Shown: positions 1 to 62,411 of the stretch, in pieces
How positions within the stretch are numbered: the first letter of the stretch is position 1
Layout of the letters: each line of letters begins with the position of its first letter
IMG/VR virus record: IMGVR_UViG_3300024239_000003
Span: 1-62,411 of that record
Source: a virus
Direction: 5' to 3' (one strand)
Length of the DNA: 62,411 nucleotides
The notes under the pieces: generated by a model
What the model was told of the DNA's origin: nothing
What the model saw: only the letters and a program-made list of their open reading frames with translations
Databases searched by the model: none
Position numbers and translations under genes: made by a program

Positions 1-127
1 CTGGCATTGGCGGTCAGGTCCTCGGCGAAGGGTACGCAGTTGAAGTCTTTGGCCATGCGGACGATGTGGCGCTCTGCGGCGCGGCGGCCTTCCGCCTTCT
101 CGATGGCGATGATTTCCCTGGCGGCCT
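1..127. repeat. Terminal overlap, copy 1 (identical to 62285..62411)
   Basis: Read directly: the first 127 nt (ctggcattggcggtcagg...ccctggcggcct) are also the last 127 nt of the window. This implies a circular or circularly permuted molecule. Confidence 0.97.
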
Positions 128-149
128 CGATGTGATCGAACTGTTCCAT
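1..149 (-). CDS. Hypothetical early protein, 5' end (same gene as 61903..62411; it wraps the circular junction)
   Basis: ATG at 149 (minus) preceded by GAGAGGTAGCAGC. It reads MEQFDHIEAAREIIAIEKAEGRRAAERHIVR in frame into MAKDFNCVPF, the start the ORF track gives at 62340. Confidence 0.75.
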   Translation of the reverse strand, partial: MEQFDHIEAAREIIAIEKAEGRRAAERHIVRMAKDFNCVPFAEDLTANA

Positions 150-201
150 GCTGCTACCTCTCGGTCGGTTGCTGTCCGGCATTGCTTGCCGTGTTGAGAT
201 C

Positions 202-230
202 ATCTTAGGTTAGCGTTAGAACTAACGCAA
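202..230 (-). promoter_or_regulatory. Candidate sigma70-type early promoter: TTGCGT, 17 nt, TAAGAT (minus strand)
   Basis: In the only AT-rich patch upstream of the minus-strand early operon. -35 is at 225-230 and -10 at 202-207, with an exact 17-nt spacer. Confidence 0.4.
213..228. promoter_or_regulatory. Operator-like palindrome GCGTTAG-AA-CTAACGC
   Basis: Perfect 7-2-7 inverted repeat lying in the spacer of the candidate early promoter. Confidence 0.5.
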
Positions 231-365
231 TCATAAGAAGTAGAAACCCGACGAACGGTAGTATTTAAATTTGCAAATCTGTATCGGGCTGGCAGATACT
301 TCGCTCCACCAGCTCACCTGCTGGACCAGTACAGCCTGGAAAGACGGGCGGACAGCCGGAGAGAC

Positions 366-424
366 GGCCCGATCACCTCCCACGGCTCCTGGCGGAAAAC
401 GGGAGGCTGCATCGGAAAGAGGGC
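366..424 (+). ncRNA. Hairpin module X1 (GGCCCGATCACCTCCC...GGGAGGCTGCATCGGAAAGAGGGC)
   Basis: Helix CCGAT(369-373)/ATCGG(411-415) stacked on CCTCCC(376-381)/GGGAGG(401-406). The flanks are conserved with X2. Confidence 0.4.
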
Positions 425-828
425 GGCCCGTGCAAAAAGCTGAGCAGGGCGCACGAGCAATGCGAACGGCCGGACGCAGTGCGCCATAGCTGTCAGGTTC
501 CCTCTTTCCAATGCAGAACATGGCGAAAGCCGGAAGTCTGAAAGCCAGCCACCCATGAGGTGCTTTCTGCGGTCCCCAATGCTGGATAGGGCCGCCCCCA
601 AGGGTCACGGGGAGAGTGTTGCGGAACGCCGGTCCAACAAGCAGACCTTAAACCCAGGCGTGACGGCTCGGAGAGACGAGCACTGAACAATGCAGCACCC
701 GCCGTTCGGGCATGAGCAGCAGCGCGGGAGCTTCACGAGTGGCACGACACGATCCCGTTGGTCTCATGCGGATGCGGGTGGAAACAGCGCCAGACCATGG
801 CGATACCCTGGCAAGCCGGTGGAAGTCC

Positions 829-884
829 GGCCCGATCACCTCGCCATCCCCTCGGGTAAGCTGGCGAGGCTGCATCGGAGAGGG
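829..884 (+). ncRNA. Hairpin module X2 (GGCCCGATCACCTCGCCA...TGGCGAGGCTGCATCGGAGAGGGC)
   Basis: Same flanks and outer helix as X1 (CCGAT 832-836/ATCGG 874-878). The inner helix is CCTCGCCA/TGGCGAGG, with a C:G to G:C swap relative to X1. It abuts tRNA-like element 1. Confidence 0.4.
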
Positions 885-985
885 CAATGGGTAGCTCAGC
901 GCGGTAGAGCAGCGAGCGCAAGCGGTCATGAACGCGAACGCTCATCCCCCCATGCAGGTCGCGGGTTCGACCCCCGCCTCATTGC
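885..985 (+). ncRNA. tRNA-like element 1 (34-nt anticodon-loop region instead of 7)
   Basis: Acceptor CAATGGG/CTCATTG, U8-A9, D arm GCTC-AGCGCGGTA-GAGC, variable loop AGGTC, T arm GCGGG-TTCGACC-CCCGC. Between GCGAG(912-916) and CATGC(951-955) lie 34 nt that can fold into an extended hairpin with loop GTCATGAA. Confidence 0.55.
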
Positions 986-1003
986 CTTCCCCGATGCAGA
1001 TGT

Positions 1004-1178
1004 ACCCCACTCGTCCAGTTGGTCAGGACACCATGAACCGGAGCGCCGAGGATCGCCGCCGACCTTGCACAGCGGCGGAAGGATGCGGAGCGAAGGGTAG
1101 TGTCAGGATGTTGCGTAAGTGCTGCGCAATTGAATGCCGCGAGCCGTGGAGACCGTGGTTCGATCCCACGGTGGGGCG
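1004..1178 (+). ncRNA. tRNA-like element 2 (109-nt insertion where the anticodon loop should be)
   Basis: Acceptor ACCCCAC/GTGGGGC, D arm GTCC-AGTTGGTCA-GGAC, anticodon stem CCATG(1031-35)/CGTGG(1145-49), T arm CGTGG-TTCGATC-CCACG. Bases 1036-1144 replace the 7-nt loop and contain hairpins plus AAGGATG and CAGGATG. Confidence 0.5.
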
Positions 1179-1383
1179 CCTAATCCCCGTCAACTCACTC
1201 CGGGGGCCGGCTCTGAGGCGAAGGAAGCGCCAAGGAGTAACGACGTGGAATTGCCCGCCATCGGCGCAAGGGCATGCTGGCGGGTAAGCCGCCCTTGAAA
1301 TTCTAGAGGTTGACGCCGGCAATCATGGCCAGAGGTCGAGGGCCGGCGCCTGACTTATCAGTGATCCAGCTCACAATGGGCGA

Positions 1384-1683
1384 TCACTTCGTATCAGACA
1401 GGCGATCCCCCGGCGGGGGCGTGCAGTCAGAGCGCAACGCTATCACATGCGCGACCGCGCCAGCTCTCGACCACACGTAGGCTTTCCACAGCGACACATC
1501 GTACAGTTCCACTCCGGCCAAGCGACAGGCATCTTCAAGAGCGCCACGCCAGCCCACATATCCCAGGTCAACCTCGACCGCGTCGGGAGGAACCTGGGGC
1601 TCCCCCGTGATGCGCTCGGTGTCTTGGAACCGGAAAACCCCGTTCCCCATCTCCACCACGGTGAACTCGATAGCCGTTTGCAC
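1384..1683 (-). CDS. Hypothetical protein (99 aa)
   Basis: Protein-like composition (MQTAIEFTVVEMGNGVFRFQD...). Isolated minus-strand gene between the RNA locus and terS. Confidence 0.7.
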   Translation of the reverse strand: MQTAIEFTVVEMGNGVFRFQDTERITGEPQVPPDAVEVDLGYVGWRGALEDACRLAGVELYDVSLWKAYVWSRAGAVAHVIALRSDCTPPPGDRLSDTK

Positions 1684-1696
1684 TATATCCGCTCCG

Positions 1697-1712
1697 TTTT
1701 TACAATCGAAAC
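1697..1712 (+). promoter_or_regulatory. AATCGAAAC motif site (TTTTTACAATCGAAAC)
   Basis: Member of the recurring motif family. Lies 60 nt upstream of terS. Confidence 0.4.
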
Positions 1713-1772
1713 AGTCACGCCTGAATCACCATCTCAGGCGATTCGTCAATACCGGAGTCGGATCAACGAGTT

Positions 1773-2531
1773 ATGCCCACGAAGCGCGCGCAAGATGCAG
1801 CGGCATCCCCGAAGAAACCCAGGCCCCTGACGCCCAAGCAGCAGGCTTTCGTGGACGAGTATCTCGTTGACATGAATGCAACGCAGGCGGCCATCCGCGC
1901 GAAATACAGCGCCAAGACCGCAGGCCAGATCGGCGAGAAGCTGCTGAAAAAAGCTGAAATCGCCCAGGCCATCGAGGCAGCACGCAAGGAGCTGTCTGCA
2001 CGGACGCAAATCACGCAAGAAATGGTGCTCAAACGCTGGTGGGAGATCGCCACCGCTGACCCGAACGAGCTGATCCAGCATCGCCGCGTCTGCTGCCGGC
2101 ATTGCTATGGCCGGGACCACGCCTACCACTGGAAGGACGAGGCCGAGTACGAGCGCGCTTGCGACAACGCCGCGAAGGATGACCGCGAGCCGCCCAGCGA
2201 CGAGGGCGGATACGGCTTCGACCCGACCCTGCCGCCGCATCCCAGGTGCCCGAAGTGCTTCGGCGAAGGGCACGGCGATGTATTCGTGGCCGACACCCGC
2301 CACCTCGGCCCGTCAGCCCGAGCGCTCTACGCCGGCGTGAAGGTCACGAAGGAAGGCTTGGAGATCAAGATGCAGGACCAGGGCAAGGCCCTGGAGAACG
2401 TCGCGCGCCACCTGGGCATGTTCAACGACAAGCTGACCCTGAAGGGCGACGCGGAGAACCCGATTGCGCTGCTGCTGCAACAGGTCTCCGGCGCCACGCT
2501 GAAGCCATCCGGCCAGGGAGGCGATCAGTGA
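1773..2531 (+). CDS. terS: Terminase small subunit
   Basis: N-terminus PKKPRPLTPKQQAFVDEYLVDMNATQAAIRAKYS is the typical Terminase_2/P27-type small-subunit HTH. Sits upstream of terL. Confidence 0.9.
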   Translation: MPTKRAQDAAASPKKPRPLTPKQQAFVDEYLVDMNATQAAIRAKYSAKTAGQIGEKLLKKAEIAQAIEAARKELSARTQITQEMVLKRWWEIATADPNELIQHRRVCCRHCYGRDHAYHWKDEAEYERACDNAAKDDREPPSDEGGYGFDPTLPPHPRCPKCFGEGHGDVFVADTRHLGPSARALYAGVKVTKEGLEIKMQDQGKALENVARHLGMFNDKLTLKGDAENPIALLLQQVSGATLKPSGQGGDQ

Positions 2532-2722
2532 AGCCAGGGCTGCGCGATCTTTTCGGCGCCCAGGTACAGCGCCGCGCAGGCCAGGGCCGTGCGCTTGCTT
2601 ATCTCGGTCTTCCCCGTCTCCATCGCCCTGTAGGCGTTCTCGGTCATGCCGAGGGCGGCCGCCGCGCGCCGTTTGCTGAGCTTCATGGTGCCGCGCCACG
2701 CGGCCAGTTCTTCGGGCTTCAC
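2525..2722 (-). CDS. Small HTH (XRE-like) DNA-binding protein, antisense between terS and terL
   Basis: 65 aa with GTG start. LSKRRAAAALGMTENAYRAMETGKTEISKRTALACAAL is an HTH pattern. The 3' end overlaps the terS stop by 7 nt. Confidence 0.65.
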   Translation of the reverse strand: MKPEELAAWRGTMKLSKRRAAAALGMTENAYRAMETGKTEISKRTALACAALYLGAEKIAQPWLH

Positions 2723-2956
2723 TCCACCACCACCATAAAATGCGCTATTGGAGCCGGGAATATAGCTCAGTTTCTGCGCTTTCGCGCGTCGCTACGTGAA
2801 ATCTGGCCACCAGCGTGGGGGATTGCCCAGCGCTTTTCGCGTAGGAGCGGGCTGCTGGCCTGCCGCCTGGGCTTTCATCGCCATCAGTTCCGAGAGGAGC
2901 GCGACATCCGCGTCCAGCTCATCACCGGCGGCGAGCCACTGACCATCGGCGAGGAG

Positions 2957-3052
2957 ATGCGCTGGAGCTGCAAGCGATGCGGCGTGACCTTGCTGGTCGC
3001 TCGCTGGTTCAAGTCGGCGCACCACCGGCGAGTGTGGGAGATGCTTCAGTGA
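2957..3052 (+). CDS. Possible small Cys-containing ORF translationally coupled to terL (start uncertain)
   Basis: The frame ending at TGA 3050-3052 overlaps the terL GTG as GTGA and has strong G/C third-position bias from about 2822. The only canonical start is ATG 2957 (MRWSCKRCGVTLLVARWFK...), and its SD abuts the ATG. Confidence 0.3.
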   Translation: MRWSCKRCGVTLLVARWFKSAHHRRVWEMLQ

Positions 3053-4620
3053 GCGCCCGCGTCGGCATCGACCTCGACTTCCGCCCGAACACGCCCGAGG
3101 AGCTGGCGGCCTGCCTCGCTGATCCATGGTGGCGCCTGTGCTCCGGCGCCCTGTACAAGATCATCGTCAAGACCGAGGGCGATGGCGAGGACGGCCTGGT
3201 TCTCCCGTTCCGTCCCAACCGCGCCCAGCGCCGCCTGCTGAAGAACCTGCACACGCGCAATCTGATCCTGAAGGCGCGCCAGCTCGGTTTCACGACGCTG
3301 ATCGCGATTTTCTTCCTCGACTGCGTTCTGTTCCGGGCGAACGTGCGCGCCGGCATCATCGCCCAGGACCGGAGCGCGGTGGAGACGATCTTCCGCGACA
3401 AGGTGAAGTTCGCCTACGACAATCTGCCGGACGCCCTGCGCGAGGCCATGCCGCTCGCCGTCGAGAGCAAGACCGAGCTGCTGTTCGCCCACAACAACAG
3501 CAGCATCCGCGTCGGCACGTCCATGCGCTCCGGCACGATGCACTACCTGCACGTCTCCGAGATGGGGAAGATCGGCGCCAAGTTCCCCGAGAAGGCCAAG
3601 GAGGTCGTCACGGGCTCCATTCCTGCCGTGCCTGATGACGGCATGCTGTTCATCGAGAGCACGGCCGAGGGCCAGGAAGGCGAGTTCTACAACCTCGCCA
3701 TGCGCGCCAAGCGGCTGGCGGACGGCGGCAAGCGCCTGACCAGCAAGGACCTGAAGTTCCACTTCTACCCCTGGTGGGGCGAGATGACGTATCGCTCCGA
3801 CCCGGACCTCGTGGTCATCACCCAGCGCGAGCACGAGTATTTCGACGAGATCGAGGCGAAGACAGGCGCCGTGATCGACATCGAGCAGCGCGCATGGTGG
3901 ATCGACACGCGCGACAGCCTGTTCTCCGGCCAGGACGAGAAGATGTGGCAGGAGTACCCGTCCACCCCGGACGAGGCGTTCAAGAAGTCGCTCGAAGGCT
4001 GCTACTACACCCGCCAGATCGTCGCCGCGCGCAAGGAGCGCCGGATCGGCGTCGTGCCCTACATGCCCGGCTATCCGGTCAATACCTACTGGGACATCGG
4101 CGCCGGCGACGGGACCGCCATCTGGTTCCATCAGCACATCGGCCAGCAGCATCGGTTCATCAAGTTCATGGAGGGCTGGGGCGAGCCGTACTCCTACTTC
4201 GTCGGCCAGATGCAGGCGCTCGGCTGGGTTTGGGGCACGCACTACCTGCCGCACGACGGCGCGCACATCCGCCAGGGCATGGACGCCAACCTGTCGCCGC
4301 GCGAGCAGTTGGAGAAGCTGGGGCTGAAGAACATCGAGATCGTTGACCGCGTGCAGGAGCTACAACACGGCATCCAGGCAGTCCGCGACATCTTCCCGGC
4401 CTGCTGGTTCGACGAAGAAGGCTGCAAGGAGGGCATCGCTCACCTTGAGCTGTACCGCAAGAAGTTCAACACCACGACGCAGACGTTCACCGACCAGCCG
4501 CTCAAGGACATCCACACCGAGGGCGCCGACAGCTTCCGGCAGTTCGCCCAGGGCTACAAGGTCGTCAACGTCCGCGCCGGGCAGCGGCCGAAGCGGAAGG
4601 TCAGCGCGAGGGCTGTTTAG
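3049..4620 (+). CDS. terL: Terminase large subunit
   Basis: The ORF track gives 2977..4620. Coding-type codon bias begins at GTG 3049, preceded by GGGAGA. Large ATPase/nuclease-sized protein between terS and portal (…LILKARQLGFTTL…MLFIESTAEGQEGEFY…). Confidence 0.88.
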   Translation: MSARVGIDLDFRPNTPEELAACLADPWWRLCSGALYKIIVKTEGDGEDGLVLPFRPNRAQRRLLKNLHTRNLILKARQLGFTTLIAIFFLDCVLFRANVRAGIIAQDRSAVETIFRDKVKFAYDNLPDALREAMPLAVESKTELLFAHNNSSIRVGTSMRSGTMHYLHVSEMGKIGAKFPEKAKEVVTGSIPAVPDDGMLFIESTAEGQEGEFYNLAMRAKRLADGGKRLTSKDLKFHFYPWWGEMTYRSDPDLVVITQREHEYFDEIEAKTGAVIDIEQRAWWIDTRDSLFSGQDEKMWQEYPSTPDEAFKKSLEGCYYTRQIVAARKERRIGVVPYMPGYPVNTYWDIGAGDGTAIWFHQHIGQQHRFIKFMEGWGEPYSYFVGQMQALGWVWGTHYLPHDGAHIRQGMDANLSPREQLEKLGLKNIEIVDRVQELQHGIQAVRDIFPACWFDEEGCKEGIAHLELYRKKFNTTTQTFTDQPLKDIHTEGADSFRQFAQGYKVVNVRAGQRPKRKVSARAV

Positions 4621-4631
4621 TGGCCCGAGTG

Positions 4632-4647
4632 TTGCTAAAATCGAAAC
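4632..4647 (+). promoter_or_regulatory. AATCGAAAC motif site (TTGCTAAAATCGAAAC)
   Basis: Intergenic, just after the terL stop. A possible -10 AAAATA follows 17 nt after TTGCTA. Confidence 0.4.
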
Positions 4648-4684
4648 GACCTGCAAAATAGCGGAACAAAACGGGGGTATCGGC

Positions 4685-4912
4685 GTGCAACTGATCGAAG
4701 ACTGGCGGAAGGCGTGGAAGATGGCGAGCGTCCGCATCGCTGTCGTGATCATCATCCTGAACGCCGCCCTGGCGCTCCTCCCGCAGCTCGGCCTGTCGCC
4801 GACCGCCTACGCCATCCTGAACAGCGCCCTCGGCACGCTCGTGGCTATCGCCCGCGTCGTCCGCCAGCCGGGCCTGCACACCGACACCACGACCGAGGAC
4901 CGCCAGCAGTGA
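4685..4912 (+). CDS. Small membrane protein (2 predicted TM helices)
   Basis: GTG 4685 after GGGGGT. VRIAVVIIILNAALALLPQLGLSPTAYAILNSALGTLVAIARVV is hydrophobic. Confidence 0.6.
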   Translation: MQLIEDWRKAWKMASVRIAVVIIILNAALALLPQLGLSPTAYAILNSALGTLVAIARVVRQPGLHTDTTTEDRQQ

Positions 4913-5334
4913 GCACCCGCATCGCCCTGGACCTGACCAAGCACGCATTCCGCCGCCAGCACGGCGACATCACCGTCTACGGCACATGGTTCGGCGAGCA
5001 ACAGCGCCCGGCCCTGGTGCTGGTCCCGAGCTACCGGGAAGGCTTCGAGCGCGTCACCCCTTGCGTCGTCCCCCTGGAGAACGCCTGGAAGTGGAGCGAG
5101 GAGGTCGGCGACCATCAGGACGCGGTACAGACCGCATTCCAGTTCGCCGAGTGCCTGGGCCTCGACGGCTTCAACCGCTTCACCCTCATGCGCATCCTGT
5201 CCATCGTCCGCGACGAGCTGGGCGAGCTGCTGAAAATCCCGCCCAAGCCTACCGAGTCCGTAGTCGTCGCCGATGCCTTCCGCACCGACCAGAACGGCAA
5301 CGTTCGCCACATCGAGATCAAAGAGCATGTTTGA
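4909..5334 (+). CDS. Hypothetical protein (141 aa)
   Basis: GTG 4909 overlaps the upstream stop (GTGA). Normal composition from VSTRIALDLTKHAF onward, whereas the upstream part of ORF 4714..5334 is R/P-rich off-frame text. Confidence 0.7.
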   Translation: MSTRIALDLTKHAFRRQHGDITVYGTWFGEQQRPALVLVPSYREGFERVTPCVVPLENAWKWSEEVGDHQDAVQTAFQFAECLGLDGFNRFTLMRILSIVRDELGELLKIPPKPTESVVVADAFRTDQNGNVRHIEIKEHV

Positions 5335-7669
5335 CGCCGACCACATGCAGGGCCCGGACATCGCCGCCGCGCGCGTCAAGAAAGACGACGCATGGTCGCG
5401 CAACGCCAACGACAACCCGGCGCCGAAAGGGAAGAAGGCGAACCAGCTCGATAGCGAGCGCATGAAGCGCTTCCACTGCGAAATCCTGGGCATCTACGAG
5501 CAGGAGCTGGACCGTCAGGCCGAGAACCGCGCTCAGATGGCGGTGGACGAAGACTTCTACGACAACATCCAGTGGACGCCCGAGGACGCCCAGGTCCTGC
5601 GCGACCGTGGCCAGGAGCCGCTGGTCTACAACGTCATCACCCAGGCGCTGAACTGGGTGATCGGCACCGAGAAGCGCGGGCGCTCCGACTTCCGCGTGCT
5701 ACCGCGCCGCAAGGAGTCCGGCCGGCAGGCCCGCCGCAAGACCCAGTTGCTCAAGTACCTGGGCGACGTGAACCGCACACCGTTCCACCGCTCGCGCGCC
5801 TTCGAGGATTGCGTGAAGGTCGGCGTCGGCTGGCTGGAAGACGGCGTGCAGGACGACGGCGACGAAGAGCCCGTCTACTCGCGCTACGAGTCCTGGCGCA
5901 ACATGCTGTGGGACAGCGCCTCGACCGAGAAGGACCTGAGCGACTGCCGCTATGTGTTCCGCTCCAAGTGGGTGGACCTCGACGTGGCCGAAGCCATGTT
6001 CCCGAAGCGCATCGGCATGCTGCGCACCTCCGCCCGCGACACCGACAGCTACGGCATCGACACCCAGGGCGATGAGGCGATGGACTCGGCCGAGATCGAG
6101 CTGCAAGACTACAGCAGCTCCCGGTCGAACCTGCGCGAGTACCAGCGCAACCGCGTGCGCCTGATCGAGGGCTGGATACGCCGGCCCGTCACCGTCAAGC
6201 AGATGTACGGCGGCGAGTTCAAGGGCGAGGTCTACGACAAGTACAGCCCAGGCCACCGCGCCGCCATCGAGGCCGGCGAGTCCGTGGTCGTGGACAAGAT
6301 CATGATGCGGATGCACGTCTGCATCTTCACCTCGTCGGGCATCCTGTACTACGGCGAGAGCCCATACCGGCACAACCGCTTCCCGTTCACGCCCATCTGG
6401 TGCTACCGGCGCGGCCGCGACGGGCTGCCCTACGGCATGATCCGGGGCATGCGCGACATCCAGTACGACATCAACAAGCGCGCAGCGAAGGCCCTGCACA
6501 TCCTGAGCACCAACAAGGTGATCATGGACGAGGGCGCCGTCGATGACCTCGACGAGTTCAAGGAAGAGGTCGCCCGGCCCGACGCGGTGATCGTCAAGAA
6601 GTCCGGCAAGGAGATCGTGCTGAACGCCGAGCGCGAGCTGGCCGCCGCCCACCTCGAAATGATGGGCCGCTCGATCAACATGATCCAAACGCTGTCGGGC
6701 GTGACCGACGAGCTGCTGGGCCGCACCACGAACGCCACGTCCGGCAAGGCCATCGGTCTCCGCCAGGAACAAGGCAGCATGGCGACCGCCGGCATCTTCG
6801 ACAACCTGCGCTTCGCCACGCAAATCCAGGGCGAGAAGCAGCTTTCCCTCGTCGAGCAGTTCTTCAGCGAGGAAAAGCAGTTCCGCATCACCAACATGCG
6901 CGGCACGCCCGAGTACATCGTCATCAACGACGGCTTGCCGGAGAACGACATCACCCGGACCAAGGCTGACTTCGTGATCAGCGAGTCCGACTGGCGCGCC
7001 ACGATCCGCCAGAACCAAGCCGAGGAGCTGCTGGCGATGCTCGCCCAGCTCGCGCCGGTGGCGCCGCAGCTCGCCCTGGTGATGATCGACCTGATCGTCG
7101 AGGAGATGGACATCGGCAACCGCGAGGAGCTGGTGAAGCGCATCCGCCAAGTCACCGGCATGCGCGACCCGGACGCCGAGGAGCCGACGCCCGAGGAAAT
7201 CCAGCAGGAGCAGGCGAAGCAGGCCCAGGCCGAAATGCAGCAGCGCGCCACCATGGCCGACATCGCCAAGAAGGAGGCGGACGCGCAGAAGGCAGCAGCC
7301 GACGCGCAGAAGTCTACCGCCGACGCCCAGCGGATCGCCGTGCAGGCGCAGCAGATCGCCAGCCAGCTCGCCGGCCAGAACGTGGACACCCAGCGCAAGG
7401 CGCTCGAAACCGCCCTCGCCATGATCAGCGCGCCCCAGGTTGTCCCAATCGCCGATACCGTCCTGCACGAGGCTGGCTTCCAGTCGCGCACCGAGCAGGA
7501 GACAATCGCCCAGCAGCAGGCCGCCGCCGAGCAGCAGGCGATGGTCGAGGCCCAGGCACAGCAGCAGGCCGCCCAAGAGCAAGCAGCCCAGGAGCAGGCC
7601 GCACAGCAGCAACAGGCACAGCAGGAACAGCCGCCGGCTGATCCCGCGCAGCAGCAACCACCCATGTAA
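5327..7669 (+). CDS. Portal protein
   Basis: 780 aa immediately after terL. ATG 5327 overlaps the upstream stop. Size and position are typical of a portal. The C-terminal tail is Q/A-rich. Confidence 0.85.
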   Translation: MFDADHMQGPDIAAARVKKDDAWSRNANDNPAPKGKKANQLDSERMKRFHCEILGIYEQELDRQAENRAQMAVDEDFYDNIQWTPEDAQVLRDRGQEPLVYNVITQALNWVIGTEKRGRSDFRVLPRRKESGRQARRKTQLLKYLGDVNRTPFHRSRAFEDCVKVGVGWLEDGVQDDGDEEPVYSRYESWRNMLWDSASTEKDLSDCRYVFRSKWVDLDVAEAMFPKRIGMLRTSARDTDSYGIDTQGDEAMDSAEIELQDYSSSRSNLREYQRNRVRLIEGWIRRPVTVKQMYGGEFKGEVYDKYSPGHRAAIEAGESVVVDKIMMRMHVCIFTSSGILYYGESPYRHNRFPFTPIWCYRRGRDGLPYGMIRGMRDIQYDINKRAAKALHILSTNKVIMDEGAVDDLDEFKEEVARPDAVIVKKSGKEIVLNAERELAAAHLEMMGRSINMIQTLSGVTDELLGRTTNATSGKAIGLRQEQGSMATAGIFDNLRFATQIQGEKQLSLVEQFFSEEKQFRITNMRGTPEYIVINDGLPENDITRTKADFVISESDWRATIRQNQAEELLAMLAQLAPVAPQLALVMIDLIVEEMDIGNREELVKRIRQVTGMRDPDAEEPTPEEIQQEQAKQAQAEMQQRATMADIAKKEADAQKAAADAQKSTADAQRIAVQAQQIASQLAGQNVDTQRKALETALAMISAPQVVPIADTVLHEAGFQSRTEQETIAQQQAAAEQQAMVEAQAQQQAAQEQAAQEQAAQQQQAQQEQPPADPAQQQPPM

Positions 7670-7687
7670 CCACGAGAGGATCGAGGA

Positions 7688-8566
7688 ATGTCCCCTGAAG
7701 AACTTGCTCTGCTGACCGAAGAAGAACGCGCCGGGCTCGACGAAGAGCATAGCGACGACCTGCCGGCCGACGACGACACCGATACCGACGACGATCAGGA
7801 CGGCGACGGCAAGGACGGCGAGCAGAACCCGGACGATCAGCAGCAGCCCGGCCGCGACGACGGCAACGATGACCAGCCCGGCGACGATGACCAGGGCGAG
7901 GACGACAGCGCACGCCCGTTGCCGCTGCTGAAGGTCGAGACCGTCGAGGACGCCGAGGCGAAGCTGGCCGACATCGACAAGCGCGAGGACGAAATCTCGC
8001 AGAAGTTCGAGGACGGCGACCTGACCACGGCGGAATACCGCGCCGAGCTGCGCAAGCTGGAGAAGGAGCGCGGCACCATCGAGCGCCAGCAACTGGAGGC
8101 CGACTTCGCCGAGAAGCACAATCAGGCGCAGATCGACGCCATGTGGCAGGCGAACGTCCAGACCTTCCTCGAAGGCCACCCGGAGATCGGCAAGAGCGAG
8201 CTGCGCTGGAACGCCTTCGATAGCGTCGTCCGCAAGGTCACGGCCGAGACCATGCAGGCCGGCAAGAACCCCGGCATGGCCGACCTGAAGAAGGCCTACA
8301 AGCAGTGGGCCGAGGACCTGGGCCTGCCGGCCGAGCAGCCCAAGGCGGACGACAAGAGCGGCAAGGAGCCGGCCAGGAAGCAGGAGCGCCAGCAGCGCGA
8401 GATTCCCCCGAGCCTCGCCAAGGTCCCGGCGGCGGACATCAACGACACCGACGATGGCCGGTGGGCGAGCCTCGACCGCCTGATGGATACCGACCCGCTC
8501 GGCTTCGAGAAGGCCTTCGGCAAGCTGTCCGAGGCCGACCAAGAAGCCTACCTCGCAAGCCGCTAG
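7688..8566 (+). CDS. Scaffolding protein
   Basis: Very acidic N-terminus (DDDTDTDDDQDGDGKDGE...) followed by coiled-coil-like sequence. Lies between portal and capsid genes. Confidence 0.75.
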   Translation: MSPEELALLTEEERAGLDEEHSDDLPADDDTDTDDDQDGDGKDGEQNPDDQQQPGRDDGNDDQPGDDDQGEDDSARPLPLLKVETVEDAEAKLADIDKREDEISQKFEDGDLTTAEYRAELRKLEKERGTIERQQLEADFAEKHNQAQIDAMWQANVQTFLEGHPEIGKSELRWNAFDSVVRKVTAETMQAGKNPGMADLKKAYKQWAEDLGLPAEQPKADDKSGKEPARKQERQQREIPPSLAKVPAADINDTDDGRWASLDRLMDTDPLGFEKAFGKLSEADQEAYLASR

Positions 8567-8575
8567 GAGAGAAAC

Positions 8576-8761
8576 GTGGCCCTGAAGATCGACCTGCGCC
8601 CAGGACAGAGCGTCCAGATCGGCGATGTCACCGTGAAGATGGTCAAGAAGTCAGGCCAGATCGCCAGTCTGGTGATCGAGGCGCCCCAGGATGTCCAGAT
8701 CAAGGGGCCACACCTGCGAGATGTTAGCCAGCAGGCACCTATGGCAGCCGCCATGCCATAG
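8576..8761 (+). CDS. CsrA-like small RNA-binding protein (61 aa)
   Basis: MALKIDLRPGQSVQIGDVTVKMVKKSGQIASLVIEAPQDVQIKG aligns by eye with CsrA ([47 protein letters not shown]) and has the same length. The HREEI-equivalent segment differs. Confidence 0.55.
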   Translation: MALKIDLRPGQSVQIGDVTVKMVKKSGQIASLVIEAPQDVQIKGPHLRDVSQQAPMAAAMP

Positions 8762-8763
8762 GT

Positions 8764-8780
8764 GTTTGCGTTTTGCAATC
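8764..8780. promoter_or_regulatory. GTTTGC-N5-GCAAxC operator-like site (GTTTGCGTTTTGCAATC)
   Basis: Its first 15 nt are identical to the site at 47763. It overlaps the -35 of the capsid promoter. Confidence 0.45.
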
Positions 8781-8794
8781 ACTTACCCGATAAT
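8766..8794 (+). promoter_or_regulatory. Candidate sigma70 promoter: TTGCGT, 17 nt, GATAAT, upstream of the major capsid gene
   Basis: -35 at 8766-8771, -10 at 8789-8794, exact 17-nt spacer. A near-motif ATAATCGGAAC follows. Confidence 0.45.
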
Positions 8795-8866
8795 CGGAAC
8801 GGACGGCGCTGCGCAAGACGTGCGGTATCGACGTGCAAGCATCAACCCGCATGAGGGCACAGCGCT

Positions 8867-9967
8867 ATGGCTCAAACAGTTATTCCCTTCGGTGATCCGA
8901 AGGCCATCAAGAAATGGTCCGCCAAGCTGTTCTTGGAAACCGCCAAGAAAAGCTACTGGGACACCCGCTTCGTCGGCGAGTCCGAGAACAGCGTCATCCA
9001 GCGTAAGACCGAGCTGGAGAGCGACGCGGGCGACCGCATCTCCTTCGACCTGTCGGTACAACTCCGGGGCAAGCCGGTGCATGGCGATAACCGCGCCAAG
9101 GGCACCGAGGAGAACCTGAAGTTCTACACCGACGAGGTCATCATCGACCAAATCCGTAAGACCGTCTCCGCCGGCGGCAAGATGACCCGCAAGCGCACCG
9201 CGCACGACCTGCGCCGCGTCGCAAAGGATCGTCTGTCCGACTACTGGTCCATGTACATCGACGAGCTGTACTTCATGTACATGTCCGGTGCGCGCGGCAT
9301 CAACGAGGACTTCATCGAGCCGACCGACTACACCGGCCACGCGGGCAATGCGTTCCTGCCGCCGGATGCGCAGCACCTGCTGTACGGCGGTGATGCGCAG
9401 TCCAAGGCCACCCTGGACGCCACCGACGTGATGACCCGCCTCATGATCGAGCGCGCCGTCGTCAAGGCGAAGATGATGCGCGCCAAGGACCCGAAGACCG
9501 CGAACATGATGCCGGTCACGGTCAACGGCGAGAAGCACTACGTCTGCCTGATGTCGCCGTTCCAAGAGCACGACCTGCGCAACGAGACCGGCGAACGCGG
9601 CTGGCTCGAAGTGCAGAAGGCTGCCGCCGGCGCCGAAGGTCGCAACAACCCGATCTTCAAGGGCTCCATGGGCATGATCAACAACGTCGTGCTGCACAGC
9701 CACGAGTCGGCGATCCGCTTCAACGACTACGGCGCTGGTAGCAACGTCGCCGCAGCCCGCGCCCTGTTCATGGGCCGTCAGGCTGGCGTCGTTGCGTTCG
9801 GCACCGCCGGCGGCCTGCGCTTCACATGGAAGGAAGAGATGGACGACTTCGACAACGAGCCGACCGTCTGCGCTGGCACCATCATCGGCGTGACCAAGAC
9901 CCGCTTCAACGGCCGGGACTTCGGTATCTGCGCCATCGACACCGCTGCCAAAGACCCGAACGCCTAA
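8867..9967 (+). CDS. Major capsid protein
   Basis: 366 aa after the scaffold gene. The N-terminus (IPFGDPKAIKKWSAKLFLETAKKSYWDTRF...) and overall pattern resemble the podovirus/N4-type capsid family as I recall it. Confidence 0.85.
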   Translation: MAQTVIPFGDPKAIKKWSAKLFLETAKKSYWDTRFVGESENSVIQRKTELESDAGDRISFDLSVQLRGKPVHGDNRAKGTEENLKFYTDEVIIDQIRKTVSAGGKMTRKRTAHDLRRVAKDRLSDYWSMYIDELYFMYMSGARGINEDFIEPTDYTGHAGNAFLPPDAQHLLYGGDAQSKATLDATDVMTRLMIERAVVKAKMMRAKDPKTANMMPVTVNGEKHYVCLMSPFQEHDLRNETGERGWLEVQKAAAGAEGRNNPIFKGSMGMINNVVLHSHESAIRFNDYGAGSNVAAARALFMGRQAGVVAFGTAGGLRFTWKEEMDDFDNEPTVCAGTIIGVTKTRFNGRDFGICAIDTAAKDPNA

Positions 9968-9994
9968 GTTCGGGTCAACAGGAGGAGCTGAGTA

Positions 9995-10444
9995 ATGGCA
10001 ATCATCCAATCCGCTTGGGCCAAGGGCAACCGTCAGGCTGTCCGCCCGCAAACCGCCGGCGCCAGTCATACGCAGAAGTTCACCTTCGACTTCAGCAGTA
10101 AGGCCGTCGCCTCCGCCGACATTCTGGAGATCGGCGAACTGCCGCCCTTCTGCCAGATCGGCGCCGCGACCCTGGTGCCCGAAGGCGACTTCACCGGCGT
10201 TACTGTCGATGTGGGCCTGATGTCGGGCGCCTACGGCGACGCCGAGGACACCGCTCGGACCTCGGGCAACGAGCTGTTCGCGGCCCAGGCCGTGCAGTTC
10301 GCCTCCCTGAGCAAGGGCGAGGCTCTGCTGATCAAGTCCGTCGAGGGCTCGCGCGGAATCGGCGTGAAGTTCTCCGGCAACATCGGCGCAGCCGCCGGCA
10401 AGAAGTTGCATCTGGTACTGTTCTACTACCAGACCGGCGAGTGA
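9995..10444 (+). CDS. Virion structural protein (possible capsid decoration)
   Basis: 149 aa, SD GGAGGAG upstream, directly after the capsid gene and followed by a terminator. Confidence 0.7.
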   Translation: MAIIQSAWAKGNRQAVRPQTAGASHTQKFTFDFSSKAVASADILEIGELPPFCQIGAATLVPEGDFTGVTVDVGLMSGAYGDAEDTARTSGNELFAAQAVQFASLSKGEALLIKSVEGSRGIGVKFSGNIGAAAGKKLHLVLFYYQTGE

Positions 10445-10452
10445 TCCGACCA

Positions 10453-10478
10453 AGAGCCGGCTTATGCCGGCTCTTTCC
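10453..10478 (+). terminator. Rho-independent terminator
   Basis: AGAGCCGGC-TTAT-GCCGGCTCT followed by TTTCC. Confidence 0.7.
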
Positions 10479-10494
10479 TACCGAGGGAATCCCC

Positions 10495-11154
10495 ATGAAG
10501 ATCGAGAGCATCATCCGCCGCAAGAACGGCACGCGCGTCGAGCTGGACGATCAGGTCTACCACTTCAAGCCGACGCCGGAGGATGAACGCCACCTTGCCG
10601 ACGTGAGCATCCGCGCGCACATCCAGCGCTTCCTGTCCATTCCCGAGGGCTTCCAGCCCGCCGAGATCGACGAGCCCAACCCGTCGCCAGCGTCTGCGCC
10701 CGTGCAGGAGCAGCCGGCGCCGACAGTGCAGGCTTCTCCGCTGAACACCGATCAGCCGGTGCTCGGCACCCTGGCCGGCGTGCAGAATAAGGACGGCAGC
10801 ATCTCCACCCTGTCGCAGCTCCCGCGCGAGCAACTGCTGGTTCTGGCCCGCGACATGGACATCGAGAACGCCGAGAGCCTGAGCGACGAGGAGCTGGTCA
10901 AGGCCATCGAGGCCGAGCCGGTCGAGCCCGTCGATGGCGCCGACACCGACGACAAGGGCGGCGACGACGGCAAAGGCGACGAGACCAAGGGTGACGCCAG
11001 CACCGCCGGCGGCGACAAGTCTGCCGAGCAGCCTGCACCCCTGGACCGCGATGCCCTGGCCGAGCAGTACAAGGAGCGCTTCAAAAAGGCGCCTCACCAC
11101 AAGCTGACTGCCGAGCGCATCAAGCAAATCCTCGACGAAGACGAGGGTGAGTAA
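10495..11154 (+). CDS. Hypothetical acidic protein with Rho-N/HeH-like motif
   Basis: ATG 10495 after GAGGGAAT. LSQLPREQLLVLARDMDIENAESLSDEELVKAIE resembles the Rho N-terminal/SAP-like helix-extended-helix motif. Confidence 0.7.
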   Translation: MKIESIIRRKNGTRVELDDQVYHFKPTPEDERHLADVSIRAHIQRFLSIPEGFQPAEIDEPNPSPASAPVQEQPAPTVQASPLNTDQPVLGTLAGVQNKDGSISTLSQLPREQLLVLARDMDIENAESLSDEELVKAIEAEPVEPVDGADTDDKGGDDGKGDETKGDASTAGGDKSAEQPAPLDRDALAEQYKERFKKAPHHKLTAERIKQILDEDEGE

Positions 11155-11780
11155 TGCCCATTCCGGTCAGCGAAGTCCTTGAGCGTGCTGGGATCATCCT
11201 GAACGATGATCAGTTCGTTCGTTGGACCAAGGAAGAACTGATCGGATGGATCAACGACGGGGCCGCCGAGATCGTTATCCGGCGCCCGTCTGCGCACGCC
11301 ATCACCGTGACCGTCGAGCTGCAAGCCGGCGTGCTCCAGCGCATCCCGGTGGGCGGCATCCAGCTCCTCGACATCCCTGCAACGGAAGACGGCTACCCGG
11401 TGCGCCGCGTTGATCGCCAGCTCCTCGACGATCAGTACCCAGGCTGGCGCCGCGCGAAGGCCGGTCGGACCAAGCACTACACCTATGACGAGCGCACGGC
11501 GACGACCTTCTACGTTTACCCGGCGGCCGTGGCTGGCGCCAAGGTGGAGATGTTCTACAGCTCGCCGCCTCCCGAGGTAGCAAGCGACACCGACAGCTTG
11601 GACCTCGACCGCGTGTACATGAGCCCGCTGGTCAGCTTCGTGCTGTACCGCGCCCTGGCGAAGGACAGCGAGTACGCCGATGGAGTGCTCGCCGCCGCGC
11701 ATTACGGCGCCTTCGGCGATGCCCTTGGACAGCAGAACGAGACCGCCGCAGCGGCCTCTCCGAACGTGGGTAGCGTATGA
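11154..11780 (+). CDS. Virion structural protein (head completion/adaptor, by position)
   Basis: 208 aa, start coupled to the upstream stop, within the morphogenesis block. Confidence 0.75.
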   Translation: MPIPVSEVLERAGIILNDDQFVRWTKEELIGWINDGAAEIVIRRPSAHAITVTVELQAGVLQRIPVGGIQLLDIPATEDGYPVRRVDRQLLDDQYPGWRRAKAGRTKHYTYDERTATTFYVYPAAVAGAKVEMFYSSPPPEVASDTDSLDLDRVYMSPLVSFVLYRALAKDSEYADGVLAAAHYGAFGDALGQQNETAAAASPNVGSV

Positions 11781-12394
11781 CCGACCTCGACGTGTTTCTC
11801 CCGAGCATCATGCCCTACGCGCCCGGCTGCCCGGAGCCAACCGCGTTCGCGGCCATCATCAACGCGGCGCAACAGTTCTGCGAGCGCACGCGCCTGTGGC
11901 GTGACGCGGATTGCTTCGAGGTGACTGGCGACGACTGCAACGTCGTGTGCGTGCCAGAAGGCGCCGAGCTGCTGGAGATCGAGTCCGCGACCTTCAACGA
12001 CCAGCCGATCGACCCTATCGCCTACGCTGATCTTCAGCGCGACTATCCGACGTGGCGCACCCATGACGGCGACCCGCGCTTCGTCTCCCAGGCATCCATG
12101 GACAGCATCGTCCTGGCGCCGCGAGGCCATGGCGGCAAGCTCCATCTGAGCCTGTACCTGAAGCCGACGAACGAGGCCGAGCAGCTCCCCGACTTCCTGT
12201 CGAAGCATTACCTGCGCGTGATCGCTGACGGCGCGCTGGGCGAAATCCTGATGCTGCCGCTACAATCGTTCAGCGATCCCGAGCGAGCCCAGTTCTACGC
12301 GCTGCGCTTCAGCCAGAGGCTCGACTCCCTGTCCACCCGCAACATTAAAGGCCAGCAGCGGGCGCCCGCCCGGACGCGGCCGAGTTTCTTCTAA
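11777..12394 (+). CDS. Virion structural protein
   Basis: 205 aa, start overlaps the upstream stop (ATGA), normal composition. Confidence 0.75.
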   Translation: MTDLDVFLPSIMPYAPGCPEPTAFAAIINAAQQFCERTRLWRDADCFEVTGDDCNVVCVPEGAELLEIESATFNDQPIDPIAYADLQRDYPTWRTHDGDPRFVSQASMDSIVLAPRGHGGKLHLSLYLKPTNEAEQLPDFLSKHYLRVIADGALGEILMLPLQSFSDPERAQFYALRFSQRLDSLSTRNIKGQQRAPARTRPSFF

Positions 12395-12403
12395 GGAGGC
12401 CAC

Positions 12404-12826
12404 ATGTCCGCTGCATCCGACTACCTCGAAAACAAGCTCTACGACAACCTGCTGCGCGGCGTGAACTTTCCGCCACCGGCCGCGATCTATGTCGCCCTGC
12501 ACACCGCCAGCCCCGGTGACACCGGCGCGAACGAGGTCACGCTTGCGGCGTTCCCAGCCTACAAGCGCCAGGACGCGGCCAAGGGTAGCGGCAACGTCGC
12601 GGACGGCTGGACCCCGCCGGCCGGCGGCTCCGGCAAGAACGCGCTGCAACTGATCTTCCCAGTGTTCGACGGCGCGGCGCCGATTACCGTCACCCACTAC
12701 ACCCTGTGGGATGCGCTGACCGGCGGCAACTGCCTGGTCTCGGGCCAGCTCGCATCCAGCCGGACGCTCAACGCCGGCGACGTGTTCGTCGTGGACGTGC
12801 AGAAGCTGACTGTCTCGGTGCTGTAA
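12404..12826 (+). CDS. Virion structural protein
   Basis: 140 aa, SD AAGGAGG upstream. Confidence 0.75.
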   Translation: MSAASDYLENKLYDNLLRGVNFPPPAAIYVALHTASPGDTGANEVTLAAFPAYKRQDAAKGSGNVADGWTPPAGGSGKNALQLIFPVFDGAAPITVTHYTLWDALTGGNCLVSGQLASSRTLNAGDVFVVDVQKLTVSVL

Positions 12827-12827
12827 C

Positions 12828-13676
12828 GTGAACCTGTTCCCCGTCAATGCAGCCGAGGTCAACGGCTCCAACGAGGTTTGGAGTTGGTACGGCTCGTCTG
12901 AATTGGCGGTTCAGGCGGGGGGCGAGATGCTTATCGGCGTCCCCCTGTCTGGCTCCGCGAGCATCGAGGTCAACAGCTCCGTAGAGGCGCGCGCGATCTT
13001 TTATCCGAGCTTTCCCGAAGCCGGCATCGCGCTCACCTCTACTGGCGAGGCGCTGTATGGCCGAACCGGCTCCGGCACCTCCATCATCGAGATCAGCAGC
13101 ACGGCGGACGGAACCCGCTGGGTGCTGGGTGAAAGTACGTCGGACATCGTCTTCGAGGCCGAAGGCGAAGCCCAGGTTGTCGCGCCGGCGGCTGCCTCGT
13201 TCGACATCATCATCAGCTCGACCATCGAGGAGCGCGTTACCCCGGCCATCATGGGCGCTGGACAGTCTCTGATCGAGCTGCGCACCGACCTTGCTGGCGC
13301 CGTTGGCAGGGCTGTCCGCCTGGAGGCCAGCTCGCAGATCGTGCTCGCCAGCAGGGCGATCCCGCGCCTCGTGATCGACTCTCCTCCGGGCAGCTCCGAC
13401 ATCCTGCTGAATGCGCTGGGTGATGCACGCTTCGGGCGGAAAGTGTACCTTGAGCCAAGCGAGGCCGTGATCGAGCTGTTCTCGCGTGGCGAAAGCGGGC
13501 GGCAGCGGTACATCTACGGCGAGGGCGGGTCTGTGATCGCCATTCTCGCCGGAATGCTCCAGGCCGGCATCCCGCCGATCCCGGCAATCTACGTCCCGGC
13601 GCCGAGGTCTCGCACCATCATCGTTCAACGCGATCCGCGCGACATGATCGTCGCGCGAGAGAACAGGAGTATCTGA
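12828..13676 (+). CDS. Virion structural protein
   Basis: 282 aa, GTG start right after the upstream stop, within the tail-gene block. Confidence 0.7.
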   Translation: MNLFPVNAAEVNGSNEVWSWYGSSELAVQAGGEMLIGVPLSGSASIEVNSSVEARAIFYPSFPEAGIALTSTGEALYGRTGSGTSIIEISSTADGTRWVLGESTSDIVFEAEGEAQVVAPAAASFDIIISSTIEERVTPAIMGAGQSLIELRTDLAGAVGRAVRLEASSQIVLASRAIPRLVIDSPPGSSDILLNALGDARFGRKVYLEPSEAVIELFSRGESGRQRYIYGEGGSVIAILAGMLQAGIPPIPAIYVPAPRSRTIIVQRDPRDMIVARENRSI

Positions 13677-13972
13677 TGCTCGCAGTCAACAAGCGCGCAG
13701 ATGATCGGCTCGACTACGACGTGAAGTTCGAGAAGTGGGTCTCGGACGACGACACGATTACCGGTGCCGAGGCTCAGGCCAGCATCAAGAGCACCGATCC
13801 CGATGCAGTGACCGACCTGACCATCGACTCGGTGCAGGTCTTCGGCCTGACCGTGAAGCTGTGGCTCTCCGGCGGAACCTCTGGCGCGACTTATGCCGTG
13901 CTCGTCACCGCCTCCACCGGACAGGGCCGCGTGAAAGAAGAAAAGTTCGTTATTCGCATAAAGGATTGCTGA
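13676..13972 (+). CDS. Small virion protein
   Basis: 98 aa, ATG overlaps the upstream TGA, beta-rich composition. Confidence 0.7.
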   Translation: MLAVNKRADDRLDYDVKFEKWVSDDDTITGAEAQASIKSTDPDAVTDLTIDSVQVFGLTVKLWLSGGTSGATYAVLVTASTGQGRVKEEKFVIRIKDC

Positions 13973-13973
13973 T

Positions 13974-15128
13974 ATGTCCGTCTTGATCAAAAACAATGCG
14001 TCGAGCCGGCTTGCGTCATCGCTGGCGGTTGGCGGAACCTCTTTCGCAGTGTCGGCCGGCGAAGGCGCGAAGTTTCCCGTGTGCGCTCCGCCCGATTGGT
14101 TCCCGGTCACTGTCATCAATTCCGCCGGCGAGATGGAGATCATGCGCTGCACTTCGCGCAGTGGCGACGTGCTTACCGTTGTGCGCGCAAGCGAAGGGAC
14201 GGCAGCGCGGGCATTCAGTCCTGGCGACCGTGTCGAGCTGCGTATCACGCAAGCAGTAATGGCTGAATTTTTGCAGAACGCTGATTCACGCCTTGGATCG
14301 GCCGCCTGGGTCAATGCGCAGGCGTCCGTTGGCGACACGACTGCTGGAAGCCTTATGCGTCTCGGAGCCTTTGGCTGGGGCACCGAAACTCTGGAGACTG
14401 CAAGCTCGATACATTCCTATCGGACATCCGCTAGGCTATTCACTCCCGAGACGACAGACGTAGCTGCAACTGGCCTTCAATATGGAACGATGGTCACTTT
14501 TGCATTTGAGGTGCCATCTTTCAGGGCGGCGCAACTGTTCTTCTCGCAAATACCTTCCAATAAGATCATGTTTCGAGTTGGCGATTTCCGCTCCGCGCCT
14601 ATTCTCGAACTTTGGCATACCGGAAACTTCAACCCTGCCGTCAAGGTGACTGGAGACTATTCGACGGTAATGGGCCTGTACGGCAATAACCTGAGCGTGC
14701 CCTACATGCGTCGGGACTCCGATGGTGCGATCTGCTGGTTGCAGCCGGCGCTCAACTTCACCCCGGTCCAGCAGGGCGGAGGCGCCTACCAGACCAATGA
14801 CAAGGTTTACCTTGGGTACAACGGATCAACCGCAGTCCGTGTTCAGGTGGGCGGCAGCTTCGATATGGGTGACATCCTGACCGACTCGAATAGTAAGGAG
14901 AAAATCCGTCAGCGATTGGTAGACTTCAATACTGGCGAGATTGGAACTTATGCGTTCTTGAGGAACAACACGGGCGGGAATGTTAACCCTGGCGGCACTT
15001 ACTCTGGAGCAAATCTTATCTACGGCTCCAGCTACCCTGGAGATGGTGGTTTATCGCCGGGCGGGGTGTGGCGCTGCATGGGTGCTGCTTCGGTCAACCA
15101 AGTGACACTTTTCTTGAGGATTAGTTGA
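13974..15128 (+). CDS. Tail fibre A
   Basis: The first ~95 aa (MSVLIKNNASSRLASSLAVGG...GDRVELRITQAVMAEF) are paralogous to the N-terminus of 15723..16706. The C-terminal part is visibly lower in GC. Confidence 0.85.
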   Translation: MSVLIKNNASSRLASSLAVGGTSFAVSAGEGAKFPVCAPPDWFPVTVINSAGEMEIMRCTSRSGDVLTVVRASEGTAARAFSPGDRVELRITQAVMAEFLQNADSRLGSAAWVNAQASVGDTTAGSLMRLGAFGWGTETLETASSIHSYRTSARLFTPETTDVAATGLQYGTMVTFAFEVPSFRAAQLFFSQIPSNKIMFRVGDFRSAPILELWHTGNFNPAVKVTGDYSTVMGLYGNNLSVPYMRRDSDGAICWLQPALNFTPVQQGGGAYQTNDKVYLGYNGSTAVRVQVGGSFDMGDILTDSNSKEKIRQRLVDFNTGEIGTYAFLRNNTGGNVNPGGTYSGANLIYGSSYPGDGGLSPGGVWRCMGAASVNQVTLFLRIS

Positions 15129-15595
15129 TGAGCGATGAAGTGAAAGAATTTGAACCTTACGTGCCGCCGCCCGTATACACGGGTGCTCGGCTCCCTCGCT
15201 GGGCCGATGCTGCGCACACGATGATCGACCTACTGGTGACGTTCCCCAATTTCGGGGAGTTGATGTTTACAGCCAGCCCGCGCGACACGGCGGAGCACGG
15301 CCGCGAGCTTTTCGCGCGCGCCCTAAAAGGCGATTTCGGCCCCATTGCTCCGTATCAGCCTCCCACTTATACCGACGAGCAGCTTGCGCAAATGGCGCGT
15401 GACAAGCGCGATCAGCTCCTTGGCGAGGCAGCAATACGCATAGCTCCGCTACAGGACGCGGTTGATCTTGGCGAAGCTACCCCGGAGGAGACGGCTGCTC
15501 TCACGGCCTGGAAGCGATACCGTATCGCGCTCAACCGGATCGAGCTGCAAGCGAGCTTTCCGCGCGACATCCAATGGCCGGAAAGGCCGGCTTGA
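15128..15595 (+). CDS. Tail fibre assembly chaperone
   Basis: C-terminus ...APLQDAVDLGEATPEETAALTAWKRYRIALNRI... is the classic tail-fibre-assembly motif. ATG 15128 overlaps the fibre stop (TGATG). Confidence 0.85.
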   Translation: MSDEVKEFEPYVPPPVYTGARLPRWADAAHTMIDLLVTFPNFGELMFTASPRDTAEHGRELFARALKGDFGPIAPYQPPTYTDEQLAQMARDKRDQLLGEAAIRIAPLQDAVDLGEATPEETAALTAWKRYRIALNRIELQASFPRDIQWPERPA

Positions 15596-15638
15596 CGCTC
15601 GCATGAGCGAGGCGGGAGAATCGGCGGCATGATCAAGC

Positions 15639-15719
15639 GAAATCTCACTCTGGTGTCACGCCAACCCTGAAACGCCCAGGGGCGCCCTCGTGCGCGCGTG
15701 TTCACCAGAATGAGATTTC
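15639..15719. repeat. 17-bp inverted repeat (one mismatch) ending 3 nt before the fibre B start
   Basis: GAAATCTCACTCTGGTG (15639-15655) pairs with CACCAGAATGAGATTTC (15703-15719). The loop is 47 nt. Confidence 0.8.
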
Positions 15720-15722
15720 ACC

Positions 15723-16706
15723 ATGCCCGTATTGCTCGCCAATAACGCGACCAGCCGTTTGGCTGGCTCCATCGCAACGACCGATGAGCAGATCGCCCTG
15801 AACGCAGGCGACGGCTCTCGGTTCCCTTCCCCTGGTACTGGCGAATGGTTCCCGCTGACCATAATCAACGCCGCCGGCGTCATGGAGATCGTTCACGCGA
15901 CCGCGCGCAGTGGCGACGTGGTGACGGTCCTGCGCGGCCGCGAGGGAACGCAACCAGCAGCATTCGCCGCCGGCGACCGGATCGAGCTGCGCGTGACCGC
16001 CGCTGTCATGGCCGAGAAGTTCGACAAGGGTGGCGGCACCATTACCGGGCCGGTCACGCTGACCGCCGACCTCACGACCTATCGGCCGGCATCGCCTGGA
16101 ACCGGCGTGGTCTTCCTCGGGAACAGCGGAAGCCGCTACCTGCACTGGGATGGCTCGAACTACATCATGCCCGGCGGGCATCTGTACGTGAACGGCAATC
16201 CGGTGTGGACCTCTGGCAACTTCAACCCGGCGAACTACCTGCCGCTCTCCGGCGGGACGATCAGCGGCGGGTTTCAGATCAACAGCACCGCGCCGCAGAT
16301 CAACCTGTACGACACCGACTGGGGCATGCGCTACCTGCACTGCAACGGCGGCCTCGTGGGCTTCCTGACCAGTGGCGGGGGCTGGGCCTGCTACTCGCAG
16401 AACGACGGAACTTTCATCGCCTCGGGCAACATCGGGGCGTATTCCGACCGCAAGCACAAGAAGCGCATCAGGCCGATCCGTGGCGCCCTGGCGCTGATCG
16501 AGCGCCTGCGCGGCGTGCGGTATGTGGACAAGCGCACCGGAGTCCAGCGCGTCGGCGTCATCGCTCAGGAGGTGCGCGGGGAGCTGCCGGAAGTTGTTGG
16601 CGAAGGGCCGGACGGCCTGCACGTCGATTACGGCAACATCGTCGGCCCGCTGATCGAGGCTGTGAAGGAGCTGGCGGCCAAAGTGCGCAAGCTGGAGGCT
16701 CGGTAA
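15723..16706 (+). CDS. Tail fibre B with C-terminal S74-type intramolecular chaperone domain
   Basis: The N-terminus is paralogous to fibre A. C-terminus SDRKHKKRIRPIRGALALIERLRGVRYVDK...GVIAQEV...VDYGNIVGPLIEAVKELAAKVRKLE matches the peptidase S74 chaperone pattern. Confidence 0.88.
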   Translation: MPVLLANNATSRLAGSIATTDEQIALNAGDGSRFPSPGTGEWFPLTIINAAGVMEIVHATARSGDVVTVLRGREGTQPAAFAAGDRIELRVTAAVMAEKFDKGGGTITGPVTLTADLTTYRPASPGTGVVFLGNSGSRYLHWDGSNYIMPGGHLYVNGNPVWTSGNFNPANYLPLSGGTISGGFQINSTAPQINLYDTDWGMRYLHCNGGLVGFLTSGGGWACYSQNDGTFIASGNIGAYSDRKHKKRIRPIRGALALIERLRGVRYVDKRTGVQRVGVIAQEVRGELPEVVGEGPDGLHVDYGNIVGPLIEAVKELAAKVRKLEAR

Positions 16707-17383
16707 TGGCTCTCCCAGGCTCTGGAACGATCTGGATTTCCCAGTTGCGCGACGAGTTCGGGAACTGGGGACCGCCCAACTACCTGTCGCACTACTATCG
16801 TGGTGCACTAACAACCGCGAACAACCTGAATGTGCCGACCGGCGGCGCGATCTACCTGAGCCAGTTCTACGGCGCGCAGAAGTCGGTCGCTGGCTCTCGC
16901 AGCTTCACGAGCCCCGGCACCTACAGCTTTACGATTCCGGTCTACAGCACTCTGCGCATCGACGTTCGCGGCGCAGGTGGCGGCGGTGGCGGATCTACCT
17001 ATGATGCTGGTTATCCTGGCTCGAATGGTGCTGCTGGCGGCGATGCAACGGTTTCCGGCACCGGCCTTCGAGGGAACGGTGGCGCAGGCGGCCAGGGCTC
17101 GTACTACAACAAGCCGGGCAAAGCGGCCAGCGGGTCCGGGTCCGGTGGTAACGTGCTGAACAGCACTGGCGCTGGCGCAGACGGCGGCGTCGGCGGAACC
17201 TACGGGGCGACCAAGGGCGGAGACGGTGGCGATGGCGGTCGCGCGGTTAGCGACTACGGGCCGGGCGCGCTCGGCGTCGGCGCAACGCTCACGGTGACGG
17301 TTCCATCGGGCGGTAATGGTGGTGCTGGGCAGGCGGCCGGCGCCAAAGGCGGGAATGGGGCGGTCTACATCTCGTGGACCTAA
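16706..17383 (+). CDS. Glycine-rich tail-associated protein
   Basis: ATG 16706 overlaps TAA. It carries ...RGAGGGGGGSTYDAGYPGSNGAAGGDA...GGNGGAGQAAGAKGGNGAVYISWT. The upstream part of ORF 15845..17383 is off-frame text. Confidence 0.75.
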   Translation: MALPGSGTIWISQLRDEFGNWGPPNYLSHYYRGALTTANNLNVPTGGAIYLSQFYGAQKSVAGSRSFTSPGTYSFTIPVYSTLRIDVRGAGGGGGGSTYDAGYPGSNGAAGGDATVSGTGLRGNGGAGGQGSYYNKPGKAASGSGSGGNVLNSTGAGADGGVGGTYGATKGGDGGDGGRAVSDYGPGALGVGATLTVTVPSGGNGGAGQAAGAKGGNGAVYISWT

Positions 17384-17422
17384 GCGAGGTAGAATGCGGC
17401 AAACAGCGAGGGCTGGAAAGAA

Positions 17423-19174
17423 ATGGCAATCATCAAGCTGATCGGCTTCACGGGAGAGGTCCCGAAGCTGAATGCGCGGCTCCTGCCGGACAACGCATCG
17501 CAGAACGCATTCAACACGCGCCTGACCGGCGGTGATCTGCGGCCGATCCGGCGCTCGCGCTTTCGCCACTTCTTCGGCGATGTGCCTCCCGGCGGATACA
17601 AGACGATCTACAAGAACGGTGCCGAGTGGCTGGGCTGGCCTGGGATCGTCAACGCTGCACCCGGACCTGTCGCGCAGGATCGTCTGTACTACATGGGCGA
17701 TGGAGCGCCCAAGATGCGCGTCGCTGGCACGGTCTACAATCTGGCCGTGCCGCGCCCGGCCAGCGCGCTGACCGCAAGCCTTGTTGGCACTCCATCGTCC
17801 ACGAGCCTCAGTGAAAGCCGGCTCTACGTCTACACCTTCGTGACCGCGTTCGGCGAGGAGTCGGAGCCGTGCCCTATCAGCAACGAGGTGGTCTGGAACC
17901 CTGGGCAGACCGTCACGCTGTCCGGCTTCCAGTCTCCGCCGGCTGGCCGGAATATCACCTTGCAGCGCATCTATCGCTCGCAATCCAGCACCAGCGGCAC
18001 TCAGCTCTATTTCATCGCCGAGCGCGCCGCGTCCAATGCCAACTTCTCCGACACCGTACCGCCGGCATCCATCGGCGAGCCGCTGCCGTCGCTCGACTGG
18101 AACGCTCCGCCTGACGGGCTGAAGGGCCTGATTCCGCTGCCCAACGGCATGATGGCCGCGTTCATGGGCAAGGACCTGTACTTCTGCGAGCCCTGGATGC
18201 CGCATGCGTGGCCCGAGAAGTACATCCTGACAATGGACTACGACATCGTCGGCCTGGGCGCATACGGCACTACGGTCGTGGTGATGACCACGGGCAACCC
18301 GTACATCGTCAGCGGCACCGCACCGGAGAACATGCAGTCGGAGAAGCTGGAGTTCAACCTGCCGTGTATCAACGCGCGCGGCATCCAAGACCTCGGCTAT
18401 GCCATAGCCTACCCGTCGAACGACGGCTTGGTGCTGGCGTCCGCCGGCGGCGTGCGCGTGGCGACCGAGGAGCTTTTCACACGGGAGAGCTGGCAGCAGC
18501 TTATCCCAGCGACGATGATCGCCGGCCAGCACGACGGGCGCTATTTCGCGGCCTACTCCTATTCCGACCGCACGAACCAAGAGCACCAGGGCAGCATTAT
18601 CCTTGATCTGGCGGGACGCGAAGGCTTCGTCTCCCGCGCCAGCATCTACCCGGATGCGTTCTTCTACGACATCACCGAGAGCAGGCTCTACTACCTCCTC
18701 GGCTCCGATGTGTACGAGTGGGATGCTATCGGCGAGGTAAACGAAATCCAGTCCTGGCGCTCGAAGCCCTTCATCTTGCCCAAGCCGACGAACATGGGCG
18801 CTGTCCTCATCGAAGCTCAGGTCGCACTCAGCGACGACGAGATCGCAGCTCTGGAGCAACTGGCTGAACAAATTCGGGCCGAGAACGCGGTGATTTTCGC
18901 GGCCGGCGACCTCGGCGGCGAGCTGAATGGCGCTGCCGTCAACGCCTTCGCAGTCAACGGCGACAAGCTCAAGCCGGTGCCGAGCGTCAGCCAGACCTGC
19001 TCGGTCAACGTGTACGCGGACGGAAAGCTGGCGGCCTCGATTGGCAGGCTCAACCGCATGGCACGCCTGCCGTCCGGCTTCAAGGCGCAGAAGTGGGAGG
19101 TCGAGGTGACGGGCGACATGGTCGTCGATCAGGTGCTCGTCGCCGGTACGGGCGCCGAGCTGGCGCAAGCGTGA
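17423..19174 (+). CDS. Large tail structural protein (nozzle/tubular-type, by position)
   Basis: 583 aa, SD GGAAAGAA upstream, normal composition, within the tail block. Confidence 0.8.
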   Translation: MAIIKLIGFTGEVPKLNARLLPDNASQNAFNTRLTGGDLRPIRRSRFRHFFGDVPPGGYKTIYKNGAEWLGWPGIVNAAPGPVAQDRLYYMGDGAPKMRVAGTVYNLAVPRPASALTASLVGTPSSTSLSESRLYVYTFVTAFGEESEPCPISNEVVWNPGQTVTLSGFQSPPAGRNITLQRIYRSQSSTSGTQLYFIAERAASNANFSDTVPPASIGEPLPSLDWNAPPDGLKGLIPLPNGMMAAFMGKDLYFCEPWMPHAWPEKYILTMDYDIVGLGAYGTTVVVMTTGNPYIVSGTAPENMQSEKLEFNLPCINARGIQDLGYAIAYPSNDGLVLASAGGVRVATEELFTRESWQQLIPATMIAGQHDGRYFAAYSYSDRTNQEHQGSIILDLAGREGFVSRASIYPDAFFYDITESRLYYLLGSDVYEWDAIGEVNEIQSWRSKPFILPKPTNMGAVLIEAQVALSDDEIAALEQLAEQIRAENAVIFAAGDLGGELNGAAVNAFAVNGDKLKPVPSVSQTCSVNVYADGKLAASIGRLNRMARLPSGFKAQKWEVEVTGDMVVDQVLVAGTGAELAQA

Positions 19175-19182
19175 GGTGATTC

Positions 19183-19527
19183 ATGTCCAGAAGCGGTAGC
19201 GAGATTGCACGCGCTCGCGCGCAGAATGCCCGGCAGACTCAGGGCGGGGTCGGCGTCGATCTGGCGACCGAGCGCGCGATAACCTCGATAGTCGAGCGCA
19301 TTATGAGCCAGCGCACGTCCGAGCAGGCCAAGGCTACGGAAAAGGTGCAGGTTCTCCTCGGCGAGCGCGGCGAAAAGCGGGACAGCGCCCTCCGGCGCGG
19401 TGAGCTTCTGCTGGGACTGGAACGCCTGCCCAGGGCTACGGCCGCGCCGACCATGGATCAGTACAATGCTCTCGTTGACGCCTTCAACAGCCTGATCATT
19501 GCCCTGGCCGATCTGGCACGCAAATAG
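19183..19527 (+). CDS. Hypothetical protein (114 aa)
   Basis: Compact ORF following the tail gene. Confidence 0.65.
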   Translation: MSRSGSEIARARAQNARQTQGGVGVDLATERAITSIVERIMSQRTSEQAKATEKVQVLLGERGEKRDSALRRGELLLGLERLPRATAAPTMDQYNALVDAFNSLIIALADLARK

Positions 19528-19537
19528 CTGGCCCGCT

Positions 19538-19552
19538 GTTTCGCTTTCGCAT
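19538..19552 (-). promoter_or_regulatory. AATCGAAAC-family site, inverted orientation (ATGCGAAAGCGAAAC)
   Basis: Plus strand reads GTTTCGCTTTCGCAT. Matches 13 of 15 positions of TTGCGAAATCGAAAC. Confidence 0.35.
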
Positions 19553-19557
19553 AGACT

Positions 19558-19574
19558 GTTTGCATTCGGCAAAC
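19558..19574. promoter_or_regulatory. Perfect palindrome GTTTGC-ATTCG-GCAAAC
   Basis: 6-5-6 inverted repeat with the same arms as the site at 47763. Lies 10 nt upstream of the GNAT start. Confidence 0.5.
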
Positions 19575-19583
19575 GGTGATGGT

Positions 19584-20018
19584 ATGGCGCGGATCATCTA
19601 CAACGACCCGGAACGACTGAAGGACTGGGCCGTCGAGCACTACCCTGACGCGGCAGTAGACGGCGACACCCATTCCATAGGGATGGAAATCGACGGTCAG
19701 CTCGTGGTCGTCACCCTGTACAACAACTTCACCCCCCACATGTGCAACATGCACGTCGTCAGCGATGGCGGCCGCCGCTGGTGTACGCGGGGGTTCCTCG
19801 CCGCAGCCTTCGCCTACCCATTCCACCAGCTCGGACTGAACAGGGTCACGGCCCTGGTGCCGGCAAAGAATAAGGCCGCGCTGAAGCTCGACATGTGGCT
19901 CGGGTTCAAGCCGGAGGGAACCATGGCCGAGGCCATGGGCGACGATGACCTGATCGTGCTGGGCATGCTCCGGCGCGACTGCATTTGGCTACCGGAGGAG
20001 CAGCATGGGCGGCGGTAA
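19584..20018 (+). CDS. GNAT-family N-acetyltransferase
   Basis: ...RRWCTRGFLAAAFAYPFHQLGLNRVTALVPAKNKAALKLDMWLGFKPEG... fits the GNAT core (acetyl-CoA motif A region). Confidence 0.7.
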   Translation: MARIIYNDPERLKDWAVEHYPDAAVDGDTHSIGMEIDGQLVVVTLYNNFTPHMCNMHVVSDGGRRWCTRGFLAAAFAYPFHQLGLNRVTALVPAKNKAALKLDMWLGFKPEGTMAEAMGDDDLIVLGMLRRDCIWLPEEQHGRR

Positions 20019-21144
20019 GGGCAAGAGCAAGGCTCCGGCGCCGGACCCGAATATCGGGCTCGCGGCGATGAAACAGGCGGAGATCGCCAGCGAATGGCTG
20101 GACTTCTCCAGGGAACAGTTCGGCGTGGCGAACGAGCGCCAGAAGGACATCGACGCGCTGACCAAGCGCGTGACCGAGCAGCAACTGGCAACCCAGGATC
20201 AGGCGAACCAGTGGGCCAAGGAAGACCGTTCCCGCTACATTGGCACCTATCGCCCGCTGGAAGACCAGTTCATCAACGAGGCGAAGACCTGGGACAGCGC
20301 CGACCGGCAGGCAGCGGCCGCCAGCGAGGCGCGCGCCGACGTGCTGGGCGCGGCAGACATGCAGCGCCAGACCAGCAATCGCCAGATGTCCGCCATGGGC
20401 GTAAACCCGAACAGCGGCCGCTTCGCCGGAACCCAGCGCGCGGGCGAGACTGCTACAGCCTTGGCCGCCGCCGGCGCCGCGAACAACTCCCGCGACCGTG
20501 TCCGCCAGCAGGGCATCGCCATGCGCGCCGACGCGATCAACATGGGGCGAGGCCTGCCATCCCAGGCGGCCGGCTCCGCAGGCCTCGGCCTGTCCGCCGG
20601 TAACTCGGCCCTGGGGAACAACCTGAGCGCCAATGCCTCGTGGCAGAACGGCCTGGGGATCATGACAAGCGGCTACGGCGGCGCGATGCAGGGCTACGGC
20701 AGTCAGGCGAGCATCCTGAATCAGCAGTATGCGAACCAGCTCAACGCCTGGAACTCGCAGCAGCAGGCGAACGCGCAGGGTACCGCCGGCCTGTGGAGCG
20801 GCATCGGCACCGCCGCCGGCCTCGGCATGATGGCCTTCTCCTCGAAGGAGCTGAAGGAGGACAAGGCGCCTGTCGATGGTGCGCTGGACGCAGTCAACTC
20901 TATGCCCGTCGAGGAGTGGAGCTACAAGGAAGGCGTCGCCGACGAGGGCCGCCACATCGGCCCCTATGCCGAAGACTTCCAGGCAGCCACCGGCATGGGC
21001 GACGGCAAGACCATCAACCTGATCGACGCGGTCGGCGTGAACATGAAGGCCGTGCAGGAGCTGGACCAGAAGGTCGAGAAGCTGGCTCGCAGCATTGGCA
21101 AGCGGCCGAAGGCTGGCAAATCGGAGCGGAGGGCAAACGCATGA
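20005..21144 (+). CDS. Internal virion protein with C-terminal S74-like chaperone domain
   Basis: Q/N/G/A-rich body. C-terminus SSKELKEDKAPVDGALDAVNSMPVEEWSYKEG...IGPYAEDF...LIDAVGVNMKAVQELDQKVEKL resembles the S74 domain. Confidence 0.75.
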   Translation: MGGGKGKSKAPAPDPNIGLAAMKQAEIASEWLDFSREQFGVANERQKDIDALTKRVTEQQLATQDQANQWAKEDRSRYIGTYRPLEDQFINEAKTWDSADRQAAAASEARADVLGAADMQRQTSNRQMSAMGVNPNSGRFAGTQRAGETATALAAAGAANNSRDRVRQQGIAMRADAINMGRGLPSQAAGSAGLGLSAGNSALGNNLSANASWQNGLGIMTSGYGGAMQGYGSQASILNQQYANQLNAWNSQQQANAQGTAGLWSGIGTAAGLGMMAFSSKELKEDKAPVDGALDAVNSMPVEEWSYKEGVADEGRHIGPYAEDFQAATGMGDGKTINLIDAVGVNMKAVQELDQKVEKLARSIGKRPKAGKSERRANA

Positions 21145-21416
21145 GCGGAGTAGGACTCGGGGCTTTCGCGCAAGGGCTCGCCGGTGGCGTGTCCATGGCC
21201 AAGTCTTTCAAGGACGGCAAGAAGAAGGGCGCTCCCGGCGCGGCCGCTGTCGCCGATCAGAAGCCCCTCGGCCTGGGCATCATCCAGTCTCTCGCAGGCG
21301 GCGATGGCGGATCGGCTGAGATCGTCGGCTCCGCACCGGCCGACAGCAGCGCCGGATCGTGGAGCGCGCTGGCGAACATCCTGGGCGGCATCATCAATTC
21401 GGACACGGGGGCCTGA
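21141..21416 (+). CDS. Small Gly/Ala-rich virion protein
   Basis: ATG 21141 overlaps the upstream stop (ATGA). 91 aa: MSGVGLGAFAQGLAGGVSMAKSF... Confidence 0.6.
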   Translation: MSGVGLGAFAQGLAGGVSMAKSFKDGKKKGAPGAAAVADQKPLGLGIIQSLAGGDGGSAEIVGSAPADSSAGSWSALANILGGIINSDTGA

Positions 21417-21418
21417 AG

Positions 21419-22651
21419 ATGGCAGGCAATTTCGGTATCGGCGTCGGCGCATTCATGGCCGGCTTGAACCAGGGCGTGCAGGCCTACGACACGATCCAGA
21501 AGGCGCGCGACCGCAAGGCGCTGCGCGACATCGCCACCCAGGGCACCGATGCGGCGAAGGCCGCGCGCGAGGCTGACATCGGCCGGTCGATCAACGTCGG
21601 CAGCAGGTCCGAGAACGGTGTCACCGTGCCGACCTACGAGGTCGGCGGCCAGAGCTACGCGAGCGAGGGTGACGCGCGCGCAGCCGCCGAGAAGCAGGTC
21701 GGCTCCTTCATGGACTACTACTCCAAGAGCGTGCTCCCGAAGTACCAAGAGCATTGGATGCAGACCGGCGAGGTGGACAAGGCTCAGGCGCTGGAAAAGT
21801 GGATGCAGGATCAGAACGTGCAGAAGGGCGTCAAGGCATGGGCCGGCGCCGTGCGCGCGTTTCAGGTGGGCGACCGCGAGGGGTTCAAGAAGAACCTGAT
21901 GGCCGCCTACAACCAGCAGGGCTATTTCCAAGACGGCATGGAAGCCGTGAGCATCGACGATGTGAACGACGACAAGGGCAACCTGCTCGGCTACAAGATC
22001 AAGTTCAAGGACCCGAAGGGCAAAGTCACCGAGCAGACCTACGACGGCGAGGACGTGGCGCGCCTTGGCCTGAACGCTCTGTCGCCGGCTGAGGTGCTGT
22101 CCTACGGCGTCGATCAGTTGAAGCAGGCCCAGGCCGCGCGCACCGAGCTGGCGAAGGAGAACCGCAAGTTCCAGCGCGACATCCAGGGCAAGAGCCTCGA
22201 CCAAGCCTACCGCCTGGAGGCCCAGGGCAACGCCTCGCAACTGCGCCGAGCCGAGGAGGCGGAGAAGCTGCGCACCGGCGGCGCCAGCACCAAGGTCCGC
22301 GACGCCGAGGCAATCGCCGCATGGCTGAAGCAGCAGGGCTACAGCGACGACTTCATCCGCGCCCAGGCGCCGCGACTGGTCGGCATCGAGGCGCAACAGA
22401 TGTCGCCGCAGAACCGGCTGAACTCCATTCTGGAGACGCTGAACAAGAGCCTCGACTTCCAAGACCTTTCGGACGACGAGAAGGTCCGCCGCGCCTACGA
22501 TGTCATGAAGATGCAGGACGAGATGCTGTCGAAGCGCTCTGGCGCTTCCGGCGGCGCGCCCAGTGGTGCGCCTGCTGCTGCCGCTCCGGTACAATCCGGC
22601 CGTGGCATCCCCGTGTGGGACAACAAGACGAACTCCCTGATTTATCGCTGA
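21419..22651 (+). CDS. Internal virion/ejection protein
   Basis: ATG 21419 right after the upstream TGA. 410 aa, immediately upstream of the giant virion gene. Confidence 0.75.
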   Translation: MAGNFGIGVGAFMAGLNQGVQAYDTIQKARDRKALRDIATQGTDAAKAAREADIGRSINVGSRSENGVTVPTYEVGGQSYASEGDARAAAEKQVGSFMDYYSKSVLPKYQEHWMQTGEVDKAQALEKWMQDQNVQKGVKAWAGAVRAFQVGDREGFKKNLMAAYNQQGYFQDGMEAVSIDDVNDDKGNLLGYKIKFKDPKGKVTEQTYDGEDVARLGLNALSPAEVLSYGVDQLKQAQAARTELAKENRKFQRDIQGKSLDQAYRLEAQGNASQLRRAEEAEKLRTGGASTKVRDAEAIAAWLKQQGYSDDFIRAQAPRLVGIEAQQMSPQNRLNSILETLNKSLDFQDLSDDEKVRRAYDVMKMQDEMLSKRSGASGGAPSGAPAAAAPVQSGRGIPVWDNKTNSLIYR

Positions 22652-22660
22652 GGAAAGCCC

Positions 22661-25600
22661 GTGGCAAAAGCACCGCTGTCGCCGCTCGAAAAGGTATTGT
22701 CGGAAGCCCCGTCCCAAGGTCTGCCGGACTTCCAATTCAACGCTACGGAGCGGCAGCCATCGGCTTCCAGCTCCGCCGCGCCGACCGAACTGATGCCGAT
22801 GTTCGAGCAGTCGGCGGTCAAGTACAACGTCCCGGTCAACGTCCTGCTCGCGCTCGGCGATCAGGAGTCGAGATTCAACCCGCGCGCGCTCGGCCAGCCT
22901 ACCAAGTGGGGCCGCGCCAAGGGGCTGATGCAGTATCTCGACAGCACCGCCGCGAACCTGGGGATCAACCCCTACGACCCGGCTCAGTCCATCGACGCCG
23001 CCGCGCGCCAGATACGCGAGCGTCTGGACAAGGGTTACTCCATGGAGGACGCGGTCAAGGAGCACTTCGCCGGCCCGGATCGCCGCCAGTGGGGGCCGAA
23101 GACCGCCCGCTACGGCGAGGAGGTCATGGAGAAGGTCGCAAAGTGGGGCGGCCAGTTCCAGCCGACCGGCGCCGCCGTTGCGTCCGGTGCGCCGGATCGC
23201 GCGGGCGCAGTTGCCGAACTCCAGAAGCAGCTCGATGCCGAGGAAGAAGGTCGGTACACGGCGCTTACGCCGGATCAGGTCGAGCGTTACCAGCGCCGCG
23301 CGGCTATGATGCAGGGCGATGCGCTCGCCGCCACCCAACCGTTTGTTCAGGTCAGCGCGCCGTCGCCGCTCACCATCGAGAACCAGCAGCGCCAGCAGCA
23401 ACAGCAGGCCGAGGCTCAGCCGTCGCCGCTCACCCTGGAGAACCAGAACCGTCTGGCCGCCGGCCTGCCGCCGAAGGACACCCGCGAGTATCAGGGTTTC
23501 CTCGAAGCCACGGGAGCATCGCTGGAAAACGTGCCCGAGCGCTTCCAGCAGTCGATTGCCGGCCTGATCCAGATGGCAGGCGAGGACCTGGGCCTGGAGC
23601 GCGAGCGCTTCATCGCTGACCGCGCGCGCCAGTACGGCATCACCCCCGGCGACATGAAGCTGCTGGCCTGGGCCGGCAACGAGAAGCTGATCGATCCGAA
23701 GACGCCGATCCCCGAGGCGCTGAAGACCGTCAAGCAGAACATCGCCCAGTCGCTCAACGAGCAGCAATTGAGGCAGCTCGACGCCGCCGGCATCATCAAC
23801 CCGAAGGAGATTTCGGCCTTCGCGCGTGACTGGCGCGAGCAGACAAAGAAGACCATGGTCGAGGTCCGCCCCGAGCCGGAGAGCATGGCCTACTACGGCA
23901 GCGCCGCCATTGGCTCGCTGGCCGAGATGGCGCCGATGCTGGCTGCTGCCGTCGTCACCCGTAATCCGCGCATCGCAACCGCCATCATGGGCGGTCAGGT
24001 GGGTGGTCAGGCCTACGCCACCGGCCGAGAGAGCGGCCTGAGCGAGGAGCAGGCGCAGACCTATGCCCTGCTGACTGCCGCCGCCGAGGCCGCGCCCGAG
24101 GCGCTTGTTCTCGGACGCCTGCTCAAGCCCGGCGCCGGCATCATGAAAAAGGCGCTCGAAGGCACCGTCTTGGAGGGCGCTCAGGAGGCGGTGACTGCCG
24201 CGCTCCAGGCTGGCATCGACAAGGGCTACATCAGCCCCGACATGACCTTGAAGGAAGCGCTGGTACAGGTGCGCGACAGCGCCATCATCGGTGCCATGAC
24301 CGGCGGCGCCTTGGGTGGCACGTTCGCCGGCGCCGAAAAGCTGACCAGCCGCAAGCCGGCGGAGCAGCGCGAGCGCATCGAGCCTACCGTCAGCGAGGAC
24401 GGCGCCACCCCGTCCGCCCAGCCGGCAGCGACCACTCCGGCCGCCCAGGCTGAAACGACCCCGGCCGCCGAGGCGCCGCAGGAAATCCAGGCCGCTCCGC
24501 CCGCGCCGCAGCCGGAGCCCCAGCCTGCACCGCAACCCGCTCCCCAGCCAGCACCGCAGCCGGAGCCGTCCGGCCAGCTCGGTCGCGCGCTCCAGAACGC
24601 CATGCCCGGCCGCGCCGAGGAGAGTGCCGCCGATGGTCAGCGCGTTGCCCTGATCGCCGAGGGCCTGGAGCCGATCACCGGCGCCGTGGTCTCCGAATCC
24701 CCGGACAGCCTGATGGTGCGCGGCGATGACGGCCAGAGCTACGAAATCACCCGCGACGAGATCGCCTCCGGCGCCGTCTCTGTGATGCCCGAGGAGCAGC
24801 TTGCCGCCCAGCAGGCCGCCGCGCCCGCTCAGGAACAGCAGGCCGCCCAGCCGGTCGAGGAGCCGGCTCCGGCGGAGCAGCAGGCCGAGCAGCAGGTCGA
24901 GCAACCGCAGTTGTTCGCCGAAACAGAACAGGCGGCTCCTATGTCCGAGCCCGCTCCCGAGGAGCGCAAGCCCGCGCGCACCTACGAGGAGATGGACGAG
25001 CCCGAGCTGCGCGAGCGCTTGAAGTACCTCGCCGGTCAGGCGCGCAACTCCGGCGGCTGGAACAAGACGCTCATGCAGGAGCGCCGGAAGATCGAGAAGG
25101 CCATCGAGGCGAAGAAGGCCGAGGCCGCCCCGGTCGAGCAGCCGGCCGTCGAGCCTGCGCCCGCCGTCGAACAGCCGACCGCCGAGCAGCCGGCCGCCGA
25201 GCAGGCGCCCGTCAAATGGTTCGGCAGTCGCGAGAAGGCCGATGCCTTCATCACCAAGAAGAAGCTGTCCGACAGCCACGAGGTTGTCGAAGCCGGCCGC
25301 TCGCGCTTCGAAATCCGCGAGAAGGCGCCCAAGGACGGTTGGGAAGACGTGCCCGGCTTCACCGACCGCAGCCGAAAGGAGGTCATGGACGCCGTCGTAG
25401 ACATGCGGAAGTTCAATCCAGGCATGGAGTTCCGCACCAAGGCAGTCGATGGAAAGCTGATCATCCAGAAGCGCAAGGCGCCTGCCGAGCAAGAGCAGGC
25501 CGCCCCGGCGCCTGCCGCGCAGCAGGAGCAGCCAAAGACCTCCGGCCACATCAACCGCGCCCGCAAGCTGATCGGCGCCGAGGTCGGCGATACCATCGTT

Positions 25601-28600
25601 CCGTCCGCCGATGTCGGCTATGCCTCCGGCGGAAAGCCCTACGTCATCGAGCGCATCGAGAAGAACGGCGAGGTCGTCGTCCGCAATGCGGAAACGAACT
25701 CCCGGACCAACCTGAGCCGGGCCGAGCTGGAGCGCGCCCGCCGCGCCGGAGTTACCTACGCCAAGCAGCAGGCCCTGGAAGAAGCCGGCGGCGACATGCG
25801 CGGCCAGGACATCAACAGCGAGTGGTCCGCGTTCGCGCCGGAGTCCGGCACCCTGAGCGTGCCGCGAGCCGAGATGCCGCAGATCAAGGCCGAGCATCGC
25901 GGCGCCATGGTCAACTTCCTGAACGCGCGCGGCATCGAGCACGAGGAGCAGACCGTCCCGGCCGACAGCCTGAAGCCGACGCAGGCGGAGTTCTCGCCCT
26001 CGAAGGTCGCCCAGGCGAAGGAGTTCACCGGCGGCGACCGCGCCATTCTCGTCTCCAGCGACGGCCATGTGCTGGACGGCCATCACCAGTGGCTCGCCAA
26101 GCGCGACGCCGGCGAGGACGTGCGCATCATCCGCCTGGACGCGCCGATCCGCGACCTGCTGCCGCTCGTGCATGAGTTCCCCAGCTCCACTCAGGCCGAA
26201 GGCGCATCTTCTGCTGCGCCGAGTGTTGCGAAAGCGGAAACTCCATCCGCAAAATCTGAACAGATCAATATCACCGTCGATGATGGCCTGATGCCGCGTG
26301 ATGACATGGCAAGAATCCAGAGCCGCGCCGGTGTTGAGGCATTCGCAATTGGCAGCGATCCAGAAACTGGCGCCGTTAAATTCAAGCGCGGCATGGAGTA
26401 CGGCGACTACAACATCAATCGTCTCGACACGAGCGGCGACTTCTACTCTCGTGAGGCATCCGCTAAGTTCAAGAACGATGGAACCTATCGCGTAGAGTTC
26501 GACGACGGCCGCGACCCGATTTCTGGAACATTCGACAAGGGCAACTACGTCGATAGCATCGTTGAGATATTGAAGCCGATTGCTGATGCTGTTCCGCGTG
26601 TAAACCGCTTCACTGGGAAACCAGTCGCAACCAAAGCACCTACCGCAGCGCCAAGCAAGGCGTCGCCAGCCGTCAGCGAGAACAAGGTCTTCACCGAGGA
26701 CGCCGCCGAGAAGGCCCGCGCCCTGCTGCGCTCGAAGCTGACCCAGCTGAACAGCGGTATTGACCCGGAGATCATGCAGGCCGGAATCACCCTGGCCGGC
26801 TACCATATCGAGAAGGGCGCGCGCACCTTCGCGGCCTATGCAAAGGCCATGGTCGGCGACCTGGGCGATGTCGTTCGCCCCTACCTGAAGTCGTGGTATA
26901 TGGGCGTGAAGTACGACCCGCGCGCCGCCGGCTTCGACGGAATGAGCACGGCGGCCGAGGTCGAAACTTTCGACGTGGACGCCCTGAGCGAGGAGACCCC
27001 GAATGAACCTGAACAGTTGGATCAGCCAAGCCAGGGAGCACTGGAAGGAGCACCTGCCGAACCGGTACAAGGAGCTGCAAGCCAAGAACCAGCTCGGGAA
27101 CGCCCTGCGCGGAGCAGCGGAGCGGACGCACGCCGAGATGAGCGAGCTGGAAGCGGCCGGGATGACGACGCACGAGGCCTGGGAAGCGACGAGGGAGCTG
27201 TACCTGTTCCCGCCGCAGGAGCAAGCCGAGACGGACGAGGCGGCGACCGGAGCGCTGTTCAACGAGGCGATGCAGGTAATCCAGCCCGATCCCGAGGACG
27301 GGGTGGTCGAGAGCCGCGCGGCGTAACACCGTCGCTGGGCGTCGTCGCCGAGCAGCGCCCTGCGAACTACACCATCACCGAGGCCGACGAGATCGGCCAG
27401 GGCGGCGCCAAGACCAAGTACCGGAACAACGTCGCCGCGATCCGGCTGCTGAAGCAGTTGGAGACCGATGGCCGCGCCGCTACCGCCTCGGAGCAGGTGG
27501 TCCTGGCGAAATACGTCGGCTGGGGCGGCATTCCGCAGGCCTTCGAGCGCAGCGACGGCAGCGCCAGCAAGGGCTGGGATAGCGAAGTCGCCGAGCTGAT
27601 GGGCCTGCTGACCGCCGAGGAATACCGCGCCGCCGCATCCTCCTCGAAGAACGCCCACTACACCGCGCCGGAGATCGTGCGCGCGATGTGGGGCGCCGTG
27701 GCCCGCCTGGGCTTCAACGGCGGCCGGGTGCTGGAGCCGTCTGTCGGCGTCGGCAACTTCTTCGGCCTGATGCCGCACGAGCTGCGCAAGGCTGCCGCGC
27801 TGAACGGCGTTGAGCTGGATCGCGTTACCAGCGGAATCGCCACCCAGCTCTACCCCGAGGCGAAGATCGCCCGCATGGGCTATCAGGACTACCTGATCCC
27901 TGACGGTCACTTCGATGTCGCCATCGGCAACCCGCCGTTCGGCCGCGAAAGCCTGTACGACGGGCGCCGCAAGGACCTGAGCGGCTTCAGTATCCACAAC
28001 TATTTCTTCGCCAAGAGCCTGGACGGCCTGCGCCCCGGCGGCGTGCTCGCCATGGTCGTGACCAATCGCATGATGGACGTGCCGGGCGACAAGGCGCGCC
28101 GCTACATGGCCGACCGCGCCGACTTCCTGGGCGCGATCCGCCTGCCGAACGACGCCTTCATGGCGAACGCCGGCACGTCCGTGACCACGGACATCATCTT
28201 CATGCGCCGCCGCGCCGAGGGCGAGCAGCCCGCCGGCGAGAGCTGGATGGAGGTGCGCGACTACACCGACAAGGACGGCAACACCGTCCCGCTGAACGAG
28301 TATTTCCACCGCCACCCGGAAATGATGCTCGGCGACTTCGGCGCCTACGGCTCCATGTACCGCGACGGCGAGCCTGCCCTGGTCGCCCGCGAGGGCCAGG
28401 ACACCCAGGCCGAGCTGACGCGCGCCATCGGCCGCCTGCCCGAGGGCGTCATGACCCAGTCGGCGCCGGTGAAGCCGGAGACCGCCGAGACCGTGCGCGC
28501 CGAGAACGTGCGCGTCGGCTCCATGTTCCTCGACGGCGACACCGTGAAGGTGCGCGGCGACGACGTGCTGGGCGAGAACACCGCCGAGGCTGTGACCTTC

Positions 28601-31600
28601 CCGAACGAGAAGGCCCGCGAGCGCGTCGTCGGCATGATCGGTATCCGCGACGTGCTGGCCCGCCTGCGCGGCCTGCAACTGGACCCGAGCGCCACCGACA
28701 AGCGGATCGAGGTCGCCCGCAAGGAGCTGAACGCAGCCTATGATGCCTTCGTCAAGGCGAACGGCCCGATCAACCTCGATGCCAACAAGCGCCTGTTCCG
28801 CGACGATCCGACGTGGCCGCAGCTCTCCGCCCTGGAGGACAACTTCGACAAGGGGCTGTCCGCCGCCATGGCGAAGAAGACCGGCGAGGAGCCGCGCAAG
28901 CCGAGCGCGCAGAAGGCCGCGATCTTCAGCAAGCGCACCCAGCAGCCGTATCAGGCGCCGACCAGCGCCGCGTCGGCGAAGGACGCCCTGGTCGCCAGTC
29001 TCGCCGAGACCGGCCGCGTAGACCTCGACCTGATGAGCGAGCTGTACGGCAAATCGCCCGACACCATCGTCAAGGAGCTGGGCGACCTCGTCTTCCGCGA
29101 CCCGGTGAAGGGCTACGTCACCCGCGACGAGTACCTGAGCGGTAACGTGAAGGCGAAGCTGGCCCAGGCCCGCGAGGCGGCCAAGAGCGATCCGGCATTC
29201 GCCGCGAACGTCGATGCCCTGGAGGCTGTGCAGCCTGCCGACATCGAGGCCGTGGACATCAACGTCAAGCCCGGCGCGCCGTGGGTTCCGCAGGAGACCA
29301 TGGCCGAGTTCGCCAACCACATCGCCGAGGGCAGCCGTGCCCGCGCGATCTACAACCCGGCGACCGCGAAGTGGTCGTTCCTGAACGTCGATGCCACCAC
29401 CGCAGCCGACCAGCGCTTCGCCACCGGCCGCGTCACCCTGACCGGCATCCTCGAAGCCGCGGCGAACCAGAAGACCCTACAGGTCTACGACTCGCACCCG
29501 GACGGCAGCCGCACCTTGAACGAGGGCGAAACCCAGCTCGCTAACGACAAGGTGAACGCGGTCAAGGAGGCTTGGGATCGTTGGGTTTGGGCGGATGATG
29601 CCCGGCGCGAGCGCCTGGGCCGCATCTACAACGACACCTACAACACCAACGTCGCGCGCGACTACGACGGCTCGCACCTGACATTCCCCGGCAAGGTCGG
29701 CGACGACATCATTTCCCTGCGCCCTCACCAGGGGAACGCCGTGTGGCGGATCGTGCAGGCCGATACGACCCTGCTGGATCACGTCGTCGGCGCCGGCAAG
29801 ACCTTCACCATGGTCGCCGGCGCGATGGAGCTGCGCCGCATGGGCCTCGCCAAGAAGCCCATGTTCGTGGTGCCGAACCACCTCGTCAGCCAGTGGGCCG
29901 CCGACTTCACCAAGCTCTACCCAGGCGCCAACGTGCTCGCGGCGAACAAGAAGGACTTCGAGAAGGAGAACCGCAAGCGCCTGTTCGCCCGGATCGCCAC
30001 CGGCGACTGGGACGCGGTGATCGTCGCGCACTCCAGTTTCGGCAAGGTCGAGGTGGAGCCGCACGAGCAGGCCGCATTCATTCAGGAGCAGGTCGATGAC
30101 CTCGACGCCTCTATCGAGCTGATGCGTCTGGTAGACGGCAAGAACAGCCGGAACGTCAAGGAGACGCAGAAGCGCCGCGACGCCTTGCAGGAGAAGCTGA
30201 AGAAGCTGATCGACGCCGACAACAAGGACGACAGCCTGTACTGGGGCGAGCTGGGCGTGGACGCCCTGTTCGTGGACGAGGCGCACGAGTTCAAGAACCT
30301 CGCGTTCTCCACCTCCATGAACCGCGTCGCAGGCCTGGGCGCGCAGACCGGCAGCCAGAAGGCGGCCGACCTGTTCCTGAAGGTCCGGCAGGTACTGAAG
30401 GCTACCGGCGGCCGCAACGTCGTGTTCGCTACCGGCACGCCGATCAGCAACACCATGGCCGAGATGTACACCATGCAGCGGTATCTCGACTATGTGAACC
30501 TGAAGGGCCAGGGCCTGAGCCACTTCGACGCCTGGGCGCGCATGTTCGGCGAGGTCGTGACCGACTGGGAGCTGTCGCCGTCCGGCAAGTACAAGATGAA
30601 CAGCCGGTTCGCCAAGTTCGTGAACATGCCGGAGCTGATGCAGCGCTACGGCTCCTTCGCCGACGTGGTGAACCGTGCGGACATCAACCGCATGCTCGCC
30701 GCCCAGGGCAAGAAGCTGCCGGTGCCGAAGGTGCGCGGCGGCAAGCCGGAGAACGTGGTCGTTCCGCGCAGCCAGGACCAAGCCAACTACATCGGCGAGC
30801 CGATCAAGGACGCGGACGGCAACGACACTGACGACTACCCGCGCGGCACGCTGGTATGGCGCTCCGAGAACCTGCCGAAGAAGGCGGAGAAGGGCTCGGA
30901 CAACATGCTGAAGATCATGGGCGACGCCCGGAAGGCCGCCCTGGATATGCGCCTGATCGACCCGAGCTACCCGGACTACGCCGGCAGCAAGGTCAACGAG
31001 GCCGCCGGCCGCATGAAGGAGCTGTACGACCGCTGGCACGAGGATCGCGGCACGCAACTGGTCTTCATCGACCTGTCCACGCCGAAGAACGCCCGTTCCG
31101 CCGAGGCCGAGCGCCTGCGCGACCTCGCCCGCCGGGCCGATGATGGCGACGAGGACGCGGCCGCCGAGCTGGATAAGGTCAGCCCCGACGAGCTGATGGC
31201 CCTGGACGGCGACTTCTCGGTCTACGACGACCTGAAGCAGAAGCTGATCGCCAAGGGCATCCCTGCCGACGAGATCGCCTTCATCCACGATGCCAAGACC
31301 GACCTCCAGAAGGAGGAGCTTTTCGGCAAGGTCCGCTCCGGCCGCGTGCGCTTCCTGTTCGGCTCCACCGCGAAGATGGGCGCCGGCACCAACGTGCAGG
31401 ACCGGCTGGTCGGCCTGCACCACATGGACGCCCCGTGGCGGCCTTCCGATCTGGAGCAGCGCGAGGGGCGGATCATCCGCCAGGGCAACAAGCTGTACGA
31501 GCGTGATCCCGAGGGCTTCGAGGTGGCGATCTTCCGCTACGCCACGAAGCAGACCCTGGACAGCCGCATGTGGCAGACCATCGAGGGCAAGGCCAACTTC

Positions 31601-34600
31601 ATCGAGCAGGTGCGCAAGGGCGCGTCCGGCACCCGCGAGATCGAGGACGTTGCCGGCGAGGCCGCGAACGCCGCCGAGATGAAGGCGGCCGCCAGCGGCA
31701 ACCCGCTGATCCTCGAAGAGATGAGCCTACGCCAGAAGATCAGGAAGCTCGAAAATGAGCGGATGAACCACGAGCGCGAGCAGTTCCGCCTGCGCGACAG
31801 CGTCCGCTCGGCGAAGCGCAGCATCGAGCGCGCTGACCGCCTGCTAGCCGAGCTGCGCGCCGACGCCAAGCGCGAGCTGCCCAAGGAGTTCGCCCTGACC
31901 ATCAACGGCGTGGAGTTCGACAAGCGCAAGGACGCTGGCGAGGCGATCCTGGCCCAGGCCGCCAAGATGGAGGCGAACGGAACCGAGGAGGCCGAGATCG
32001 GCCGCTACGGCGACTTCACCATTCGCCTGGAGCGCATCACCAAGGAGCGCTACGAGGCGCAGGTCGTGGGCGATGGCACCTATACCGCCGCCTTTGAACT
32101 CGACACCGATCCGCTCGGCCTGTCCATGCGCGTGACCAACACCGTCAAGGACCTGGGCGGAGCCATCGAGCAGGTCGAGCAGCGCAAGGCCCGTGCCCAG
32201 GCCGACATCCCGAAACTGGAGGAGCAGGCCGCCGACTGGTCGAAGCGCGACGAGCTGTCCCAGGCCAAGGGGCGCCACAACGACGTGCTCACCCAGTTGA
32301 AGCCGAAGAAGAAGGAGACGCCGCCGGCGCAGCAGCAGCCGGAGATCAAGGCGTCCATTGCAAAGCAGACGAGCACGCCCGAGTTCAAGCGCTGGTTCGG
32401 CGACAGCAAGGTGGTGGACGAGGACGGCCAGCCGCTGGTGGTCTATCACGGCTCCATCGTCCGCGACAGCCCGCGCACGCCGGGCATGGGCGACATCCAA
32501 GCGTTCGACCGCCTGTACACCACGCGATTCCGCAAGCCCTCCGTGGACACCATGGGGAGCTGGTTCAGCACCAACCCTGGCGAAGGTGGCGCACAGAAGT
32601 ATTCTGGCGCCCGCGAAGGCTCGGTGATCTATCCTGTCTACCTGTCCATCCAGAACCCGCAGGAAACCACGTTCCAGCTCCTGCTGCGCCGCGCCCGCCT
32701 GCTGGCCAATGGCGTCGATGATGGTCGCATGGTCGGTGAAGCGGAGGTTAACGCCTACCGCAAGTGGCTGAAGGAAATGGGCAAGGACGGCATCAAGATC
32801 GTCCATGATGAGTACGCCGAGAACGGTTCCACCGAGTTCAAGGACCAAACCGCGTGGGTTGTACTCGAACCCGAGCAGATCAAGAGCGCCACCGGAAACC
32901 GTGGCACCTTCGATCCGAACAGTGCAGACATTCGTTACTCCATCGCCGATCAGCTCCAGCGTGCGCTGAACGACGGGTCGCGTGTCGATGCCGTGGTGGA
33001 TGGCGAGCGTTTCAGCGTGCAGCCGGACGGCATGTACGAGCTGATCCGCTCCGACGCTATCGACCTGAAGTCTCCGGCGGAGATCGCCAGCCTCCCGGTG
33101 GCGGACGCCCGCGCCCGCGTCTTCGACGCTCTGCTGGCGAAGCGCGGCATCTCTATGCAGCACCAGAAGCTCGGCGCCATCAACTTCAACCGGGCCGGCA
33201 TCACCAAGAGCCGGGCGAACAGCAACGACCCGGCCAAGGTGAAGACCATCCCGCTGCTGGATCGCATCGTGGACGGCGCGCCTTACCTGGGCCGCCGCGA
33301 GGCTGACGGCACCGTCTATCACTACCTGGGCCGCCGCATCCGCGTGGACGGTGAGCCGATCACCACCATGATCACGCTGCGCGAGACCCCGGACGGTCGG
33401 ATCACCTACTACAACCACACCATGCTCAACGACGTTCGCACGATCATGGTGGAGCCGGACGATCCGTCCGTGAATGATCGGTACTACCGCCGCCCGGACC
33501 TGCGCTACGAGCTGATGAGCCTGTCGGCGCCGGCGAGCCCCGAGCGCATCCGTGCCGTGCTCACCGGCGGCCCGCTGGGCGCGCAGTTGCAGAAGCTGAT
33601 GGATGCCGGCCGGCTGGTCGTGCATGCCGACGCCAGCACCGTGCCGGGCGCGAGCGTTCCGGGCATGCAGGCCAAGACCTACGACGACGGAAGCGTCCAC
33701 ATGGTCGCCGCCAACGTCACGCCGCAGAACGCCCTGGCGGTCCTGCTGCACGAGATGTTCCACTCGGGCGCCCGTCCGCTGGTCGGGACGCGCCGCTGGG
33801 CGCAGCTCATGGTCCGCCTGGAGCAACTGTACAAGCAGTTCGAGAAGTCGAACGGTCGCGCGCGCCAGTTCTTCGACGCCGCCCGCAACCGCGTCGAGAC
33901 CGCCAAGCGCTACCTGCCGATGAGCGATGTGCTGGCGGTCGAGGAGTTCGGCGCCTACGCCATCGAGGAGTACGAGAGTGCGCCGGCAGCCGTCCGCCGC
34001 TGGGTGGACGACGTGATCGGCGCCATCAAGGACTTCCTGTTCCGCACCTTCGGCGTGCAGCTCGGGCAGGTCACGCCGGCGCAACTGCGCGCCATGGCCC
34101 TGGCTGCGATCCGCAGCGAGGCCCAGGCGCCGGGCGCCTCCTCGATGGACGGGGAGCGGTACTCCATCGCCAGCCTGCCGGAGAATGCCCCGAACGATAC
34201 CGAGGTGGAAGGCTGGTTCAGCCGGAAGCTGACCGACGCCATGGCCGGGCCGCGCAGCGGCGGCCGGTGGAGCATCCTCTCCCTGGCGCCCATGGACCGG
34301 ATGGTCGAGGAGCTGGCCGGCGGGAACCAACCGGCGCAGGAGTACCTGAACCTGAAGCGCGACATGGACGCCTACCGCTCGAAGAAGCATCAGCAGTTCG
34401 ACACCATCGCCCAGCGTTGGCTGAAGCTGATCGCCTTCGACCGGAAGGGCGCGCAGGAGATGGCCGACATCATGCACGAGGCCACCCTGGCGCAGACCGA
34501 CCCGGCCGAGCCGTTCAAGACCTCGATCACCAAGGCCGACGAGCAGGTGATGCAGTACCGTCCGAACAGCGAGGCCGCCGAGGAGGCCTTCGCCAAGAAG

Positions 34601-37000
34601 GCGGCCGACGAGCGGCGACGCGAGGAGCACAAGGCCCTGGCCGAGCGCTTCCGCAAGCTGTCGCCCGAGTTGCAGGCGCAGTACCGCGAGGTCCGCGACG
34701 CCTACAAGCAGATGACCGAGGAGCTGGACGCCATCCTGATGGCGAACCTCGGGCAGGCCCTGGACATCGCCGGCCGCAAGGCTGAGCGCCAGTACGAGAA
34801 GGACATGCAGGAAATCCGCGACGACGGCCTGACCGGCGACGCGCGGAAGGAGGCCGAGGCCGCCGCGCTGAAGAAGTACAACACCGCCATGTCCAAACAG
34901 CGGTGGAACAAGCGCGCCCGCATGACCGAGCTGCGCCAGCAACTGGAATCGAACCGCGTCGCCGGCCCGTATTTCCCGCTCGCCCGGTTCGGCGACTACT
35001 TCGTCACCGTGCGCGACCGCGACAGCGGCGAGGTCCTGAGCTTCTCGCGCTTCGAGACCCGTGCCGAGCAGCAGCGTTTCGCCAAGCAGGCGGCGCGCCT
35101 GGGCTCTGTGCAGACCGGCCTGCTGAACAACGACGCCGACGTTCGCGGCTCGGTCGATCCGCGCTTTGTCTCGGACGTTGAGGACATCCTGTCCGGCGCC
35201 AGCGTTCCCGATTCCGTCAAGGATCAGGTCTGGCAGCGCTTCCTCGAAAGCATGCCGGACATGAGCATGCGCAAGGGCTTCATCCACCGGAAGGGCCGCT
35301 CCGGCTTCAGCTCCGACGCCCTGCGCGCCTTCGCCTCGCGCATGTTCCACGGCGCGCACCAGCTCGGCCGCCTGAAGTACGGCGCGCAGATGCAGGAGCA
35401 GCTCGACCTCGCCAAGGATGCGGCGCGCGTCAGCGGCAACCCGGAGCGCGACACCGCCGTGGTGAACGAGCTGAACCGCCGGCATGACTACGTCATGAAC
35501 CCGAAAGGCGGGGCGCTCGCCCAGCACATCACGTCCGCCGCGTTCGTCTACCACCTGTCGATGTCGCCGGCGGCCGCGCTGGTGAACCTGTCGCAGACCG
35601 TCGTCCTGGGCGTGCCGATCATGGGCGCCAAGTACGGCGCCGCCCGCACCACTGTGGAGCTGAACCGCGCCCTGGGCAACTTCATCACCGGGCGCGGCCG
35701 CGCCGAGCGCTCCTCCGGCCTGACTGAGGACGAGCGCAAGGCAATGCGGGCGGCCTACGACTCCGGCGTGGTGGACAGCTCGCAGTCGCACAACCTCGCC
35801 GGCGTCGGCGAAACCGGCGTCGAGTACAGCCCGGTACGGAACAAGGTCATGGGCATCATTGCGTGGCAGTTCCATCAGGCCGAACGGCTCAACCGTGAGG
35901 TGACTTTCCTGGCTGCCTACCGGATGGCCCGGAAGGATGGCCTGGACCACGAGCGCGCCGTCGATCAGGCCTCGCGCATGACCTACAAGGTGCATTTCGA
36001 CTACGGCAACACCAACCGCCCGCGCGCTATGCACGGCGACGTGGCGAAGGTCGCCCTGGTCTTCCGCAACTACCAGATCAACATGCTGTGGCGCCTGTTC
36101 CGCGATACCCATCAGGCGCTGCGCGGGGACAAGGAAGGCCGCCGCGAGGCCGTGCGCCAGTTGGCGGGCGTCACCGGCCTGATGGCTCTGAACGCCGGCG
36201 TGCGCGGCGTGTGGCTGTACGGTCTGGCGATGGCCCTGGCCAGCATGTTCTTCGGCGACGACGCGGAGGAGCGCTTCAAGAAGGCGACCGTGGACCTGCT
36301 CGGCCCGACCGCCGCCGGCTTCCTGCTGAACGGCGTGCCCGGCCATGCCCTGGGCATCTCCATCTCCGAGCGCGTCGGTATGCCTGACCTGTGGTTCCGC
36401 TCGCCCGACCGCCAGCTCGAAGGCGAAGACGAGTTCAACTACTGGCAGACCCAGCTCCTCGGCGCCGTTCCCGGCATCGCGCAAAACATGTGGCGCGGCT
36501 GGAATCAGATGCTCGACGGGCACGTCTTCCGTGGCGTCGAGACCATGTCGCCGAAGTTCATCAAAGACATGATGCGGGCTGGCCGGTTCGCCACCGAGGG
36601 AGCGCAGACCCTGCGCGGCGATGCCCTGGTGGACCGCTTCAAGCCGAACGAGATCGTGGCGCAGTTGCTCGGCTTCACCCCGGCGGTGCTCGCGGAGCAG
36701 TACGAGCGCAACTCGGCCCTGAAGAACGCCGAGAAGCGGATCATGGACGAGCGCCGGCGCCTGATGGACCGCTACGCCACGGCCTACAAGCTGAAGGACC
36801 GGGAGGAGATGCAGGCGATCCGCGAGGACGTGAAGGCCTTCAACAAGGAGCACCGGGAGGTCGCCATCACGGCCGAGACCATCACCCGGTCGATCCGGTC
36901 GCGGCAGCGGTACAGCCAGCGCACCGAGGGCGGCGTCGCGCTGAACCCACGACTTGACCGGCGCCTTCGTGATAACCTCGGTGACGCTATCTATCGGTAA
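22661..37000 (+). CDS. Giant polyvalent virion protein (4779 aa): SLT, ParB-like, N6-A MTase, SNF2/DEAH helicase, ART-like, HExxH peptidase, PLxRFG
   Basis: Motifs read in frame: LALGDQESRFNP (E codon at 22865); DSLKPTQ...LDGHHQWLA (25963-26100); VLEPSVGVGNF plus NPPF (27928-27939); GAGKT and DEAH (30275-30286); FKRWFGDSKVVDEDGQPLVVYHGS (32384-); HEMFH (33749-33763); PLARFG (34976-34993). Confidence 0.9.
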   Translation: MAKAPLSPLEKVLSEAPSQGLPDFQFNATERQPSASSSAAPTELMPMFEQSAVKYNVPVNVLLALGDQESRFNPRALGQPTKWGRAKGLMQYLDSTAANLGINPYDPAQSIDAAARQIRERLDKGYSMEDAVKEHFAGPDRRQWGPKTARYGEEVMEKVAKWGGQFQPTGAAVASGAPDRAGAVAELQKQLDAEEEGRYTALTPDQVERYQRRAAMMQGDALAATQPFVQVSAPSPLTIENQQRQQQQQAEAQPSPLTLENQNRLAAGLPPKDTREYQGFLEATGASLENVPERFQQSIAGLIQMAGEDLGLERERFIADRARQYGITPGDMKLLAWAGNEKLIDPKTPIPEALKTVKQNIAQSLNEQQLRQLDAAGIINPKEISAFARDWREQTKKTMVEVRPEPESMAYYGSAAIGSLAEMAPMLAAAVVTRNPRIATAIMGGQVGGQAYATGRESGLSEEQAQTYALLTAAAEAAPEALVLGRLLKPGAGIMKKALEGTVLEGAQEAVTAALQAGIDKGYISPDMTLKEALVQVRDSAIIGAMTGGALGGTFAGAEKLTSRKPAEQRERIEPTVSEDGATPSAQPAATTPAAQAETTPAAEAPQEIQAAPPAPQPEPQPAPQPAPQPAPQPEPSGQLGRALQNAMPGRAEESAADGQRVALIAEGLEPITGAVVSESPDSLMVRGDDGQSYEITRDEIASGAVSVMPEEQLAAQQAAAPAQEQQAAQPVEEPAPAEQQAEQQVEQPQLFAETEQAAPMSEPAPEERKPARTYEEMDEPELRERLKYLAGQARNSGGWNKTLMQERRKIEKAIEAKKAEAAPVEQPAVEPAPAVEQPTAEQPAAEQAPVKWFGSREKADAFITKKKLSDSHEVVEAGRSRFEIREKAPKDGWEDVPGFTDRSRKEVMDAVVDMRKFNPGMEFRTKAVDGKLIIQKRKAPAEQEQAAPAPAAQQEQPKTSGHINRARKLIGAEVGDTIVPSADVGYASGGKPYVIERIEKNGEVVVRNAETNSRTNLSRAELERARRAGVTYAKQQALEEAGGDMRGQDINSEWSAFAPESGTLSVPRAEMPQIKAEHRGAMVNFLNARGIEHEEQTVPADSLKPTQAEFSPSKVAQAKEFTGGDRAILVSSDGHVLDGHHQWLAKRDAGEDVRIIRLDAPIRDLLPLVHEFPSSTQAEGASSAAPSVAKAETPSAKSEQINITVDDGLMPRDDMARIQSRAGVEAFAIGSDPETGAVKFKRGMEYGDYNINRLDTSGDFYSREASAKFKNDGTYRVEFDDGRDPISGTFDKGNYVDSIVEILKPIADAVPRVNRFTGKPVATKAPTAAPSKASPAVSENKVFTEDAAEKARALLRSKLTQLNSGIDPEIMQAGITLAGYHIEKGARTFAAYAKAMVGDLGDVVRPYLKSWYMGVKYDPRAAGFDGMSTAAEVETFDVDALSEETPNEPEQLDQPSQGALEGAPAEPVQGAASQEPARERPARSSGADARRDERAGSGRDDDARGLGSDEGAVPVPAAGASRDGRGGDRSAVQRGDAGNPARSRGRGGREPRGVTPSLGVVAEQRPANYTITEADEIGQGGAKTKYRNNVAAIRLLKQLETDGRAATASEQVVLAKYVGWGGIPQAFERSDGSASKGWDSEVAELMGLLTAEEYRAAASSSKNAHYTAPEIVRAMWGAVARLGFNGGRVLEPSVGVGNFFGLMPHELRKAAALNGVELDRVTSGIATQLYPEAKIARMGYQDYLIPDGHFDVAIGNPPFGRESLYDGRRKDLSGFSIHNYFFAKSLDGLRPGGVLAMVVTNRMMDVPGDKARRYMADRADFLGAIRLPNDAFMANAGTSVTTDIIFMRRRAEGEQPAGESWMEVRDYTDKDGNTVPLNEYFHRHPEMMLGDFGAYGSMYRDGEPALVAREGQDTQAELTRAIGRLPEGVMTQSAPVKPETAETVRAENVRVGSMFLDGDTVKVRGDDVLGENTAEAVTFPNEKARERVVGMIGIRDVLARLRGLQLDPSATDKRIEVARKELNAAYDAFVKANGPINLDANKRLFRDDPTWPQLSALEDNFDKGLSAAMAKKTGEEPRKPSAQKAAIFSKRTQQPYQAPTSAASAKDALVASLAETGRVDLDLMSELYGKSPDTIVKELGDLVFRDPVKGYVTRDEYLSGNVKAKLAQAREAAKSDPAFAANVDALEAVQPADIEAVDINVKPGAPWVPQETMAEFANHIAEGSRARAIYNPATAKWSFLNVDATTAADQRFATGRVTLTGILEAAANQKTLQVYDSHPDGSRTLNEGETQLANDKVNAVKEAWDRWVWADDARRERLGRIYNDTYNTNVARDYDGSHLTFPGKVGDDIISLRPHQGNAVWRIVQADTTLLDHVVGAGKTFTMVAGAMELRRMGLAKKPMFVVPNHLVSQWAADFTKLYPGANVLAANKKDFEKENRKRLFARIATGDWDAVIVAHSSFGKVEVEPHEQAAFIQEQVDDLDASIELMRLVDGKNSRNVKETQKRRDALQEKLKKLIDADNKDDSLYWGELGVDALFVDEAHEFKNLAFSTSMNRVAGLGAQTGSQKAADLFLKVRQVLKATGGRNVVFATGTPISNTMAEMYTMQRYLDYVNLKGQGLSHFDAWARMFGEVVTDWELSPSGKYKMNSRFAKFVNMPELMQRYGSFADVVNRADINRMLAAQGKKLPVPKVRGGKPENVVVPRSQDQANYIGEPIKDADGNDTDDYPRGTLVWRSENLPKKAEKGSDNMLKIMGDARKAALDMRLIDPSYPDYAGSKVNEAAGRMKELYDRWHEDRGTQLVFIDLSTPKNARSAEAERLRDLARRADDGDEDAAAELDKVSPDELMALDGDFSVYDDLKQKLIAKGIPADEIAFIHDAKTDLQKEELFGKVRSGRVRFLFGSTAKMGAGTNVQDRLVGLHHMDAPWRPSDLEQREGRIIRQGNKLYERDPEGFEVAIFRYATKQTLDSRMWQTIEGKANFIEQVRKGASGTREIEDVAGEAANAAEMKAAASGNPLILEEMSLRQKIRKLENERMNHEREQFRLRDSVRSAKRSIERADRLLAELRADAKRELPKEFALTINGVEFDKRKDAGEAILAQAAKMEANGTEEAEIGRYGDFTIRLERITKERYEAQVVGDGTYTAAFELDTDPLGLSMRVTNTVKDLGGAIEQVEQRKARAQADIPKLEEQAADWSKRDELSQAKGRHNDVLTQLKPKKKETPPAQQQPEIKASIAKQTSTPEFKRWFGDSKVVDEDGQPLVVYHGSIVRDSPRTPGMGDIQAFDRLYTTRFRKPSVDTMGSWFSTNPGEGGAQKYSGAREGSVIYPVYLSIQNPQETTFQLLLRRARLLANGVDDGRMVGEAEVNAYRKWLKEMGKDGIKIVHDEYAENGSTEFKDQTAWVVLEPEQIKSATGNRGTFDPNSADIRYSIADQLQRALNDGSRVDAVVDGERFSVQPDGMYELIRSDAIDLKSPAEIASLPVADARARVFDALLAKRGISMQHQKLGAINFNRAGITKSRANSNDPAKVKTIPLLDRIVDGAPYLGRREADGTVYHYLGRRIRVDGEPITTMITLRETPDGRITYYNHTMLNDVRTIMVEPDDPSVNDRYYRRPDLRYELMSLSAPASPERIRAVLTGGPLGAQLQKLMDAGRLVVHADASTVPGASVPGMQAKTYDDGSVHMVAANVTPQNALAVLLHEMFHSGARPLVGTRRWAQLMVRLEQLYKQFEKSNGRARQFFDAARNRVETAKRYLPMSDVLAVEEFGAYAIEEYESAPAAVRRWVDDVIGAIKDFLFRTFGVQLGQVTPAQLRAMALAAIRSEAQAPGASSMDGERYSIASLPENAPNDTEVEGWFSRKLTDAMAGPRSGGRWSILSLAPMDRMVEELAGGNQPAQEYLNLKRDMDAYRSKKHQQFDTIAQRWLKLIAFDRKGAQEMADIMHEATLAQTDPAEPFKTSITKADEQVMQYRPNSEAAEEAFAKKAADERRREEHKALAERFRKLSPELQAQYREVRDAYKQMTEELDAILMANLGQALDIAGRKAERQYEKDMQEIRDDGLTGDARKEAEAAALKKYNTAMSKQRWNKRARMTELRQQLESNRVAGPYFPLARFGDYFVTVRDRDSGEVLSFSRFETRAEQQRFAKQAARLGSVQTGLLNNDADVRGSVDPRFVSDVEDILSGASVPDSVKDQVWQRFLESMPDMSMRKGFIHRKGRSGFSSDALRAFASRMFHGAHQLGRLKYGAQMQEQLDLAKDAARVSGNPERDTAVVNELNRRHDYVMNPKGGALAQHITSAAFVYHLSMSPAAALVNLSQTVVLGVPIMGAKYGAARTTVELNRALGNFITGRGRAERSSGLTEDERKAMRAAYDSGVVDSSQSHNLAGVGETGVEYSPVRNKVMGIIAWQFHQAERLNREVTFLAAYRMARKDGLDHERAVDQASRMTYKVHFDYGNTNRPRAMHGDVAKVALVFRNYQINMLWRLFRDTHQALRGDKEGRREAVRQLAGVTGLMALNAGVRGVWLYGLAMALASMFFGDDAEERFKKATVDLLGPTAAGFLLNGVPGHALGISISERVGMPDLWFRSPDRQLEGEDEFNYWQTQLLGAVPGIAQNMWRGWNQMLDGHVFRGVETMSPKFIKDMMRAGRFATEGAQTLRGDALVDRFKPNEIVAQLLGFTPAVLAEQYERNSALKNAEKRIMDERRRLMDRYATAYKLKDREEMQAIREDVKAFNKEHREVAITAETITRSIRSRQRYSQRTEGGVALNPRLDRRLRDNLGDAIYR
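27003..27326 (+). CDS. Nested +1-frame ORF (107 aa) inside the giant gene
   Basis: GAGGAG lies 7 nt before ATG 27003, and the ORF ends at TAA 27324-27326. G/C third-position bias follows this frame over exactly this interval. The product MNLNSWISQAREHWKEHLPNRYKELQAK... looks globular. Confidence 0.55.
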   Translation: MNLNSWISQAREHWKEHLPNRYKELQAKNQLGNALRGAAERTHAEMSELEAAGMTTHEAWEATRELYLFPPQEQAETDEAATGALFNEAMQVIQPDPEDGVVESRAA

Positions 37001-37011
37001 CGGGGAGCACG

Positions 37012-37043
37012 CCGCGCAACTGGCACCCGATCTGGTTGCGCGG
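37012..37043 (+). terminator. Hairpin after the giant gene (CCGCGCAAC-14 nt-GTTGCGCGG)
   Basis: 9-bp stem 12 nt after the stop codon. No clear U-tract, so terminator function is uncertain. Confidence 0.35.
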
Positions 37044-37102
37044 ATCACCTCTTGGACCATGGCGACGGGCATGGAATCGGGCGCATCCCGTCACTTCACT
37101 GT

Positions 37103-37131
37103 TTCGATAATGGCAATATGCTGTATAGAAT
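37103..37131 (+). promoter_or_regulatory. Candidate promoter for the lysis cassette: TTCGAT, 17 nt, TAGAAT
   Basis: In an AT-rich patch (ttcgataatggcaatatgctgtatagaat) between the giant gene and the endolysin gene. Confidence 0.35.
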
Positions 37132-37183
37132 GTGATCAGCAGCGCATGACGTGCCGCCCCCCGTGGAAACTGGAGGCACGTCT

Positions 37184-37783
37184 GTGCGCAAGAAACTCAC
37201 CGAACCCGATATTCAGAAAGCCGCCGACTCCCTGTCGGTGCCGGTCGCAGCCGTGAAAGCGGTCTGCGCTGTCGAGAGCCGTGGCGACGGCTTCCTGCCG
37301 GATGGCCGACCGGTCGTCCTGTTCGAGCGCCACATCATGTACCGGCGCACCAAGGCCAAGTACGGCTTCACCCGCGCCGACGCCCTGGTCGAGCGCTACC
37401 CTGACATCATCAATCCGAAGCCCGGCGCCTACGGCAAGGAGTCCGCGCAGCCTGATCGCATGGACCGCGCCGCCAAGCTGATCGACCGGGAGTGCGCCCT
37501 GGAGTCGGCGAGCTGGGGTCTGTTCCAGATCATGGGCTACCACTGGGATACGCTCGGTTATCCCACGCTCCAGGCCTTCATCAACGCCATGTACTACACC
37601 GAGGGCGACCAGCTCGACGCCTTCGTCCGGTTCGTCAAGGCGAACCCGAAGCTGCACGAGGCGCTGAAGCGTCAGGACTGGAAGACCTTCGCGCTCCTCT
37701 ACAACGGCCCGAACTACGCGGCGAACCAGTACGACACCAAGCTGGCAGCCGCCTTCAAGAGCGCGGGAGGGGGCATTGCCTGA
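37184..37783 (+). CDS. Endolysin (N-acetylmuramidase family, DUF3380-type)
   Basis: ...VKAVCAVESRGDGFLPDGRPVVLFERHIMYR...ASWGLFQIMGYHW...FALLYNGPNYAANQYDTKL matches the muramidase family pattern. GTG 37184 follows GGAGG. Confidence 0.85.
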   Translation: MRKKLTEPDIQKAADSLSVPVAAVKAVCAVESRGDGFLPDGRPVVLFERHIMYRRTKAKYGFTRADALVERYPDIINPKPGAYGKESAQPDRMDRAAKLIDRECALESASWGLFQIMGYHWDTLGYPTLQAFINAMYYTEGDQLDAFVRFVKANPKLHEALKRQDWKTFALLYNGPNYAANQYDTKLAAAFKSAGGGIA

Positions 37784-38148
37784 TGGACGAGCAACCGCAA
37801 ACCCTGTGGGGGATGATCGGCGCCGGCCTGACCAGTCTTGTGATGGGCGGCCTGTGGCTCCGCACGAAGCTCTCCAAGGACGCGGCGGAGATCGCCAACT
37901 CCAGGGCCGAAGTGGACATGATCGACCGGCTCCAAGAGGAGAACAAAGAGCTGCGCATGAGCCTGCAAGAGGTCACAGCCGAGCGCAACAAGCTCTACCG
38001 GGAGGTAGGCGAGCTGATCGGCAGCGTCCGCGCCCTGGAAACCAGCCAGAAGATGCTGGAATCGCGCATCGAACAGATGAAGCAGGAAATTGTCACACTG
38101 CGGGGGGCGCTGGAGAGGACTGGAGATGAACGACGGTCGCAGCACTAA
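37783..38148 (+). CDS. Membrane-anchored coiled-coil protein (lysis cassette; holin/antiholin candidate)
   Basis: ATG overlaps the endolysin stop (TGATG). N-terminal TM (WGMIGAGLTSLVMGGLWL) followed by coiled coil. Confidence 0.65.
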   Translation: MDEQPQTLWGMIGAGLTSLVMGGLWLRTKLSKDAAEIANSRAEVDMIDRLQEENKELRMSLQEVTAERNKLYREVGELIGSVRALETSQKMLESRIEQMKQEIVTLRGALERTGDERRSQH

Positions 38149-38407
38149 CTGCAAGGTCGGCTTCCGCAGCGCGGAAACCTGGGGCATCGTCGGCGTGCTG
38201 TTCGCCGCCGGCGTCGCCATCGGGTTCCCGCTGGGGATGATGTGGGAGCGGAGCAGCGCGGAACAGCGTATCTCCGCCCTGAATGCCGCCTATGCCGAGG
38301 CGCTGAGCGCCAAGGACGAGTCCATTCACATCTGCATCGCCAAAGCGACCGAGGCCGCCAACAAGGCGGAAACGGCGGTCGAGAAGGCTACGGAGCAGGC
38401 GAAGTGA
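38126..38407 (+). CDS. Single-TM protein (holin candidate)
   Basis: ATG 38126 after GGAGAGGACTGGAG. TM helix WGIVGVLFAAGVAIGFPLGMMW. Confidence 0.6.
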   Translation: MNDGRSTNCKVGFRSAETWGIVGVLFAAGVAIGFPLGMMWERSSAEQRISALNAAYAEALSAKDESIHICIAKATEAANKAETAVEKATEQAK

Positions 38408-38940
38408 CGCTCAAGGGCTACGCCGTTCTCATCCTCTCCTCAATCCTGGCCGGCGCCATCGCCGCCGGCACCGCGCAGGGCTGGCGCTACGGCGAGAAGC
38501 TCGCCGACAAGGACAAGGCCTACAGCCAGCTCCAGACCGACCACGCGACCGAACTGAAGCGCATCTCCGACGAGGCGCAGCGGGCGACCGCCGGCGCCCT
38601 GGAAAAGCAGCAGGCCGCCGAGCAGCGGCTGGCCGACTCCGACCGCAAGCACACCGAGGACCTGAAGAATGCCCAAGCCGAGAACGCTCGTCTTGCTAAT
38701 GCTGTTGCCGCTGGCGAGCGCCGGCTGCGCGTCCAAGCCCGCTGTCCAGCTCCAGCCGGTGGCGACCAAGGCGGCCAGAATGCCGCCGCCGGCGGCCTGG
38801 GCGATGACACCACCGTCGAACTCGCTGGAGCTGCTGGACGCAACGTTCTTGCCGCCCGAGGAGGCATCCTCGAAGACCGGGCGAAGATAGCCTATCTGCA
38901 AGACTACGCGCGGCAGTGTCAGGCGCTCCAGCAGCCGTGA
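38404..38940 (+). CDS. Rz: i-spanin (Rz)
   Basis: N-terminal TM, coiled coil, and ...ANAVAAGERRLRVQARCPA..., the Rz signature (compare lambda Rz ...GKRRLRIKAVC...). GTG overlaps the upstream stop. Confidence 0.85.
   Translation: MTLKGYAVLILSSILAGAIAAGTAQGWRYGEKLADKDKAYSQLQTDHATELKRISDEAQRATAGALEKQQAAEQRLADSDRKHTEDLKNAQAENARLANAVAAGERRLRVQARCPAPAGGDQGGQNAAAGGLGDDTTVELAGAAGRNVLAARGGILEDRAKIAYLQDYARQCQALQQP
38669..38890 (+). CDS. Rz1: o-spanin (Rz1), embedded in Rz in the +1 frame
   Basis: Lipoprotein signal with lipobox LLPLASAGC, then a Pro-rich mature part. Entirely nested in Rz. Confidence 0.85.
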   Translation: MPKPRTLVLLMLLPLASAGCASKPAVQLQPVATKAARMPPPAAWAMTPPSNSLELLDATFLPPEEASSKTGRR

Positions 38941-39035
38941 TACAGTAGCACCGCAGCTAGGCCGGCCAGCCGAAAAGGAGTCCGCTCACTCCCTGCTGCA
39001 TCCCCACCCGAGCGATCACATGGAGAGCGCCATGT

Positions 39036-39527
39036 ATGAAGCAGCAGCTTCCCACCAAGGCAGAGCTTGAACGCCTTCTTTCCTACGATCCAGAGACCGG
39101 CATTTTCCGGTGGAAGGTAGCGCGCGGCAGGGTTCGCCCTGGCGACATCGCCGGCAAAACCAACAAGGACGGGTATCGGGTTATCAAGGTCAGTCAGGAG
39201 TACCACTACGCGCATCGCCTCGCGTGGCTATTTGTGACGGGCTCCTGGCCGGCGGGCGAGATCGACCATCGCAACCGCCGGCGCGCCGATAACCGATTCG
39301 ATAACCTACGCGACGCAACGCACGCACAGAACCTGCTCAATCAGCCAGGGCGCGGCCGTTCTGGCGCCAAGGGTGTCAGTTGGAAGAAGAAAGCCAGGAA
39401 ATGGAGGGTGCGCGTGCGCATCGAGGGAACCCCGCGCGAGATCGGTCTGTTCGACGACTTCGAGCTGGCCGAGTTCGTCGCGGCGGAAGCGCGAAACCTC
39501 TACCACGGCGAGTTCGCCTGTCACTGA
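39036..39527 (+). CDS. HNH homing endonuclease with AP2-like DNA-binding domain
   Basis: ...YHYAHRLAWLFVTGSWPAGEIDHRNRRRADNRFDNLRDATHAQN (HNH_3 pattern), followed by GVSWKKKARKWRVRVRIEG...LGLFDDFELA (AP2-like). Confidence 0.85.
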   Translation: MKQQLPTKAELERLLSYDPETGIFRWKVARGRVRPGDIAGKTNKDGYRVIKVSQEYHYAHRLAWLFVTGSWPAGEIDHRNRRRADNRFDNLRDATHAQNLLNQPGRGRSGAKGVSWKKKARKWRVRVRIEGTPREIGLFDDFELAEFVAAEARNLYHGEFACH

Positions 39528-39661
39528 ACTGTGGATAACCGGCGCGCGTGGTAGAGATCGTGGTATACCCCGCGCCGGGTACGGAAATTCCGCAAGCGTA
39601 GCAGTACCTTAGCTGAACAGTTCGAGCGTCTCCGTCTCCGCCATTTACCTTTCCCAGCTTT

Positions 39662-39734
39662 TCCCGACCTGATCAAAACCTGTTGATAATTCAACGGGTT
39701 AGGCCTCCTTTTCCGTCCCATTCACTCCCGACCT
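39662..39734. repeat. Candidate attP elements: direct repeats TCCCGACCT (39662-70, 39726-34) flanking the imperfect IR AACCTGTTGA-TAAT-TCAACGGGTT (39677-39700)
   Basis: Read directly in the 290-nt non-coding stretch upstream of int. The assignment as arm and core sites is inference. Confidence 0.3.
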
Positions 39735-39820
39735 TTCCCGCCCAATCCCAGCGCCACCTGGGTAGGAAACGTGGACCGGGTATGCTGAAACCTGGGTATC
39801 GCAACAGCCGAGGAAATCGA

Positions 39821-41083
39821 ATGCTGACCGATACCCAGCTCAGGAAAATCAAACCCACCGAGAAGACTCAGAAACTCGCCGATGGCGGCGGCCTCTATCT
39901 GTTCGTCCAGCCCAACGGCTCCAAGCTGTGGCGCATGCGGTTCTTCTTCGCCGGCAAGGAGAGCATGCTGTCGTTCGGGCCTTACCCAGGCGTTACCCTG
40001 GCCGAGGCCAGGGAGAAGCGCGAGGAGGTCAAGGCGCTGCTCCGGCAGGGTAAGAACCCGGCCACGGCCAGGAAGGAGCAGGAGGCTGCCGCGATCTTCG
40101 ACGCCGGCACCACCTTCGAGGCGGTCGCCCGCGAGTGGCACGAGGCCAACAAAGCGAAGTGGACGCCCGTTCACTGCTACGACGTGTTGCACAGCCTGGA
40201 GCGCGACGTGTTCCCCGAGCTGGGCGCCCTGCCAATCAAGTCGATCACCGCGCCCATGGTGCTGAAGGTCCTGCGCGCCATCGAGAAGCGGCCGGCGGTG
40301 GAGACCGCCCGGCGCATCCGGCAGCGGATGTCCGCCGTGTTCGTCTACGCCATCGCCTCCGGCCGTGGCGAGAATGACCCGGCCGCCATCGTCCAGGGCG
40401 CCATGGCCCCGCTGAAGAAGGGCCGGCAGCCGGCCATCACCGACCTCGAACAGGCGCGCGAAATCATCCGCAAGGTGGACCGCGAGGGCGCACACCCGGC
40501 GACGAAGCTGGCGATCCGGCTGCTGGCGCTGACCGCGCTCCGCCCCGGAACCCTGGCGACCACGCCCTGGGAGGAGCTGGAGGATGTCGAGGACCTGTGG
40601 ATCGTGCCGGCGGCGCGGATGAAGCTGGCGCTGCACCTGAAGGACGACGAGGCCCGCGACCACCTCGTCCCGCTGTCACGGCAGGCCCGCGAGGTGATCG
40701 AGACGCTGCGCCCGCTGACCGGCCGCTGCCCGTTCGTGTTCCCGAACGGCCGGCACGCGCACAAGCCGATGAGCGAGAACGCCATGGGGTATCTGCTGAA
40801 CCGGGCGGGGTATCACCACCGCCATGTACCCCACGGCTGGCGGTCAACGTTCTCGACGGTGATGAACGAGCGCCACCCCCAGGACAGCCGCATCATCGAC
40901 CTGATGCTGGCGCACACGCCAAAGGACAAGGTCGAGGCGGCGTACAATCGCGCGGCGCATCTGGCGCGCCGCCGCGAGCTGGCCCAAGAATGGGCGGACC
41001 TGCTGATCGTCGATCAGATGCCGCTGGAAGAAGTCGTTTCCGGCCGCAGGCGCGGCAAGGCGTCGATCCACGCCTCGACCTGA
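39821..41083 (+). CDS. int: Tyrosine integrase, P4 type (N-terminal DUF4102 arm-binding domain)
   Basis: MLTDTQLRKIKPTEKTQKLADGGGLYLFVQPNGSKLWRMRFFFAGKESMLSFGPYP...AREKREE is the P4-integrase N-terminal signature. C-terminus has HGWRSTFST...LAH. ATG 39821 follows AGGAAA. Confidence 0.92.
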   Translation: MLTDTQLRKIKPTEKTQKLADGGGLYLFVQPNGSKLWRMRFFFAGKESMLSFGPYPGVTLAEAREKREEVKALLRQGKNPATARKEQEAAAIFDAGTTFEAVAREWHEANKAKWTPVHCYDVLHSLERDVFPELGALPIKSITAPMVLKVLRAIEKRPAVETARRIRQRMSAVFVYAIASGRGENDPAAIVQGAMAPLKKGRQPAITDLEQAREIIRKVDREGAHPATKLAIRLLALTALRPGTLATTPWEELEDVEDLWIVPAARMKLALHLKDDEARDHLVPLSRQAREVIETLRPLTGRCPFVFPNGRHAHKPMSENAMGYLLNRAGYHHRHVPHGWRSTFSTVMNERHPQDSRIIDLMLAHTPKDKVEAAYNRAAHLARRRELAQEWADLLIVDQMPLEEVVSGRRRGKASIHAST

Positions 41084-41247
41084 GACTCGCGCCACCGCGC
41101 GGTAAACCCGCCGATCTTGACCGGCGCCGGGAAGGTGCCGGCCTGGATGTAGCGGTAGATCGTAGAGGAGCCCAGCCCGGTCTTCGTCTTCACGTCGCGC
41201 AGGCGGAGCAGGCGATCACCGGACTGGATGGAATGAGCAGACGACAA
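41014..41247 (-). CDS. xis: AlpA/Xis-type excisionase-regulator
   Basis: LLRLRDVKTKTGLGSSTIYRYIQAGTFPAPVKIGGFTARWRESQVEAWI is the AlpA-family HTH. TTG 41247 follows AGGAGGG. The 3' end overlaps the int 3' end by 70 nt (convergent genes). Confidence 0.8.
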   Translation of the reverse strand: MSSAHSIQSGDRLLRLRDVKTKTGLGSSTIYRYIQAGTFPAPVKIGGFTARWRESQVEAWIDALPRLRPETTSSSGI

Positions 41248-41260
41248 GGAGCCCTCCTGT

Positions 41261-41275
41261 TTGCGAAATCGAAAC
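41261..41275 (+). promoter_or_regulatory. Motif TTGCGAAATCGAAAC (exact copy 1), nested in a 10-bp IR CCTGTTTGCG...CGCAAACAGG
   Basis: Lies immediately upstream of the xis start. Identical 15-mer to the one at 48435-48449 on the other strand. Confidence 0.5.
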
Positions 41276-41330
41276 GCTCGATAGCACGACGCAAACAGGA
41301 GGGAAAGGGACAAGGTGGGGCGCAGCAGGA

Positions 41331-41489
41331 TTAGAAATGGCACCCCCACTGCCATCCGATCAGGCTCTTGATCAGCGGGAGGGCCAGCGCGGCGCCGCCA
41401 ATGACCGTCGCGGCGATCAATGCCGATCCCCAGGTAATGGCCCTGACGCGCAGTATGCTCCGGTTTATTTCGTTCAGACTCTTTTTCAT
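41331..41489 (-). CDS. Small membrane protein (52 aa; below the ORF-track cutoff)
   Basis: Hand-translated: MKKSLNEINRSILRVRAITWGSALIAATVIGGAALALPLIKSLIGWQWGCHF. SD GAGGTG upstream. Confidence 0.55.
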   Translation of the reverse strand: MKKSLNEINRSILRVRAITWGSALIAATVIGGAALALPLIKSLIGWQWGCHF

Positions 41490-41519
41490 GCCTTCACCTC
41501 GACCAGCTTCGCAGGATGT

Positions 41520-41657
41520 TCATTTGACTTCGGCCTCCGGCCAGATCACCCGAGCGGCGGCCAGCGCCTCGTCAAAGTCCATCTTGGCGCCGACCATGAA
41601 GAACGGCTTCCGGCCAGGAAGGCAGACGAGCCAGCAGGATTTGCTTTCGGTAGCCAT
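41520..41657 (-). CDS. Small protein (45 aa; below the ORF-track cutoff)
   Basis: MATESKSCWLVCLPGRKPFFMVGAKMDFDEALAAARVIWPEAEVK. SD GGAGGG lies in the end of the upstream gene. Confidence 0.45.
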   Translation of the reverse strand: MATESKSCWLVCLPGRKPFFMVGAKMDFDEALAAARVIWPEAEVK

Positions 41658-41660
41658 GGA

Positions 41661-42164
41661 TCAGGCCCTCCACTCGACGAGCTGGGTGTCGTAACCGAGC
41701 ATGAGCGGGTGCTTGGGATCGCCGCGCTTGGTCAGGCCCAGGTGGCAAATCGGCTTCGCTGGGTGCCGCAGCAGGTGGAGCACGTCGCTCGGGCGGTCGC
41801 GCAGCACCTTCGGGATTTTCCCTCGGTCGCCCCAGCACGGCACCAGCAGATCGGCGTTTCGGATGATGTCGAGCAGGTATCGCGACTCGATGGCGAACAG
41901 CGGGCGGGTCTCGAATGGATCGAGATACGCACGGCGCAGCTCCCGCACGTCGGTCGCGCGGTAGGCGAACAGGTTGCCGACGATGATCCTGCTGTAGCCC
42001 CACCGGCGGGCGAAGCCGACCATCTTGCGGATGGTGGCGTCGTCCTCGGTGGCGTCGGCGGTGGACGGGTTAACGCCGATGAAGGCGACGACCGGCCCGG
42101 CCACGCCGGTCTCGCGCTCCAGGCGGTAGCGGTAGCGGCCGCACTCGCTGATGATGGCGCTCAC
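41661..42164 (-). CDS. DUF1643-family protein
   Basis: The N-terminus ...CGRYRYRLERE...VAFIGVNPSTADATEDDATIRK... matches my recollection of the DUF1643 pattern. Confidence 0.75.
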   Translation of the reverse strand: MSAIISECGRYRYRLERETGVAGPVVAFIGVNPSTADATEDDATIRKMVGFARRWGYSRIIVGNLFAYRATDVRELRRAYLDPFETRPLFAIESRYLLDIIRNADLLVPCWGDRGKIPKVLRDRPSDVLHLLRHPAKPICHLGLTKRGDPKHPLMLGYDTQLVEWRA

Positions 42165-43498
42165 GCCGCACCCCCTTCGCCGGCCGGCAGCGCTTCCTCG
42201 GGCAGCCCAGGGCGCATGCTCGTGTTGGCGCCCAGGATCGCGGCGTGCCAGTTGTTCATCGCGGCCGCCGTGCTGATGCAGTGGTGCAAGGCCTTCTCGG
42301 TGTCGCCGGCGAGCTGCGCCATCATGGCCTTCTGCGCGAGGTAGCCGATCAGCCAGAACCAGTCGGCCGGCTGCTTCCCTTCGTCGTGGTTGCCGCCCCA
42401 GCGCTCGCGCTGGTGCGCCGCCTCCAGCACCGCGCCCTTGGCGAAGTCGTGAAGCTCGGGGCTGTCGATCAGGCCGCGCAGCCGCTCGTTCTCCTTCGCC
42501 TCGTCGCGGTAGCGGTTCTCCCAGTACCGTTCGGACGGATGGACCAAATGCCGGCGCCAGGAGGCATCGAGTGCCGCCATCCGGCGCCCGTGCAGGGCGA
42601 CGGTCATAAGCTGGTCTTCTGTCACCGTGCAGCCACGCTCACGCCAGTGCGCTACCTGCGCGTCGTGCGGGTCCTTGAAGTAGTTGATCGCCTTGTGCGG
42701 CTGACCGTGCTTCGGATGTTCGGCAGTGGCGAGATAGGCCACCACCTCCACCTCGCCGAGGTCTTCCGGCTTCAGCTCCCAGCCCTGGGATGCGGCCGCT
42801 TCGGCAAGGCATTCCGGCGAGTGATCGCCCGTCGTTGTTCCGCAGTTGGTGCCCTGGCAACCAACAGCCTCTTCCGGTTCGGCGAGCTGGCGGATCGCGT
42901 CTCGCCATCCCTCAAGCCCCGACTTCGGCTCTGCCTGCTCGCCCTGCGCTGCGAGACACTTCCCAGCCTCGTCGAAATGGTCGGGACCGACGCCTTTGGC
43001 GAAACATCCGTAGCAGAGGATTCTGTCACCGGGCTTTTCCTCTTCCGGCGCCGGGGAGGGTTGCGCCAGGGCGGCACGGGCTTGCCACGCTTCCCACGCC
43101 CATTGAGTCGGCGGCATGTAGAGGTCTGGTCGCAGGTACTGCCGATCCATCGGTAAATGCGTAGCCCACGCCTCGAACGCCGCGCGCTCATCCCCGCCTG
43201 CCTGCTCTCCCGATGCCGGATGCACCGGGCACGGATGGCGGAGCGATCCGTCGCCGCTCGGGCATGTGCAGCCCGCCGAGCGGTGTTGGGCAATGGCCGC
43301 CGGCAGCATGTCCAGGCACTTCTGCCGGTTGCGCCACGCGGTAGGCTCGTCGCGGTTCTCCACCGTTACACCTGTTGGGAGATGGGTAATGCGCACCGCT
43401 GTTCGGCTGGTGTGGAAAAAGCCGCTGTGCTCGCCAGCGTGGAAGGTGTCGATGCGAATGCTATCGGCCGTGATGACGACCGTTTCGTCGGTTTTCAT
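42161..43498 (-). CDS. Multidomain protein with an N-terminal class-I release-factor (RF-1/GGQ-type) domain that lacks GGQ
   Basis: [52 protein letters not shown] aligns with RF [50 protein letters not shown]. GGQ is replaced (codons 43418-43429). Cys-rich middle region. The C-terminus carries HQRERWG...[13 protein letters not shown]. Confidence 0.8.
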   Translation of the reverse strand: [445 protein letters not shown]

Positions 43499-44376
43499 GC
43501 GGGGATTGCCTCTTGTTGTTCGCCGGGCAGCGGGAGCACGCCATCGGCGGTGGCTTCTTGGATGCGCTCGAACAGCCTGCGCAGTCGTTGGACCTCGGCG
43601 TCTTCGGCAAGGCGCCGGGCGGCCTGCCGGACGGCGTCACACAGCTCGCTCGTCGTGGTTTCCGCTGGCAGGCCAAGCGCTTTGGCCAGATCGCGCAGCT
43701 CGGCGGACAGGTAAGCGCTTTCGGCCTCGATGCGCTCGCGCGCCCACTTCAGCTCGCGGTGTGTTCCGGCGTTGATCTCCTGGCGCTGTTCCTCGGCGTG
43801 CCGGATCGCGTTCTCTACGCCCTCGCGCGATCTCATAGCCTGGGCGATCAGCTCGGCGATCTCGCCGCCGACTTTCTTCCGCAGCATCTGCTGCACCGTC
43901 CAAGAGTTCGGCGCGTGGCGTAGCCTGGGCTCGTCGCGCTGCTTTACGGCGCGCTCGATGCCGTCGATCACCAGCTTCATCCAGGCTTCATGCGGAAGCG
44001 TTTCGATCACCTGCATGGTCGGCCGCTTGACCGTGCGCCATACCTCGTCGTGGCGAACGATCAGACCGCAGCCGGCCGGCACGTCGGCCTTGTTGATCAG
44101 CCCGGCGGGCACCGCGAAGATCACGCCGCTGGAGAACTTCAGGTAGCCCTGCCACTTTCCGGAGGTGACATCGCTTCGGAAGTCGCTGACGCTGACCTTC
44201 ACCTCGTAGGTCACGGGCGCGAAGGTCGAGTAGCGCTTCTTCAGCAGGTACACGTCCGGGCGGATGGAGCCCGAAGGCCCCATCTGCATGTTCTCCCAAA
44301 CGATGTGCTCGGGATTCACCCGGAGGCTCTGTGCGAGGTCGTGGGCCAGCTCGTCATGACCCCACGCCCGGCTCAC
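43495..44376 (-). CDS. PD-(D/E)xK nuclease-like protein (MmcB-like)
   Basis: ...IRPDVYLLKK...VTYEVKVSVSDFRSD... gives a D...E-x-K arrangement. The C-terminal half is coiled coil. Confidence 0.65.
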   Translation of the reverse strand: MSRAWGHDELAHDLAQSLRVNPEHIVWENMQMGPSGSIRPDVYLLKKRYSTFAPVTYEVKVSVSDFRSDVTSGKWQGYLKFSSGVIFAVPAGLINKADVPAGCGLIVRHDEVWRTVKRPTMQVIETLPHEAWMKLVIDGIERAVKQRDEPRLRHAPNSWTVQQMLRKKVGGEIAELIAQAMRSREGVENAIRHAEEQRQEINAGTHRELKWARERIEAESAYLSAELRDLAKALGLPAETTTSELCDAVRQAARRLAEDAEVQRLRRLFERIQEATADGVLPLPGEQQEAIPA

Positions 44377-44759
44377 ACGGCACCGCCTTCGCCGGCCTTG
44401 TCGGCGTGATCGTTCATCGCCCTGACCATGGCGAGGACCTGGGCGTCGTTCAGTTGCTCAGGTTTCAGGTTCCGAAGCGTGTCGCGGGCGTTCTCCAGCC
44501 TGACACGACGCCGGGCCTCCTTCGTCGGCTTTTCCAGGGAGTCGCTGCTGCCCCACCTGGGCGGGCTCTCGTACTGGCGGCCGTCCTTTCGGCGGAAGCG
44601 ACGATTACCTTCGAGCACGATCAGCGTTGGAGTGACACGGGCAACCTTGGCGACGCAATCTCGATTGTGAAAGCCGTAGCCGGATTTCAGGATCACGGCG
44701 TCGCCGGGCTTCAGGCTCTCCAACCACTCGTCGTAGGCTTTCCGCTCCGCGATATTCAT
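44373..44759 (-). CDS. Hypothetical protein (128 aa)
   Basis: ATG 44759 after GGAGGG. Upstream of it the tracked ORF reads as off-frame text. Confidence 0.65.
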   Translation of the reverse strand: MNIAERKAYDEWLESLKPGDAVILKSGYGFHNRDCVAKVARVTPTLIVLEGNRRFRRKDGRQYESPPRWGSSDSLEKPTKEARRRVRLENARDTLRNLKPEQLNDAQVLAMVRAMNDHADKAGEGGAV

Positions 44760-45208
44760 TCCGGCATGCCCTCCACCTGCTGCACCAGGGAGGAGCCGCA
44801 GTCCGGGCAGCCGCAGCGCGCCGCCGGGCGATCCATGGTTTCGCACCAGCGGCCAGCCGGGAAGCCGATGTCGGCGAACGGATCGACCCACAGACCATGC
44901 TTCAGGGCGATGTGCATGGTCTTCTCGGCGAAGTGCATCCACTCCTGGCTCGTCGTCACCGCGACTTCATCCATCCAGGCCATGTGCGGATCGAGCTTTT
45001 CCACCAGCTCGGGGTTGTGGTTGAGTTCGGCGCTGAAACGCAGCAGGCGGGCCTCGCGCAGCAGCTCCAGGCGGTTGATGCCCTTGATCGAGGCGTCCAC
45101 CTCGGCGACGGCGCAGTGCTCGACGGCCTCGCGCAGCTCGCGCCATTGCGCGGCCTCGGTTTCGGTCGTGGCTTCGGCGATGCGTTGGTCAATCAGACTC
45201 AGGTTCAT
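44756..45208 (-). CDS. Hypothetical protein (150 aa)
   Basis: ATG 45208 after GAGGAAACGAACC. Begins MNLSLIDQRIAEATTETEAAQWRELREAVEH... Confidence 0.7.
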   Translation of the reverse strand: MNLSLIDQRIAEATTETEAAQWRELREAVEHCAVAEVDASIKGINRLELLREARLLRFSAELNHNPELVEKLDPHMAWMDEVAVTTSQEWMHFAEKTMHIALKHGLWVDPFADIGFPAGRWCETMDRPAARCGCPDCGSSLVQQVEGMPE

Positions 45209-45464
45209 GGTTCGTTTCCTCGTAGAGTTTTTCGTTGTAGATGCAGCTCCCGCCTCCGCGCCGATGAGGCGCACCACGGATCGAGAACCAGACACCATCG
45301 CAGTGACAGAGCTTGCTCTTGGCGCGCCAGGGCCGGCTGTTCGCCCACTTGTCCACCCGGTAGGTGCCGCCGCACGGGCAGCGCCTGGGGCGCAGGTACT
45401 CCTCCGGCCGCTGGCTCAGGGTTTTTCGGGCGCCGCACTTGCGGCATCGGCAGTGGATTCGCAT
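45189..45464 (-). CDS. Cys-rich (zinc-ribbon-like) small protein
   Basis: MRIHCRCRKCGARKTL...RRCPCGGTYRVDKW...CHCDG contains several CxxC-type pairs. Confidence 0.6.
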   Translation of the reverse strand: MRIHCRCRKCGARKTLSQRPEEYLRPRRCPCGGTYRVDKWANSRPWRAKSKLCHCDGVWFSIRGAPHRRGGGSCIYNEKLYEETNHEPESD

Positions 45465-45670
45465 TGCGCTCCCTGCTTCTGGCGGTCTTCGAACTCGATC
45501 ACCTCGGAAAGGCGGTAGGTCACGCCCTGGCCGAAGCCCCCTTTCTTGCCGAGCGGATAGGAGGGCGGCACCTTGCCGCCTCCTTCCTTGCGCCAGCGCT
45601 TGATCGTGCGCTCCGATTTGCCCCAGCGCACCGCAAGCTCCCGCTCGGAGATCATGCGGTCGTCGGTCAT
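45416..45670 (-). CDS. Small HTH DNA-binding protein
   Basis: ISERELAVRWGKSERTIKRWRKEG is an MerR/Xis-like HTH. Confidence 0.7.
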   Translation of the reverse strand: MTDDRMISERELAVRWGKSERTIKRWRKEGGGKVPPSYPLGKKGGFGQGVTYRLSEVIEFEDRQKQGAQCESTADAASAAPEKP

Positions 45671-46380
45671 ACGCGGACGCTCACGCTCTTGTCCTCGTAG
45701 GGTTCGCAGCCCGGAATGCTCAGGCTGCCCTTCAGCGCCTTCGCCAGCCCGTCGAGGACCTGCTGATTGACTTCGAGGAGCGCCATGTCGGCGCGGCCCT
45801 CGGCCACGGCCTTGATCAGCGCCATCTTGTCGGTCACGCGGCCTTTCCAGACCGAGCGGGTGCTGATGCCGGAGAGCTTGGTCTGCTCGGCCTGGGGAAC
45901 GACGGGCGCGAAGGTCAGCTCCTCGCTGATCGCGGCGGCGGCTTCGTGGTCGCCGGCAGCCTCGGCCTCGGCGATGCGCTCCTGGCGCTCCTCCTCCTGG
46001 CGCTGGCGCTCGGCCTCTGCCTCGGCGTTGATCCGGCGCTGCTCTTCTTCGATGCGGCGCTGCTCGGCCGCCTGGAAGTTCACGATGGCGCCCTTCAGCA
46101 CCTTCTCGGCGTTCGCCAGGAAGTCGAGCGGCCGCTTGAAATGCTTGTCGATGGCGCGGCCTTCTTCCAGGCTCGGCTTCTTCAGAGTGGTGCGCAGGTT
46201 GTCGAGGTCCTTGGCCTTGGCCTTGATCGACTTCAGGTCCTCGGCGGCGGCCTCGGCCATCTCCGGGGAGTCGATGACGTAGGACTTCGCCACCTGTTCC
46301 CAGTTGATGGCCTCCTTCTCGGCGGCCATGGCCTCTTTGCTGTCGGTGATGATGGCGGGGAGCTTGATTTCAGTTGCCAT
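45667..46380 (-). CDS. Hypothetical coiled-coil protein adjacent to the recombination genes
   Basis: 237 aa with a central E/R/Q-rich helix (QRRIEEEQRRINAEAEAERQRQEEERQERIAEAEAA). Confidence 0.75.
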   Translation of the reverse strand: MATEIKLPAIITDSKEAMAAEKEAINWEQVAKSYVIDSPEMAEAAAEDLKSIKAKAKDLDNLRTTLKKPSLEEGRAIDKHFKRPLDFLANAEKVLKGAIVNFQAAEQRRIEEEQRRINAEAEAERQRQEEERQERIAEAEAAGDHEAAAAISEELTFAPVVPQAEQTKLSGISTRSVWKGRVTDKMALIKAVAEGRADMALLEVNQQVLDGLAKALKGSLSIPGCEPYEDKSVSVRV

Positions 46381-46954
46381 TGCGGAGTCTCCAATGGTGG
46401 CAAGTAAGGGCCGCGAGGAAGACCGAGCGGTCGTCTCGGGCGGTCATGGGTTCAAAGCGGTATTGATCGGTGCCCAGGCGGAGGATCACCCGGTCATCGG
46501 TTTTCAGCCCGTCCTGCTCCTCCAGGGCGAGGTCGTAGGCGGCCGTCTGCAAGCCCATCACGGGGTACACGTCGGCCGTGGTCTTGATGTCCGCGAGCGT
46601 GGCGCGCCCGTTCAGGTAGCCCCACAGGTCGAGCGTGCCGGCGAAGCGATACTTGCGGCTGAGGACGCGACGCTCGGTCAGGACAACCTCGAAACCGCTC
46701 TGCTCCAGAAACAGCAGGTACTGGTCCACATACGGGCGCGCCTCGTCGTCGAGCGCGTCGTAGTCGAGCGTTCCGTGGTTGACCTGCTCGCAGGCGGTAT
46801 GCACGGCCGTGCCGAGCGCTGCCTTGCGGGCCAGCACCTCCGGCGGGATGTGGCTGAGGTCATTCAGCGGCTTCAGGATCGTGGTGACGCCCGGAATGAC
46901 CTTGCCGTCCAGCCGGTAGGTGTGGGTTGCGGCGTCGAACGTCAGGCCGCTCAC
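46370..46954 (-). CDS. PD-(D/E)xK exonuclease (RecB/Cas4-like phage exonuclease)
   Basis: ...HTYRLDGKVIPGVTTIL...GTAVH...FAGTLDLWGYLNGRATLADIKT... gives D...D-x-K catalytic spacing. Lies next to ERF. Confidence 0.75.
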   Translation of the reverse strand: MSGLTFDAATHTYRLDGKVIPGVTTILKPLNDLSHIPPEVLARKAALGTAVHTACEQVNHGTLDYDALDDEARPYVDQYLLFLEQSGFEVVLTERRVLSRKYRFAGTLDLWGYLNGRATLADIKTTADVYPVMGLQTAAYDLALEEQDGLKTDDRVILRLGTDQYRFEPMTARDDRSVFLAALTCHHWRLRNGN

Positions 46955-47691
46955 GACTTGATCCAGTCCATCGCGTCGTTGACGAGCGAGCGCGGGATGT
47001 CTTCGAGCGCGGCGACGCCGAAGTGCTCCAGCAGCGCCTCGACGCTCTTGTCGGCGGCGGCCAGCTTCGTATGGAGCATCTTGATCATGCCATCGGTCAG
47101 GCCGGCGCTACCGGCCGGCGCCTCGGGGTTGGCCGGCTGCTGCTCGACCTGCTGCTCGACCTGCTGCTTCGCCGGCGCCTGCTTCTGCCCTGGTTTGTTG
47201 GTGCGCGGGCTGCGCGGCTTGCTCTTGCCGGTCGGCTCGTCTTCCGGCTGCTGGCCGTTCTCGTCGAGATCGTCATCGGCGGAGACGCCGAGGATCGCGG
47301 TCACGGCATAGCGGCGCAGGTAGCTGATTTCGGCGCCGTAGTGCTTCAGGTCGGCCATGGCCGCCGGGTCGTGCAGCGGAATCGACGAAGTGATGACGCC
47401 GCCATCGGCGTGCATCAGCATCGTGTCGAGGTAGACGCCGCCATTGTCCTCGCGGATCGGCTGCACCAGGGCGAGCCCGTTCGCAGCGAGCGCCGGACGG
47501 GTGGCGGCCAGAATGGTCTCCAGATCGGCATAGCGGAACTGGTAGGAGGTTTCCTGCTGGGTGTGCTTGTTGCGGCCGCGAATGGTGACATCGCGGTTCT
47601 TGGCGATTGGCTTGAACTCGCCTTGAGCTTTCGCCAGGGCAGCATAGAGCGCGGGCATGGGATCGCGCGCCGGAACGGCGTTTTCTTCCAT
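46951..47691 (-). CDS. erf: ERF-family single-strand annealing protein
   Basis: ...ALAKAQGEFKPIAKNRDV...SYQFRYADLETILAATRPALAANGLAL... is the ERF signature. ATG 47691. Confidence 0.85.
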   Translation of the reverse strand: MEENAVPARDPMPALYAALAKAQGEFKPIAKNRDVTIRGRNKHTQQETSYQFRYADLETILAATRPALAANGLALVQPIREDNGGVYLDTMLMHADGGVITSSIPLHDPAAMADLKHYGAEISYLRRYAVTAILGVSADDDLDENGQQPEDEPTGKSKPRSPRTNKPGQKQAPAKQQVEQQVEQQPANPEAPAGSAGLTDGMIKMLHTKLAAADKSVEALLEHFGVAALEDIPRSLVNDAMDWIKS

Positions 47692-47762
47692 CGGGGATTG
47701 CCTCGGATTGTCGGTTGATTTGGGGCGCGTCTTGCGCCGTCGTTCCGATAGTAGATCAACCT

Positions 47763-47779
47763 GTTTGCGTTTTGCAAAC
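47763..47779. promoter_or_regulatory. Perfect palindrome GTTTGC-GTTTT-GCAAAC between the repressor gene and the ERF operon
   Basis: Overlaps a minus-strand promoter candidate (TTGCAA, 18 nt, TACTAT) for the ERF operon and a plus-strand candidate (TTGCGT, 17 nt, CAAATA). Confidence 0.5.
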
Positions 47780-47821
47780 ACCTTTGGCAAATAGAAAGCG
47801 CATCGAGTGCGCTTTGCTGAT

Positions 47822-48397
47822 TCAGTGGCGGGTTATGAGGACCGGCGAGGCAGAGGCCACGCGCTCGTTGAGCAGGGTATTGATGCCGAAGAGATTGAAG
47901 GTCCCAGGAGTGTATCCGCGCCTGATGGTTGCCGGGAGCTGCCGACCGTCGGCGAGCTTCACTACGCAATACCGATCCAGAAGCTCCTCGGGGGCGTGCT
48001 CGCCATTGCAGAACATCACCCACCCATCCATGAAGCCGAGCGGGCTTTCGGCGGTGCGGGCCTGGACTGCGAAAACCTCTGACGGCATCCCGTCTGGCAC
48101 CATCACGCGCTCGATGGAGTCCTTCTCCACCTCCGTGATGAAGCCGTTGCCGTTGAGCACGCCGACCACCTTGCAGCGACGAGCGGTAGCCTCGACGATG
48201 CCGGCCGCCGCCATGACCTCGTTGAGTGGGGCGCCAAGGAGCTGCGATATGCGCACAGCCTCGGCCATCTGCATGCGGCGCTTCCCGTTGAAGGTCAGCG
48301 AGAGCTGCGACGGCAGGACATCCATGCGCTTCGCCAACTGGCGGAGCGACATGCCCTTGCTGACGAGCAGATCGTCGAAGAAAGCCTTGTTCACCAT
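47822..48397 (-). CDS. CI-like repressor (N-terminal XRE HTH)
   Basis: LVSKGMSLRQLAKRMDVLPSQLSLTFNGKRRMQMAEAVRISQLLG is an XRE-type HTH. Transcribed divergently from a Cro-like gene. Confidence 0.8.
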   Translation of the reverse strand: MVNKAFFDDLLVSKGMSLRQLAKRMDVLPSQLSLTFNGKRRMQMAEAVRISQLLGAPLNEVMAAAGIVEATARRCKVVGVLNGNGFITEVEKDSIERVMVPDGMPSEVFAVQARTAESPLGFMDGWVMFCNGEHAPEELLDRYCVVKLADGRQLPATIRRGYTPGTFNLFGINTLLNERVASASPVLITRH

Positions 48398-48434
48398 ACT
48401 GCACTCCAGAATCTGAGCCCCTTATGCACCGCCT

Positions 48435-48485
48435 GTTTCGATTTCGCAATTGCTTTTCTTGAATCGGCGTTTCGATTATGCAAAC
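48435..48485 (-). promoter_or_regulatory. Immunity-switch region with two motif copies: TTGCGAAATCGAAAC (48435-49) and GTTTGCATAATCGAAAC (48469-85)
   Basis: Both read on the minus strand, upstream of the repressor gene. CATAAG lies 17 nt after TTGCGA. Confidence 0.5.
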
Positions 48486-48519
48486 ATTGCCCCGGAATCA
48501 TCGACACCCAGGTGGGAAA

Positions 48520-48873
48520 GTGGAAATCAAAAACGAAAATGACATCAACGGTGTGGCGTCCCTGGAGCTTCGCACGAAGCTGAAGCTGACGCAGAAAGAG
48601 TTTTGGGGGGCCGTTTGCGTTTCCGGCTCGCGCGGATGCGCATACGAAACAGGCAAAACGCCGATACCGGCGGCAGTTCGCCGACTGCTGTTCCTCCATT
48701 ACGTGCTCGGCATCCCTACGGACATCAATGACCGCGAGGTCAAGGAACTGGCGAAGGTGGCCGCCCCGGCGCGGCGCGCACGCCGCCAGATGGATGCCGC
48801 CTCCAGCCTGATCGACGAGGCGGCCGTCCTGCTCAACCGCGCGAAGGAGACGATGAATGCTCCTCTCCCGTAG
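48520..48873 (+). CDS. Cro/CII-like HTH regulator
   Basis: LRTKLKLTQKEFWGAVCVSGSRGCAYETGKTPIP is an HTH pattern. The ORF track starts it at 48478, but GTG 48520 after AGGTGGG is the preferred start. Confidence 0.7.
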   Translation: MEIKNENDINGVASLELRTKLKLTQKEFWGAVCVSGSRGCAYETGKTPIPAAVRRLLFLHYVLGIPTDINDREVKELAKVAAPARRARRQMDAASSLIDEAAVLLNRAKETMNAPLP

Positions 48874-49312
48874 CCACATCGACCAACGCGAGGCCGACCG
48901 CGCGATGATCGCCGCCGCAACTGAGCGTTTCCTGGCCGCTGGCAATGCCGTGAAGGAGTTCTCCTCCGGCGCCTGCGCTGACCTGGGCGAAGGCCGTGAC
49001 CGGATGGCTCGCGTCTTCACCATCAACCCGCAGTCGAAAGAGGATCGGCCGCGTCCCCGCAGGAAGGCGCCGGCGCGCCGCGCTCCATCCCAGGGCAACC
49101 CGGAGGCGCTGAAGAAAGCGCATGCCGTGAAAAGCGAGATGCGCCGCCGCGAGCGCGAGGTCCTGTCCGCGAAAGTGGCGATCCATGCCGGGCTCGGCGA
49201 CACCATCACGGAAACCGCCAGGGCGCTCGGCATCAGCCGGAATCACCTGAAGCGGATCGCCCGCGAGCACAACATCAGCTTCACCACCACCCCCGGCCGC
49301 AAGGCCCAATAA
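48857..49312 (+). CDS. Hypothetical protein with C-terminal HTH
   Basis: ...[26 protein letters not shown] is an HTH at the C-terminus. Confidence 0.7.
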
Positions 49313-49329
49313 CCAAGAGGAAAGCCCCC

Positions 49330-50232
49330 ATGTTCTTCCGTAACGCACTGATCTACCGCTTCGCCCAGCACATCGACCTGAAGCCCGACGCCCTGGCCGA
49401 GGCCCTGGCCACCAAGCCGCACCGCGAGCCGGCATCCCAGGAGCTGACGACCTACGGCTTTGTCCCGCCGTTCGGCTCTGAGCTGGTGCAGCACGTCGAT
49501 GGCGCGATGCTGATCGCCGCCAAGAAGACCGAGCGCATCCTGCCCGGCGCCGTGGTCCGCGAGGAGCTGGCGAAGAAGGTCGCCGAGATCGAAGAGCAGC
49601 AGATGCGCAAGGTCTACAAGAAGGAGAAGGACCAGCTCAAAGACGAGATCATTCTGAACCTGCTGCCGCGCGCGTTCCTGCGCCACAAGGCGACCTTCGC
49701 CATCATCGGCGAGGAGTTCATCATCGTGGACGCCACCAGCGCGCGCCACGCCGAGGACCTGCTGTCTACCCTGCGCGAAGCCCTGGGCTCCCTGCCGGTG
49801 CGGCCGCTGGCCGTGAAGGTCGCGCCGACCGCCAGCATGACCGACTGGGTGAAGACCCAGGAGGCGCCGGGCGACTTCCACCTCCTCGACGAATGTGACC
49901 TGCGCGACACCCACGAGGACGGCGGCATCGTCCGCTGCAAGCGCCAGGACCTGACCAGCGAGGAAACCCAGTTGCACCTGACCGCCGGCAAGCTGGTGAC
50001 GAAGCTGTCGATGGCCTGGGGCGACAAGCTCTCGTTCGTGCTGGACGACAAGCTGGCGATCAAGCGCCTCCGGTTCGAGGACCTGCTGCAAGAGCAGGCC
50101 GAGAAGGACGGCGGCGAAGATGCCCACGGACAGTTGGTCGCATCTCTGGCAATCGCGGCCGGCTCGCTCTACGAATTGATCGCCGCGCTTACCGAAGCGC
50201 TCGGCGGTGAAGAATTACCTACAGGGGTCTGA
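49330..50232 (+). CDS. rdgC: Recombination-associated protein RdgC
   Basis: [11 protein letters not shown]..., the 300-aa length and the overall pattern are typical of RdgC. Confidence 0.85.
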
Positions 50233-50233
50233 A

Positions 50234-50356
50234 ATGACTGGAATGCTCTTGGCCGGCATCGTGATCGGCGCGGTCCTCGGATACTTCGGGCGCATGCTGG
50301 ATGAACGGCAGCGCCACCGGAATGGATGGGAGAAAGGTGAAACTCTACGTTCGTAA
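50234..50356 (+). CDS. Possible 40-aa membrane peptide
   Basis: Hand-translated MTGMLLAGIVIGAVLGYFGRMLDERQRHRNGWEKGETLRS. Starts 2 nt after the rdgC stop. Confidence 0.35.
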   Translation: MTGMLLAGIVIGAVLGYFGRMLDERQRHRNGWEKGETLRS

Positions 50357-50807
50357 GGTCCAAGGGGGCGTGCTCGTCCCTGACAACGACGAGACCGCCG
50401 AATGGCTCCAGAAGGTGAAGAACGGTGAGGCCCTGGCCGCCGAGATCACGCGGCCACGGAATTACAAGTTCTTCAAGAAGATGTTCGCCCTGGCCCGCGT
50501 GTGTTTCGACTACTTCGTCGAGCAGTACGACACCGGCCTTGAGTACAAGGGCATGAAGGCGCAGCCCTCATTCGAGCGGTTCCGCAAGGATATGACGATC
50601 CTGGCAGGCCACTACGACGCGACCTACGACATCAACGGTCGCGTCCGCCTGGAGGCGAAGTCTTGGTCCTGGGCGAACTGCTCGGAGGAGGAGCAGCAGC
50701 AAATCTACTCCGACTTCATCAACGTGGCGCTCAAGAAGGTCTTCAGGATGTCCGTGTCCGAGGAGCAGCTACGGAAGATGGTCGATGACATATTGGCATT
50801 CGCATGA
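50337..50807 (+). CDS. DUF1367-family protein
   Basis: VKLYVRKVQGGVLVPDNDETAEWLQKVKNGEALAAEITRPRNYKFFKKMFAL... GTG 50337 follows GGGAGAAAG. Confidence 0.7.
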   Translation: MKLYVRKVQGGVLVPDNDETAEWLQKVKNGEALAAEITRPRNYKFFKKMFALARVCFDYFVEQYDTGLEYKGMKAQPSFERFRKDMTILAGHYDATYDINGRVRLEAKSWSWANCSEEEQQQIYSDFINVALKKVFRMSVSEEQLRKMVDDILAFA

Positions 50808-51115
50808 GAGTTGAGAGCCAGAAATACCGCGACTTCGCGCGCGGCCAGGACTGCACCGTCCGCTTTCCGGGCGTGTGCAACTTCAATCCAGAGACAACCG
50901 TGCTGGCGCACCTGCCCTGTGGACAGAAGGGCACCGGCATGAAGGGCTTCGATACGGTCGCCGTCGATGCGTGCTCCGCCTGCCATGACGTGATCGACGG
51001 CCGGGTCGCCGGCGTCGAGATCGACTGGCGCGACATGCTCCGTGCCGTCGCTGAAACCCAAGAGCGCCGGATCGCCGCCGGCATCATCACCATCAAGGGC
51101 ATGAAAGCCCGCTGA
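50804..51115 (+). CDS. DUF1364/YbcO-like putative nuclease
   Basis: ...ARGQDCTVRFPGVCNFNPETTVLAHLP...CSACHDVIDG... is a Cys/His pattern typical of DUF1364. Confidence 0.7.
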   Translation: MRVESQKYRDFARGQDCTVRFPGVCNFNPETTVLAHLPCGQKGTGMKGFDTVAVDACSACHDVIDGRVAGVEIDWRDMLRAVAETQERRIAAGIITIKGMKAR

Positions 51116-51128
51116 TCGAGGAAAGGAC

Positions 51129-51926
51129 GTGAAGCACAGCCATTACTTCAAGCCCGTTACCGGCCTGACGCACATCGACGTGTACCGCGTGCTGCGCCTG
51201 TTCGAAGTGACCGACCCGTGCCTCCAGCACGCCATCAAGAAACTTCTGGTGGCCGGTGGCCGGGGCGCCAAAGACATCAGCCAGGACGTGCAGGAGGCCG
51301 TCGATACCCTGGAGCGCTGGAAGGCTATGCGCGGCGAGGATGTTGCTACCGCTTGCCCGCCGTGTGACGCATGCGGCGCAGTCTTCGACGGCCCTTGCGG
51401 GCTTGGGGGCGGTGAGCACTGTCCCAGGACCGCCATCACCGGGACCGGGGTTGATCCCGTTGTCGTTGCCAACGTGAATGCGTTCAACGCTTTCGATGAG
51501 GCCCGCGCCGACATCATCGGCCAGAACGGCAACACCGGCGAGCACTACGAGGAGCAGGAGCCCGAGCGCCCGCGCCACGTCTGTAGCGGTTGCGGCCAGG
51601 GCCATCCGCTGCACCGCTGCACCGCCGGCAACGAGCCCGAGCAGGCTCCTGCCTACAGCCCCGTGAAGGTCGCGGAAAAGCAGGAGCTTCCGATCACTGA
51701 CGGCCTCGTCGATCCGACCGGGAAACCGTCGTGGGATGACGCCCCGCACTGGGCCATGTGGCTGACCCAGGACAAGGACGGAGTATGGCGCTTCTGGAAG
51801 AACAAGCCGGCCATCAGCGGCAACGTCTGGTATGCGCGCGGCATCTACCAAGAGTTCAACTCCGGCGAGGTCGTCGGCCGCTGGCAGGATCGCCTGGAAT
51901 CGGCGCCGGGGAGGATCGTGACATGA
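51129..51926 (+). CDS. Hypothetical protein (265 aa)
   Basis: GTG start after GAGGAAAGGAC, normal composition. Confidence 0.7.
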   Translation: MKHSHYFKPVTGLTHIDVYRVLRLFEVTDPCLQHAIKKLLVAGGRGAKDISQDVQEAVDTLERWKAMRGEDVATACPPCDACGAVFDGPCGLGGGEHCPRTAITGTGVDPVVVANVNAFNAFDEARADIIGQNGNTGEHYEEQEPERPRHVCSGCGQGHPLHRCTAGNEPEQAPAYSPVKVAEKQELPITDGLVDPTGKPSWDDAPHWAMWLTQDKDGVWRFWKNKPAISGNVWYARGIYQEFNSGEVVGRWQDRLESAPGRIVT

Positions 51927-52390
51927 GCGCTCGCCTCTCCGAAGCAGAGTTCGCCAAGCTGAAGGGCCGGGCCCGGCCCGCCTCCGGCCATAAGCGATGG
52001 CAGGCTCTCGGCCGCCTACCCAAGGGCACGATGAACAAGACCGAGCGCGAGTATGCCGACCTGCTGGACCAGCAGAAGGCGGCCGGCGAGATCATCGACT
52101 ACAAGTTCCACCCCATGCGCATCAGGCTGGCGGACAACACCTACTACGAGGTGGACTTCCTGGTCCTGCATGCCGACCAGTCGCTGGCGATCCACGAGAC
52201 CAAGGGCGGCTTCACCTCCGAAAAGGGACAGATGAAGATCAAGCTGGTCGCCGAGCTGATGCCCTGGTTCGGCTTCTTCAAGGCGGTCAAGCAGGCCAAG
52301 AAGGATGGCGGCGGCTTCAGGCTGGAGGACTTTTCTCGCGGCCTGAGTGTTGCGGAAATCGAAACAATACAGAAGGATGCAGAACAATGA
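51923..52390 (+). CDS. DUF1064-family PD-(D/E)xK endonuclease-like protein
   Basis: ...NKTEREYADLLDQQKAAGEIIDYKFHP...YYEVDFLVLH...AIHETKG... ATG 51923 overlaps the upstream stop. Confidence 0.7.
   Translation: MSARLSEAEFAKLKGRARPASGHKRWQALGRLPKGTMNKTEREYADLLDQQKAAGEIIDYKFHPMRIRLADNTYYEVDFLVLHADQSLAIHETKGGFTSEKGQMKIKLVAELMPWFGFFKAVKQAKKDGGGFRLEDFSRGLSVAEIETIQKDAEQ
52350..52365 (+). promoter_or_regulatory. AATCGAAAC motif site (TTGCGGAAATCGAAAC)
   Basis: Lies 22 nt upstream of the oxygenase gene start, inside the end of the preceding gene. Confidence 0.4.
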
Positions 52391-53130
52391 TTCACCGATT
52401 GCACCCCGACCTACGCACCCATCTGCCGGCGCTGCTGGAGATCATCACCTGCGCCAAGGAGGTGACGGACGATCCAGAGCGCCTGACCGAGCTGATCGAG
52501 GAGGATAGCGACTGGCTGGCCGCCTGGACCTGGGCGCGCGACCTACTGGTAAACAACCGCGTCACCGGTCTCGCCGGCTCCGCCTTCGGCCTGCCTCTCC
52601 TCGATCCGGCCTACTGCGACGAGCTGGTCGCCCACGCCGAGCGCCTGGGCAAGGAGGTCGGCCACCGGCCGAACCCCGAGGAGGAGTCGCCGTACCAGAT
52701 ACCCGAGCTGGTGCTGGCGCACGTAGCGCCCGAGCTGCATGCCGAGGTGGTGGAGCTGATCAGCTTCCTGAACGTCTGGTTCCTGCTGATCTACCAGATC
52801 GAGGCGCGCGGTATCGCCTCCATTCAGTTCGCCAAGTACGAGCCGAACGGCACCGCGCACGGCAACTGGCACCACGACCGCGACAGCGACCTGACCGCCG
52901 TGGTCAGCCTCGCGCCCGAGCTGCACCTGGGCGGCGGCACCGACGTGCGCATGAGCCCGGTGGACTACCTGAGCGTCCCGCCGCTGCCCAAGGGCTACGC
53001 CCTGGTCTTCGACGGCAAGCACATCCAGCACCGTGGCCGCGCCGTCGAGGCGGGCGTGCGCCATCTGCTGGTGTTCTGGCTGACTGCTGCCGGCAGTGTT
53101 CCGGTTTCCGAAACGGCACAGGTAGAATAG
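52387..53130 (+). CDS. 2OG-Fe(II) oxygenase superfamily protein
   Basis: ...NWHHDRDSDLTAVVSL...KHIQHRGRAV... gives the HxD...H facial triad plus a basic residue. Confidence 0.65.
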   Translation: MIHRLHPDLRTHLPALLEIITCAKEVTDDPERLTELIEEDSDWLAAWTWARDLLVNNRVTGLAGSAFGLPLLDPAYCDELVAHAERLGKEVGHRPNPEEESPYQIPELVLAHVAPELHAEVVELISFLNVWFLLIYQIEARGIASIQFAKYEPNGTAHGNWHHDRDSDLTAVVSLAPELHLGGGTDVRMSPVDYLSVPPLPKGYALVFDGKHIQHRGRAVEAGVRHLLVFWLTAAGSVPVSETAQVE

Positions 53131-53168
53131 CGACACGAAGTAGGCCGCGCTGAACGGCCAATAAAAAA

Positions 53169-53205
53169 CCCCCGATCTTCAGCGGCCTGCCAGCCTGATC
53201 GGGGG
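53169..53205. terminator. Hairpin CCCCCGATC-19 nt-GATCGGGGG flanked by an A-run and TT
   Basis: AAAAAACCCCCGATC...GATCGGGGGTT lies between the oxygenase gene and the next operon segment. Confidence 0.45.
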
Positions 53206-53230
53206 TTCCTCGCAAGGAGGTGCCCAGTAT

Positions 53231-53488
53231 ATGGCACACGACGGCGCTTTGCATAACCCCACCACCAACAGCCAGTGCGCCCGCATTCTCGCGTGGCTCC
53301 AGCTCGGCAAGCCCATCACCGCGCACGTCGCGCGCAGCGAGTTCGGATGCGACCGGCTCGCCGCCAGGATCAAGGACCTGCGCAACGACGGGCACACGAT
53401 CCACACCAAGACGATCAAGGTCTTCAACCGCGAGGGCCAGCCCTGCCGCGTAGCCGAATACTGGCTGGTGGAGGGCGGCTCGGTATGA
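53231..53488 (+). CDS. Winged-helix/HTH protein (HTH_39-like)
   Basis: NSQCARILAWLQLGKPITAHVARSEFGCDRLAARIKDLRNDGHTIHT... Confidence 0.7.
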   Translation: MAHDGALHNPTTNSQCARILAWLQLGKPITAHVARSEFGCDRLAARIKDLRNDGHTIHTKTIKVFNREGQPCRVAEYWLVEGGSV

Positions 53489-54237
53489 CCATGCAACGCA
53501 AGTTCCAGGGCGTTTGGATTCCGGCCGATCTTTGGCTGGATCGTTCTCTCTCGCTCGTGGAGAAGGTCATGCTGGTGGAAATCGGCAGCCTTCAGGACGA
53601 GGAGCGCGGCTGCTACGCCAGCAACGCCCACTTCGCCGAGTTCTTCGGCCTATCAATCTCCAGGGTGTCGGAGATCATCAGCGGCCTCGCCGAGAAGGGA
53701 TACCTGCGCGTCGAGCAGGTCCGCGAGGGCAAGCGCATCGTAGAGCGGCGCGTCTACCTGAAGGACCCCTTCGGAAAACCGAATACCCCTTCGGAAAAGG
53801 CGGTGAACCCCTTCGGAAAAGGCGGTGAACCCCCTTCGGAAAAGGCGAAGGGGAATAATACATCTGGGAGTAATACAGGGAATAAACCAGCTCTCTCTGA
53901 TGCTGAAAGTATCGACGCCCTGTTCGACGAGTTCTGGAAGGCATACCCGAGGAAAGTCGGCAAGGACGCGGCGCGGAAAGCCTTCTCCAAGCGCAAGCCG
54001 ACGCGCGAACTACTGGACCTGATGCTGGTCGCAGTGACTGAGCAGTCCAAGTCTTTCGACTGGAGGAAGGATGCCGGCCGCTTCATCCCGCACCCGGCCA
54101 CTTGGCTGAACCAGGGCCGGTGGCAGGACGAGATCGCGCCATCCGCGCGGGTCATGCCGGGCGGAAAGCACCATGGGCTTGATGCCAGGGACTACGGCAG
54201 CGGGTCCGAAGAGACCGTACTTGTCGGGGGGCTGTGA
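53485..54237 (+). CDS. Replication initiator (lambda O/DnaD-like N-terminal wHTH)
   Basis: ...WIPADLWLDRSLSLVEKVMLVEIGSLQDEERGCYASNAHFAEFFGLSISRVSEIISGLAEKGYLRVE... The gene contains iterons internally. Confidence 0.8.
   Translation: MTMQRKFQGVWIPADLWLDRSLSLVEKVMLVEIGSLQDEERGCYASNAHFAEFFGLSISRVSEIISGLAEKGYLRVEQVREGKRIVERRVYLKDPFGKPNTPSEKAVNPFGKGGEPPSEKAKGNNTSGSNTGNKPALSDAESIDALFDEFWKAYPRKVGKDAARKAFSKRKPTRELLDLMLVAVTEQSKSFDWRKDAGRFIPHPATWLNQGRWQDEIAPSARVMPGGKHHGLDARDYGSGSEETVLVGGL
53766..53845. repeat. Four iterons CCCCTTCGGAAAA(G/C)(G/C) at 53766, 53786, 53808 and 53831 (candidate origin)
   Basis: Direct repeats spaced 20-23 nt apart, each with internal dyad CCTT...AAGG. An AT-rich stretch (53851-53920) follows, all inside the initiator gene. 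Confidence 0.7.
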
Positions 54238-55025
54238 TGCAGGAGATTTCGACCATCATCAGCGAAATGGATCGTCGCTTCGGGATCACGAAGAAGCGCC
54301 GTAGCACCTGCGAGGTGCATGGCGACTTCGTGTCCGCGCTGATCGAGCGCACCGGCAACTGGACGAGCTGCCCGGAGTGCTCGCGCGAGGAGCAGAGCCG
54401 CATCGAGCAGGAGGAGCAGCAGCGCGAGCGCGAGCGCCGTGCATCGCAGCGCGTTATGGCGCTGCTTGGCCGCTCCGCGATCCCTCCGCGCTTCGAGAGC
54501 AAGACCTTTCAGGACTACCGCGTCGAGGGCGACCGCCAGCGCGCAGCCATGGAGGCCTGCCGCGACTATGCCGAGACCTTCCCTGAGCGCCTGGAGGACG
54601 GCCGCTGCCTGCTGTTGCTCGGCCCGCCGGGCACCGGAAAAACTCACCTCGCCACCGCCATCGCCGGCGAGGTGATCCGCCGGCACCGGATGTCCGCTGT
54701 CTACTCGACCGTCACCGACGCGGTGCGACAGTTCAAGGACAACTGGACGACCCGCGCCAGGGCGGAGAGCGACATCATCGACGCCTACGCCTCGCCGTCC
54801 CTGCTGGTGCTGGACGAGATCGGCATGGGCTGGGGGAGCGATACCGAGCTGCTGTACCTCTTCGAGATCATCAACGCCCGGTATCAGGCGAAGCGCCCGA
54901 CCGTGTTCGCCGGCAACATCGAGCGCGATCAGGTGCGCGCCTGCCTGGGCGACCGGGTTGCCGATCGACTGAACGAGGCCGGCGGCCGGACTATCCTCTG
55001 CAAGTGGGCGTCTGCTCGCGCGTAG
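54237..55025 (+). CDS. DnaC/IstB-like helicase loader ATPase
   Basis: Walker A LLGPPGTGKTHLA, Walker B LLVLDEIG. The start overlaps the initiator stop (GTGATG). Confidence 0.88.
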   Translation: MQEISTIISEMDRRFGITKKRRSTCEVHGDFVSALIERTGNWTSCPECSREEQSRIEQEEQQRERERRASQRVMALLGRSAIPPRFESKTFQDYRVEGDRQRAAMEACRDYAETFPERLEDGRCLLLLGPPGTGKTHLATAIAGEVIRRHRMSAVYSTVTDAVRQFKDNWTTRARAESDIIDAYASPSLLVLDEIGMGWGSDTELLYLFEIINARYQAKRPTVFAGNIERDQVRACLGDRVADRLNEAGGRTILCKWASARA

Positions 55026-55114
55026 AGCGCGGTGGCGGCATGGATGCTGCCGACGCCATGGGTAAGCGAAGAAAACGCCGCCTGCGCGAAATCTGGCGGC
55101 CTCCTGGGGGTGAT

Positions 55115-55594
55115 ATGTTCCTTTCCGTCGATGACTTTCCCGCGATCCGCTCGCTTGCCGGCCAGCTCCAGGCCCAGGCCGACCAGCTCCGCCAGTTCGC
55201 GGAGAACGCCTCGCGGTCGTTCATGGAGTGGCCGGAGCCGCTGCACGGCGGCGGCTGGGATGTGTTCGCGCTGAAGTGGCAGGGCGAGGTCGTGCTGCCG
55301 GTGATCGAGCTGTTTCCCTGGCTGGCGCGTGCCCTGGTGTTCAACGCCGGCTTCTCCAGGCTGGCGCCGGGCACGGTGATCGTGCCGCACGTCGGCTACA
55401 CGAGCGATGTCCTGCGCCTGCACCTGGGGCTCGACTGCCCGCCGGGCGCGAGCATCACTGTCGGGGAGGAAGCGCGCGAGTGGCGCGACGGGGAGGTCCT
55501 GCTGTTCGACGACACGCTACTGCACAGCGCGCGGAACGATGGGGATCGGGATCGGCTGATCCTGCTGGTGGACGTAATGAAAAGCGGGCACTAG
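55115..55594 (+). CDS. Aspartyl/asparaginyl beta-hydroxylase-family (cupin) oxygenase-like protein
   Basis: ...WDVFALKW...GTVIVPHVGYTSDVLRLHLGL...WRDGEVLLFDDTLLHSARNDGDRDRLILLVD matches the Asp/Asn hydroxylase pattern. An alternative start is ATG 55040. Confidence 0.65.
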   Translation: MFLSVDDFPAIRSLAGQLQAQADQLRQFAENASRSFMEWPEPLHGGGWDVFALKWQGEVVLPVIELFPWLARALVFNAGFSRLAPGTVIVPHVGYTSDVLRLHLGLDCPPGASITVGEEAREWRDGEVLLFDDTLLHSARNDGDRDRLILLVDVMKSGH

Positions 55595-55770
55595 GCCCGC
55601 TCAAGGAGTTGTTCGAGGAAGTCGGCCGGCTGCATGCCCGCCTTGCTGGCCAGGACCTCCAGTCGCGCCCTGGCCTTTGCGCTCACCCAGTAGGAGAGCT
55701 TCACCTTGCCCTCGGCGATCCGCTTCTCGTACAGGCGCTTCGCGCGCTCGTTTCTGGTTCTGTCGGTCAT
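55591..55770 (-). CDS. Ribbon-helix-helix (CopG/Arc-like) protein, 59 aa (below the ORF-track cutoff)
   Basis: Hand-translated MTDRTRNERAKRLYEKRIAEGKVKLSYWVSAKARARLEVLASKAGMQPADFLEQLLERA. Confidence 0.6.
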   Translation of the reverse strand: MTDRTRNERAKRLYEKRIAEGKVKLSYWVSAKARARLEVLASKAGMQPADFLEQLLERA

Positions 55771-55782
55771 TCTCTACTCCGG

Positions 55783-55953
55783 TTATGGGTGGAAGCGCTC
55801 AAGGAGCTTGCCGCCGAATTTCTTGCCGTCTGGCATCACCACTACCTCGCCGCGAGGGAGCGCGAGCAGAACATAGGGGATGCCCTCGTAAATGGCCTTG
55901 GCCTGGGCCAGCCTGATCTTTTCGAGATACCAGTCTCGGGAGTGCCTGCGCAT
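55783..55953 (-). CDS. Small protein, 56 aa (below the ORF-track cutoff)
   Basis: MRRHSRDWYLEKIRLAQAKAIYEGIPYVLLALPRGEVVVMPDGKKFGGKLLERFHP. Lies 12 nt upstream of the RHH gene. Confidence 0.5.
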   Translation of the reverse strand: MRRHSRDWYLEKIRLAQAKAIYEGIPYVLLALPRGEVVVMPDGKKFGGKLLERFHP

Positions 55954-55957
55954 CGCG

Positions 55958-56230
55958 TCATCCTCCCCGGCGCCGCCGGGCCGGTATCGTTGCGAAGACG
56001 AAGTAGCTCTCCGTCCAGCGCTCGAAGTAGCGCCCGCGCTCGCTGACCTCAGAGCGCCGGAACTCCATGCCCATGCCGGAGCCGCCGCGCATCGGCAGCA
56101 TGTCGCCCTCGATGAGCGTCTGCACGATGTCCGAGTCGGGGAAGAACTCGACGGTGTAGGTGATGCCCTCCAGCGCGAGCACGGCGCGCGCCGTGCTGCC
56201 TTGGGCCGATGGTCGGATCGCTTCGAACAT
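55958..56230 (-). CDS. Hypothetical protein (90 aa)
   Basis: ATG 56230 after GAGGTCCGCC. Begins MFEAIRPSAQGSTARAVLALEGITYTVEFFPDSDIV... Confidence 0.65.
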   Translation of the reverse strand: MFEAIRPSAQGSTARAVLALEGITYTVEFFPDSDIVQTLIEGDMLPMRGGSGMGMEFRRSEVSERGRYFERWTESYFVFATIPARRRRGG

Positions 56231-56238
56231 GGCGGACC

Positions 56239-56397
56239 TCAGATCAGGAAAGCCAGGACCAGCAGCAGGCCGGTCACGATCAGCTCGACCGGGCGCGGCA
56301 TGTCGCGGTCGCCGATCATGCGCTCTCCCAGGGCGTGCTGGCGCTCGATGTGCTGTTGAACCTGCGCCGGGGTGGCGCGCTCGGCCTGGCGCTTCAT
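56239..56397 (-). CDS. Tail-anchored small membrane protein, 52 aa (below the ORF-track cutoff)
   Basis: MKRQAERATPAQVQQHIERQHALGERMIGDRDMPRPVELIVTGLLLVLAFLI. Confidence 0.5.
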   Translation of the reverse strand: MKRQAERATPAQVQQHIERQHALGERMIGDRDMPRPVELIVTGLLLVLAFLI

Positions 56398-56840
56398 GCC
56401 TGCGATCCTCTGCCCAGGCGCTTCGCGCGCTCGGCCAGCATGGCGTCCGCGATGTCGTAAGCGGATTCAGCCATCGCCTCCGGCGTCGAGCCGCGAGTGT
56501 GGTATGCATCGATGAGCAGCGAGGGCAGCACGCGCATGGCGATGTCGTCGAGCAGGTCGTTGAGGAAGTCGGCGCCTTCGGCCTGAGCCTGGGAGCGCGG
56601 CGTCTGGCCGGTGTACGGCAGGCCTTTCTTGAAGCGCGCGATCATCTCGCGCAGCGCCGCCGGAGTGGTCACGGCGCCGGCGGTGTTGGTGAAGATCGCC
56701 GCCCAGCCACGGGACAGCTTCACCTGCATCAGCTCGAACTCGCCCTTGCCCTTCCGCCAGGGCAGCTTGTTCTCGTCCATCCAGCGCTGGAACGCCAGAA
56801 TATCGTCGGTTTTCAGCAGGTTGCGGTCATGGGAAGCCAT
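56394..56840 (-). CDS. Hypothetical early protein (148 aa)
   Basis: ATG after GAGAGGTAACACCCCC, normal composition. Confidence 0.75.
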   Translation of the reverse strand: MASHDRNLLKTDDILAFQRWMDENKLPWRKGKGEFELMQVKLSRGWAAIFTNTAGAVTTPAALREMIARFKKGLPYTGQTPRSQAQAEGADFLNDLLDDIAMRVLPSLLIDAYHTRGSTPEAMAESAYDIADAMLAERAKRLGRGSQA

Positions 56841-56868
56841 GGGGGTGTTACCTCTCGTTCTTGGGGAT

Positions 56869-56887
56869 GGGCGCCGCGCGGGCGCCC
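56869..56887 (-). other. Intercistronic hairpin GGGCGCC-GCGCG-GGCGCCC
   Basis: Between a stop codon (56898) and the next start (56840) of the minus-strand early operon. Confidence 0.6.
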
Positions 56888-56897
56888 GCCCTGGTGG

Positions 56898-57413
56898 TCA
56901 GCCCTTCGGCTGGTCGATGGTCTGGATCGCGGTGTTCAGGGCTAGCTGTACGCGCTCCTGAATGCGCTTGTTCGCCACTCGCACGACCTCGGCGTTGATT
57001 GCCTGCTCGATGCGCTGGTCCAGGGTTTCAAGGATCAGCGCGGCACGCTGCTTCACCAGCTTGTCGATGTGCTCAGCGTGGCGCTTGCTGAACTCGTCAC
57101 GCACGCGCACCGCGATGGCCTCGGCCATGTGCGAGCCATCCCGAACTTCCAGGCCGGCATTCCAGCCCTGCTTGCGGGCGAACGCCCGCGCGATTTGCTG
57201 CTCCAGATCGATGTGCGCGGCGACCTTGGACACGGCAGCATCGAGGTACTTCTGCACCTCCGGGCTGAGCTGGCCCTTGACGTACTGGCTCGCAGCCTGG
57301 GTGAGCACGGCATTCTGGAGCTGGACGCGGGCTTCGGTCCCCTCCGGGAAAAGCGCTTCGAGGGCCTGGGCATTCAGGCGGATGATCAGCTTGTTGCTGT
57401 CGCTATGAGACAT
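56898..57413 (-). CDS. Hypothetical early protein (171 aa)
   Basis: ATG 57413 after GAGGAG. Begins MSHSDSNKLIIRLNAQALEALFPEG... Confidence 0.75.
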   Translation of the reverse strand: MSHSDSNKLIIRLNAQALEALFPEGTEARVQLQNAVLTQAASQYVKGQLSPEVQKYLDAAVSKVAAHIDLEQQIARAFARKQGWNAGLEVRDGSHMAEAIAVRVRDEFSKRHAEHIDKLVKQRAALILETLDQRIEQAINAEVVRVANKRIQERVQLALNTAIQTIDQPKG

Positions 57414-57434
57414 GGGGAGTTCTCCTCGTTGTTG

Positions 57435-57451
57435 GGGCGCGCATGGCGCCC
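57435..57451 (-). other. Intercistronic hairpin GGGCGC-GCATG-GCGCCC
   Basis: Between stop 57460 and start 57413. Confidence 0.6.
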
Positions 57452-57459
57452 GGTGGTGG

Positions 57460-57660
57460 TCAGTGCTTGGTGATGCCGCCCATGTCCACCGCGACCAGAA
57501 TGGCGCGGCCTTCGCCAATCGAGGCGGCGCAGTCGTTCGCCATCTCCTGCATTGTGGCAATCGCCTGCCTGAGTTCATCGACGCCGCTGCAATGGCAGTT
57601 GGCGATGTAGGTCTCGATCAGTCGCTGCGCGAGCGTCCTGCGCTGCTGTTCAGTCAGCAT
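57460..57660 (-). CDS. Hypothetical early protein (66 aa)
   Basis: ATG after GAGGAAAGGAAC. Confidence 0.65.
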   Translation of the reverse strand: MLTEQQRRTLAQRLIETYIANCHCSGVDELRQAIATMQEMANDCAASIGEGRAILVAVDMGGITKH

Positions 57661-57677
57661 GTTCCTTTCCTCGGTGA

Positions 57678-57696
57678 GGGCGCCGCCAGGGCGCCC
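57678..57696 (-). other. Intercistronic hairpin GGGCGCC-GCCAG-GGCGCCC
   Basis: Between stop 57710 and start 57660. Confidence 0.6.
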
Positions 57697-57709
57697 GGTA
57701 GGTTGATGA

Positions 57710-58837
57710 TCAGATGTGGCAGTCGTAGACGGACAGCAGGGTATCGTCGGGCAGGCCTTCCACCAGCTTGCCGAACTCCTCGATCCATGCGCCCTGGTCT
57801 TTCTCGTCGGACACGCAGCCCCACCAGCCCATGCTGCCGCGCTCGTACCACTTGCCGTCCTTCACCACGGCGAAGGTCATGCTGGAGCGGATGCCCTGGT
57901 GGCGGATGTAGGTGGCGCGGTCGCCGGCGTAGTCCTCTGCATTCTCCCAGGTGTATTTCTCGCATTCGCGCAGGGCCTTGACTGCCGGCTGTTCGCGGTA
58001 GGCCTCGCGTGCCGCCTCGATGCCGCCGGGCAGCTCAGGCTCCGCGCCGTCCTCGCGCCAATACTGGCCGCGCACCTCGGCCCAGGACTGGACAGGCAGG
58101 TGCGGCTCGATGATCGCGCGGATAGCGTCGAACTTCTCGGCGGCCTTGGCCTCCGCCTCGGCGCGCATGCCCTCGAAGTCGATGTCCATCTTGAAGGCGC
58201 TGTCGGCATAGCCTTCCTTCGCCGGGCTGGTCATCAGGCCAGGGCGCCCCTGGATGCCGCGCACATGCGGTTTCATCTTGAAGAAGCCTGTCCAGCGCCC
58301 GCCCAGGACGTGCCAGTCCCATTTCTTGTTGGGGTTGGTGCGGTCGATGACTTCCAGAACCTCGCCGGCCGCGTCAACGCGAACCCAGCCCCATTTCTGC
58401 GCGCCTTCCAGATCAGGCTTCACGTTCTCGCCGATGGGCTCGCTTTCGCTGTCCTCGGTGACGTACTCCAAGAACGTCATCAGCTCGCGCACGGGAACTT
58501 CGATTTCCTCATAGCCCTCCGGCAACTGGAAGGTTCTGCGAGCGCCGCCAAGGGGGTCCTTCTCGCCCGTCTCCACGTAGAACATGCTCGCGTAGCGGCT
58601 GACGAGTGTTCCATGCGCAGGATGGCTTACCAGATCGCGTGTGCCATCCGGTACAACCACGCCGGCAGGAACCTTGACCATGTTGCGCGTGTCGCTCTCG
58701 TAGTCCTCGCGCTTCTCGGCGGTCAGGTCGATGCTCTGCACGAACTCATCGACCACGCCGGTGCATTCGAACTCGTGATACGGCGCGAGCTGCCTTTCCG
58801 GGTCCTGTCCGATTACCAGTACGGTGAAGTGACTCAT
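57710..58837 (-). CDS. Hypothetical early protein (375 aa)
   Basis: MSHFTVLVIGQDPERQLAPYHEFE...NKKWDWHVLGGRWTGFF... Well-formed ORF. I do not recognise a function. Confidence 0.8.
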   Translation of the reverse strand: MSHFTVLVIGQDPERQLAPYHEFECTGVVDEFVQSIDLTAEKREDYESDTRNMVKVPAGVVVPDGTRDLVSHPAHGTLVSRYASMFYVETGEKDPLGGARRTFQLPEGYEEIEVPVRELMTFLEYVTEDSESEPIGENVKPDLEGAQKWGWVRVDAAGEVLEVIDRTNPNKKWDWHVLGGRWTGFFKMKPHVRGIQGRPGLMTSPAKEGYADSAFKMDIDFEGMRAEAEAKAAEKFDAIRAIIEPHLPVQSWAEVRGQYWREDGAEPELPGGIEAAREAYREQPAVKALRECEKYTWENAEDYAGDRATYIRHQGIRSSMTFAVVKDGKWYERGSMGWWGCVSDEKDQGAWIEEFGKLVEGLPDDTLLSVYDCHI

Positions 58838-58875
58838 GGGGCTTTGCCTCTTTGGTTATTGGGCCTTGCGGCCGG

Positions 58876-59178
58876 TTATTCGTCGGGCTGGTTGTGGTAG
58901 TCCACGTAAGCCAGCAGCAGGATGTCGTGGATCGCGCGCCAGAACTCTTTGCTGATGGTCATTCCTGCGGCCCCGCCATCAATCCAGCCGCGCTCACGCC
59001 AGTCGCTGAGAATCTGGCGCTCCTCGTCGTTGATCTTTCGCGGGTCGATGCGCTGTTCGTTCAACATCACGTACTGCGCGTAGGGCATCAGGCGCAGCTC
59101 GACCTGGGTGATTTCCTTGCCAAGCAGCTCGCGCGCCTTGTCGGCTACGGCCTGGGTCAGTTGTCCGCGTTTAGCCAT
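58876..59178 (-). CDS. Hypothetical early protein (100 aa)
   Basis: ATG after GAGAGGGAATCCCC. Confidence 0.75.
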   Translation of the reverse strand: MAKRGQLTQAVADKARELLGKEITQVELRLMPYAQYVMLNEQRIDPRKINDEERQILSDWRERGWIDGGAAGMTISKEFWRAIHDILLLAYVDYHNQPDE

Positions 59179-59220
59179 GGGGATTCCCTCTCGTTATTGG
59201 GCCTTTGGGCCATGGAGAAA

Positions 59221-59238
59221 CCGGCCCCGAAGGGCCGG
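59221..59238 (-). terminator. Intercistronic hairpin CCGGCCC-TTCG-GGGCCGG followed by TTTCTC (minus-strand sense)
   Basis: Strongest hairpin of the series, with a UUCG tetraloop and a short U-tract. It could attenuate transcription or stabilise the transcript. Confidence 0.5.
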
Positions 59239-59256
59239 CGCTCGGTCGGTGGTTGA

Positions 59257-59649
59257 TCAGTGAGCGGTTTCCGAGGCCGGAGCTTCGGCCGGCTCCTCGT
59301 CGGTGCCGTGGCGCTCCATGGCTCCACTCGCCACAAGCATGACGCCTTCCAAATGGCGCCGCGATGCGGAGATGAGCATCAGCATCTCCGGCGGTGTATG
59401 CTCCATCGAGGGGAAGTGGTGGCTGCATGCTGCGCCGGTGTCGCCGTTGGCCTGTTGGGTATGCGTAATGACGGCGAAGAACGGGAGCCCGTGGCGCCGA
59501 CAGGCTTGGTGAAGTGCGAGCACCAGCGGCTCGATGTGTTCCTCGTACTCCGCCTTACGGTCGAAGGCGGCGGGCTTGCTTTCGATCCACTGCTCAAGGT
59601 TGAAACCTTCGCTTTCCTCGCGTTCGACTTCGGTAACTTTCTCGTTCAT
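59257..59649 (-). CDS. Hypothetical early protein (130 aa)
   Basis: ATG 59649 after GAAGGAAAG. Begins MNEKVTEVEREESEGFNLEQWIESKPAAFD... Confidence 0.7.
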   Translation of the reverse strand: MNEKVTEVEREESEGFNLEQWIESKPAAFDRKAEYEEHIEPLVLALHQACRRHGLPFFAVITHTQQANGDTGAACSHHFPSMEHTPPEMLMLISASRRHLEGVMLVASGAMERHGTDEEPAEAPASETAH

Positions 59650-59718
59650 CGGTAGCTTTCCTTCTTGGTTGGGTGCCGTCCATGCCGGGCCGGCTTCGGT
59701 TCTGGCCATGCGGCCGGA

Positions 59719-59892
59719 TCAGTTGTCGTAGGTGACGCACTCGACGCCTTCGCCGAATGCGCTGTAGTTGGGCTTCTCGTCCGCTGCGATGGTCAGGCAG
59801 ATGCGCAGCGCGTCGTGTTCGTCGGAGACGATAGGCGTTGCGGCCTCGCAGCTCGTGGCGGTCAGCCACCACACCAGCAGGGCGACGGTCAC
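59719..59892 (-). CDS. Small putative lipoprotein (57 aa; below the ORF-track cutoff in this frame)
   Basis: GTG overlaps the upstream stop (GTGA). VTVALLVWWLTATSCEAATPIV... has a lipobox-like ATSC. Confidence 0.45.
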   Translation of the reverse strand: MTVALLVWWLTATSCEAATPIVSDEHDALRICLTIAADEKPNYSAFGEGVECVTYDN

Positions 59893-59996
59893 AGCGGCAT
59901 CCCTCCCAGGTTCGCGGCGATGATCTCCAGCACCACGAAGGCGGCCAGGAGGGTCAGGGCGAGGCCGGCGACGGCCAGTTTCAGAAAGGGAGACAT
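59889..59996 (-). CDS. 35-aa hydrophobic peptide
   Basis: MSPFLKLAVAGLALTLLAAFVVLEIIAANLGGMPL, a single TM helix. Confidence 0.4.
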   Translation of the reverse strand: MSPFLKLAVAGLALTLLAAFVVLEIIAANLGGMPL

Positions 59997-60223
59997 TCGT
60001 TGAACGCCTTCGGCCAGGGAGTTTTGGCGGAGCAGTGGCCGGCGGCATTCCGCTCCAGCGTGAACAGCCGAGTGCTCTCCTCGTGGGTGAGCAGTCCGCT
60101 TTGCAGGGCGAAGTGGCGAGCGCCCTGGGCGTATCCGCGTGCGGTCTCGATGCTCTCGGGGTTGCCAGGGTCGCGCAGCCGGCAGAGCGCTTCGAGGATG
60201 AGTTTGCGCTGATACTTGTTCAT
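59981..60223 (-). CDS. Hypothetical early protein (80 aa)
   Basis: MNKYQRKLILEALCRLRDPGNPESIETARGYAQG... Confidence 0.65.
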   Translation of the reverse strand: MNKYQRKLILEALCRLRDPGNPESIETARGYAQGARHFALQSGLLTHEESTRLFTLERNAAGHCSAKTPWPKAFNECLPF

Positions 60224-60226
60224 GGA

Positions 60227-60424
60227 TCACCCCAGGAGGTAGACGGCGCGCGGCGCCGGGTTCTTGGCGATGTAGGCCGAGGCCTTCGCGCGGATGCGCT
60301 CCAGCTCCAGCGTCTGGCGCTCCAGCTCGGCGGCCTGGATCATGTCGGCGTCGTGCAGGGTGATGCGCGGCGCGGAGTACAGAGCGCGGTTCAGGCGCTC
60401 GCGGTAAGTCGGGAAGCGTTTCAT
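60227..60424 (-). CDS. Hypothetical early protein (65 aa)
   Basis: ATG 60424 after GAGGA is preferred to the tracked TTG at 60436. Confidence 0.6.
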   Translation of the reverse strand: MKRFPTYRERLNRALYSAPRITLHDADMIQAAELERQTLELERIRAKASAYIAKNPAPRAVYLLG

Positions 60425-60432
60425 GGTGATCC

Positions 60433-60720
60433 TCAAGCCGCGAAGCGCGGAAGGAAGCAGTCAGTGAGCTGGCCGGTGGTGCGGTCCATGTAGAGGCGGA
60501 TGCCGAACACATCGTGCGCGAAATTCGCGTCGTCGGCGTCCAGCAGCGCCTGGAACTTCAGCGGGCAGCCGTTCGCGTTGCAGGCGATAAGGTCCATCAG
60601 CAGGGACGTGCGGTCGATTTCCTGGCCGTACTTGCGCGCCATGCTCTCGGCACGCTCGACGATCAGTTGCGCGGTTTCCAGCTCGGTATCGGTGGCGGTG
60701 AAGCTGATTTCTCGGGTCAT
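60433..60720 (-). CDS. Hypothetical early protein (95 aa)
   Basis: MTREISFTATDTELETAQLIVERAESMARKYGQEIDR... Confidence 0.7.
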   Translation of the reverse strand: MTREISFTATDTELETAQLIVERAESMARKYGQEIDRTSLLMDLIACNANGCPLKFQALLDADDANFAHDVFGIRLYMDRTTGQLTDCFLPRFAA

Positions 60721-60763
60721 GGCGGGTTGATCCTCGCTCGTTGGTCATTGGCTGGCGTGTCGA

Positions 60764-61495
60764 TCACACCAGCGCCTTGTGGTCCGGCTCGAAGGCAATG
60801 AAATCGAGCCGACCGCGCTCAACAGGGTTGAAGGCAAAGAGAACCCCGCTGTCGAAACTGATCGGAATATCCAACCGATGGATTGCGCGCTTCGATCCCT
60901 TTTCACGGACCTCTACAACCATTCGGCATGCCGAGTGGCGGCGGGTCACAACGATGTCATGCGTCTCCTCGCGGAACTGGAGCATGGCCGGGGTCAGTCT
61001 TCGTGAGATTGCCTCATCGCGTCGTGCGGCGGCGCGCTTTTGATGACGGGCGACGCTCTCCATGAATTGCGGTGGGATGACGCCCTTCTTGTAGTTCTGG
61101 CGTTGAGTTTCGAGGGCATCCTCAATGCTCATGCCGTTTTTCATTCGGTAGCGAACGCTTTGCAGGCTAACCTTTCCGAAGCGCGACACCAGCTCAGGCA
61201 GAGTGCCGGTTACGCCAAACGCCGTGTATTTTTTGGCTTTATGGCGGCTACCAATGCAGGGTTTCGGAAAGAGTTCAGACTGAGGCTTGCCCCGGCGAGA
61301 CTCATGGAGCCTTGCAAGCTGTTCCTGCCTTGCGAGGCAACGGTGAGGATTCGGCCATTCGATATCGTTGACCCCCAGGCTCTCCAGTAAGCTCTTGAGC
61401 TGATACGAGTAGTCGAATCCGACAAGCTGTGCGGTGCGATTGAAGCTGTGGCCGCGACGCGCACAATCGCGGATGAAATCCAGATCGGTGCTCAT
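60764..61495 (-). CDS. Hypothetical protein in a lower-GC island (243 aa)
   Basis: ATG 61495 after GGGAGAAACCTTC. Codon usage is visibly more A/T-rich than in neighbouring genes. Confidence 0.7.
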   Translation of the reverse strand: MSTDLDFIRDCARRGHSFNRTAQLVGFDYSYQLKSLLESLGVNDIEWPNPHRCLARQEQLARLHESRRGKPQSELFPKPCIGSRHKAKKYTAFGVTGTLPELVSRFGKVSLQSVRYRMKNGMSIEDALETQRQNYKKGVIPPQFMESVARHQKRAAARRDEAISRRLTPAMLQFREETHDIVVTRRHSACRMVVEVREKGSKRAIHRLDIPISFDSGVLFAFNPVERGRLDFIAFEPDHKALV

Positions 61496-61553
61496 GAAGG
61501 TTTCTCCCTGGTCGTGCTCTCGACAGCGCACCGCTCTGGATGCGCTCTCGGGA

Positions 61554-61572
61554 GGCCCGGCTTCCGGCCGGG
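61554..61572 (-). other. Intercistronic hairpin GCCCGGC-TTCCG-GCCGGGC
   Basis: Between stop 61580 and start 61495. Confidence 0.55.
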
Positions 61573-61579
61573 CGGCGGG

Positions 61580-61675
61580 TTAAGAGTTCAGCCACTCCTC
61601 GAAGGTCTTCACCGTCCAGCCGAGGTCGGTGGCGCAGCGGACGTAGATTTCGTAGCGGTCACGAAGGCTTTGCAT
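61580..61675 (-). CDS. 31-aa protein
   Basis: Strong SD AAGGAGA lies 8 nt before ATG 61675. MQSLRDRYEIYVRCATDLGWTVKTFEEWLNS. The longer tracked ORF upstream reads as off-frame text. Confidence 0.55.
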   Translation of the reverse strand: MQSLRDRYEIYVRCATDLGWTVKTFEEWLNS

Positions 61676-61697
61676 GTTGGTGTCTCCTTTGGTGATG

Positions 61698-61713
61698 CCC
61701 CGGCGTACCGGGG
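61698..61713 (-). other. Intercistronic hairpin CCCCGG-CGTA-CCGGGG
   Basis: Between stop 61722 and start 61675. Confidence 0.55.
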
Positions 61714-61721
61714 CGGGTTGA

Positions 61722-61886
61722 TTAGCGGCCGTGATGTTCGCGGATGCATTTCGCCTCGTCATGCATCGCGCGAATTTGCTTCGCCCACGGGTGGCCGGCA
61801 AAGCTGAAGCCGTGCCATCTGTTCGAAAGCATGTCGCGAAGCATCCAAGCGCGTTTGTTTTGAAGCCTTGCCAGTGCTGCGTTCAT
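61722..61886 (-). CDS. 54-aa protein
   Basis: ATG 61886 after GGGAGGG. MNAALARLQNKRAWMLRDMLSNRWHGFSFAGHPWAKQIRAMHDEAKCIREHHGR. Confidence 0.55.
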   Translation of the reverse strand: MNAALARLQNKRAWMLRDMLSNRWHGFSFAGHPWAKQIRAMHDEAKCIREHHGR

Positions 61887-61902
61887 CGTCTTGCCCTCCC
61901 GG

Positions 61903-62411
61903 TCAGAAGTTGTAGTCGTAGAACCGGCGCGGCTTGGCCTCGCGGCGGAACTTGCTGCCCTGGTGGTAGAAGCACCCATCCTTGCGCAGGTGCAGGCGGA
62001 TGACCGGGGCGCTCTCGTCGCTGGTGATGATCCAGCGCTGTTCATGCTGGTTGGTGCAGTGGGCAGCGAAGCCGCCAGGGATCATCTCGGGCTTCCAAGT
62101 CGGGTCGCGCTCGGCCTTCATCGCGCGCACCTCGATGATCTTGTCGGAGACTTCCCGCACGATTTCGTAGGGATGCACGTCGCTGTAGCCGATGTGGTTG
62201 GCGAACTTCCCAACGGCGCTGTTCAGGGTGTCGGCGATCCAACGAAGGGTGGACGGCAGCACGTTCAGCACGTCGGCCAGCTCGCTGGCATTGGCGGTCA
62301 GGTCCTCGGCGAAGGGTACGCAGTTGAAGTCTTTGGCCATGCGGACGATGTGGCGCTCTGCGGCGCGGCGGCCTTCCGCCTTCTCGATGGCGATGATTTC
62401 CCTGGCGGCCT
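61903..62411 (-). CDS. Hypothetical early protein, first gene of the early operon (5' end continues at 1..149)
   Basis: The ORF track starts it at ATG 62340, but the frame stays open to the window edge. Through the 127-nt overlap it reaches ATG at position 149, giving 176 aa. Confidence 0.75.
   Translation of the reverse strand, partial: AAREIIAIEKAEGRRAAERHIVRMAKDFNCVPFAEDLTANASELADVLNVLPSTLRWIADTLNSAVGKFANHIGYSDVHPYEIVREVSDKIIEVRAMKAERDPTWKPEMIPGGFAAHCTNQHEQRWIITSDESAPVIRLHLRKDGCFYHQGSKFRREAKPRRFYDYNF
62285..62411. repeat. Terminal overlap, copy 2 (identical to 1..127)
   Basis: Exact 127-nt duplicate of the window start. Confidence 0.97.

What the first reader, a model, noticed from the sequence alone, without database searches (positions are those of the whole stretch)
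885..985. tRNA-shaped element with a 34-nt anticodon-loop region
All elbow-forming features of a tRNA are present: a 7-bp acceptor with one G-U pair, U8, A14, G18G19, A21, variable loop AGGTC, and T loop TTCGACC with G53/C61. The anticodon stem (GCGAG/CATGC, 4 of 5 pairs) encloses 34 nt rather than 7. Those 34 nt can refold as an extended arm (GAGCG/CGCTC, a 3x3 internal loop, GCG/CGC) capped by an 8-nt loop GTCATGAA. No canonical 7-nt U33-NNN-R37 loop can be recovered by simple excision, and there is no encoded CCA. The insertion is too short for a group I intron and does not form a bulge-helix-bulge. It could be a natural tRNA scaffold displaying a hairpin, a decoy for anticodon nucleases or tRNA-targeting defences, an unusual 8-nt-loop decoder, or a decayed tRNA.
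Basis: seen in the sequence. Interest (0 to 1): 0.7.

Follow-up and report, generated by a model that had tools for sequence, protein, structure and literature searches.

The report
tRNA-shaped phage RNA on conserved stalk
A Pseudomonas phage carries a conserved RNA that folds like a tRNA but has a long hairpin where the anticodon should be. It sits on a conserved double-stranded stalk that, in related phages, carries at least twenty other small structured RNAs, which points to an undescribed family of swappable phage RNA genes.

Summary
Window 885-984 has every tRNA elbow feature: a 7-bp acceptor, U8, A14, G18G19, an AGGTC variable loop and a TTCGACC T loop. The anticodon region is replaced by a bipartite arm (GAGCG/CGCTC, a 3x3 loop, GCG/CGC, loop GUCAUGAA).

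It is neither a decaying pseudogene nor an intron-containing tRNA. The element recurs in four divergent lineages of Pseudomonas phages. Across them, 17 of 43 base pairs show compensatory changes and 97% of cells are paired. ARAGORN's intron mode gives seven different "anticodons" across the homologues.

The base of this helix, GGCUGYAUCGGAR...CCNAURCAG, is conserved in more than 119 viral contigs. There it carries about 23 unrelated cargo classes of tRNA size (72-95 nt). These lie in early operons, about 30 nt upstream of various genes, or inside tRNA clusters. The window holds a second such module at 405-516 and a second tRNA-like element at 1004-1180.

Best reading, with function inferred: a natural tRNA scaffold displaying a hairpin. 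It is co-transcribed and probably excised by host RNases as a stable, non-decoding tRNA mimic. No Rfam family or paper was found that describes it.

The parts
870..884 (+). 5' strand of the stalk extension (CTGCATCGGAGAGGG). It pairs with 985-999 and is coaxial with the acceptor. A879 faces C990 as a conserved A.C mismatch.
   Evidence: Inverted repeat I1 at 870-889/980-999. The outer helix appears in the MFE and centroid folds. Stalk pairs covary.
885..984 (+). tRNA-shaped core (T1): acceptor 885-891/978-984, D arm 894-910, variable loop 956-960, T arm 961-977.
   Evidence: Read directly. ARAGORN -i call at 885-986. Covariation. CM R1 scores 144.9 bits on the + strand and 32 on the - strand.
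912..955 (+). Replacement for the anticodon arm. Junction pairs are G912-C955 and C913-G954. The proximal helix is 914-918/939-943, followed by a 3x3 internal loop (919-921/936-938) and a distal helix 922-924/933-935. The loop is GTCATGAA (925-932) with the 6-nt palindrome TCATGA. A length-variable single-stranded linker lies at 944-953.
   Evidence: The proximal helix is 100% paired with 3 compensatory pairs, and the distal helix has U.G variants. The rival 5-bp stem is rejected. Loop variants UCCGGA occur in Jeremy and L240.
985..999 (+). 3' strand of the stalk extension (CCTTCCCCGATGCAG).
829..868 (+). Upstream 'frame': GGCCCGATCACC (829-840) and hairpin H (CTCGCC 840-845 with GGCGAG 863-868), directly before the stalk.
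   Evidence: The same motif followed by a covarying hairpin precedes stalks in most fetched loci, for example CCCGATCCACC-TGGC..GCCA.
707..840 (+). Upstream structured domain U. It is shared only with the P. putida phages Jeremy and Dolphis.
   Evidence: blastn, sequences, alignment A4 with 9 compensatory pairs in 3 sequences. No IMG/VR match.
405..516 (+). Second stalk module in the same orientation. The stalk is 407-423/500-516 and the cargo belongs to class 1, which has a covarying stem and a likely pseudoknot.
   Evidence: Exact motif match, sequence, alignment A3, CM R1 hit at 23 bits. The overlapping ORF 231-608(-) has no PHROG family.
1004..1180 (+). Second tRNA-like element (T2). The acceptor is ACCCCAC/GTGGGGC and the D arm is GTCC-AGTTGGTCA-GGAC. 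The stem CCATG/CGTGG encloses about 102 nt. The T arm is CGTGG-TTCGATC-CCACG.
   Evidence: Read directly. ARAGORN -i call at 1004-1180. It is near-identical in Itty13, with one U.G to C-G change in the stem. The evidence is weak: fold z-score +0.58 and no other homologues.

Best explanation
Window 870-999 encodes a non-coding RNA module on the + strand. A tRNA-shaped body (885-984) has had its anticodon stem-loop replaced by a conserved extended hairpin. Its acceptor stem continues into a conserved double-stranded stalk.

Shown:
- It is a structure under selection, read from this strand.
- It cannot be a conventional decoder.
- It is one of many interchangeable tRNA-sized cargos carried on the same stalk in Pseudomonas phages.

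Inferred:
- The module is transcribed as part of a longer early or leader transcript. In phage Jeremy it is part of its own promoter-to-terminator unit.
- The stalk and the tRNA shape serve as handles for host processing enzymes. RNase III-type cleavage would act on the roughly 22-bp stalk, and RNase P would cut at G884|C885, 12 bp from the T loop.
- The released, nuclease-resistant L-shaped RNA presents the extended arm as its working end.
- That arm, with its self-complementary hexaloop, would pair with another copy (a kissing dimer) or bind a partner not yet identified.

This would be a natural version of the laboratory 'tRNA scaffold'.
For: Structure and strand:
- 97.3% of cells are paired and 17 of 43 pairs have compensatory changes. 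None of 500 shuffles reached this.
- The acceptor is completely different in four lineages yet always paired: CAATGGG/CTCATTG, GTCTAGG/CCTAGAC, AAGCGTG/CACGTTT and CAGTGTG/CGCACTG.
- The T stem changes from GCGGG/CCCGC to GCCGG/CCGGC between the window and the 96%-identical Itty13.
- The Levitt pair is G15:C48 in the window and A15:U48 in Jeremy.
- G.U pairs are tolerated while A.C is not: about 30 to 2 across 76 stalks, and 9 to 1 in T1.
- The CM scores 145 bits on the + strand and 32 on the - strand.

Not a decoder or an intron:
- ARAGORN -i gives inconsistent calls across homologues.
- The linker varies from 6 to 10 nt.
- No group I or group II intron family reaches its Rfam threshold; the only intron-family match is a weak group II hit (15.2 bits against a threshold of 49, E 2.5).

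Stalk family:
They give 76 distinct modules in about 23 cargo classes of 72-95 nt, on stalks of 17-25 bp.
- Class-1 cargo has its own covariation.

Stable-RNA context:
- In L052 the modules sit among genuine tRNA genes on the same strand.
- In Jeremy the region runs from TTGCAT-N18-TACCAT to a GC hairpin followed by a T run (read directly).
- In lambdoid MD8 the module lies inside the leftward early operon.

Trans-acting or autonomous character:
- The same downstream ParB-like gene is preceded by 4 cargo classes.
- T1 precedes at least 4 different gene families.

Precedents:
- A tRNA-like ncRNA with a 7-bp acceptor closed at its end is cut by RNase P and receives CCA (M. smegmatis YrlA, PMC4201824).
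- Loop palindromes: UCAUGA in three lineages (the window, Itty13 and the P. aeruginosa prophages), UCCGGA in two (Jeremy and L240).
Against: - There are no expression data. Transcription, cleavage sites, stability and any partner are all inferred.
- The simple promoter/terminator scan found nothing upstream of the module in the window. It also missed the Jeremy signals that I read by eye.
- With both acceptor ends buried in a long helix, RNase P access is uncertain.
- The effective sample is four lineages.
- Homologues were retrieved with sequence patterns, so invariance of the pattern columns (GGTAGAGCAGCG, ATGCAGGT, GGTTCGA and the stalk ends) is partly by construction. The covarying columns were not part of the patterns.
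- The single-sequence MFE fold reproduces only the stalk, not the cloverleaf.
- The kissing-loop idea rests on just two loop variants.
- Lying about 30 nt upstream of start codons, the module could be purely cis-acting.
Confidence: 0.5

Rival explanations
1. Purely cis-acting intercistronic processing or stability element. The stalk (RNase III) and the tRNA shape (RNase P) only cut the polycistronic transcript. They set the 5' end and translation of the downstream gene or protect the upstream 3' end. The cargo has no function of its own.
For: The modules lie between genes of one operon. They sit 30-32 nt upstream of the start codons of ParB-like and other genes and inside the PL-like operon of MD8. 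The stalks are 17-25 bp with mismatches at fixed positions 7 and 10. From my own knowledge, this resembles the internal loops of the phage T7 early RNase III sites and the lambda N-leader site.
Against: This does not explain why the cargo is conserved and covaries across distant phages: the T1 arm, elbow and Levitt pair and the class-1 helices. It also does not explain the 72-95 nt size limit, or why Jeremy and Dolphis place the RNA in a unit of its own ending in a terminator with no downstream gene.
Confidence: 0.22
2. Decoy or sponge. The excised tRNA mimic titrates a host factor that recognises the tRNA elbow or anticodon arm, such as a tRNA-cleaving defence nuclease or toxin, a modification enzyme, or RNase P. 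The alternative cargos are decoys for other factors and are exchanged in an arms race.
For: All elbow nucleotides are intact. Many cargo classes are exchanged at one locus, independently of neighbouring genes. The cargo was swapped between the 96%-identical window and Itty13. The location is among accessory early genes of temperate phages.
Against: No anticodon loop of any real tRNA is preserved, and the loop changes from UCAUGA to UCCGGA. No defence or anti-defence gene is consistently linked. There are no functional data.
Confidence: 0.15
3. DNA-level element: a miniature inverted-repeat mobile element or recombination cassette. Its terminal inverted repeats (GGCTGCATCGGAG / CTCCCCGATGCAG) are bound by a recombinase, and the RNA fold is incidental.
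For: The conserved ends resemble terminal inverted repeats and flank variable interiors. There is clear cassette exchange with breakpoints at the conserved stalk base.
Against: The G.U versus A.C asymmetry is strand-specific. Covariation occurs inside the cargo, far from the ends. tRNA tertiary positions are conserved. The orientation always matches the flanking genes. No target-site duplication is visible in the flanks. No transposase is linked.
Confidence: 0.07
4. A functional tRNA whose 27-nt (T1) or 102-nt (T2) insert is an intron. The intron is removed to give a decoding tRNA, as in ARAGORN's Gly(CCC) and Ser(CGA) calls.
For: ARAGORN -i calls both elements at default thresholds. The Rfam tRNA model passes its gathering score on the Jeremy copy, 34.9 against 29 bits.
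Against: Predicted anticodon, intron size and intron position differ among 15 homologues, giving 7 identities. In the window the 'anticodon loop' would be C-U-CCC-C-C, with a pyrimidine at position 37. It lies in a linker that varies from 6 to 10 nt. The 'intron' is the most conserved, covarying part. No group I or group II intron family reaches its Rfam threshold. No CCA is encoded. From my own knowledge, no bacterial splicing route is known for such short inserts.
Confidence: 0.03
5. A decaying tRNA pseudogene with no function.
For: Default ARAGORN and Rfam do not call it in the window. There is no CCA.
Against: It is conserved in four lineages of unrelated phages, with 17 compensatory pairs and 97% pairing. 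The insert is the best-conserved segment.
Confidence: 0.02

Closest known systems
YrlA / bacterial Y RNAs (Rfam RF02553; Chen et al. 2014, PMC4201824)
   Same: A non-coding tRNA mimic with authentic D/T elbow nucleotides and no decoding function. It has a long terminal helix, occurs in bacteria and phages, and has a kinked or altered 'anticodon' stem. One member is an RNase P and CCA-adding enzyme substrate.
   Different: YrlA is circularly permuted: T arm, then a closed acceptor hairpin, then the D arm, with the ends leaving through the anticodon-side stem. This is visible in the model consensus. In T1 the order is native and the ends leave through the acceptor. The YrlA model scores 15.7 bits against a threshold of 69, and only by bridging T1's T arm to T2's D arm. 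The paper itself warns of this dimeric-tRNA artefact. No Ro60 gene is annotated near the locus in Itty13.
Engineered 'tRNA scaffold' for recombinant RNA expression (Ponchon and Dardel 2007; from my own knowledge)
   Same: The anticodon stem-loop of a tRNA body is replaced by a hairpin of interest, so that the chimera folds, is processed and resists nucleases. This is the same architecture as 885-984.
   Different: T1 is natural, lacks CCA, and has an acceptor extended by 15 bp. Its processing has not been shown.
tRNA-like processing modules fused to other RNAs: mascRNA at the MALAT1 3' end, and MHV68 TMERs (tRNA-like joined to pre-miRNA hairpins) (from my own knowledge)
   Same: tRNA-shaped, non-aminoacylated units embedded in longer transcripts. 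They recruit RNase P or RNase Z to define ends and release small stable RNAs. TMERs are viral.
   Different: Those are in eukaryotic hosts and lack a conserved stalk. Their hairpins follow the tRNA rather than replacing the anticodon arm.
Phage regulatory RNAs matured by RNase P from leader transcripts: P1/P7 C4 RNA and P4 CI RNA (from my own knowledge)
   Same: Small phage RNAs cut out of early or leader transcripts by tRNA-processing enzymes. Their exposed loops act by base pairing.
   Different: There is no Rfam C4 match. No complementary target for the T1 loop was identified. Those RNAs lack a full D/T elbow.
Intercistronic RNase III sites of phage T7 early mRNA, the lambda N-leader and sib hairpins, and rRNA processing stalks (from my own knowledge)
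   Same: Helices of about 20 bp with internal mismatches, placed between cistrons or flanking a stable RNA that is then released.
   Different: The stalk base here is sequence-conserved across unrelated phages, and the top carries a tRNA-sized folded domain. Cleavage has not been tested.
GOLLD and ROOL large phage-associated RNAs (Rfam)
   Same: Ornate phage-borne non-coding RNAs that lie next to tRNAs or enclose them.
   Different: There is no Rfam match at the gathering threshold or at E up to 10. The modules here are about 115-135 nt.

Membership tests
Canonical bacterial/phage tRNA | 7-bp acceptor, D arm with G18G19, T arm with the TTCRA loop, and a 12-bp acceptor/T stack | tested here: met
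   Read. Kept in all 12 aligned homologues.
Canonical bacterial/phage tRNA | 5-bp anticodon stem closing a 7-nt loop with U33 and a purine at 37 | tested here: not met
   The candidate 5-bp stem is 68% paired, and its 4th pair never forms. The region forms a covarying extended arm instead.
Canonical bacterial/phage tRNA | Detection by standard tools (ARAGORN default; Rfam RF00005 at or above 29 bits) | tested here: not met
   ARAGORN gives 0 genes. There is no RF00005 hit even at E up to 10 on 341 nt. The Jeremy homologue alone reaches 34.9 bits.
Canonical bacterial/phage tRNA | Free 3' end with CCA, encoded or added, and aminoacylation | not testable with these tools
   No CCA is encoded in any lineage (CCT, CAC, GAA, CGC). 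The ends are paired in the stalk. Addition of CCA would need experiments.
Intron-containing tRNA | A conserved anticodon and intron position across homologues | tested here: not met
   Seven different anticodons, with introns of 13-27 nt at positions 34-41.
Intron-containing tRNA | A recognisable self-splicing intron core | tested here: not met
   No group I or group II intron family reaches its Rfam threshold; the only intron-family match is a weak group II hit (15.2 bits against a threshold of 49, E 2.5). The insert is 27-34 nt.
YrlA (Y RNA-like) | Match to RF02553 at or above 69 bits, with the permuted order T arm - acceptor hairpin - D arm | tested here: not met
   15.7 bits, spanning two adjacent elements. 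T1 has the native order.
YrlA (Y RNA-like) | Encoded next to a Ro60 (TROVE) gene | tested here: inconclusive
   No such product appears among the 26 features annotated in the 14 kb around the Itty13 locus. The window's proteome was not scanned for TROVE domains.
tmRNA | A tRNA-like domain together with a tag reading frame | tested here: not met
   ARAGORN tmRNA search gives 0. No Rfam tmRNA family matches.
RNase III processing hairpin | About two turns of dsRNA with internal distortions, cleaved by RNase III | not testable with these tools
   The geometry fits: 17-25 bp, with mismatches at positions 7 and 10. Cleavage is untested.
MITE / DNA cassette | Terminal inverted repeats with a target-site duplication and no strand bias | tested here: not met
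   Inverted ends are present. No duplication is seen in the flanks. The G.U to A.C bias is about 30 to 2.
Stalk-borne cargo RNAs of Pseudomonas phages (family defined here) | The stalk base GGCUGYAUCGGAR...CCNAURCAG, enclosing a 72-95 nt cargo on a 17-25 bp helix, on the same strand as flanking genes | tested here: met
   Window 868-999 and 405-516.

The most novel reading that the evidence does not exclude
The conserved stalk defines a previously unrecognised class of phage accessory RNA genes ('RNA morons'). These are tRNA-sized folded RNAs displayed on a common processing stalk in early transcripts of Pseudomonas phages. They are swapped as cassettes between phages and are under diversifying selection because each cargo targets a different host factor or defence. 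T1 would be the tRNA-mimic allele, acting as a decoy or as a self-pairing (kissing-loop) particle.
Probability: 0.3. Interest if true: 0.85.

Novelty: new variant of a known kind. Interest (0 to 1): 0.72.

Why it matters
If correct, phages use the tRNA fold as a chassis to make and stabilise small functional RNAs, the same approach engineers adopted in 2007. They also trade such RNAs as cassettes on a common stalk.

This would add a family of at least twenty unannotated structured RNAs to well-studied temperate P. aeruginosa phages, including MD8, LESphi3, phi2, JBD88b and Ab31. It would explain long 'empty' intergenic stretches and some spurious ORF calls, such as Itty13 gp32.

It also offers a tractable system, with culturable phages and hosts, for asking what non-decoding tRNA mimics do during infection.

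For annotation, intron-mode tRNA finders will mislabel these elements as tRNAs with arbitrary anticodons.

Tried and rejected
- Standard detectors were negative in the window: ARAGORN default, Rfam at gathering score, and Rfam at E up to 10 over 1-3000 and 860-1200.
- Weak Rfam hits were examined and dismissed. The twister-sister hit at 782-868 (21 bits against 34) pairs with a segment that is not conserved in Jeremy or Dolphis. The group II D1D4 hit reflects only a GGUGGAAGUCC hairpin. The snoRNA hit is on the wrong strand. The YrlA hit is a dimeric-tRNA artefact.
- A protein-coding reading of ORFs 690-1100(+), 928-1287(+) and 231-608(-) found no PHROG family.
- The apparent small ORF 'ATGAAAAAAGC' in class-1 cargos is not conserved as a start codon; the window has GTGCAAAAAGC.
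- The genome-contig scan gave one irrelevant coding-sequence hit.
- The pattern for domain U found nothing in IMG/VR, and the pattern for T2 found nothing.
- One IMG/VR scan was wasted on a mis-spaced pattern. The corrected pattern added only ordinary tRNAs.
- The simple promoter/terminator scanner found no signals around the module.
- A full-text search for the stalk sequence found only an unrelated aptamer paper. Searches for a prior description found none.
- I looked by eye for a target complementary to the T1 loop near downstream start codons and found nothing convincing.

Full report
**What the window is.** The first 8 kb match Pseudomonas phage Itty13 (Ittyvirus) at 95.7% identity. They match the terminase-portal region of phages such as Burkholderia Bcep22/DC1, Serratia Parlo and Klebsiella SopranoGao more distantly. 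In Itty13 the stretch corresponding to window 609-1490 carries no annotated feature. It lies between leftward small genes and the rightward terS gene. terS in the window is at 1773-2531 (phrog_51).

**Checking the observation.**
- The acceptor is 885-891/978-984, with one G.U pair.
- U8, A14, G18G19 and A21 are in place.
- The variable loop is AGGTC (956-960).
- The T arm is 961-977, with loop TTCGACC and a closing G-C pair.
- There is no CCA.

Default ARAGORN and Rfam find nothing. ARAGORN in intron mode makes exactly two calls in the 62-kb window, at 885-986 and at the adjacent 1004-1180, both on the + strand. Shuffled windows give 0.3 calls on average.

**Conservation elsewhere.** The element recurs in several places.
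- In Itty13 it sits about 200 bp further upstream within the same intergenic region.
- It is in the temperate P. aeruginosa phages Shamal and Haboob, at 87-88% identity over the element only.
- It is in 22 IMG/VR prophage-type contigs.
- It is in the 95-kb P. putida phage Jeremy, as a divergent copy.
- It is in a soil metagenome contig, L240.

These make four sequence lineages. I aligned 12 distinct copies (A2) and scored a structure made of the cloverleaf, the extended arm and the outer helix. In that structure 97.3% of cells form standard pairs and 17 of 43 pairs have changes on both sides. None of 500 column shuffles reached these values, and sliding the 3' partners dropped pairing to 26-47%.

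The acceptor sequence differs entirely among lineages yet always pairs. The T stem has a G-C to C-G swap between the window and the otherwise 96%-identical Itty13. The arm GAGCG/CGCTC becomes GGGTG/CACCC in Jeremy and GAGCC/GGCTC in L240. The tertiary 15:48 pair is G:C in the window and A:U in Jeremy.

Only its outer two pairs survive as a junction.

One caveat applies. Homologues were fetched with sequence patterns, so invariance of the pattern columns is partly by construction. The covarying columns were not constrained by the patterns.

**Not a tRNA with an intron, and not a pseudogene.** ARAGORN -i fits a Gly(CCC) tRNA with a 27-nt intron in the window. On 15 homologues it returns Leu, Trp, Ser, Arg, Pyl, Met and Gly, with introns of 13-27 nt at positions 34-41. 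The window's supposed anticodon lies in a single-stranded linker (944-953) whose length varies from 6 to 10 nt among copies. The supposed intron is the most conserved and covarying part. No group I or group II intron family reaches its Rfam threshold; the only intron-family match is a weak group II hit (15.2 bits against a threshold of 49). Decay is excluded by the compensatory changes.

The acceptor helix continues outward. C870-G884 pairs with C985-G999, giving a 22-bp helix with one conserved A.C mismatch at A879/C990.

I searched IMG/VR for the stalk base alone, using GGCTGYATCGGAR, 90-120 nt, then CCNATRCAG. After removing duplicates there are 76 distinct stalk-bearing modules.
- Stalks are 17-25 bp.
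- Positions 11-22 covary freely.
- Positions 7 and 10 are usually mismatched.
- G.U outnumbers A.C by about 30 to 2 elsewhere in the stalk, so selection acts on an RNA of this strand.
- The enclosed cargo falls into about 23 unrelated classes, all of 72-95 nt.

The tRNA-shaped cargo (T1) is one class. The commonest class has its own covarying stem and a second complementary segment pair that takes three different sequences (GCAATC/GATTGC, GCCAACT/AGTTAGGC, GGCGCAC/GTGCGCC). This suggests a pseudoknot.

The same stalk is present, unannotated, in known temperate phages including MD8, TC7, phi2, LESphi3, JBD88b, phi1, Ab31 and YMC11/02/R656, and in P. syringae phages. All hosts named are Pseudomonas.

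**Context.**
- In lambdoid MD8 the module lies inside the leftward early operon, between gp49 and a ParB-like gene. It is about 1.5 kb downstream of an operator-flanked promoter.
- Across loci the module is co-oriented with its neighbours and ends 30-32 nt before the next start codon.
- Cargo and neighbour assort independently. The ParB-like gene (HTH_ParB) is preceded by four cargo classes, and T1 precedes at least four gene families.
- The window and Itty13 carry different cargos at the same slot, with breakpoints exactly at the conserved stalk base.
- In contig L052 two stalk modules sit among genuine tRNA-Met, Asn and Trp genes on the same strand. A further tRNA-like gene there is itself embedded in a CCATCGGGAAC.../...GTTCCCGATGG helix.
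- In Jeremy the region reads, by eye, as its own unit: TTGCAT-N18-TACCAT, then domain U, a hairpin, the T1 stalk, about 150 nt more, then GCCCGC-CGAGT-GCGGGC followed by a T run.
- In Dolphis the unit ends right after domain U.

**Other modules in the window.** The window itself holds several more, all on the + strand, upstream of terS.
- A second stalk module lies at 405-516.
- Domain U lies at about 707-840.
- A second tRNA-like element, T2, lies at 1004-1180, four nucleotides after the T1 stalk.

**How it most likely works.**
- Shown: a selected RNA structure of this strand, a tRNA elbow kept intact, no usable anticodon, and membership of a stalk-with-cargo family.
- Inferred: the module is co-transcribed with early or leader RNA. 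The roughly two-turn stalk and the 12-bp acceptor/T stack then recruit RNase III-type and RNase P-type processing.
- Inferred: a compact, nuclease-resistant L-shaped RNA is released, which displays the extended arm.
[quoted passage not shown] From my own knowledge, also the engineered tRNA scaffold, mascRNA, and the TMERs of murine gammaherpesvirus 68.
- The loop of the arm contains a 6-nt palindrome, UCAUGA in three lineages (the window, Itty13 and the P. aeruginosa prophages) and UCCGGA in two (Jeremy and L240). The two central bases changed together. This is compatible with loop-loop self-pairing, but two variants are thin evidence.

What the RNA does after release is unknown. A cis-only processing role, a decoy for tRNA-binding factors, and a DNA-level cassette are listed as rivals with their tests.

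**Comparison with known families.** The nearest in kind is YrlA, a tRNA-mimicking non-coding RNA found in bacteria and phages. YrlA is circularly permuted and Ro60-linked, and its model scores 15.7 bits against a threshold of 69 here, and only by bridging T1 and T2. T1 fails the defining anticodon features of a tRNA and the consistency test for an intron-containing tRNA. No tmRNA, C4, GOLLD or ROOL match appears in the Rfam results, and twister-sister gives only a weak sub-threshold hit (21.1 bits against 34). Full-text searches found no description of the stalk sequence or of such elements.

**Verdict.** The element belongs to a larger, apparently undescribed family of stalk-borne structured RNAs in Pseudomonas phages. 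Function remains inferred.

Noticed in passing
window 405-516 (+): A second module with the same stalk base (GGCTGCATCGGAA...CCAATGCAG). It carries the commonest cargo class, with the motifs A-rich CNUGNAAAAAGC, GCGAA and GGACG, a covarying stem, and a probable pseudoknot helix GGCGCAC/GTGCGCC. It overlaps ORF 231-608(-), which is annotated as hypothetical gp32 in Itty13. That ORF has no PHROG family, so the call is probably spurious.
   Followed up: partly
window 1004-1180 (+): A second tRNA-like element (T2), 4 nt after the T1 stalk. The body resembles tRNA-Glu, with D arm TCGTCCAGTTGGTCAGGACACC, T arm CGTGGTTCGATCCCACG, and discriminator G followed by CCT. About 102 nt are inserted in the anticodon loop. 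ARAGORN -i calls it Ser(cga). It is found only in the window and Itty13, and its fold energy is unremarkable (z +0.58).
   Followed up: partly
window ~707-840 (+); L004 2514-2650; L005 2500-2632: A structured domain of about 135 nt ('U'): GGCATGAGCAGC..GGCACGACACGA..CTCATGC..GGAAACAGCGCCAGACC..CCGGTGGAAGTCCGGCCCGATCACC. It is shared only with the P. putida phages Jeremy and Dolphis. In those phages it starts just after a TTGCAT-N18-TACCAT promoter-like site, and in Dolphis it ends at an intrinsic terminator. GCATGAG/CTCATGC becomes GCATTAG/CTAATGC in Dolphis. It has no Rfam family and no IMG/VR match.
   Followed up: partly
window 868-999 versus L001 (Itty13) 3707-3836 and 3971-4106: The two 96%-identical phages carry different cargos in the same slot, T1 in the window and an unrelated 90-nt cargo in Itty13. 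Itty13 has T1 in an upstream slot where the window has domain U. Identity breaks exactly at the conserved stalk base, which indicates recent cassette exchange.
   Followed up: partly
window 829-840 and the equivalent positions in most stalk loci: The motif GCCCGAUC(C)ACCU(C), which precedes almost every stalk, resembles the 3' end of 16S rRNA (GAUCACCUCC, the anti-Shine-Dalgarno region; from my own knowledge). The stalk's 5' strand contains a Shine-Dalgarno-like GGAG. Whether this is meaningful is unknown.
   Followed up: no
Flanks of stalks in many loci, e.g. L004 2808-2830 and L079/L083/L084 downstream; also inside cargo classes such as L040 and L050: Two further recurring hairpins appear both outside stalks and nested inside some cargos: (AU)GAAUGCGCAGGCUGAUGCGC and GCCGG-AGAUCAGCA-CCGGC, the latter often followed by CAUCUGCA. 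This suggests a modular 'grammar' of RNA parts.
   Followed up: no
L148, L150, L135/L137/L145-type and L142/L149-type IMG/VR loci: Other, unrelated phage tRNA-like genes have an intact 5-bp anticodon stem enclosing hairpin inserts of 27-50 nt, for example GCGGA-AAA-hairpin-UACCUAA-UCCGC. They are not on the CAUCGG stalk. tRNA bodies displaying inserts may therefore be widespread in phages.
   Followed up: no
L052 612-720 (-): A gene that ARAGORN calls tRNA-Ser(act) is embedded in a stalk-like helix, CUCCAUCGGGAACCUG.../...CAGGUUCCCGAUGGAG. It lies in a phage tRNA cluster that also holds two stalk modules and an HU-like gene.
   Followed up: partly
window ~195-300: A probable divergent promoter/operator region lies between the leftward gene (start near 150) and the rightward RNA array. 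It contains the palindrome TTAGCGTTAGAACTAACGCAA. The simple scan found only one sigma-70-like site, at 1677-1706, just upstream of terS.
   Followed up: no
L003 (phage Haboob) 4235-4411: An RT-15 RNA (Rfam RF03018, 155.6 bits) lies immediately upstream of an annotated RNA-directed DNA polymerase. It is about 1.7 kb downstream of Haboob's T1 module and appears to be a separate RT-associated ncRNA system.
   Followed up: no
window 22661-37000 (+): A 4779-aa open reading frame.
   Followed up: no

Follow-up and report, generated by a model that had tools for sequence, protein, structure and literature searches.

Results

A modular non-coding array lies to the left of the small terminase gene

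The window, meaning the whole 62,411-nt stretch of viral DNA analysed here (IMG/VR record IMGVR_UViG_3300024239_000003), is on sequence grounds a near-copy of the temperate Pseudomonas phage Itty13, and its region 250-1450 matches that phage at 98.5% identity in three blocks (blastn). Itty13 (an Ittyvirus, 61.8 kb, P. aeruginosa, from sewage) is regarded as temperate because it encodes an integrase. A stretch of ~1.2 kb (about 152-1383) is bounded on one side by a leftward gene starting at 151 and on the other by a leftward ORF at 1384-1683, to the right of which lies the small terminase gene (terS, 1773-2531). Six ORFs overlap the stretch and its array, and Pfam and PHROG searches returned no family for any of them.

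The stretch holds a non-coding array of ~0.9 kb (about 300-1180, plus strand), preceded by a putative sigma-70-type promoter at 271-300(+), read from the letters as TTGCAA (271-276), an 18-nt spacer and GATACT (295-300) and not listed by a consensus promoter scan. The array is built around a recurrent unit, the clamp. It opens with CCGAUCACC, a hairpin whose stem covaries, and GGCUGCAUCGG; an extension stem then leads into a variable cargo, after which come the complementary strand and the closing word CCRAUGCAG. CUGCAUCGG pairs with CCGAUGCAG. Two clamps are present in the window (369-516 and 832-999). Clamp module A (369-516, plus strand) runs from CCGATCACC (369-377) through a hairpin and GGCTGCATCGG (405-415) to the closing CCAATGCAG (508-516); the 92 nt between its words comprise an 8-bp extension stem and a cargo to which a similar sequence occurs in a related locus (L022). 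A domain at 693-827(+) is common to the P. putida phages Jeremy and Dolphis (blastn, 71-80% identity), where a promoter-like site and an intrinsic terminator of its own flank it, and is missing from Itty13. A candidate twister-sister ribozyme at 782-868 was rejected, as it scored 21.1 bits against a cut-off of 34, the match lacks part of the 3' segment that is conserved in the model, and other clamps have a different hairpin at this place.

Clamp module B (832-999, plus strand) carries as its cargo a tRNA-like element (element 1, 883-990) with an extended acceptor stem, a D arm, an elongated anticodon arm, the invariant AUGCAGGU and a T arm. It is followed by the linker AUGU (1000-1003) and by a second tRNA-like element (element 2, 1004-1178), which forms the 3' end of the array; a consensus scan listed no terminator after it. 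Between the window and Itty13 the array is mosaic, whole modules having been exchanged: 679-866 of the window corresponds to 28 nt in Itty13, which has an additional 260-nt module 5' of element 2. The AUGU junction is the same in both phages despite the different preceding module.

Element 2 has a complete tRNA-like body

All of the stems named in a preliminary description of this DNA are present and correctly spaced. The 5' half of the body (1004-1035, plus strand; sequence and ARAGORN) consists of the acceptor strand ACCCCAC (1004-1010), U8-C9, the D arm (1013-1029; GTCC 1013-1016, AGTTGGTCA, GGAC 1026-1029), A26 and the anticodon strand CCATG (1031-1035), and the 3' half (1145-1181, plus strand; likewise from sequence and ARAGORN) of the anticodon strand CGTGG (1145-1149), a 4-nt variable loop AGAC (1150-1153), the T arm (1154-1170; CGTGG 1154-1158, TTCGATC, CCACG 1166-1170), the acceptor strand GTGGGGC (1171-1177), the discriminator G1178 (G73) and then CCU, so that the DNA encodes C74 and C75 but has U, not A, at position 76. 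The 7-bp acceptor stem contains one mismatch, A1004/C1177 (A1/C72), and the 5-bp anticodon stem one U.G pair. U1003, the last base of the linker, would be the -1 base of a possible RNase P site. All of the tertiary positions of tRNA are kept (U8, A14, G15:C48, G18G19, A21, G53:C61, T54-T55-C56 and A58), and the body is in these respects, with its standard cloverleaf spacing, that of a canonical tRNA.

With introns allowed, ARAGORN found exactly two elements in the 62 kb, at 885-986 and 1004-1180; with default settings it found no tRNA in the same 62 kb. Since 40 dinucleotide shuffles of the window yielded 16 intron-mode matches (0.4 each), five of them with an intron of at most 150 nt (0.125 each), a single match of this kind is by itself weak evidence. 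When the insert was replaced by a generic 7-nt loop, the body passed ARAGORN up to the 110% threshold, compared with 115-120% for real phage tRNAs. The folding energy of 1004-1178 was no better than that of shuffles (z = +0.32). Elements 1 and 2 are adjacent cloverleaves on the same strand, in a stretch without recognisable coding sequence. We considered whether element 2 might be the remnant of an attP site, and rejected this identity because the integrase is ~21 kb distant; attP sites hold the 3' part of a tRNA only.

The anticodon loop is replaced by a 109-nt insert that cannot be excised to leave a decoding loop

The two halves of the body are separated by 109 nt (1036-1144, plus strand) in the place of the anticodon loop. 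The insert has its own hairpins, as had been described: TCGCCGC (1053-1059) pairs with GCGGCGG (1072-1078) to form the core of hairpin I, and TTGCG (1111-1115) pairs with CGCAA (1125-1129) in a second hairpin that can be extended to 7 bp (1111-1117/1123-1129). The repeated words noted earlier are there too, GGAGCG twice (at 1040 and 1087) and AGGAT three times (at 1049, 1080 and 1105), and the latter is far beyond chance, as three or more AGGAT were found in 0.04% of the 109-nt windows of this genome and in two of 20,000 shuffles. Folding the insert, which the same description had proposed, recovered the two hairpins and gave no above-chance signal in energy (z = +0.64); beyond the hairpins the fold is not robust, the predictions for the window and Itty13 being different. 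In the predicted fold two of the three AGGAU words stand opposite each other in a symmetric internal loop. These words could be protein-binding sites, sites resembling Shine-Dalgarno sequences or merely a symmetric non-canonical internal loop. Hairpin I was also compared with the 5' element of the clamp (GGAUCGCC, hairpin, GGAAGGAUGCGG), of which it might be a degenerate copy, and the similarity is too weak to claim. No antisense target of the insert emerged from the phage genome, where the longest complementarity (12-13 nt) equalled that of shuffled inserts.

The preliminary description had treated the insertion, perhaps an intron or a ribozyme, as the disruption of a tRNA. Bacterial tRNAs with a group I intron in the anticodon loop are known, and the intron mode of ARAGORN calls a tRNA with a 102-nt intron here, which would be consistent with a functional tRNA gene whose intron is removed by self-splicing or by protein to give a decoding tRNA. 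However, neither element 2 nor its Itty13 copy has a 7-nt anticodon loop with U33 and a purine at 37. The insert starts with AA and finishes with CGCGAGC, and therefore no excision register leaves a 7-nt loop with U33; the loop of ARAGORN's own solution is CGCGAGC, with the intron at 32/33. Consequently, a functional product would have to contain the insert. The smallest known group I introns are also about twice as long as the 109-nt insert, which has neither the P3-P9 core, the length of about 200 nt or more nor the Intron_gpI match of that class; the search against intron and ribozyme models that had been suggested returned no match at E<=10 (995-1190). RNA ligase/RtcB was absent among the matches listed (25 of the 36 matched families) in a Pfam scan of 45 Itty13 early-region proteins, of which 40 were rescanned. 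With no U33 register, no Rfam match and no insert-free counterpart in the collections searched, the disrupted-tRNA reading is not supported, and we consider a spliced, decoding tRNA highly improbable.

Element 2 falls outside known RNA families

Rfam gave no match at gathering score, and none to intron, ribozyme or tRNA models at E<=10, over 200-1500 and 995-1190; element 2 is below the cut-off of the tRNA model (RF00005, 29 bits). Default ARAGORN and Rfam are silent on element 2 because of the 109-nt insert. Element 2 is real, and it is neither a conventional tRNA nor an intron-bearing tRNA gene.

A tRNA-like domain with a long domain leaving from the anticodon-stem position is also the architecture of a tmRNA-like or Y-RNA-like (YrlA) molecule, and two weak YrlA matches were obtained in the region (15.7 and 14.9 bits). 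These scores are far under the cut-off of 69, the better match is merely a composite of element 1's T arm and element 2's D arm, and the strand order of element 2 is canonical, not circularly permuted as in YrlA. Ro/TROVE (Rsr), the YrlA partner, was likewise absent among the Pfam matches listed in the scan described above (25 of 36 families; 45 early-region proteins of Itty13, 40 rescanned). As for tmRNA, element 2 has C3-G70 instead of G3.U70 and drew no tmRNA call from ARAGORN or Rfam. A tmRNA-like or YrlA-like identity, barely credible as an account of the locus, is already effectively refuted by these membership tests. Neither the window nor any of 22 related loci matched the covariance models of the large phage RNAs GOLLD and ROOL. 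Element 2 also lies outside the clamp family to which its neighbour, element 1 (832-999), belongs: it has no clamp of its own and starts 4 nt past the closing word of module B.

The neighbouring tRNA-like element is under structural selection

We aligned element 1 with its homologues (alignment A1), seven distinct sequences comprising the window, Itty13, Jeremy, Shamal, Haboob and two IMG/VR prophages. Across 48 pairs, 98.4% of the cells were paired and 15 pairs, including pairs of the elongated anticodon arm, showed compensatory change, values reached by none of 500 shuffles. In the seven homologues the helix is continuous from the clamp into the extended acceptor stem, and the T stem has a compensatory change from G-C to C-G even between the window and Itty13. 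The anticodon arm, of 34 nt, is composed of 5 bp, a 3x3 loop, 3 bp and the 8-nt loop GUCAUGAA. Two of the copies exceed the cut-off of the Rfam tRNA model (Shamal, 42 bits; Jeremy, 34.9 bits). This covariation indicates that tRNA-like bodies with an altered anticodon arm are a selected feature of the clamp RNA family.

The two neighbouring elements had been said to share the same kind of disruption, which was taken to argue for design rather than accident. The two are, however, not of the same kind: element 1 is buried in the long helix of a clamp and has a 34-nt elongated anticodon arm, whereas element 2 stands alone, has ends like those of a tRNA and bears a branched insert of 109 nt. The argument for design is indirectly supported, by the covariation of element 1 in seven phages and by the position of both elements in a dedicated non-coding array.

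Clamp modules are widespread in Pseudomonas phages and associated with tRNAs

A pattern scan of IMG/VR returned 62 loci, about 45 of them real and distinct; the others had matched coding sequence by chance. When 45 clamps were aligned from anchors, the helices were 88.7% paired, a value that is inflated since the closing word was located by complementarity, which leaves the diversity of pair types unaffected; 221 cells had changed on both sides, compared with 26-63 in slid controls. The G.U pairs in the alignments of element 1 and of the clamps fit an RNA of the plus strand only. Named phages with clamps are phi1, phi2, MD8, zjk6, phiPSA1, Medea1, JBD88b, Marin, Shamal, Haboob, PACT201, Jeremy and Dolphis, and the hosts of the clamp include both temperate and virulent Pseudomonas phages. 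The temperate ones carry it between genes of the early rightward operon, upstream of ParB-like and LuxR-type genes, and the copies in Jeremy and Dolphis are equipped with a promoter-like site and a terminator of their own. Rfam 15 contained no family matching the clamp in the window and related loci, and literature searches by clamp words (full text), phage name, motif and topic found no description of these elements; the clamp-module family thus appears undescribed in Rfam and the searched literature. In the GenBank records of the clamp phages these regions are blank or annotated 'hypothetical protein'.

Some of these loci combine clamps with ordinary tRNAs. The leader of the window array recurs in a 62-kb relative (L036) as AAACCCGACGAACGGT...TTGCAA-N18-TTTACT...TTCGCTCCAC, followed by a genuine tRNA-Asp, a tRNA-Asn, a clamp module and a second, nested module type, which has the complementary loops GGCUGAU and GAUCAGC. 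Another locus (L053) has a promoter-like site, a tRNA-Asp, two clamps with T-arm-like hairpins as cargo and a terminator; a third (L050) has a clamp and then two tRNAs, and Marin has three T-arm-like hairpins past its clamp. Two relatives identified through terS (L099 and L109) have ordinary tRNA arrays upstream of that gene, and clamp words were found within 4 kb upstream of terS in none of 80 such relatives. Itty13 encodes a Phage_ProQ_C_like protein, which we rejected as a partner of the clamp, as its relatives are not found in clamp-bearing phages.

Element 2 is confined to two near-identical phages

Outside the window, element 2 was found only in Itty13, with three substitutions. Itty13 was the single source of matches in a blastn search of 50,697 phage records and in blastn and nhmmer searches of 67 related loci, and IMG/VR contained no exact match to 20-22-mers taken from the D arm or from the T arm and acceptor. 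The D-arm 17-mer matched 87 times in 185,579 species genomes, as many as expected by chance; ARAGORN found no tRNA at the 80 of these that were scanned, and those looked at individually fell within apparent coding sequence. In the metagenome collection a 20-mer from the insert had one match, which is AT-rich and unrelated. No canonical, insert-free counterpart of element 2 was present in the phage records, IMG/VR, genomes and metagenomes searched.

A covariance model of element 2 (R1) was then applied to 76 related loci (0.72 Mb). With default filters it returned, besides the window and Itty13 copies, one candidate pair, L019 2610-2776 (24 bits) and L038 3651-3817 (18 bits), which we rejected as chance matches: the L038 copy is contained in the 3' end of an ORF of 287 aa, and neither member has D and T arms. 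With filters off, element-1-type tRNA-like bodies were also matched in a search of nine loci (20-25 bits). The search over the 76 loci gave no convincing homologue of the insert.

The three substitutions relative to Itty13 are a change of the anticodon-stem pair at 1034 from U.G to C-G, an A to G change at 1037, which still pairs with U1098 in the fold predicted for the window (the Itty13 prediction differs there), and a change at 1063 in a hairpin loop. All three would be compatible with the modelled fold, which is weak evidence. Element 2 is not better conserved than its surroundings (3/178 differences inside the element and about 4/630 in the flank). With only two near-identical copies the insert offers no covariation and no sign of purifying selection, and our confidence in the function of element 2, which rests on these two sequences, is consequently moderate.

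This distribution bears on the main rival of a functional RNA, namely a decaying pseudo-tRNA, in which a former phage tRNA gene of the tRNA/ncRNA operon was hit by a recent insertion of, or recombination with, array material and is now non-functional. The good appearance of the body would then reflect only the short time since that event, which would belong to the module shuffling that separates the window phage from Itty13. Such an origin would be consistent with the restriction of element 2 to the window phage and Itty13 in our searches, with its failure to exceed the flanks in conservation, with the A1/C72 mismatch and CCU replacing CCA, with the lack of a thermodynamic signal and with an array so highly mosaic that modules are swapped even between these two phages. 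Moreover, the GCAGATG that precedes element 2 is a 5' strand of the type found in the second module, its 3' partner CATCTGC is missing, and the arrangement resembles a recombination scar. Against decay stand a body in which every conserved tertiary position is intact and three substitutions that all keep the fold, as well as the sister element 1, whose analogous altered anticodon arm is clearly under structural selection, and the recurrence of T-arm and tRNA-like pieces as deliberate cargo in other arrays. On balance we find a pseudo-tRNA rather unlikely.

Discussion

A proposed reading of element 2 as a tRNA body that displays another RNA domain

The explanation we prefer, and to which we would give about an even chance, is that element 2 is a non-coding RNA built on a tRNA chassis, released by tRNA-processing enzymes with its insert retained. 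It would be a tRNA-derived, non-decoding RNA gene whose L-shaped body is intact in its acceptor, D and T arms and its elbow, whose ends are near-canonical (U(-1), G73, C74, C75) and which permanently carries a 109-nt, two-hairpin domain at the position of the anticodon loop. The A1/C72 mismatch and the CCU in place of CCA are imperfections that we count against this explanation.

Element 2 would be the last unit of a polycistronic non-coding phage transcript that starts near 300 and includes the clamp-enclosed modules. Host tRNA-maturation enzymes would recognise the body, RNase P cutting at U1003/A1004, and the 3' end would be trimmed and then repaired by the CCA-adding enzyme. Processing of this kind would yield a separate RNA of about 175 nt and would simultaneously set the 3' end of the upstream module. 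The tRNA fold may then shield the displayed insert, presumably the effector part, from nucleases. We infer the transcription of element 2, its processing, the retention of its insert and any function; for the processing steps the models are tRNA maturation, engineered tRNA scaffolds, RNAC and RNAD of phage T4 and the tRNAs found in GOLLD. Because element 2 is free-standing, begins 4 nt past module B and has U(-1), G73, C74 and C75, a tRNA-like release is the most economical reading.

What the released RNA might do is a separate matter. The body could titrate a tRNA-recognising host factor, such as a defence nuclease or a toxin, or the AGGAU-bearing insert could titrate a protein of the CsrA/RsmA family, whose binding core is A(N)GGA, or the anti-Shine-Dalgarno sequence. 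Such a decoy or sponge is a functional refinement of the tRNA-chassis explanation and not an alternative anatomy. The array promoter is host-type in look, which would suit early expression, and faces away from the early genes; the cargo varies strongly among close relatives, as at counter-defence hotspots; and three AGGAU words exceed chance by far. Phage tRNAs are known to counter tRNA-targeting defences (bioRxiv 10.1101/2023.03.15.532788). On the other hand, the two AGGAU words that face each other in the internal loop may merely form G.U and G.A pairs, no partner protein was found nearby, and the ProQ_C-like protein of Itty13 does not co-occur with clamp phages. A decoy role in particular seems to us quite improbable.

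Significance of the clamp-family context

The surroundings of element 2 explain more than the element itself, and the clamp-family context is the more interesting of the two. Element 2 is best filed as a tRNA-like non-coding RNA variant embedded in the clamp-module family. We tentatively propose, as a possibility that we hold with less than even confidence, that 300-1180 and the about 45 loci represent an undescribed modular family of phage non-coding RNAs, in which clamp and nested clamp would present interchangeable structured cargos (tRNA-like L-shapes and T-arm hairpins), with tRNAs co-transcribed. Element 2 would be the inverse arrangement, a tRNA chassis that displays a cargo, and the whole might constitute a rapidly shuffled toolkit, for example of decoys against host defences directed at tRNA or other RNA.

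Taken this way, the clamp loci would make up a class of modular structured RNAs that is widespread in Pseudomonas phages, among them phages considered for therapy, and missing from their annotation, and the clamp words provide a simple handle with which to find and test such RNAs. The hypervariable cargos among close relatives suggest a role in phage-host conflict. Should the RNA of element 2 be produced and matured in the way we suggest, the phage would be exploiting the tRNA fold, for processing as well as for stability, to present a second RNA domain, and the engineered tRNA scaffold would have an equivalent in nature.

Comparison with known systems

An RNA placed at the anticodon stem of an engineered tRNA scaffold is stabilised by it, and tRNA-like RNAs also occur in nature, tmRNA and mascRNA among them; in the case of MALAT1/mascRNA, RNase P cleavage also sets the 3' end of the upstream RNA. 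Element 2, as proposed, would resemble all three in using a tRNA body as a processing handle and stabiliser, with extra RNA at the place of the anticodon arm. The scaffolds differ from it in being artificial and mascRNA in having no insert, while tmRNA is distinguished by G3.U70, pseudoknots, a tag reading frame and the lack of a D stem, features that element 2 does not share.

YrlA is similar to element 2 in that a tRNA-like module (T arm, D arm and acceptor-like stem) is joined through the anticodon-stem position to a long helix, but YrlA is circularly permuted and partnered by Rsr, whereas the order of element 2 is canonical and its region scores ~15 bits against 69. Group I intron tRNA genes share the extra sequence between the strands of the anticodon stem; here, in contrast, that sequence is 109 nt long, has no intron core, leaves no U33 on excision and matches nothing in Rfam.

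Among phage RNAs, RNAC and RNAD of phage T4 (species 1 and 2 RNAs) mature together with tRNAs. These small RNAs, whose role is unknown, are transcribed from the tRNA region of T4 (PMC3014915, PMC9697503). The likeness lies in being small RNAs of a tRNA region, and the operon of the relative L036 that is homologous to the array has real tRNAs; element 2 differs in its full cloverleaf with a branched 109-nt insert and in the host and type of phage, and a sequence relationship is not expected. Phages and prophages also encode GOLLD and ROOL, non-coding RNAs of large size and ornate structure that often lie close to tRNA islands (PMC12286853, PMC5737381), and tRNAs are sometimes embedded in the GOLLD linker region (PMC12286853). 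The array described here is comparable to them in being about 0.9 kb long, phage-borne and equipped with tRNA-like units, and is set apart from them by the lack of an Rfam match, by its conserved words and by its modular clamp architecture.

A widespread clamp motif with interchangeable cargos

The recurring module from which the non-coding array of the window is built, here called the clamp, consists in order of CCGAUCACC, a hairpin, the middle word GGCUGCAUCGG, a variable cargo and the closing word CCRAUGCAG. Present at 369–516 and 832–999 of the window and in the related phage loci L006–L067 and L266–L271, this motif is widespread, with about 45 distinct Pseudomonas-phage loci bearing it; covariation was seen in its stems, its cargos are interchangeable, and it has no family in Rfam 15. 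T-arm-like hairpins with GGUUCGAnnCC loops recur in isolation within the cargos of clamps and within spacers, where they are not part of a complete tRNA (1778–1795, 1900–1915 and 2071–2088 in locus L053; 2160–2178, 2308–2325 and 2345–2362 in locus L271). At ~2126–2146 of the phage Dolphis locus (L005), CCGATCACC is followed immediately by CCGATTGCAG and then by a terminator, so that the 5' and 3' clamp words adjoin without hairpin, middle word or cargo, in what looks like an 'empty' clamp.

A mosaic array prone to recombination

The array is a recombination hotspot. Although the flanks of the window and of its near-copy, phage Itty13 (L001), are ~99% identical, whole modules differ between the two, with one domain gained in the window (679–866, against 1929–1956 in L001) and one clamp module found in Itty13 only (L001 2088–2348). 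Missing from Itty13 is a ~135-nt domain (window 693–827) that the window has in common with the P. putida phages Jeremy (L002) and Dolphis (2001–2135 in both loci), at 71–80% identity. This domain ends, just 5' of a clamp, in a hairpin with the loop UGGAAGU. Its match to the twister-sister model is weak, scoring 21 bits where the cut-off is 34.

The 16-mer AAACCCGACGAACGGT lies closely upstream of the array promoter, at 244–259 of the window. Exact matches to it occur in 30 IMG/VR contigs from evidently unrelated phages, in many of which it stands directly upstream of promoter-like sequences.

Among the protein genes of Itty13 (MW460249), one (53316–53702) specifies a product of 128 aa that matches the Phage_ProQ_C_like domain at 31.7 bits; this ProQ-like protein showed no co-occurrence with clamp-bearing phages. 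The genes for the small and the large terminase of Itty13 have a GIY-YIG nuclease gene (33009–33521) lying between them.

Alternative pairings and a second module type

AUCGG, at 411–415 and 874–878 of the window, could pair with the invariant CCGAU of the 5' word (369–377 and 832–840), competing against the 3' closing word. Opposite the C of AUCGG, the closing word offers a G in just 24 of 45 clamps but the 5' word always does, and this competition may represent a folding switch or a pseudoknot. Element 1, the tRNA-like domain carried as cargo by the clamp at 832–999, has in its variable region the octamer AUGCAGGU (window 956–963), which is unchanged across all seven homologues and contains the closing word's AUGCAG a second time; since AUGCAG is present in both, the CUGCAU of the middle word has two possible partners.

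A second module type, ordered GCAGAUG, hairpin GCGCAGGCUGAUGCGC, cargo, hairpin GCCGGAGAUCAGCGCCGGC and CAUCUGC, stands alone 3' of a clamp or is nested within one. It was found in a 62-kb relative (L036, ~5685–5850), in Jeremy (2305–2425), in loci L017, L031 and L056, and in L270 (2020–2110). The loops of its two hairpins, GCUGAU and AUCAGC, are mutually complementary, which suggests a kissing interaction between them. The window has only the 5' word GCAGAUG (996–1002), directly preceding element 2, the tRNA-shaped body with an insert in place of its anticodon loop.

Likeness of clamp words to 16S rRNA

Clamp words also resemble ribosomal RNA, at GAUCACCUCC (window 371–380) and at GGCUG (405–409), with which the clamp middle word opens. 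The conserved clamp sequence GAUCACCU(CC) equals the 3' end of 16S rRNA (GGCUGGAUCACCUCCUUA), a match that could reflect either mimicry or chance.

Follow-up and report, generated by a model that had tools for sequence, protein, structure and literature searches.

A small gene likely nested in the +1 frame of giant DarB-like polyvalent-protein genes

Complete small ORFs that lie within a longer same-strand ORF, in its +1 frame, are known from Rz1, which is embedded in Rz, and from phiX174, where E lies in D and B lies in A. Genes embedded in this way have their own Shine-Dalgarno (SD) sequence, start codon, and stop codon, and both frames are kept in relatives. An embedded Rz/Rz1 pair is already known from Bcep22-like phages, at another place in their genomes (PMC9144972). 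In a different kind of system, represented by DarB/Ulx of phage P1 and DarB-like/Ulx of the Thermus Lalka phages, one locus encodes a large methyltransferase (MTase)-helicase and, genetically coupled to it, a small protein of ~100-150 aa. P1 virions carry DarB as well as Ulx, and protection from EcoB/EcoK requires the two of them (PMC12810830, PMC11437467). DarB-like giants are presumed anti-restriction effectors, and their mechanism and accessory factors are poorly understood. Iyer et al. (2017) treat polyvalent proteins as single polypeptides (PMC5512222); a term search of that paper found no mention of frameshifts or embedded genes in polyvalent proteins.

The window analyzed here is a 62,411-nt stretch of viral DNA (IMG/VR record IMGVR_UViG_3300024239_000003), whose relevant features are collected in Table 1. 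Pfam domains of the giant ORF are SLT (residues 47-127), Eco57I-type MTase (1747-1822), ResIII/SNF2 (2351-2546), Helicase_C (2870-2942), ART-PolyVal (3253-3417), LPD3 (3492-3583), and LPD39 (3854-4063). The ORF thus combines an N6-adenine MTase, a SNF2/ResIII helicase, and LPD/ART/SLT domains in one polypeptide, which qualifies it as polyvalent and DarB-like, and it is a typical member of the group described by Iyer et al. Genes homologous to it at the DNA and protein levels in other phage records are labelled "DarB-like antirestriction", and JC1 gp69, a homologue of its product, is known to be virion-associated (PMC9144972). A complete ORF in an alternative frame, with its own start and stop, is found wholly within this gene on the same strand, in an arrangement that corresponds to Rz1 and to the embedded genes of phiX174. 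Unlike in those pairs, the host here is a multi-thousand-residue enzyme, the overlap falls on a drifting disordered linker and not on a functional domain, and the nested pair is conserved far beyond one phage group. The coupling of a large MTase-helicase to a small protein at one locus recalls DarB/Ulx; unlike the nested gene, P1 ulx is a separate, non-overlapping gene downstream of darB. While embedded pairs as such are already known, the conservation of this layout across phages, plasmids, and bacterial genomic islands, in dozens of cases, appears to be new, and a literature search found no paper describing this gene pair.

Table 1. Positions in the window of the giant gene, the probable nested gene, and neighboring features.
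Feature	Position	Strand	Remarks
Giant ORF, polyvalent/DarB-like virion-type protein	22661..37000	+	4,779 aa; holds the nested gene
Cassette non-homologous to Itty13	26240..26991	+	upstream of the nested gene; mosaic junction
TGA in the +1 frame	26985..26987	+	5 codons 5' of the small ATG; limits N-terminal extension or frameshift entry
Shine-Dalgarno GAGGAG	26990..26995	+	7 nt 5' of the small ATG; anti-SD duplex -8.9 kcal/mol
Overprinted linker of the giant protein	27002..27325	+	giant residues 1448-1555; -1 frame of the small gene
Nested small gene (probable)	27003..27326	+	107 aa; +1 frame of the giant ORF; four-helix domain (predicted), residues 1-70, and acidic disordered tail
First conserved MTase-helicase motif, NYTITEADEIGQGGAKTKYRNNVAAIRLLKQLE	27365..27463	+	39 nt past the stop of the small gene

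The SD sequence of the small ORF is followed by a 7-nt spacer, an ATG (27003-27005) that opens a run of 107 sense codons, and a TAA (27324-27326). The length of this ORF is by itself not significant: the giant gene (65% GC) contains 24 same-strand alternative-frame ORFs of at least 60 aa, spanning 60-319 aa. What distinguishes it is base composition. The GC content at codon positions 1/2/3 is 0.68/0.45/0.88 in the giant ORF overall and 0.68/0.43/0.90 in the small frame, which matches the codon-position profile of the genome, while the giant frame over the same interval has 0.89/0.68/0.43, i.e., the genomic pattern moved by one base. In a scan with windows of 150 nt moved by 60 nt, the flip sets in at the window starting at 26960 and is over by the window starting at 27320; nowhere else in the giant ORF does the phase flip. 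Among the 24 alternative-frame ORFs, only this one has a gene-like GC profile in its own frame, and the remaining ORFs show a shifted "shadow" pattern. We consider it likely that positions 27003-27326 are a genuine protein-coding gene lying wholly within the giant DarB-like gene, with the reservation that there is no direct evidence of expression. A search for internal promoters and terminators near the small gene returned one weak σ70-like match (26532-26559) and no terminators.

Homologues of the small protein were found in 21 phage records and in 16 and 42 clusters in two protein searches, and the family profile matches 968 representative clusters. The small ORF has homologues at 81 genomic and viral loci, 46 of which are nested. 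The +1 nested layout is present in phages Itty13, PEp14, SopranoGao, VvAW1, Atu_ph08, Mwe-JY07, and POI1126, as well as in four metagenome contigs. In all, 51 distinct nested sequences from phage and prophage loci were collected; all of them have an intact small ORF and an open long frame, and none has a broken small frame with an intact giant frame. The nested pair occurs in phages of Proteobacteria and of one cyanobacterium, on plasmids, and in Verrucomicrobiota and Acidobacteriota islands. The dN/dS ratio is 0.04-0.57 in the small frame and 1.0-5.7 in the giant frame (for the small frame of the window compared with Itty13, dS is 0.141 and dN is 0.006). In pairwise comparisons, amino acid sequences of the small frame are on average 54% identical, against 36% for the giant frame and 38% for the dead third frame, and 20 columns are invariant among 17 family members, including the four aromatic residues W6, W14, W60, and Y67. 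Purifying selection acts on the small frame, with the reservation that mutual constraint confounds dN/dS where frames overlap.

The small frame encodes a conserved domain of ~70 residues followed by an acidic disordered tail. The fold is a prediction: AF2 models four helices, with pLDDT of 83-90 over residues 1-70. Searches of Pfam, NCBIfam, and PDB sequences gave no above-threshold matches to the small protein, and a second profile search with a wider profile, aimed at Pfam-labelled relatives, gave no labelled matches. No revealing domain was seen in ten longer family members (250-524 aa) scanned for fusion partners. Foldseek comparisons with the PDB and BFVD produced nothing informative, the sole significant match being an in-frame copy of the domain in Sinorhizobium phage PBC5 (BFVD Q8W6J4_2). 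PHROG 938 (profile length 2,185) also matches the small protein, at profile positions 2084-2159 (E = 3e-20); both matches arise because PBC5 carries the domain in frame.

The ATG is in use in every nested copy; in all lineages the conserved domain begins at this codon, and an SD sequence lies 6-9 nt before it, i.e., at initiation spacing, across lineages. The mean energy of the anti-SD duplex is -7.1 kcal/mol at 50 distinct nested loci versus -2.75 kcal/mol at 8,214 control ATGs; duplexes of -4.5 kcal/mol or stronger are found at 94% of nested loci versus 22% of control ATGs (Mann-Whitney p = 5e-25). We propose that ribosomes would start the small protein independently, at its own SD and ATG within the mRNA of the giant gene, without frameshifting.

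The giant frame behaves differently over the same interval. The peptide that it encodes there, pooled from 51 relatives, is of low complexity (G 19%, A 13%, R 12%, E 8%, D 8%, P 8%, and S 8%). Not one of the 51 distinct nested copies has a giant-frame stop across the small gene, whereas in non-nested copies (free-standing or lacking the MTase) stops occur in that frame in 9 of 15, with 32 stops in 1,771 codons. Synonymous shuffling gives a probability of 0.1-0.7 per copy that the giant frame is open, the product over 11 copies being 10^-5.9. Since the -1 frame of a high-GC gene is often open by chance, the argument draws its force from how many diverged copies there are, and the copies lack full independence from one another. 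The amino acid sequence of the linker drifts freely, yet selection keeps the giant frame stop-free. Because the small frame is conserved and the giant frame is held open, it appears that the giant protein must be continuous and that the small protein is needed as a product of its own.

Most of what had been claimed from sequence alone in the original prediction is borne out by these data. The boundaries of a 107-codon +1 gene with its own SD were exact; the loss of coding-type codon bias in the giant frame was confirmed and quantified by the GC3 plot; the giant-frame peptide is a low-complexity linker; and the description of the product as a folded helical protein is supported by the AF2 model. 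The checks that had been suggested and were run (GC3 plot, database homologues, comparison of relatives, and frame-specific dN/dS) each support a nested gene. The placement of the gene at a seam between a ParB-like and an MTase module held in part: the MTase seam is real, and the "ParB-like" label is unsupported, because residues 129-1447 of the giant protein have no Pfam match, ParB-like or otherwise, even at E<=1.

The nesting belongs to the MTase-helicase module. Motif NYTITEADEIGQGGAKTKYRNNVAAIRLLKQLE is shared by loci L012-L015, Verrucomicrobiota loci, and plasmids; blastn homology to plasmids begins at window positions 27357-27369, and the position of the small gene relative to the MTase motif is fixed across phyla. 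On the other side, homology to Itty13 resumes at 26992, 11 nt before the small ATG, and DNA homology to PEp14 and SopranoGao starts at 27000 and 26987, respectively, so that mosaic junctions coincide with the SD or 5' edge of the small ORF. At the Verrucomicrobiota, Opitutus, and Acidobacteriota loci without the phage N-terminal module, the small ORF directly precedes the MTase-helicase homology, with the -1 frame relation unchanged. At three loci (L048, L054, and L042), the only SD-bearing ATG is 17-30 codons upstream of the small ORF, which therefore is nested at the 5' end of the MTase-SNF2 ORF. This ORF is 1,704 aa long in L048, and the short MTase-helicase genes of Verrucomicrobiota islands and plasmids are ~1,700 aa long where the full ORF is seen. 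Since these short genes already have the nesting without the phage N-terminal modules, it is not a by-product of gene fusion in phages.

The same position can be occupied by other proteins. Plasmids pBN4 and pLMG930.1 have the same nesting with a different, 101-aa protein, and Bcep22 and Ralstonia phages have a 107-aa protein of a third family in the same slot. A bolder reading is that a "gene-in-linker slot" before the MTase domain is conserved in several phyla and is always filled with a +1-frame gene of ~85-135 aa, drawn from at least three families that are not demonstrably related (MNLNxW, Bcep22/Ralstonia, and Xanthomonas/Burkholderia plasmid). We put this forward tentatively and hold it to be less likely than not. 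Homology among the three families was not demonstrated by hhalign (probabilities of 29%, 3%, and 0.5%). If the slot reading is true, the nested protein would be an obligate partner of the enzyme (a cofactor, chaperone, packaging adaptor, or inhibitor), and nesting would be an adaptive device that makes partner and enzyme inseparable amid the domain shuffling of polyvalent proteins. Separately, we observed in the three families a co-linear motif, P-x2-[YL]-x2-[LM]-x3-G-x-[LV], the significance of which is unproven.

Free-standing copies suggest how the overlap may have arisen. One homologue (P0006), 59% identical, lies outside any long ORF, and the neighbors of free-standing copies vary (SIR2, HsdM, and a McrB-like AAA_5 ATPase). 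The varied neighbors imply that the protein can act without the MTase-helicase, which counts against the partner reading. In the scenario we favor, the small gene would be the older frame, and the MTase-helicase ORF would later have been extended upstream over it (overprinting); the only basis for this direction is the codon-bias signature together with the free-standing homologues. The upstream extension may then have let further N-terminal modules fuse on in phages, the small gene and the MTase-helicase module being inherited together as one recombination unit. Of the three explanations offered in the original prediction, a genuinely overlapping gene is thus supported, while a fossil of a three-gene array fused into one ORF is only partly right, in that the small gene is suggested to be older and free-standing copies exist. 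The third, a frameshift giving an isoform of about 1,550 aa, is unsupported (see below).

Among the rival explanations, the one that survives best, though we regard it as unlikely, is that the small ORF is a TnpV-like (Xis-like) relic or cargo of an integrative element that targets snf2/MTase-helicase genes, and serves the element and not the giant protein. TnpV is a small protein of Tn4451/Tn4453-type transposons and IMEs, and in Tn4451-type elements its gene adjoins tnpX-type large serine recombinase genes. It has been postulated to be Xis-like in Tn4451-type elements (PMC3158075), and in Streptococcus suis, TnpV-carrying IMEs insert specifically in the snf2 genes of ICEs (PMC9815147). Like the nested protein, TnpV (Pfam PF14198) is ~110-125 aa long and borne on mobile elements, and a weak but consistent similarity extends over the helical core: 15 of 17 and 36 of 59 family members match the TnpV profile below threshold (E<=1 for the 36), always at profile positions ~20-80, with a best E value of 4.6e-5. 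The mosaic junctions at the 5' edge of the small ORF also fit this explanation. However, no match reaches the Pfam gathering threshold of 27 bits (13.2 bits and E = 0.089 for the window protein), so membership of the small protein in the TnpV family is not established, and the function of TnpV itself is untested. No recombinase lies beside the nested copies inspected, whose flanks are the giant ORF, and none was found among the few scanned neighbor ORFs of free-standing copies, at the few loci inspected. Moreover, no nested copy has a closed giant frame, and the small gene keeps its place with respect to the MTase motif across phyla, which fits an integral, co-evolving part of the gene, not repeated insertions.

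Programmed +1 frameshifting is less probable still, and we judge it very unlikely. Here, ribosomes would slip into the +1 frame near 26990-27003, after the N-terminal ~1,447 residues, and terminate at the TAA at 27324, yielding a ~1,550-aa isoform with a C-terminal four-helix domain; GAGGAG would be a prfB-like stimulator and not an initiation signal. The +1 frameshifting of prfB is stimulated by an SD-like element upstream of the shift site, and such an element is present here. In PBC5, the domain is in frame with a 2,197-aa N-terminal ORF. Against this, the ATG is conserved at the start of the domain, with the SD at initiation spacing, and free-standing homologues begin with the same Met. 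In PEp14 and SopranoGao, a stop closes the +1 frame 2 codons ahead of the ATG, and in the window and VvAW1 the stop is 5 codons ahead, so that a conserved shift site would not fit in between. The codons found there vary between lineages and do not form a slippery site that permits re-pairing (in the window they are ACC CCG AAT). The in-frame state of PBC5 goes back to a single frame break of 1 nt, located ~60 nt upstream by comparison with the closely related Atu_ph08; no other nested locus examined shows such a state, which points to a sequencing error or a recent mutation. A conserved shift-prone site followed by an open +1 frame, as frameshifting would demand, is thus lacking.

On the comparative evidence, it is also very unlikely that the small ORF is an untranslated shadow, with only the giant linker functional and its GGN/GCN/CGN/GAN codons leaving the +1 frame open. 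Chance openness is common, as the 24 alternative-frame ORFs of this gene show, and direct expression evidence for the small gene is lacking, but this ORF alone of the 24 has gene-like codon-position GC, amino acid conservation and low dN/dS sit in the small frame and not in the giant frame, and a shadow explains neither the invariant columns, confident AF2 fold, and conserved SD and ATG nor the stand-alone gene copies outside long ORFs and the number of clusters matching the family profile. A sequencing artefact produced by two compensating indels is ruled out by the occurrence of the layout in >50 independent assemblies, with the small ORF having its own start and stop.

With a nested, independently initiated gene as the preferred reading, the role of its product can only be guessed at, by analogy with Ulx. 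It may be a co-expressed accessory partner of the DarB-like MTase-helicase, for example a regulator or a cofactor of assembly or packaging, although its function is unestablished and we hold this guess to be rather less probable than its alternatives taken together. Nesting would force the small protein and the MTase-helicase to be inherited and expressed together. Homology to P1 Ulx itself was rejected: hmmsearch of a tiny database with the family profiles showed no similarity to Ulx (E = 0.5 and 1.6), and no homologue of the small gene is nested in P1 darB, so that the comparison is one of analogy only. As a small protein always linked to such an enzyme, it is an obvious candidate cofactor or regulator, and this can be tested by single-base mutations that are silent in one of the frames. 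The pair is, moreover, an unusually widespread and apparently ancient case of fully nested same-strand genes, in which a drifting linker is held open over a conserved folded protein, and is a clean natural system for studies of overprinting and dual-frame constraint.

The nested gene is unannotated in every phage record examined, including those of Bcep22 and Ralstonia phage Eline, and in the Itty13 record the giant gene itself is wholly unannotated. The virion proteomics of JC1 searched annotated ORFs only (PMC9144972). In the two plasmids examined, the annotated MTase-helicase is ~175 residues short, which suggests that truncated annotation of this gene is general in plasmids.

The 62.4-kb, 65% GC genome of the window phage, which shares about 91-96% identity with Pseudomonas phage Itty13 across most of the region compared, encodes a giant protein with Pfam SLT, Eco57I-type methyltransferase (MTase), ResIII/SNF2 plus Helicase_C, ART-PolyVal, LPD3, and LPD39 domains. 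The original prediction placed a small gene inside the giant one, and its Shine-Dalgarno (SD) element, spacer, ATG, 107-codon length, and TAA proved exact. The claimed switch of codon-position bias also held. Over the whole giant ORF, GC is 0.68/0.45/0.88 at codon positions 1/2/3; over the small gene, these giant-frame positions have 0.89/0.68/0.43, i.e., the genomic pattern moved by one base. This sharp flip is the only one along the giant ORF. The GC-rich giant gene contains many long alternative-frame ORFs (24 of at least 60 aa), and only the small gene has a gene-like GC profile in its own frame (0.68/0.43/0.90).

Coordinates of the small gene, its ribosome-binding element, and overlapping long ORFs
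Feature	Position	Strand	Remarks
Shine-Dalgarno GAGGAG	26990-26995	+	7-nt spacer before ATG 27003
Small gene	27003-27326	+	107 codons; TAA 27324-27326; +1 frame of giant ORF
Giant ORF	22661-37000	+	4,779 aa; polyvalent "DarB-like" protein
Antisense shadow ORF	21257-29320	minus	2,687 aa; as in Itty13
Antisense shadow ORF	31844-37072	minus	1,742 aa; as in Itty13

Homologues of the 107-aa product were found widely, both nested and free-standing. In tblastn searches it matched 21 phage records (hosts Pseudomonas, Klebsiella, Erwinia, Vibrio, Sinorhizobium, Agrobacterium, Ochrobactrum, and Microcystis), in every case inside a giant gene. The small ORF is in the +1 relation to an open long frame in seven of the eight phage lineages inspected (the exception is PBC5), in four metagenome contigs, and in 46 of 81 additional genome and IMG/VR loci. 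A profile search retrieved 968 representative clusters, largely stand-alone calls of 75-130 aa; one free-standing homologue, P0006, is 59% identical and has small ORFs on one side and a SIR2 gene on the other, with no giant gene nearby. Twenty residues are invariant among 17 family members. An AlphaFold2 model has four helices, with pLDDT 83-90 across residues 1-70; most of the net negative charge is in the disordered tail that comes after them.

Selection was compared between frames over the first 72 codons by the Nei-Gojobori method, a check that the original prediction had proposed. The dN/dS ratio was low in the small frame (0.04-0.57; for the window and Itty13, dS is 0.141 and dN 0.006), versus 1.0-5.7 in the giant frame. 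Mean pairwise amino acid identity was 54% for the small frame; the 36% of the giant frame does not exceed the 38% seen in the dead third frame. A small ORF broken in relatives while the long frame stays intact, which would have refuted the prediction, was not seen in 51 distinct nested sequences. Together with the homologues and the GC profile, these results support its primary reading, a genuine overlapping gene; the small ORF is likely a conserved protein-coding gene, though its expression is inferred.

None of the 51 nested copies has a stop in the giant frame. Synonymous-codon shuffling put the chance of an open giant frame at 0.1-0.7 per copy, with a product over 11 copies of 10^-5.9, while 9 of 15 copies not followed by an MTase gene carry stops in the equivalent frame. 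The giant-frame peptide across the small gene has a pooled composition of G19 A13 R12 E8 D8 P8 S8%. Since stops are absent and the giant-frame sequence is unconstrained, the giant protein probably needs this stretch to be read through but requires no particular sequence there, the stretch being an overprinted spacer.

Every lineage inspected has an SD-like element 6-9 nt before the ATG, which is itself conserved. Mean anti-SD duplex energy was -7.1 kcal/mol for 50 distinct loci versus -2.75 for 8,214 control ATGs, and 94% of the small-gene loci versus 22% of controls reached -4.5 kcal/mol or lower (p = 5e-25). The original prediction had also considered a frameshift from the giant frame into the +1 frame. 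This is very unlikely and was not supported. In its favor, the domain is in frame in a single case, PBC5, which accounts for the PHROG 938 match of the small protein. However, compared with Atu_ph08, PBC5 owes this state to one 1-nt frame break ~60 nt upstream; the window, PEp14, SopranoGao, and VvAW1 all have a +1-frame stop 2-5 codons ahead of the ATG; and there is no slippery site. Independent internal initiation is thus the best-supported mechanism, and a likely one, though inferred rather than shown.

The nested arrangement reaches well beyond the window phage and is probably a property of the MTase-helicase module. Genomes of Verrucomicrobiota, Opitutus, and Acidobacteriota have an MTase-SNF2 helicase ORF without any phage N-terminal module, directly preceded by the small ORF in an identical frame relation. 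At loci L048, L054, and L042, the only SD-bearing ATG of the long ORF (in L048, 1,704 aa with methyltransferase and SNF2/helicase domains) precedes the small ATG by 17-30 codons, which places the small ORF within the 5' end of the long one; the GC phase flip is again present. The PGAP annotation of plasmids pBN4 and pLMG930.1 has a 101-aa hypothetical protein, with the helicase start placed downstream of it. The conserved YxITxxDxLGEGGAKAKYRxNI motif, however, is found before that start, the sole in-frame ATG farther upstream comes ahead of the small gene, and GC flips to 0.86/0.66/0.34. The annotated start was apparently chosen to avoid overlap, and the true one is likely ~530 nt upstream, at ATG 2554 (L100, NZ_CP022994) and 2565 (L101, NZ_CP018464). 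In these RefSeq records the "DEAD/DEAH box helicase family protein" starts inside the conserved motif, at 3085 and 3084, respectively.

The window protein had no tblastn match in Ralstonia phage Eline or Burkholderia phage Bcep22. At the same junction these phages carry a different 107-aa +1 ORF with an SD, an ATG, and the phase flip; its product matched 40 Ralstonia and Burkholderia phage records, frame and flip being checked only in these two. The window, Bcep22/Ralstonia, and plasmid slot families have a co-linear motif in common, and profile-profile probabilities among them (29%, 3%, and 0.5%) support homology only weakly.

Embedded overprinted genes are a known kind of feature. A survey of polyvalent proteins (PMC5512222) mentions neither frameshifts nor overlapping genes, using "embedded" once, of peptidase domains, and the literature searched held nothing relevant on an overlapping gene in a DarB-like context. 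This particular pair appears to be new in its breadth, in its layout of a drifting linker over a conserved gene, and in the seeming replaceability of the nested gene.

The small protein had no above-threshold match in Pfam, NCBIfam, PDB, or Foldseek against PDB, and the only significant Foldseek match was PBC5's own in-frame copy. Similarity to Pfam TnpV is consistent but sub-threshold (36 of 59 family members, best E = 4.6e-5; window protein 13.2 bits, cutoff 27), and TnpV is itself uncharacterized. TnpV has been postulated to be Xis-like (PMC3158075), and IMEs carrying it target ICE snf2 genes (PMC9815147). The plasmid slot family has weak DUF7422 matches. Neighborhoods of free-standing copies are mobile or defense-type (SIR2, HsdM, McrB-like AAA_5 ATPase). 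DarB of P1 acts together with Ulx, a small protein packaged alongside it; however, Ulx is unrelated in sequence, and ulx lies downstream of darB rather than nested. As a working hypothesis, which we hold tentatively and with the odds against it, the small protein would assist the MTase-helicase as an accessory partner or regulate it; its function is not established.

Recombination junctions coincide with the small gene's SD. Homology between the window and Itty13 is broken over 26240-26991 and returns from 26992; DNA homology begins at 27000 with PEp14 and at 26987 with SopranoGao. The interruption is a 752-nt cassette, replaced in Itty13 by 1,393 nt of unrelated sequence. It overlaps a stretch of weak codon bias (26111-26710, GC by codon position ~0.60/0.47/0.60). 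Its 3' part (from about 26665, GYHIEKGARTF...KSWYMGVKYDPRA...GMSTAAEVE) is common to PBC5 and Atu_ph08 but not Itty13, a sign of mosaic exchange. Farther downstream in the giant ORF, 587 nt (32356-32942) without an Itty13 counterpart coincide with the ART-PolyVal (ADP-ribosyltransferase) domain, residues 3253-3417, and so form a whole domain cassette missing from the 95%-identical Itty13.

Several annotations deserve comment. The nested ORF is unannotated in the phage records inspected, except for PBC5's original "orf33", a by-product of its frame break. In that record (L005, NC_003324), which we take to be early and Sanger-era, a single-base break at ~6940 splits the giant gene into "gp22", whose end is the in-frame small domain, and "gp21", which starts late, so that 7310-8940 has no annotation; the break is likely a sequencing error, though a recent mutation is possible. 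The Itty13 record (L001, MW460249) has three long antisense "hypothetical proteins" annotated at 3548-14806, opposite the giant plus-strand gene; these are GC-rich shadow ORFs, the giant gene therefore being unannotated.

In the non-phage MTase-helicase ORFs, the short N-terminal peptide that directly precedes the small ORF contains QLSLF, QLELF, or QLDFF at L048 7907-7994, L054 1460-1541, and L042 7910-7961, and NQFSFDF in the plasmid counterpart (L100 2554-2683). These sequences resemble the bacterial beta-sliding-clamp-binding pentapeptide QL[SD]LF; the window (AAEVETFDVDAL, about 26950-26985) has no clear equivalent.

Some family members are longer. L027 7992-8663, L033 7974-8762, P0022, P0044, and P0153 (220-376 aa) begin with the four-helix domain and continue into a C-terminal extension without a Pfam match, while P0019, P0046, and P0109 have the domain at the C-terminus; these may be genuine fusions or gene-calling artefacts. 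A free-standing small gene in a Candidatus Thiodiazotropha MAG (L022 2438-2755) has a GC3 of 0.71 on a 46% GC contig, far above adjoining genes (0.31-0.56), which suggests a recent horizontal acquisition or a remnant of a GC-rich element.
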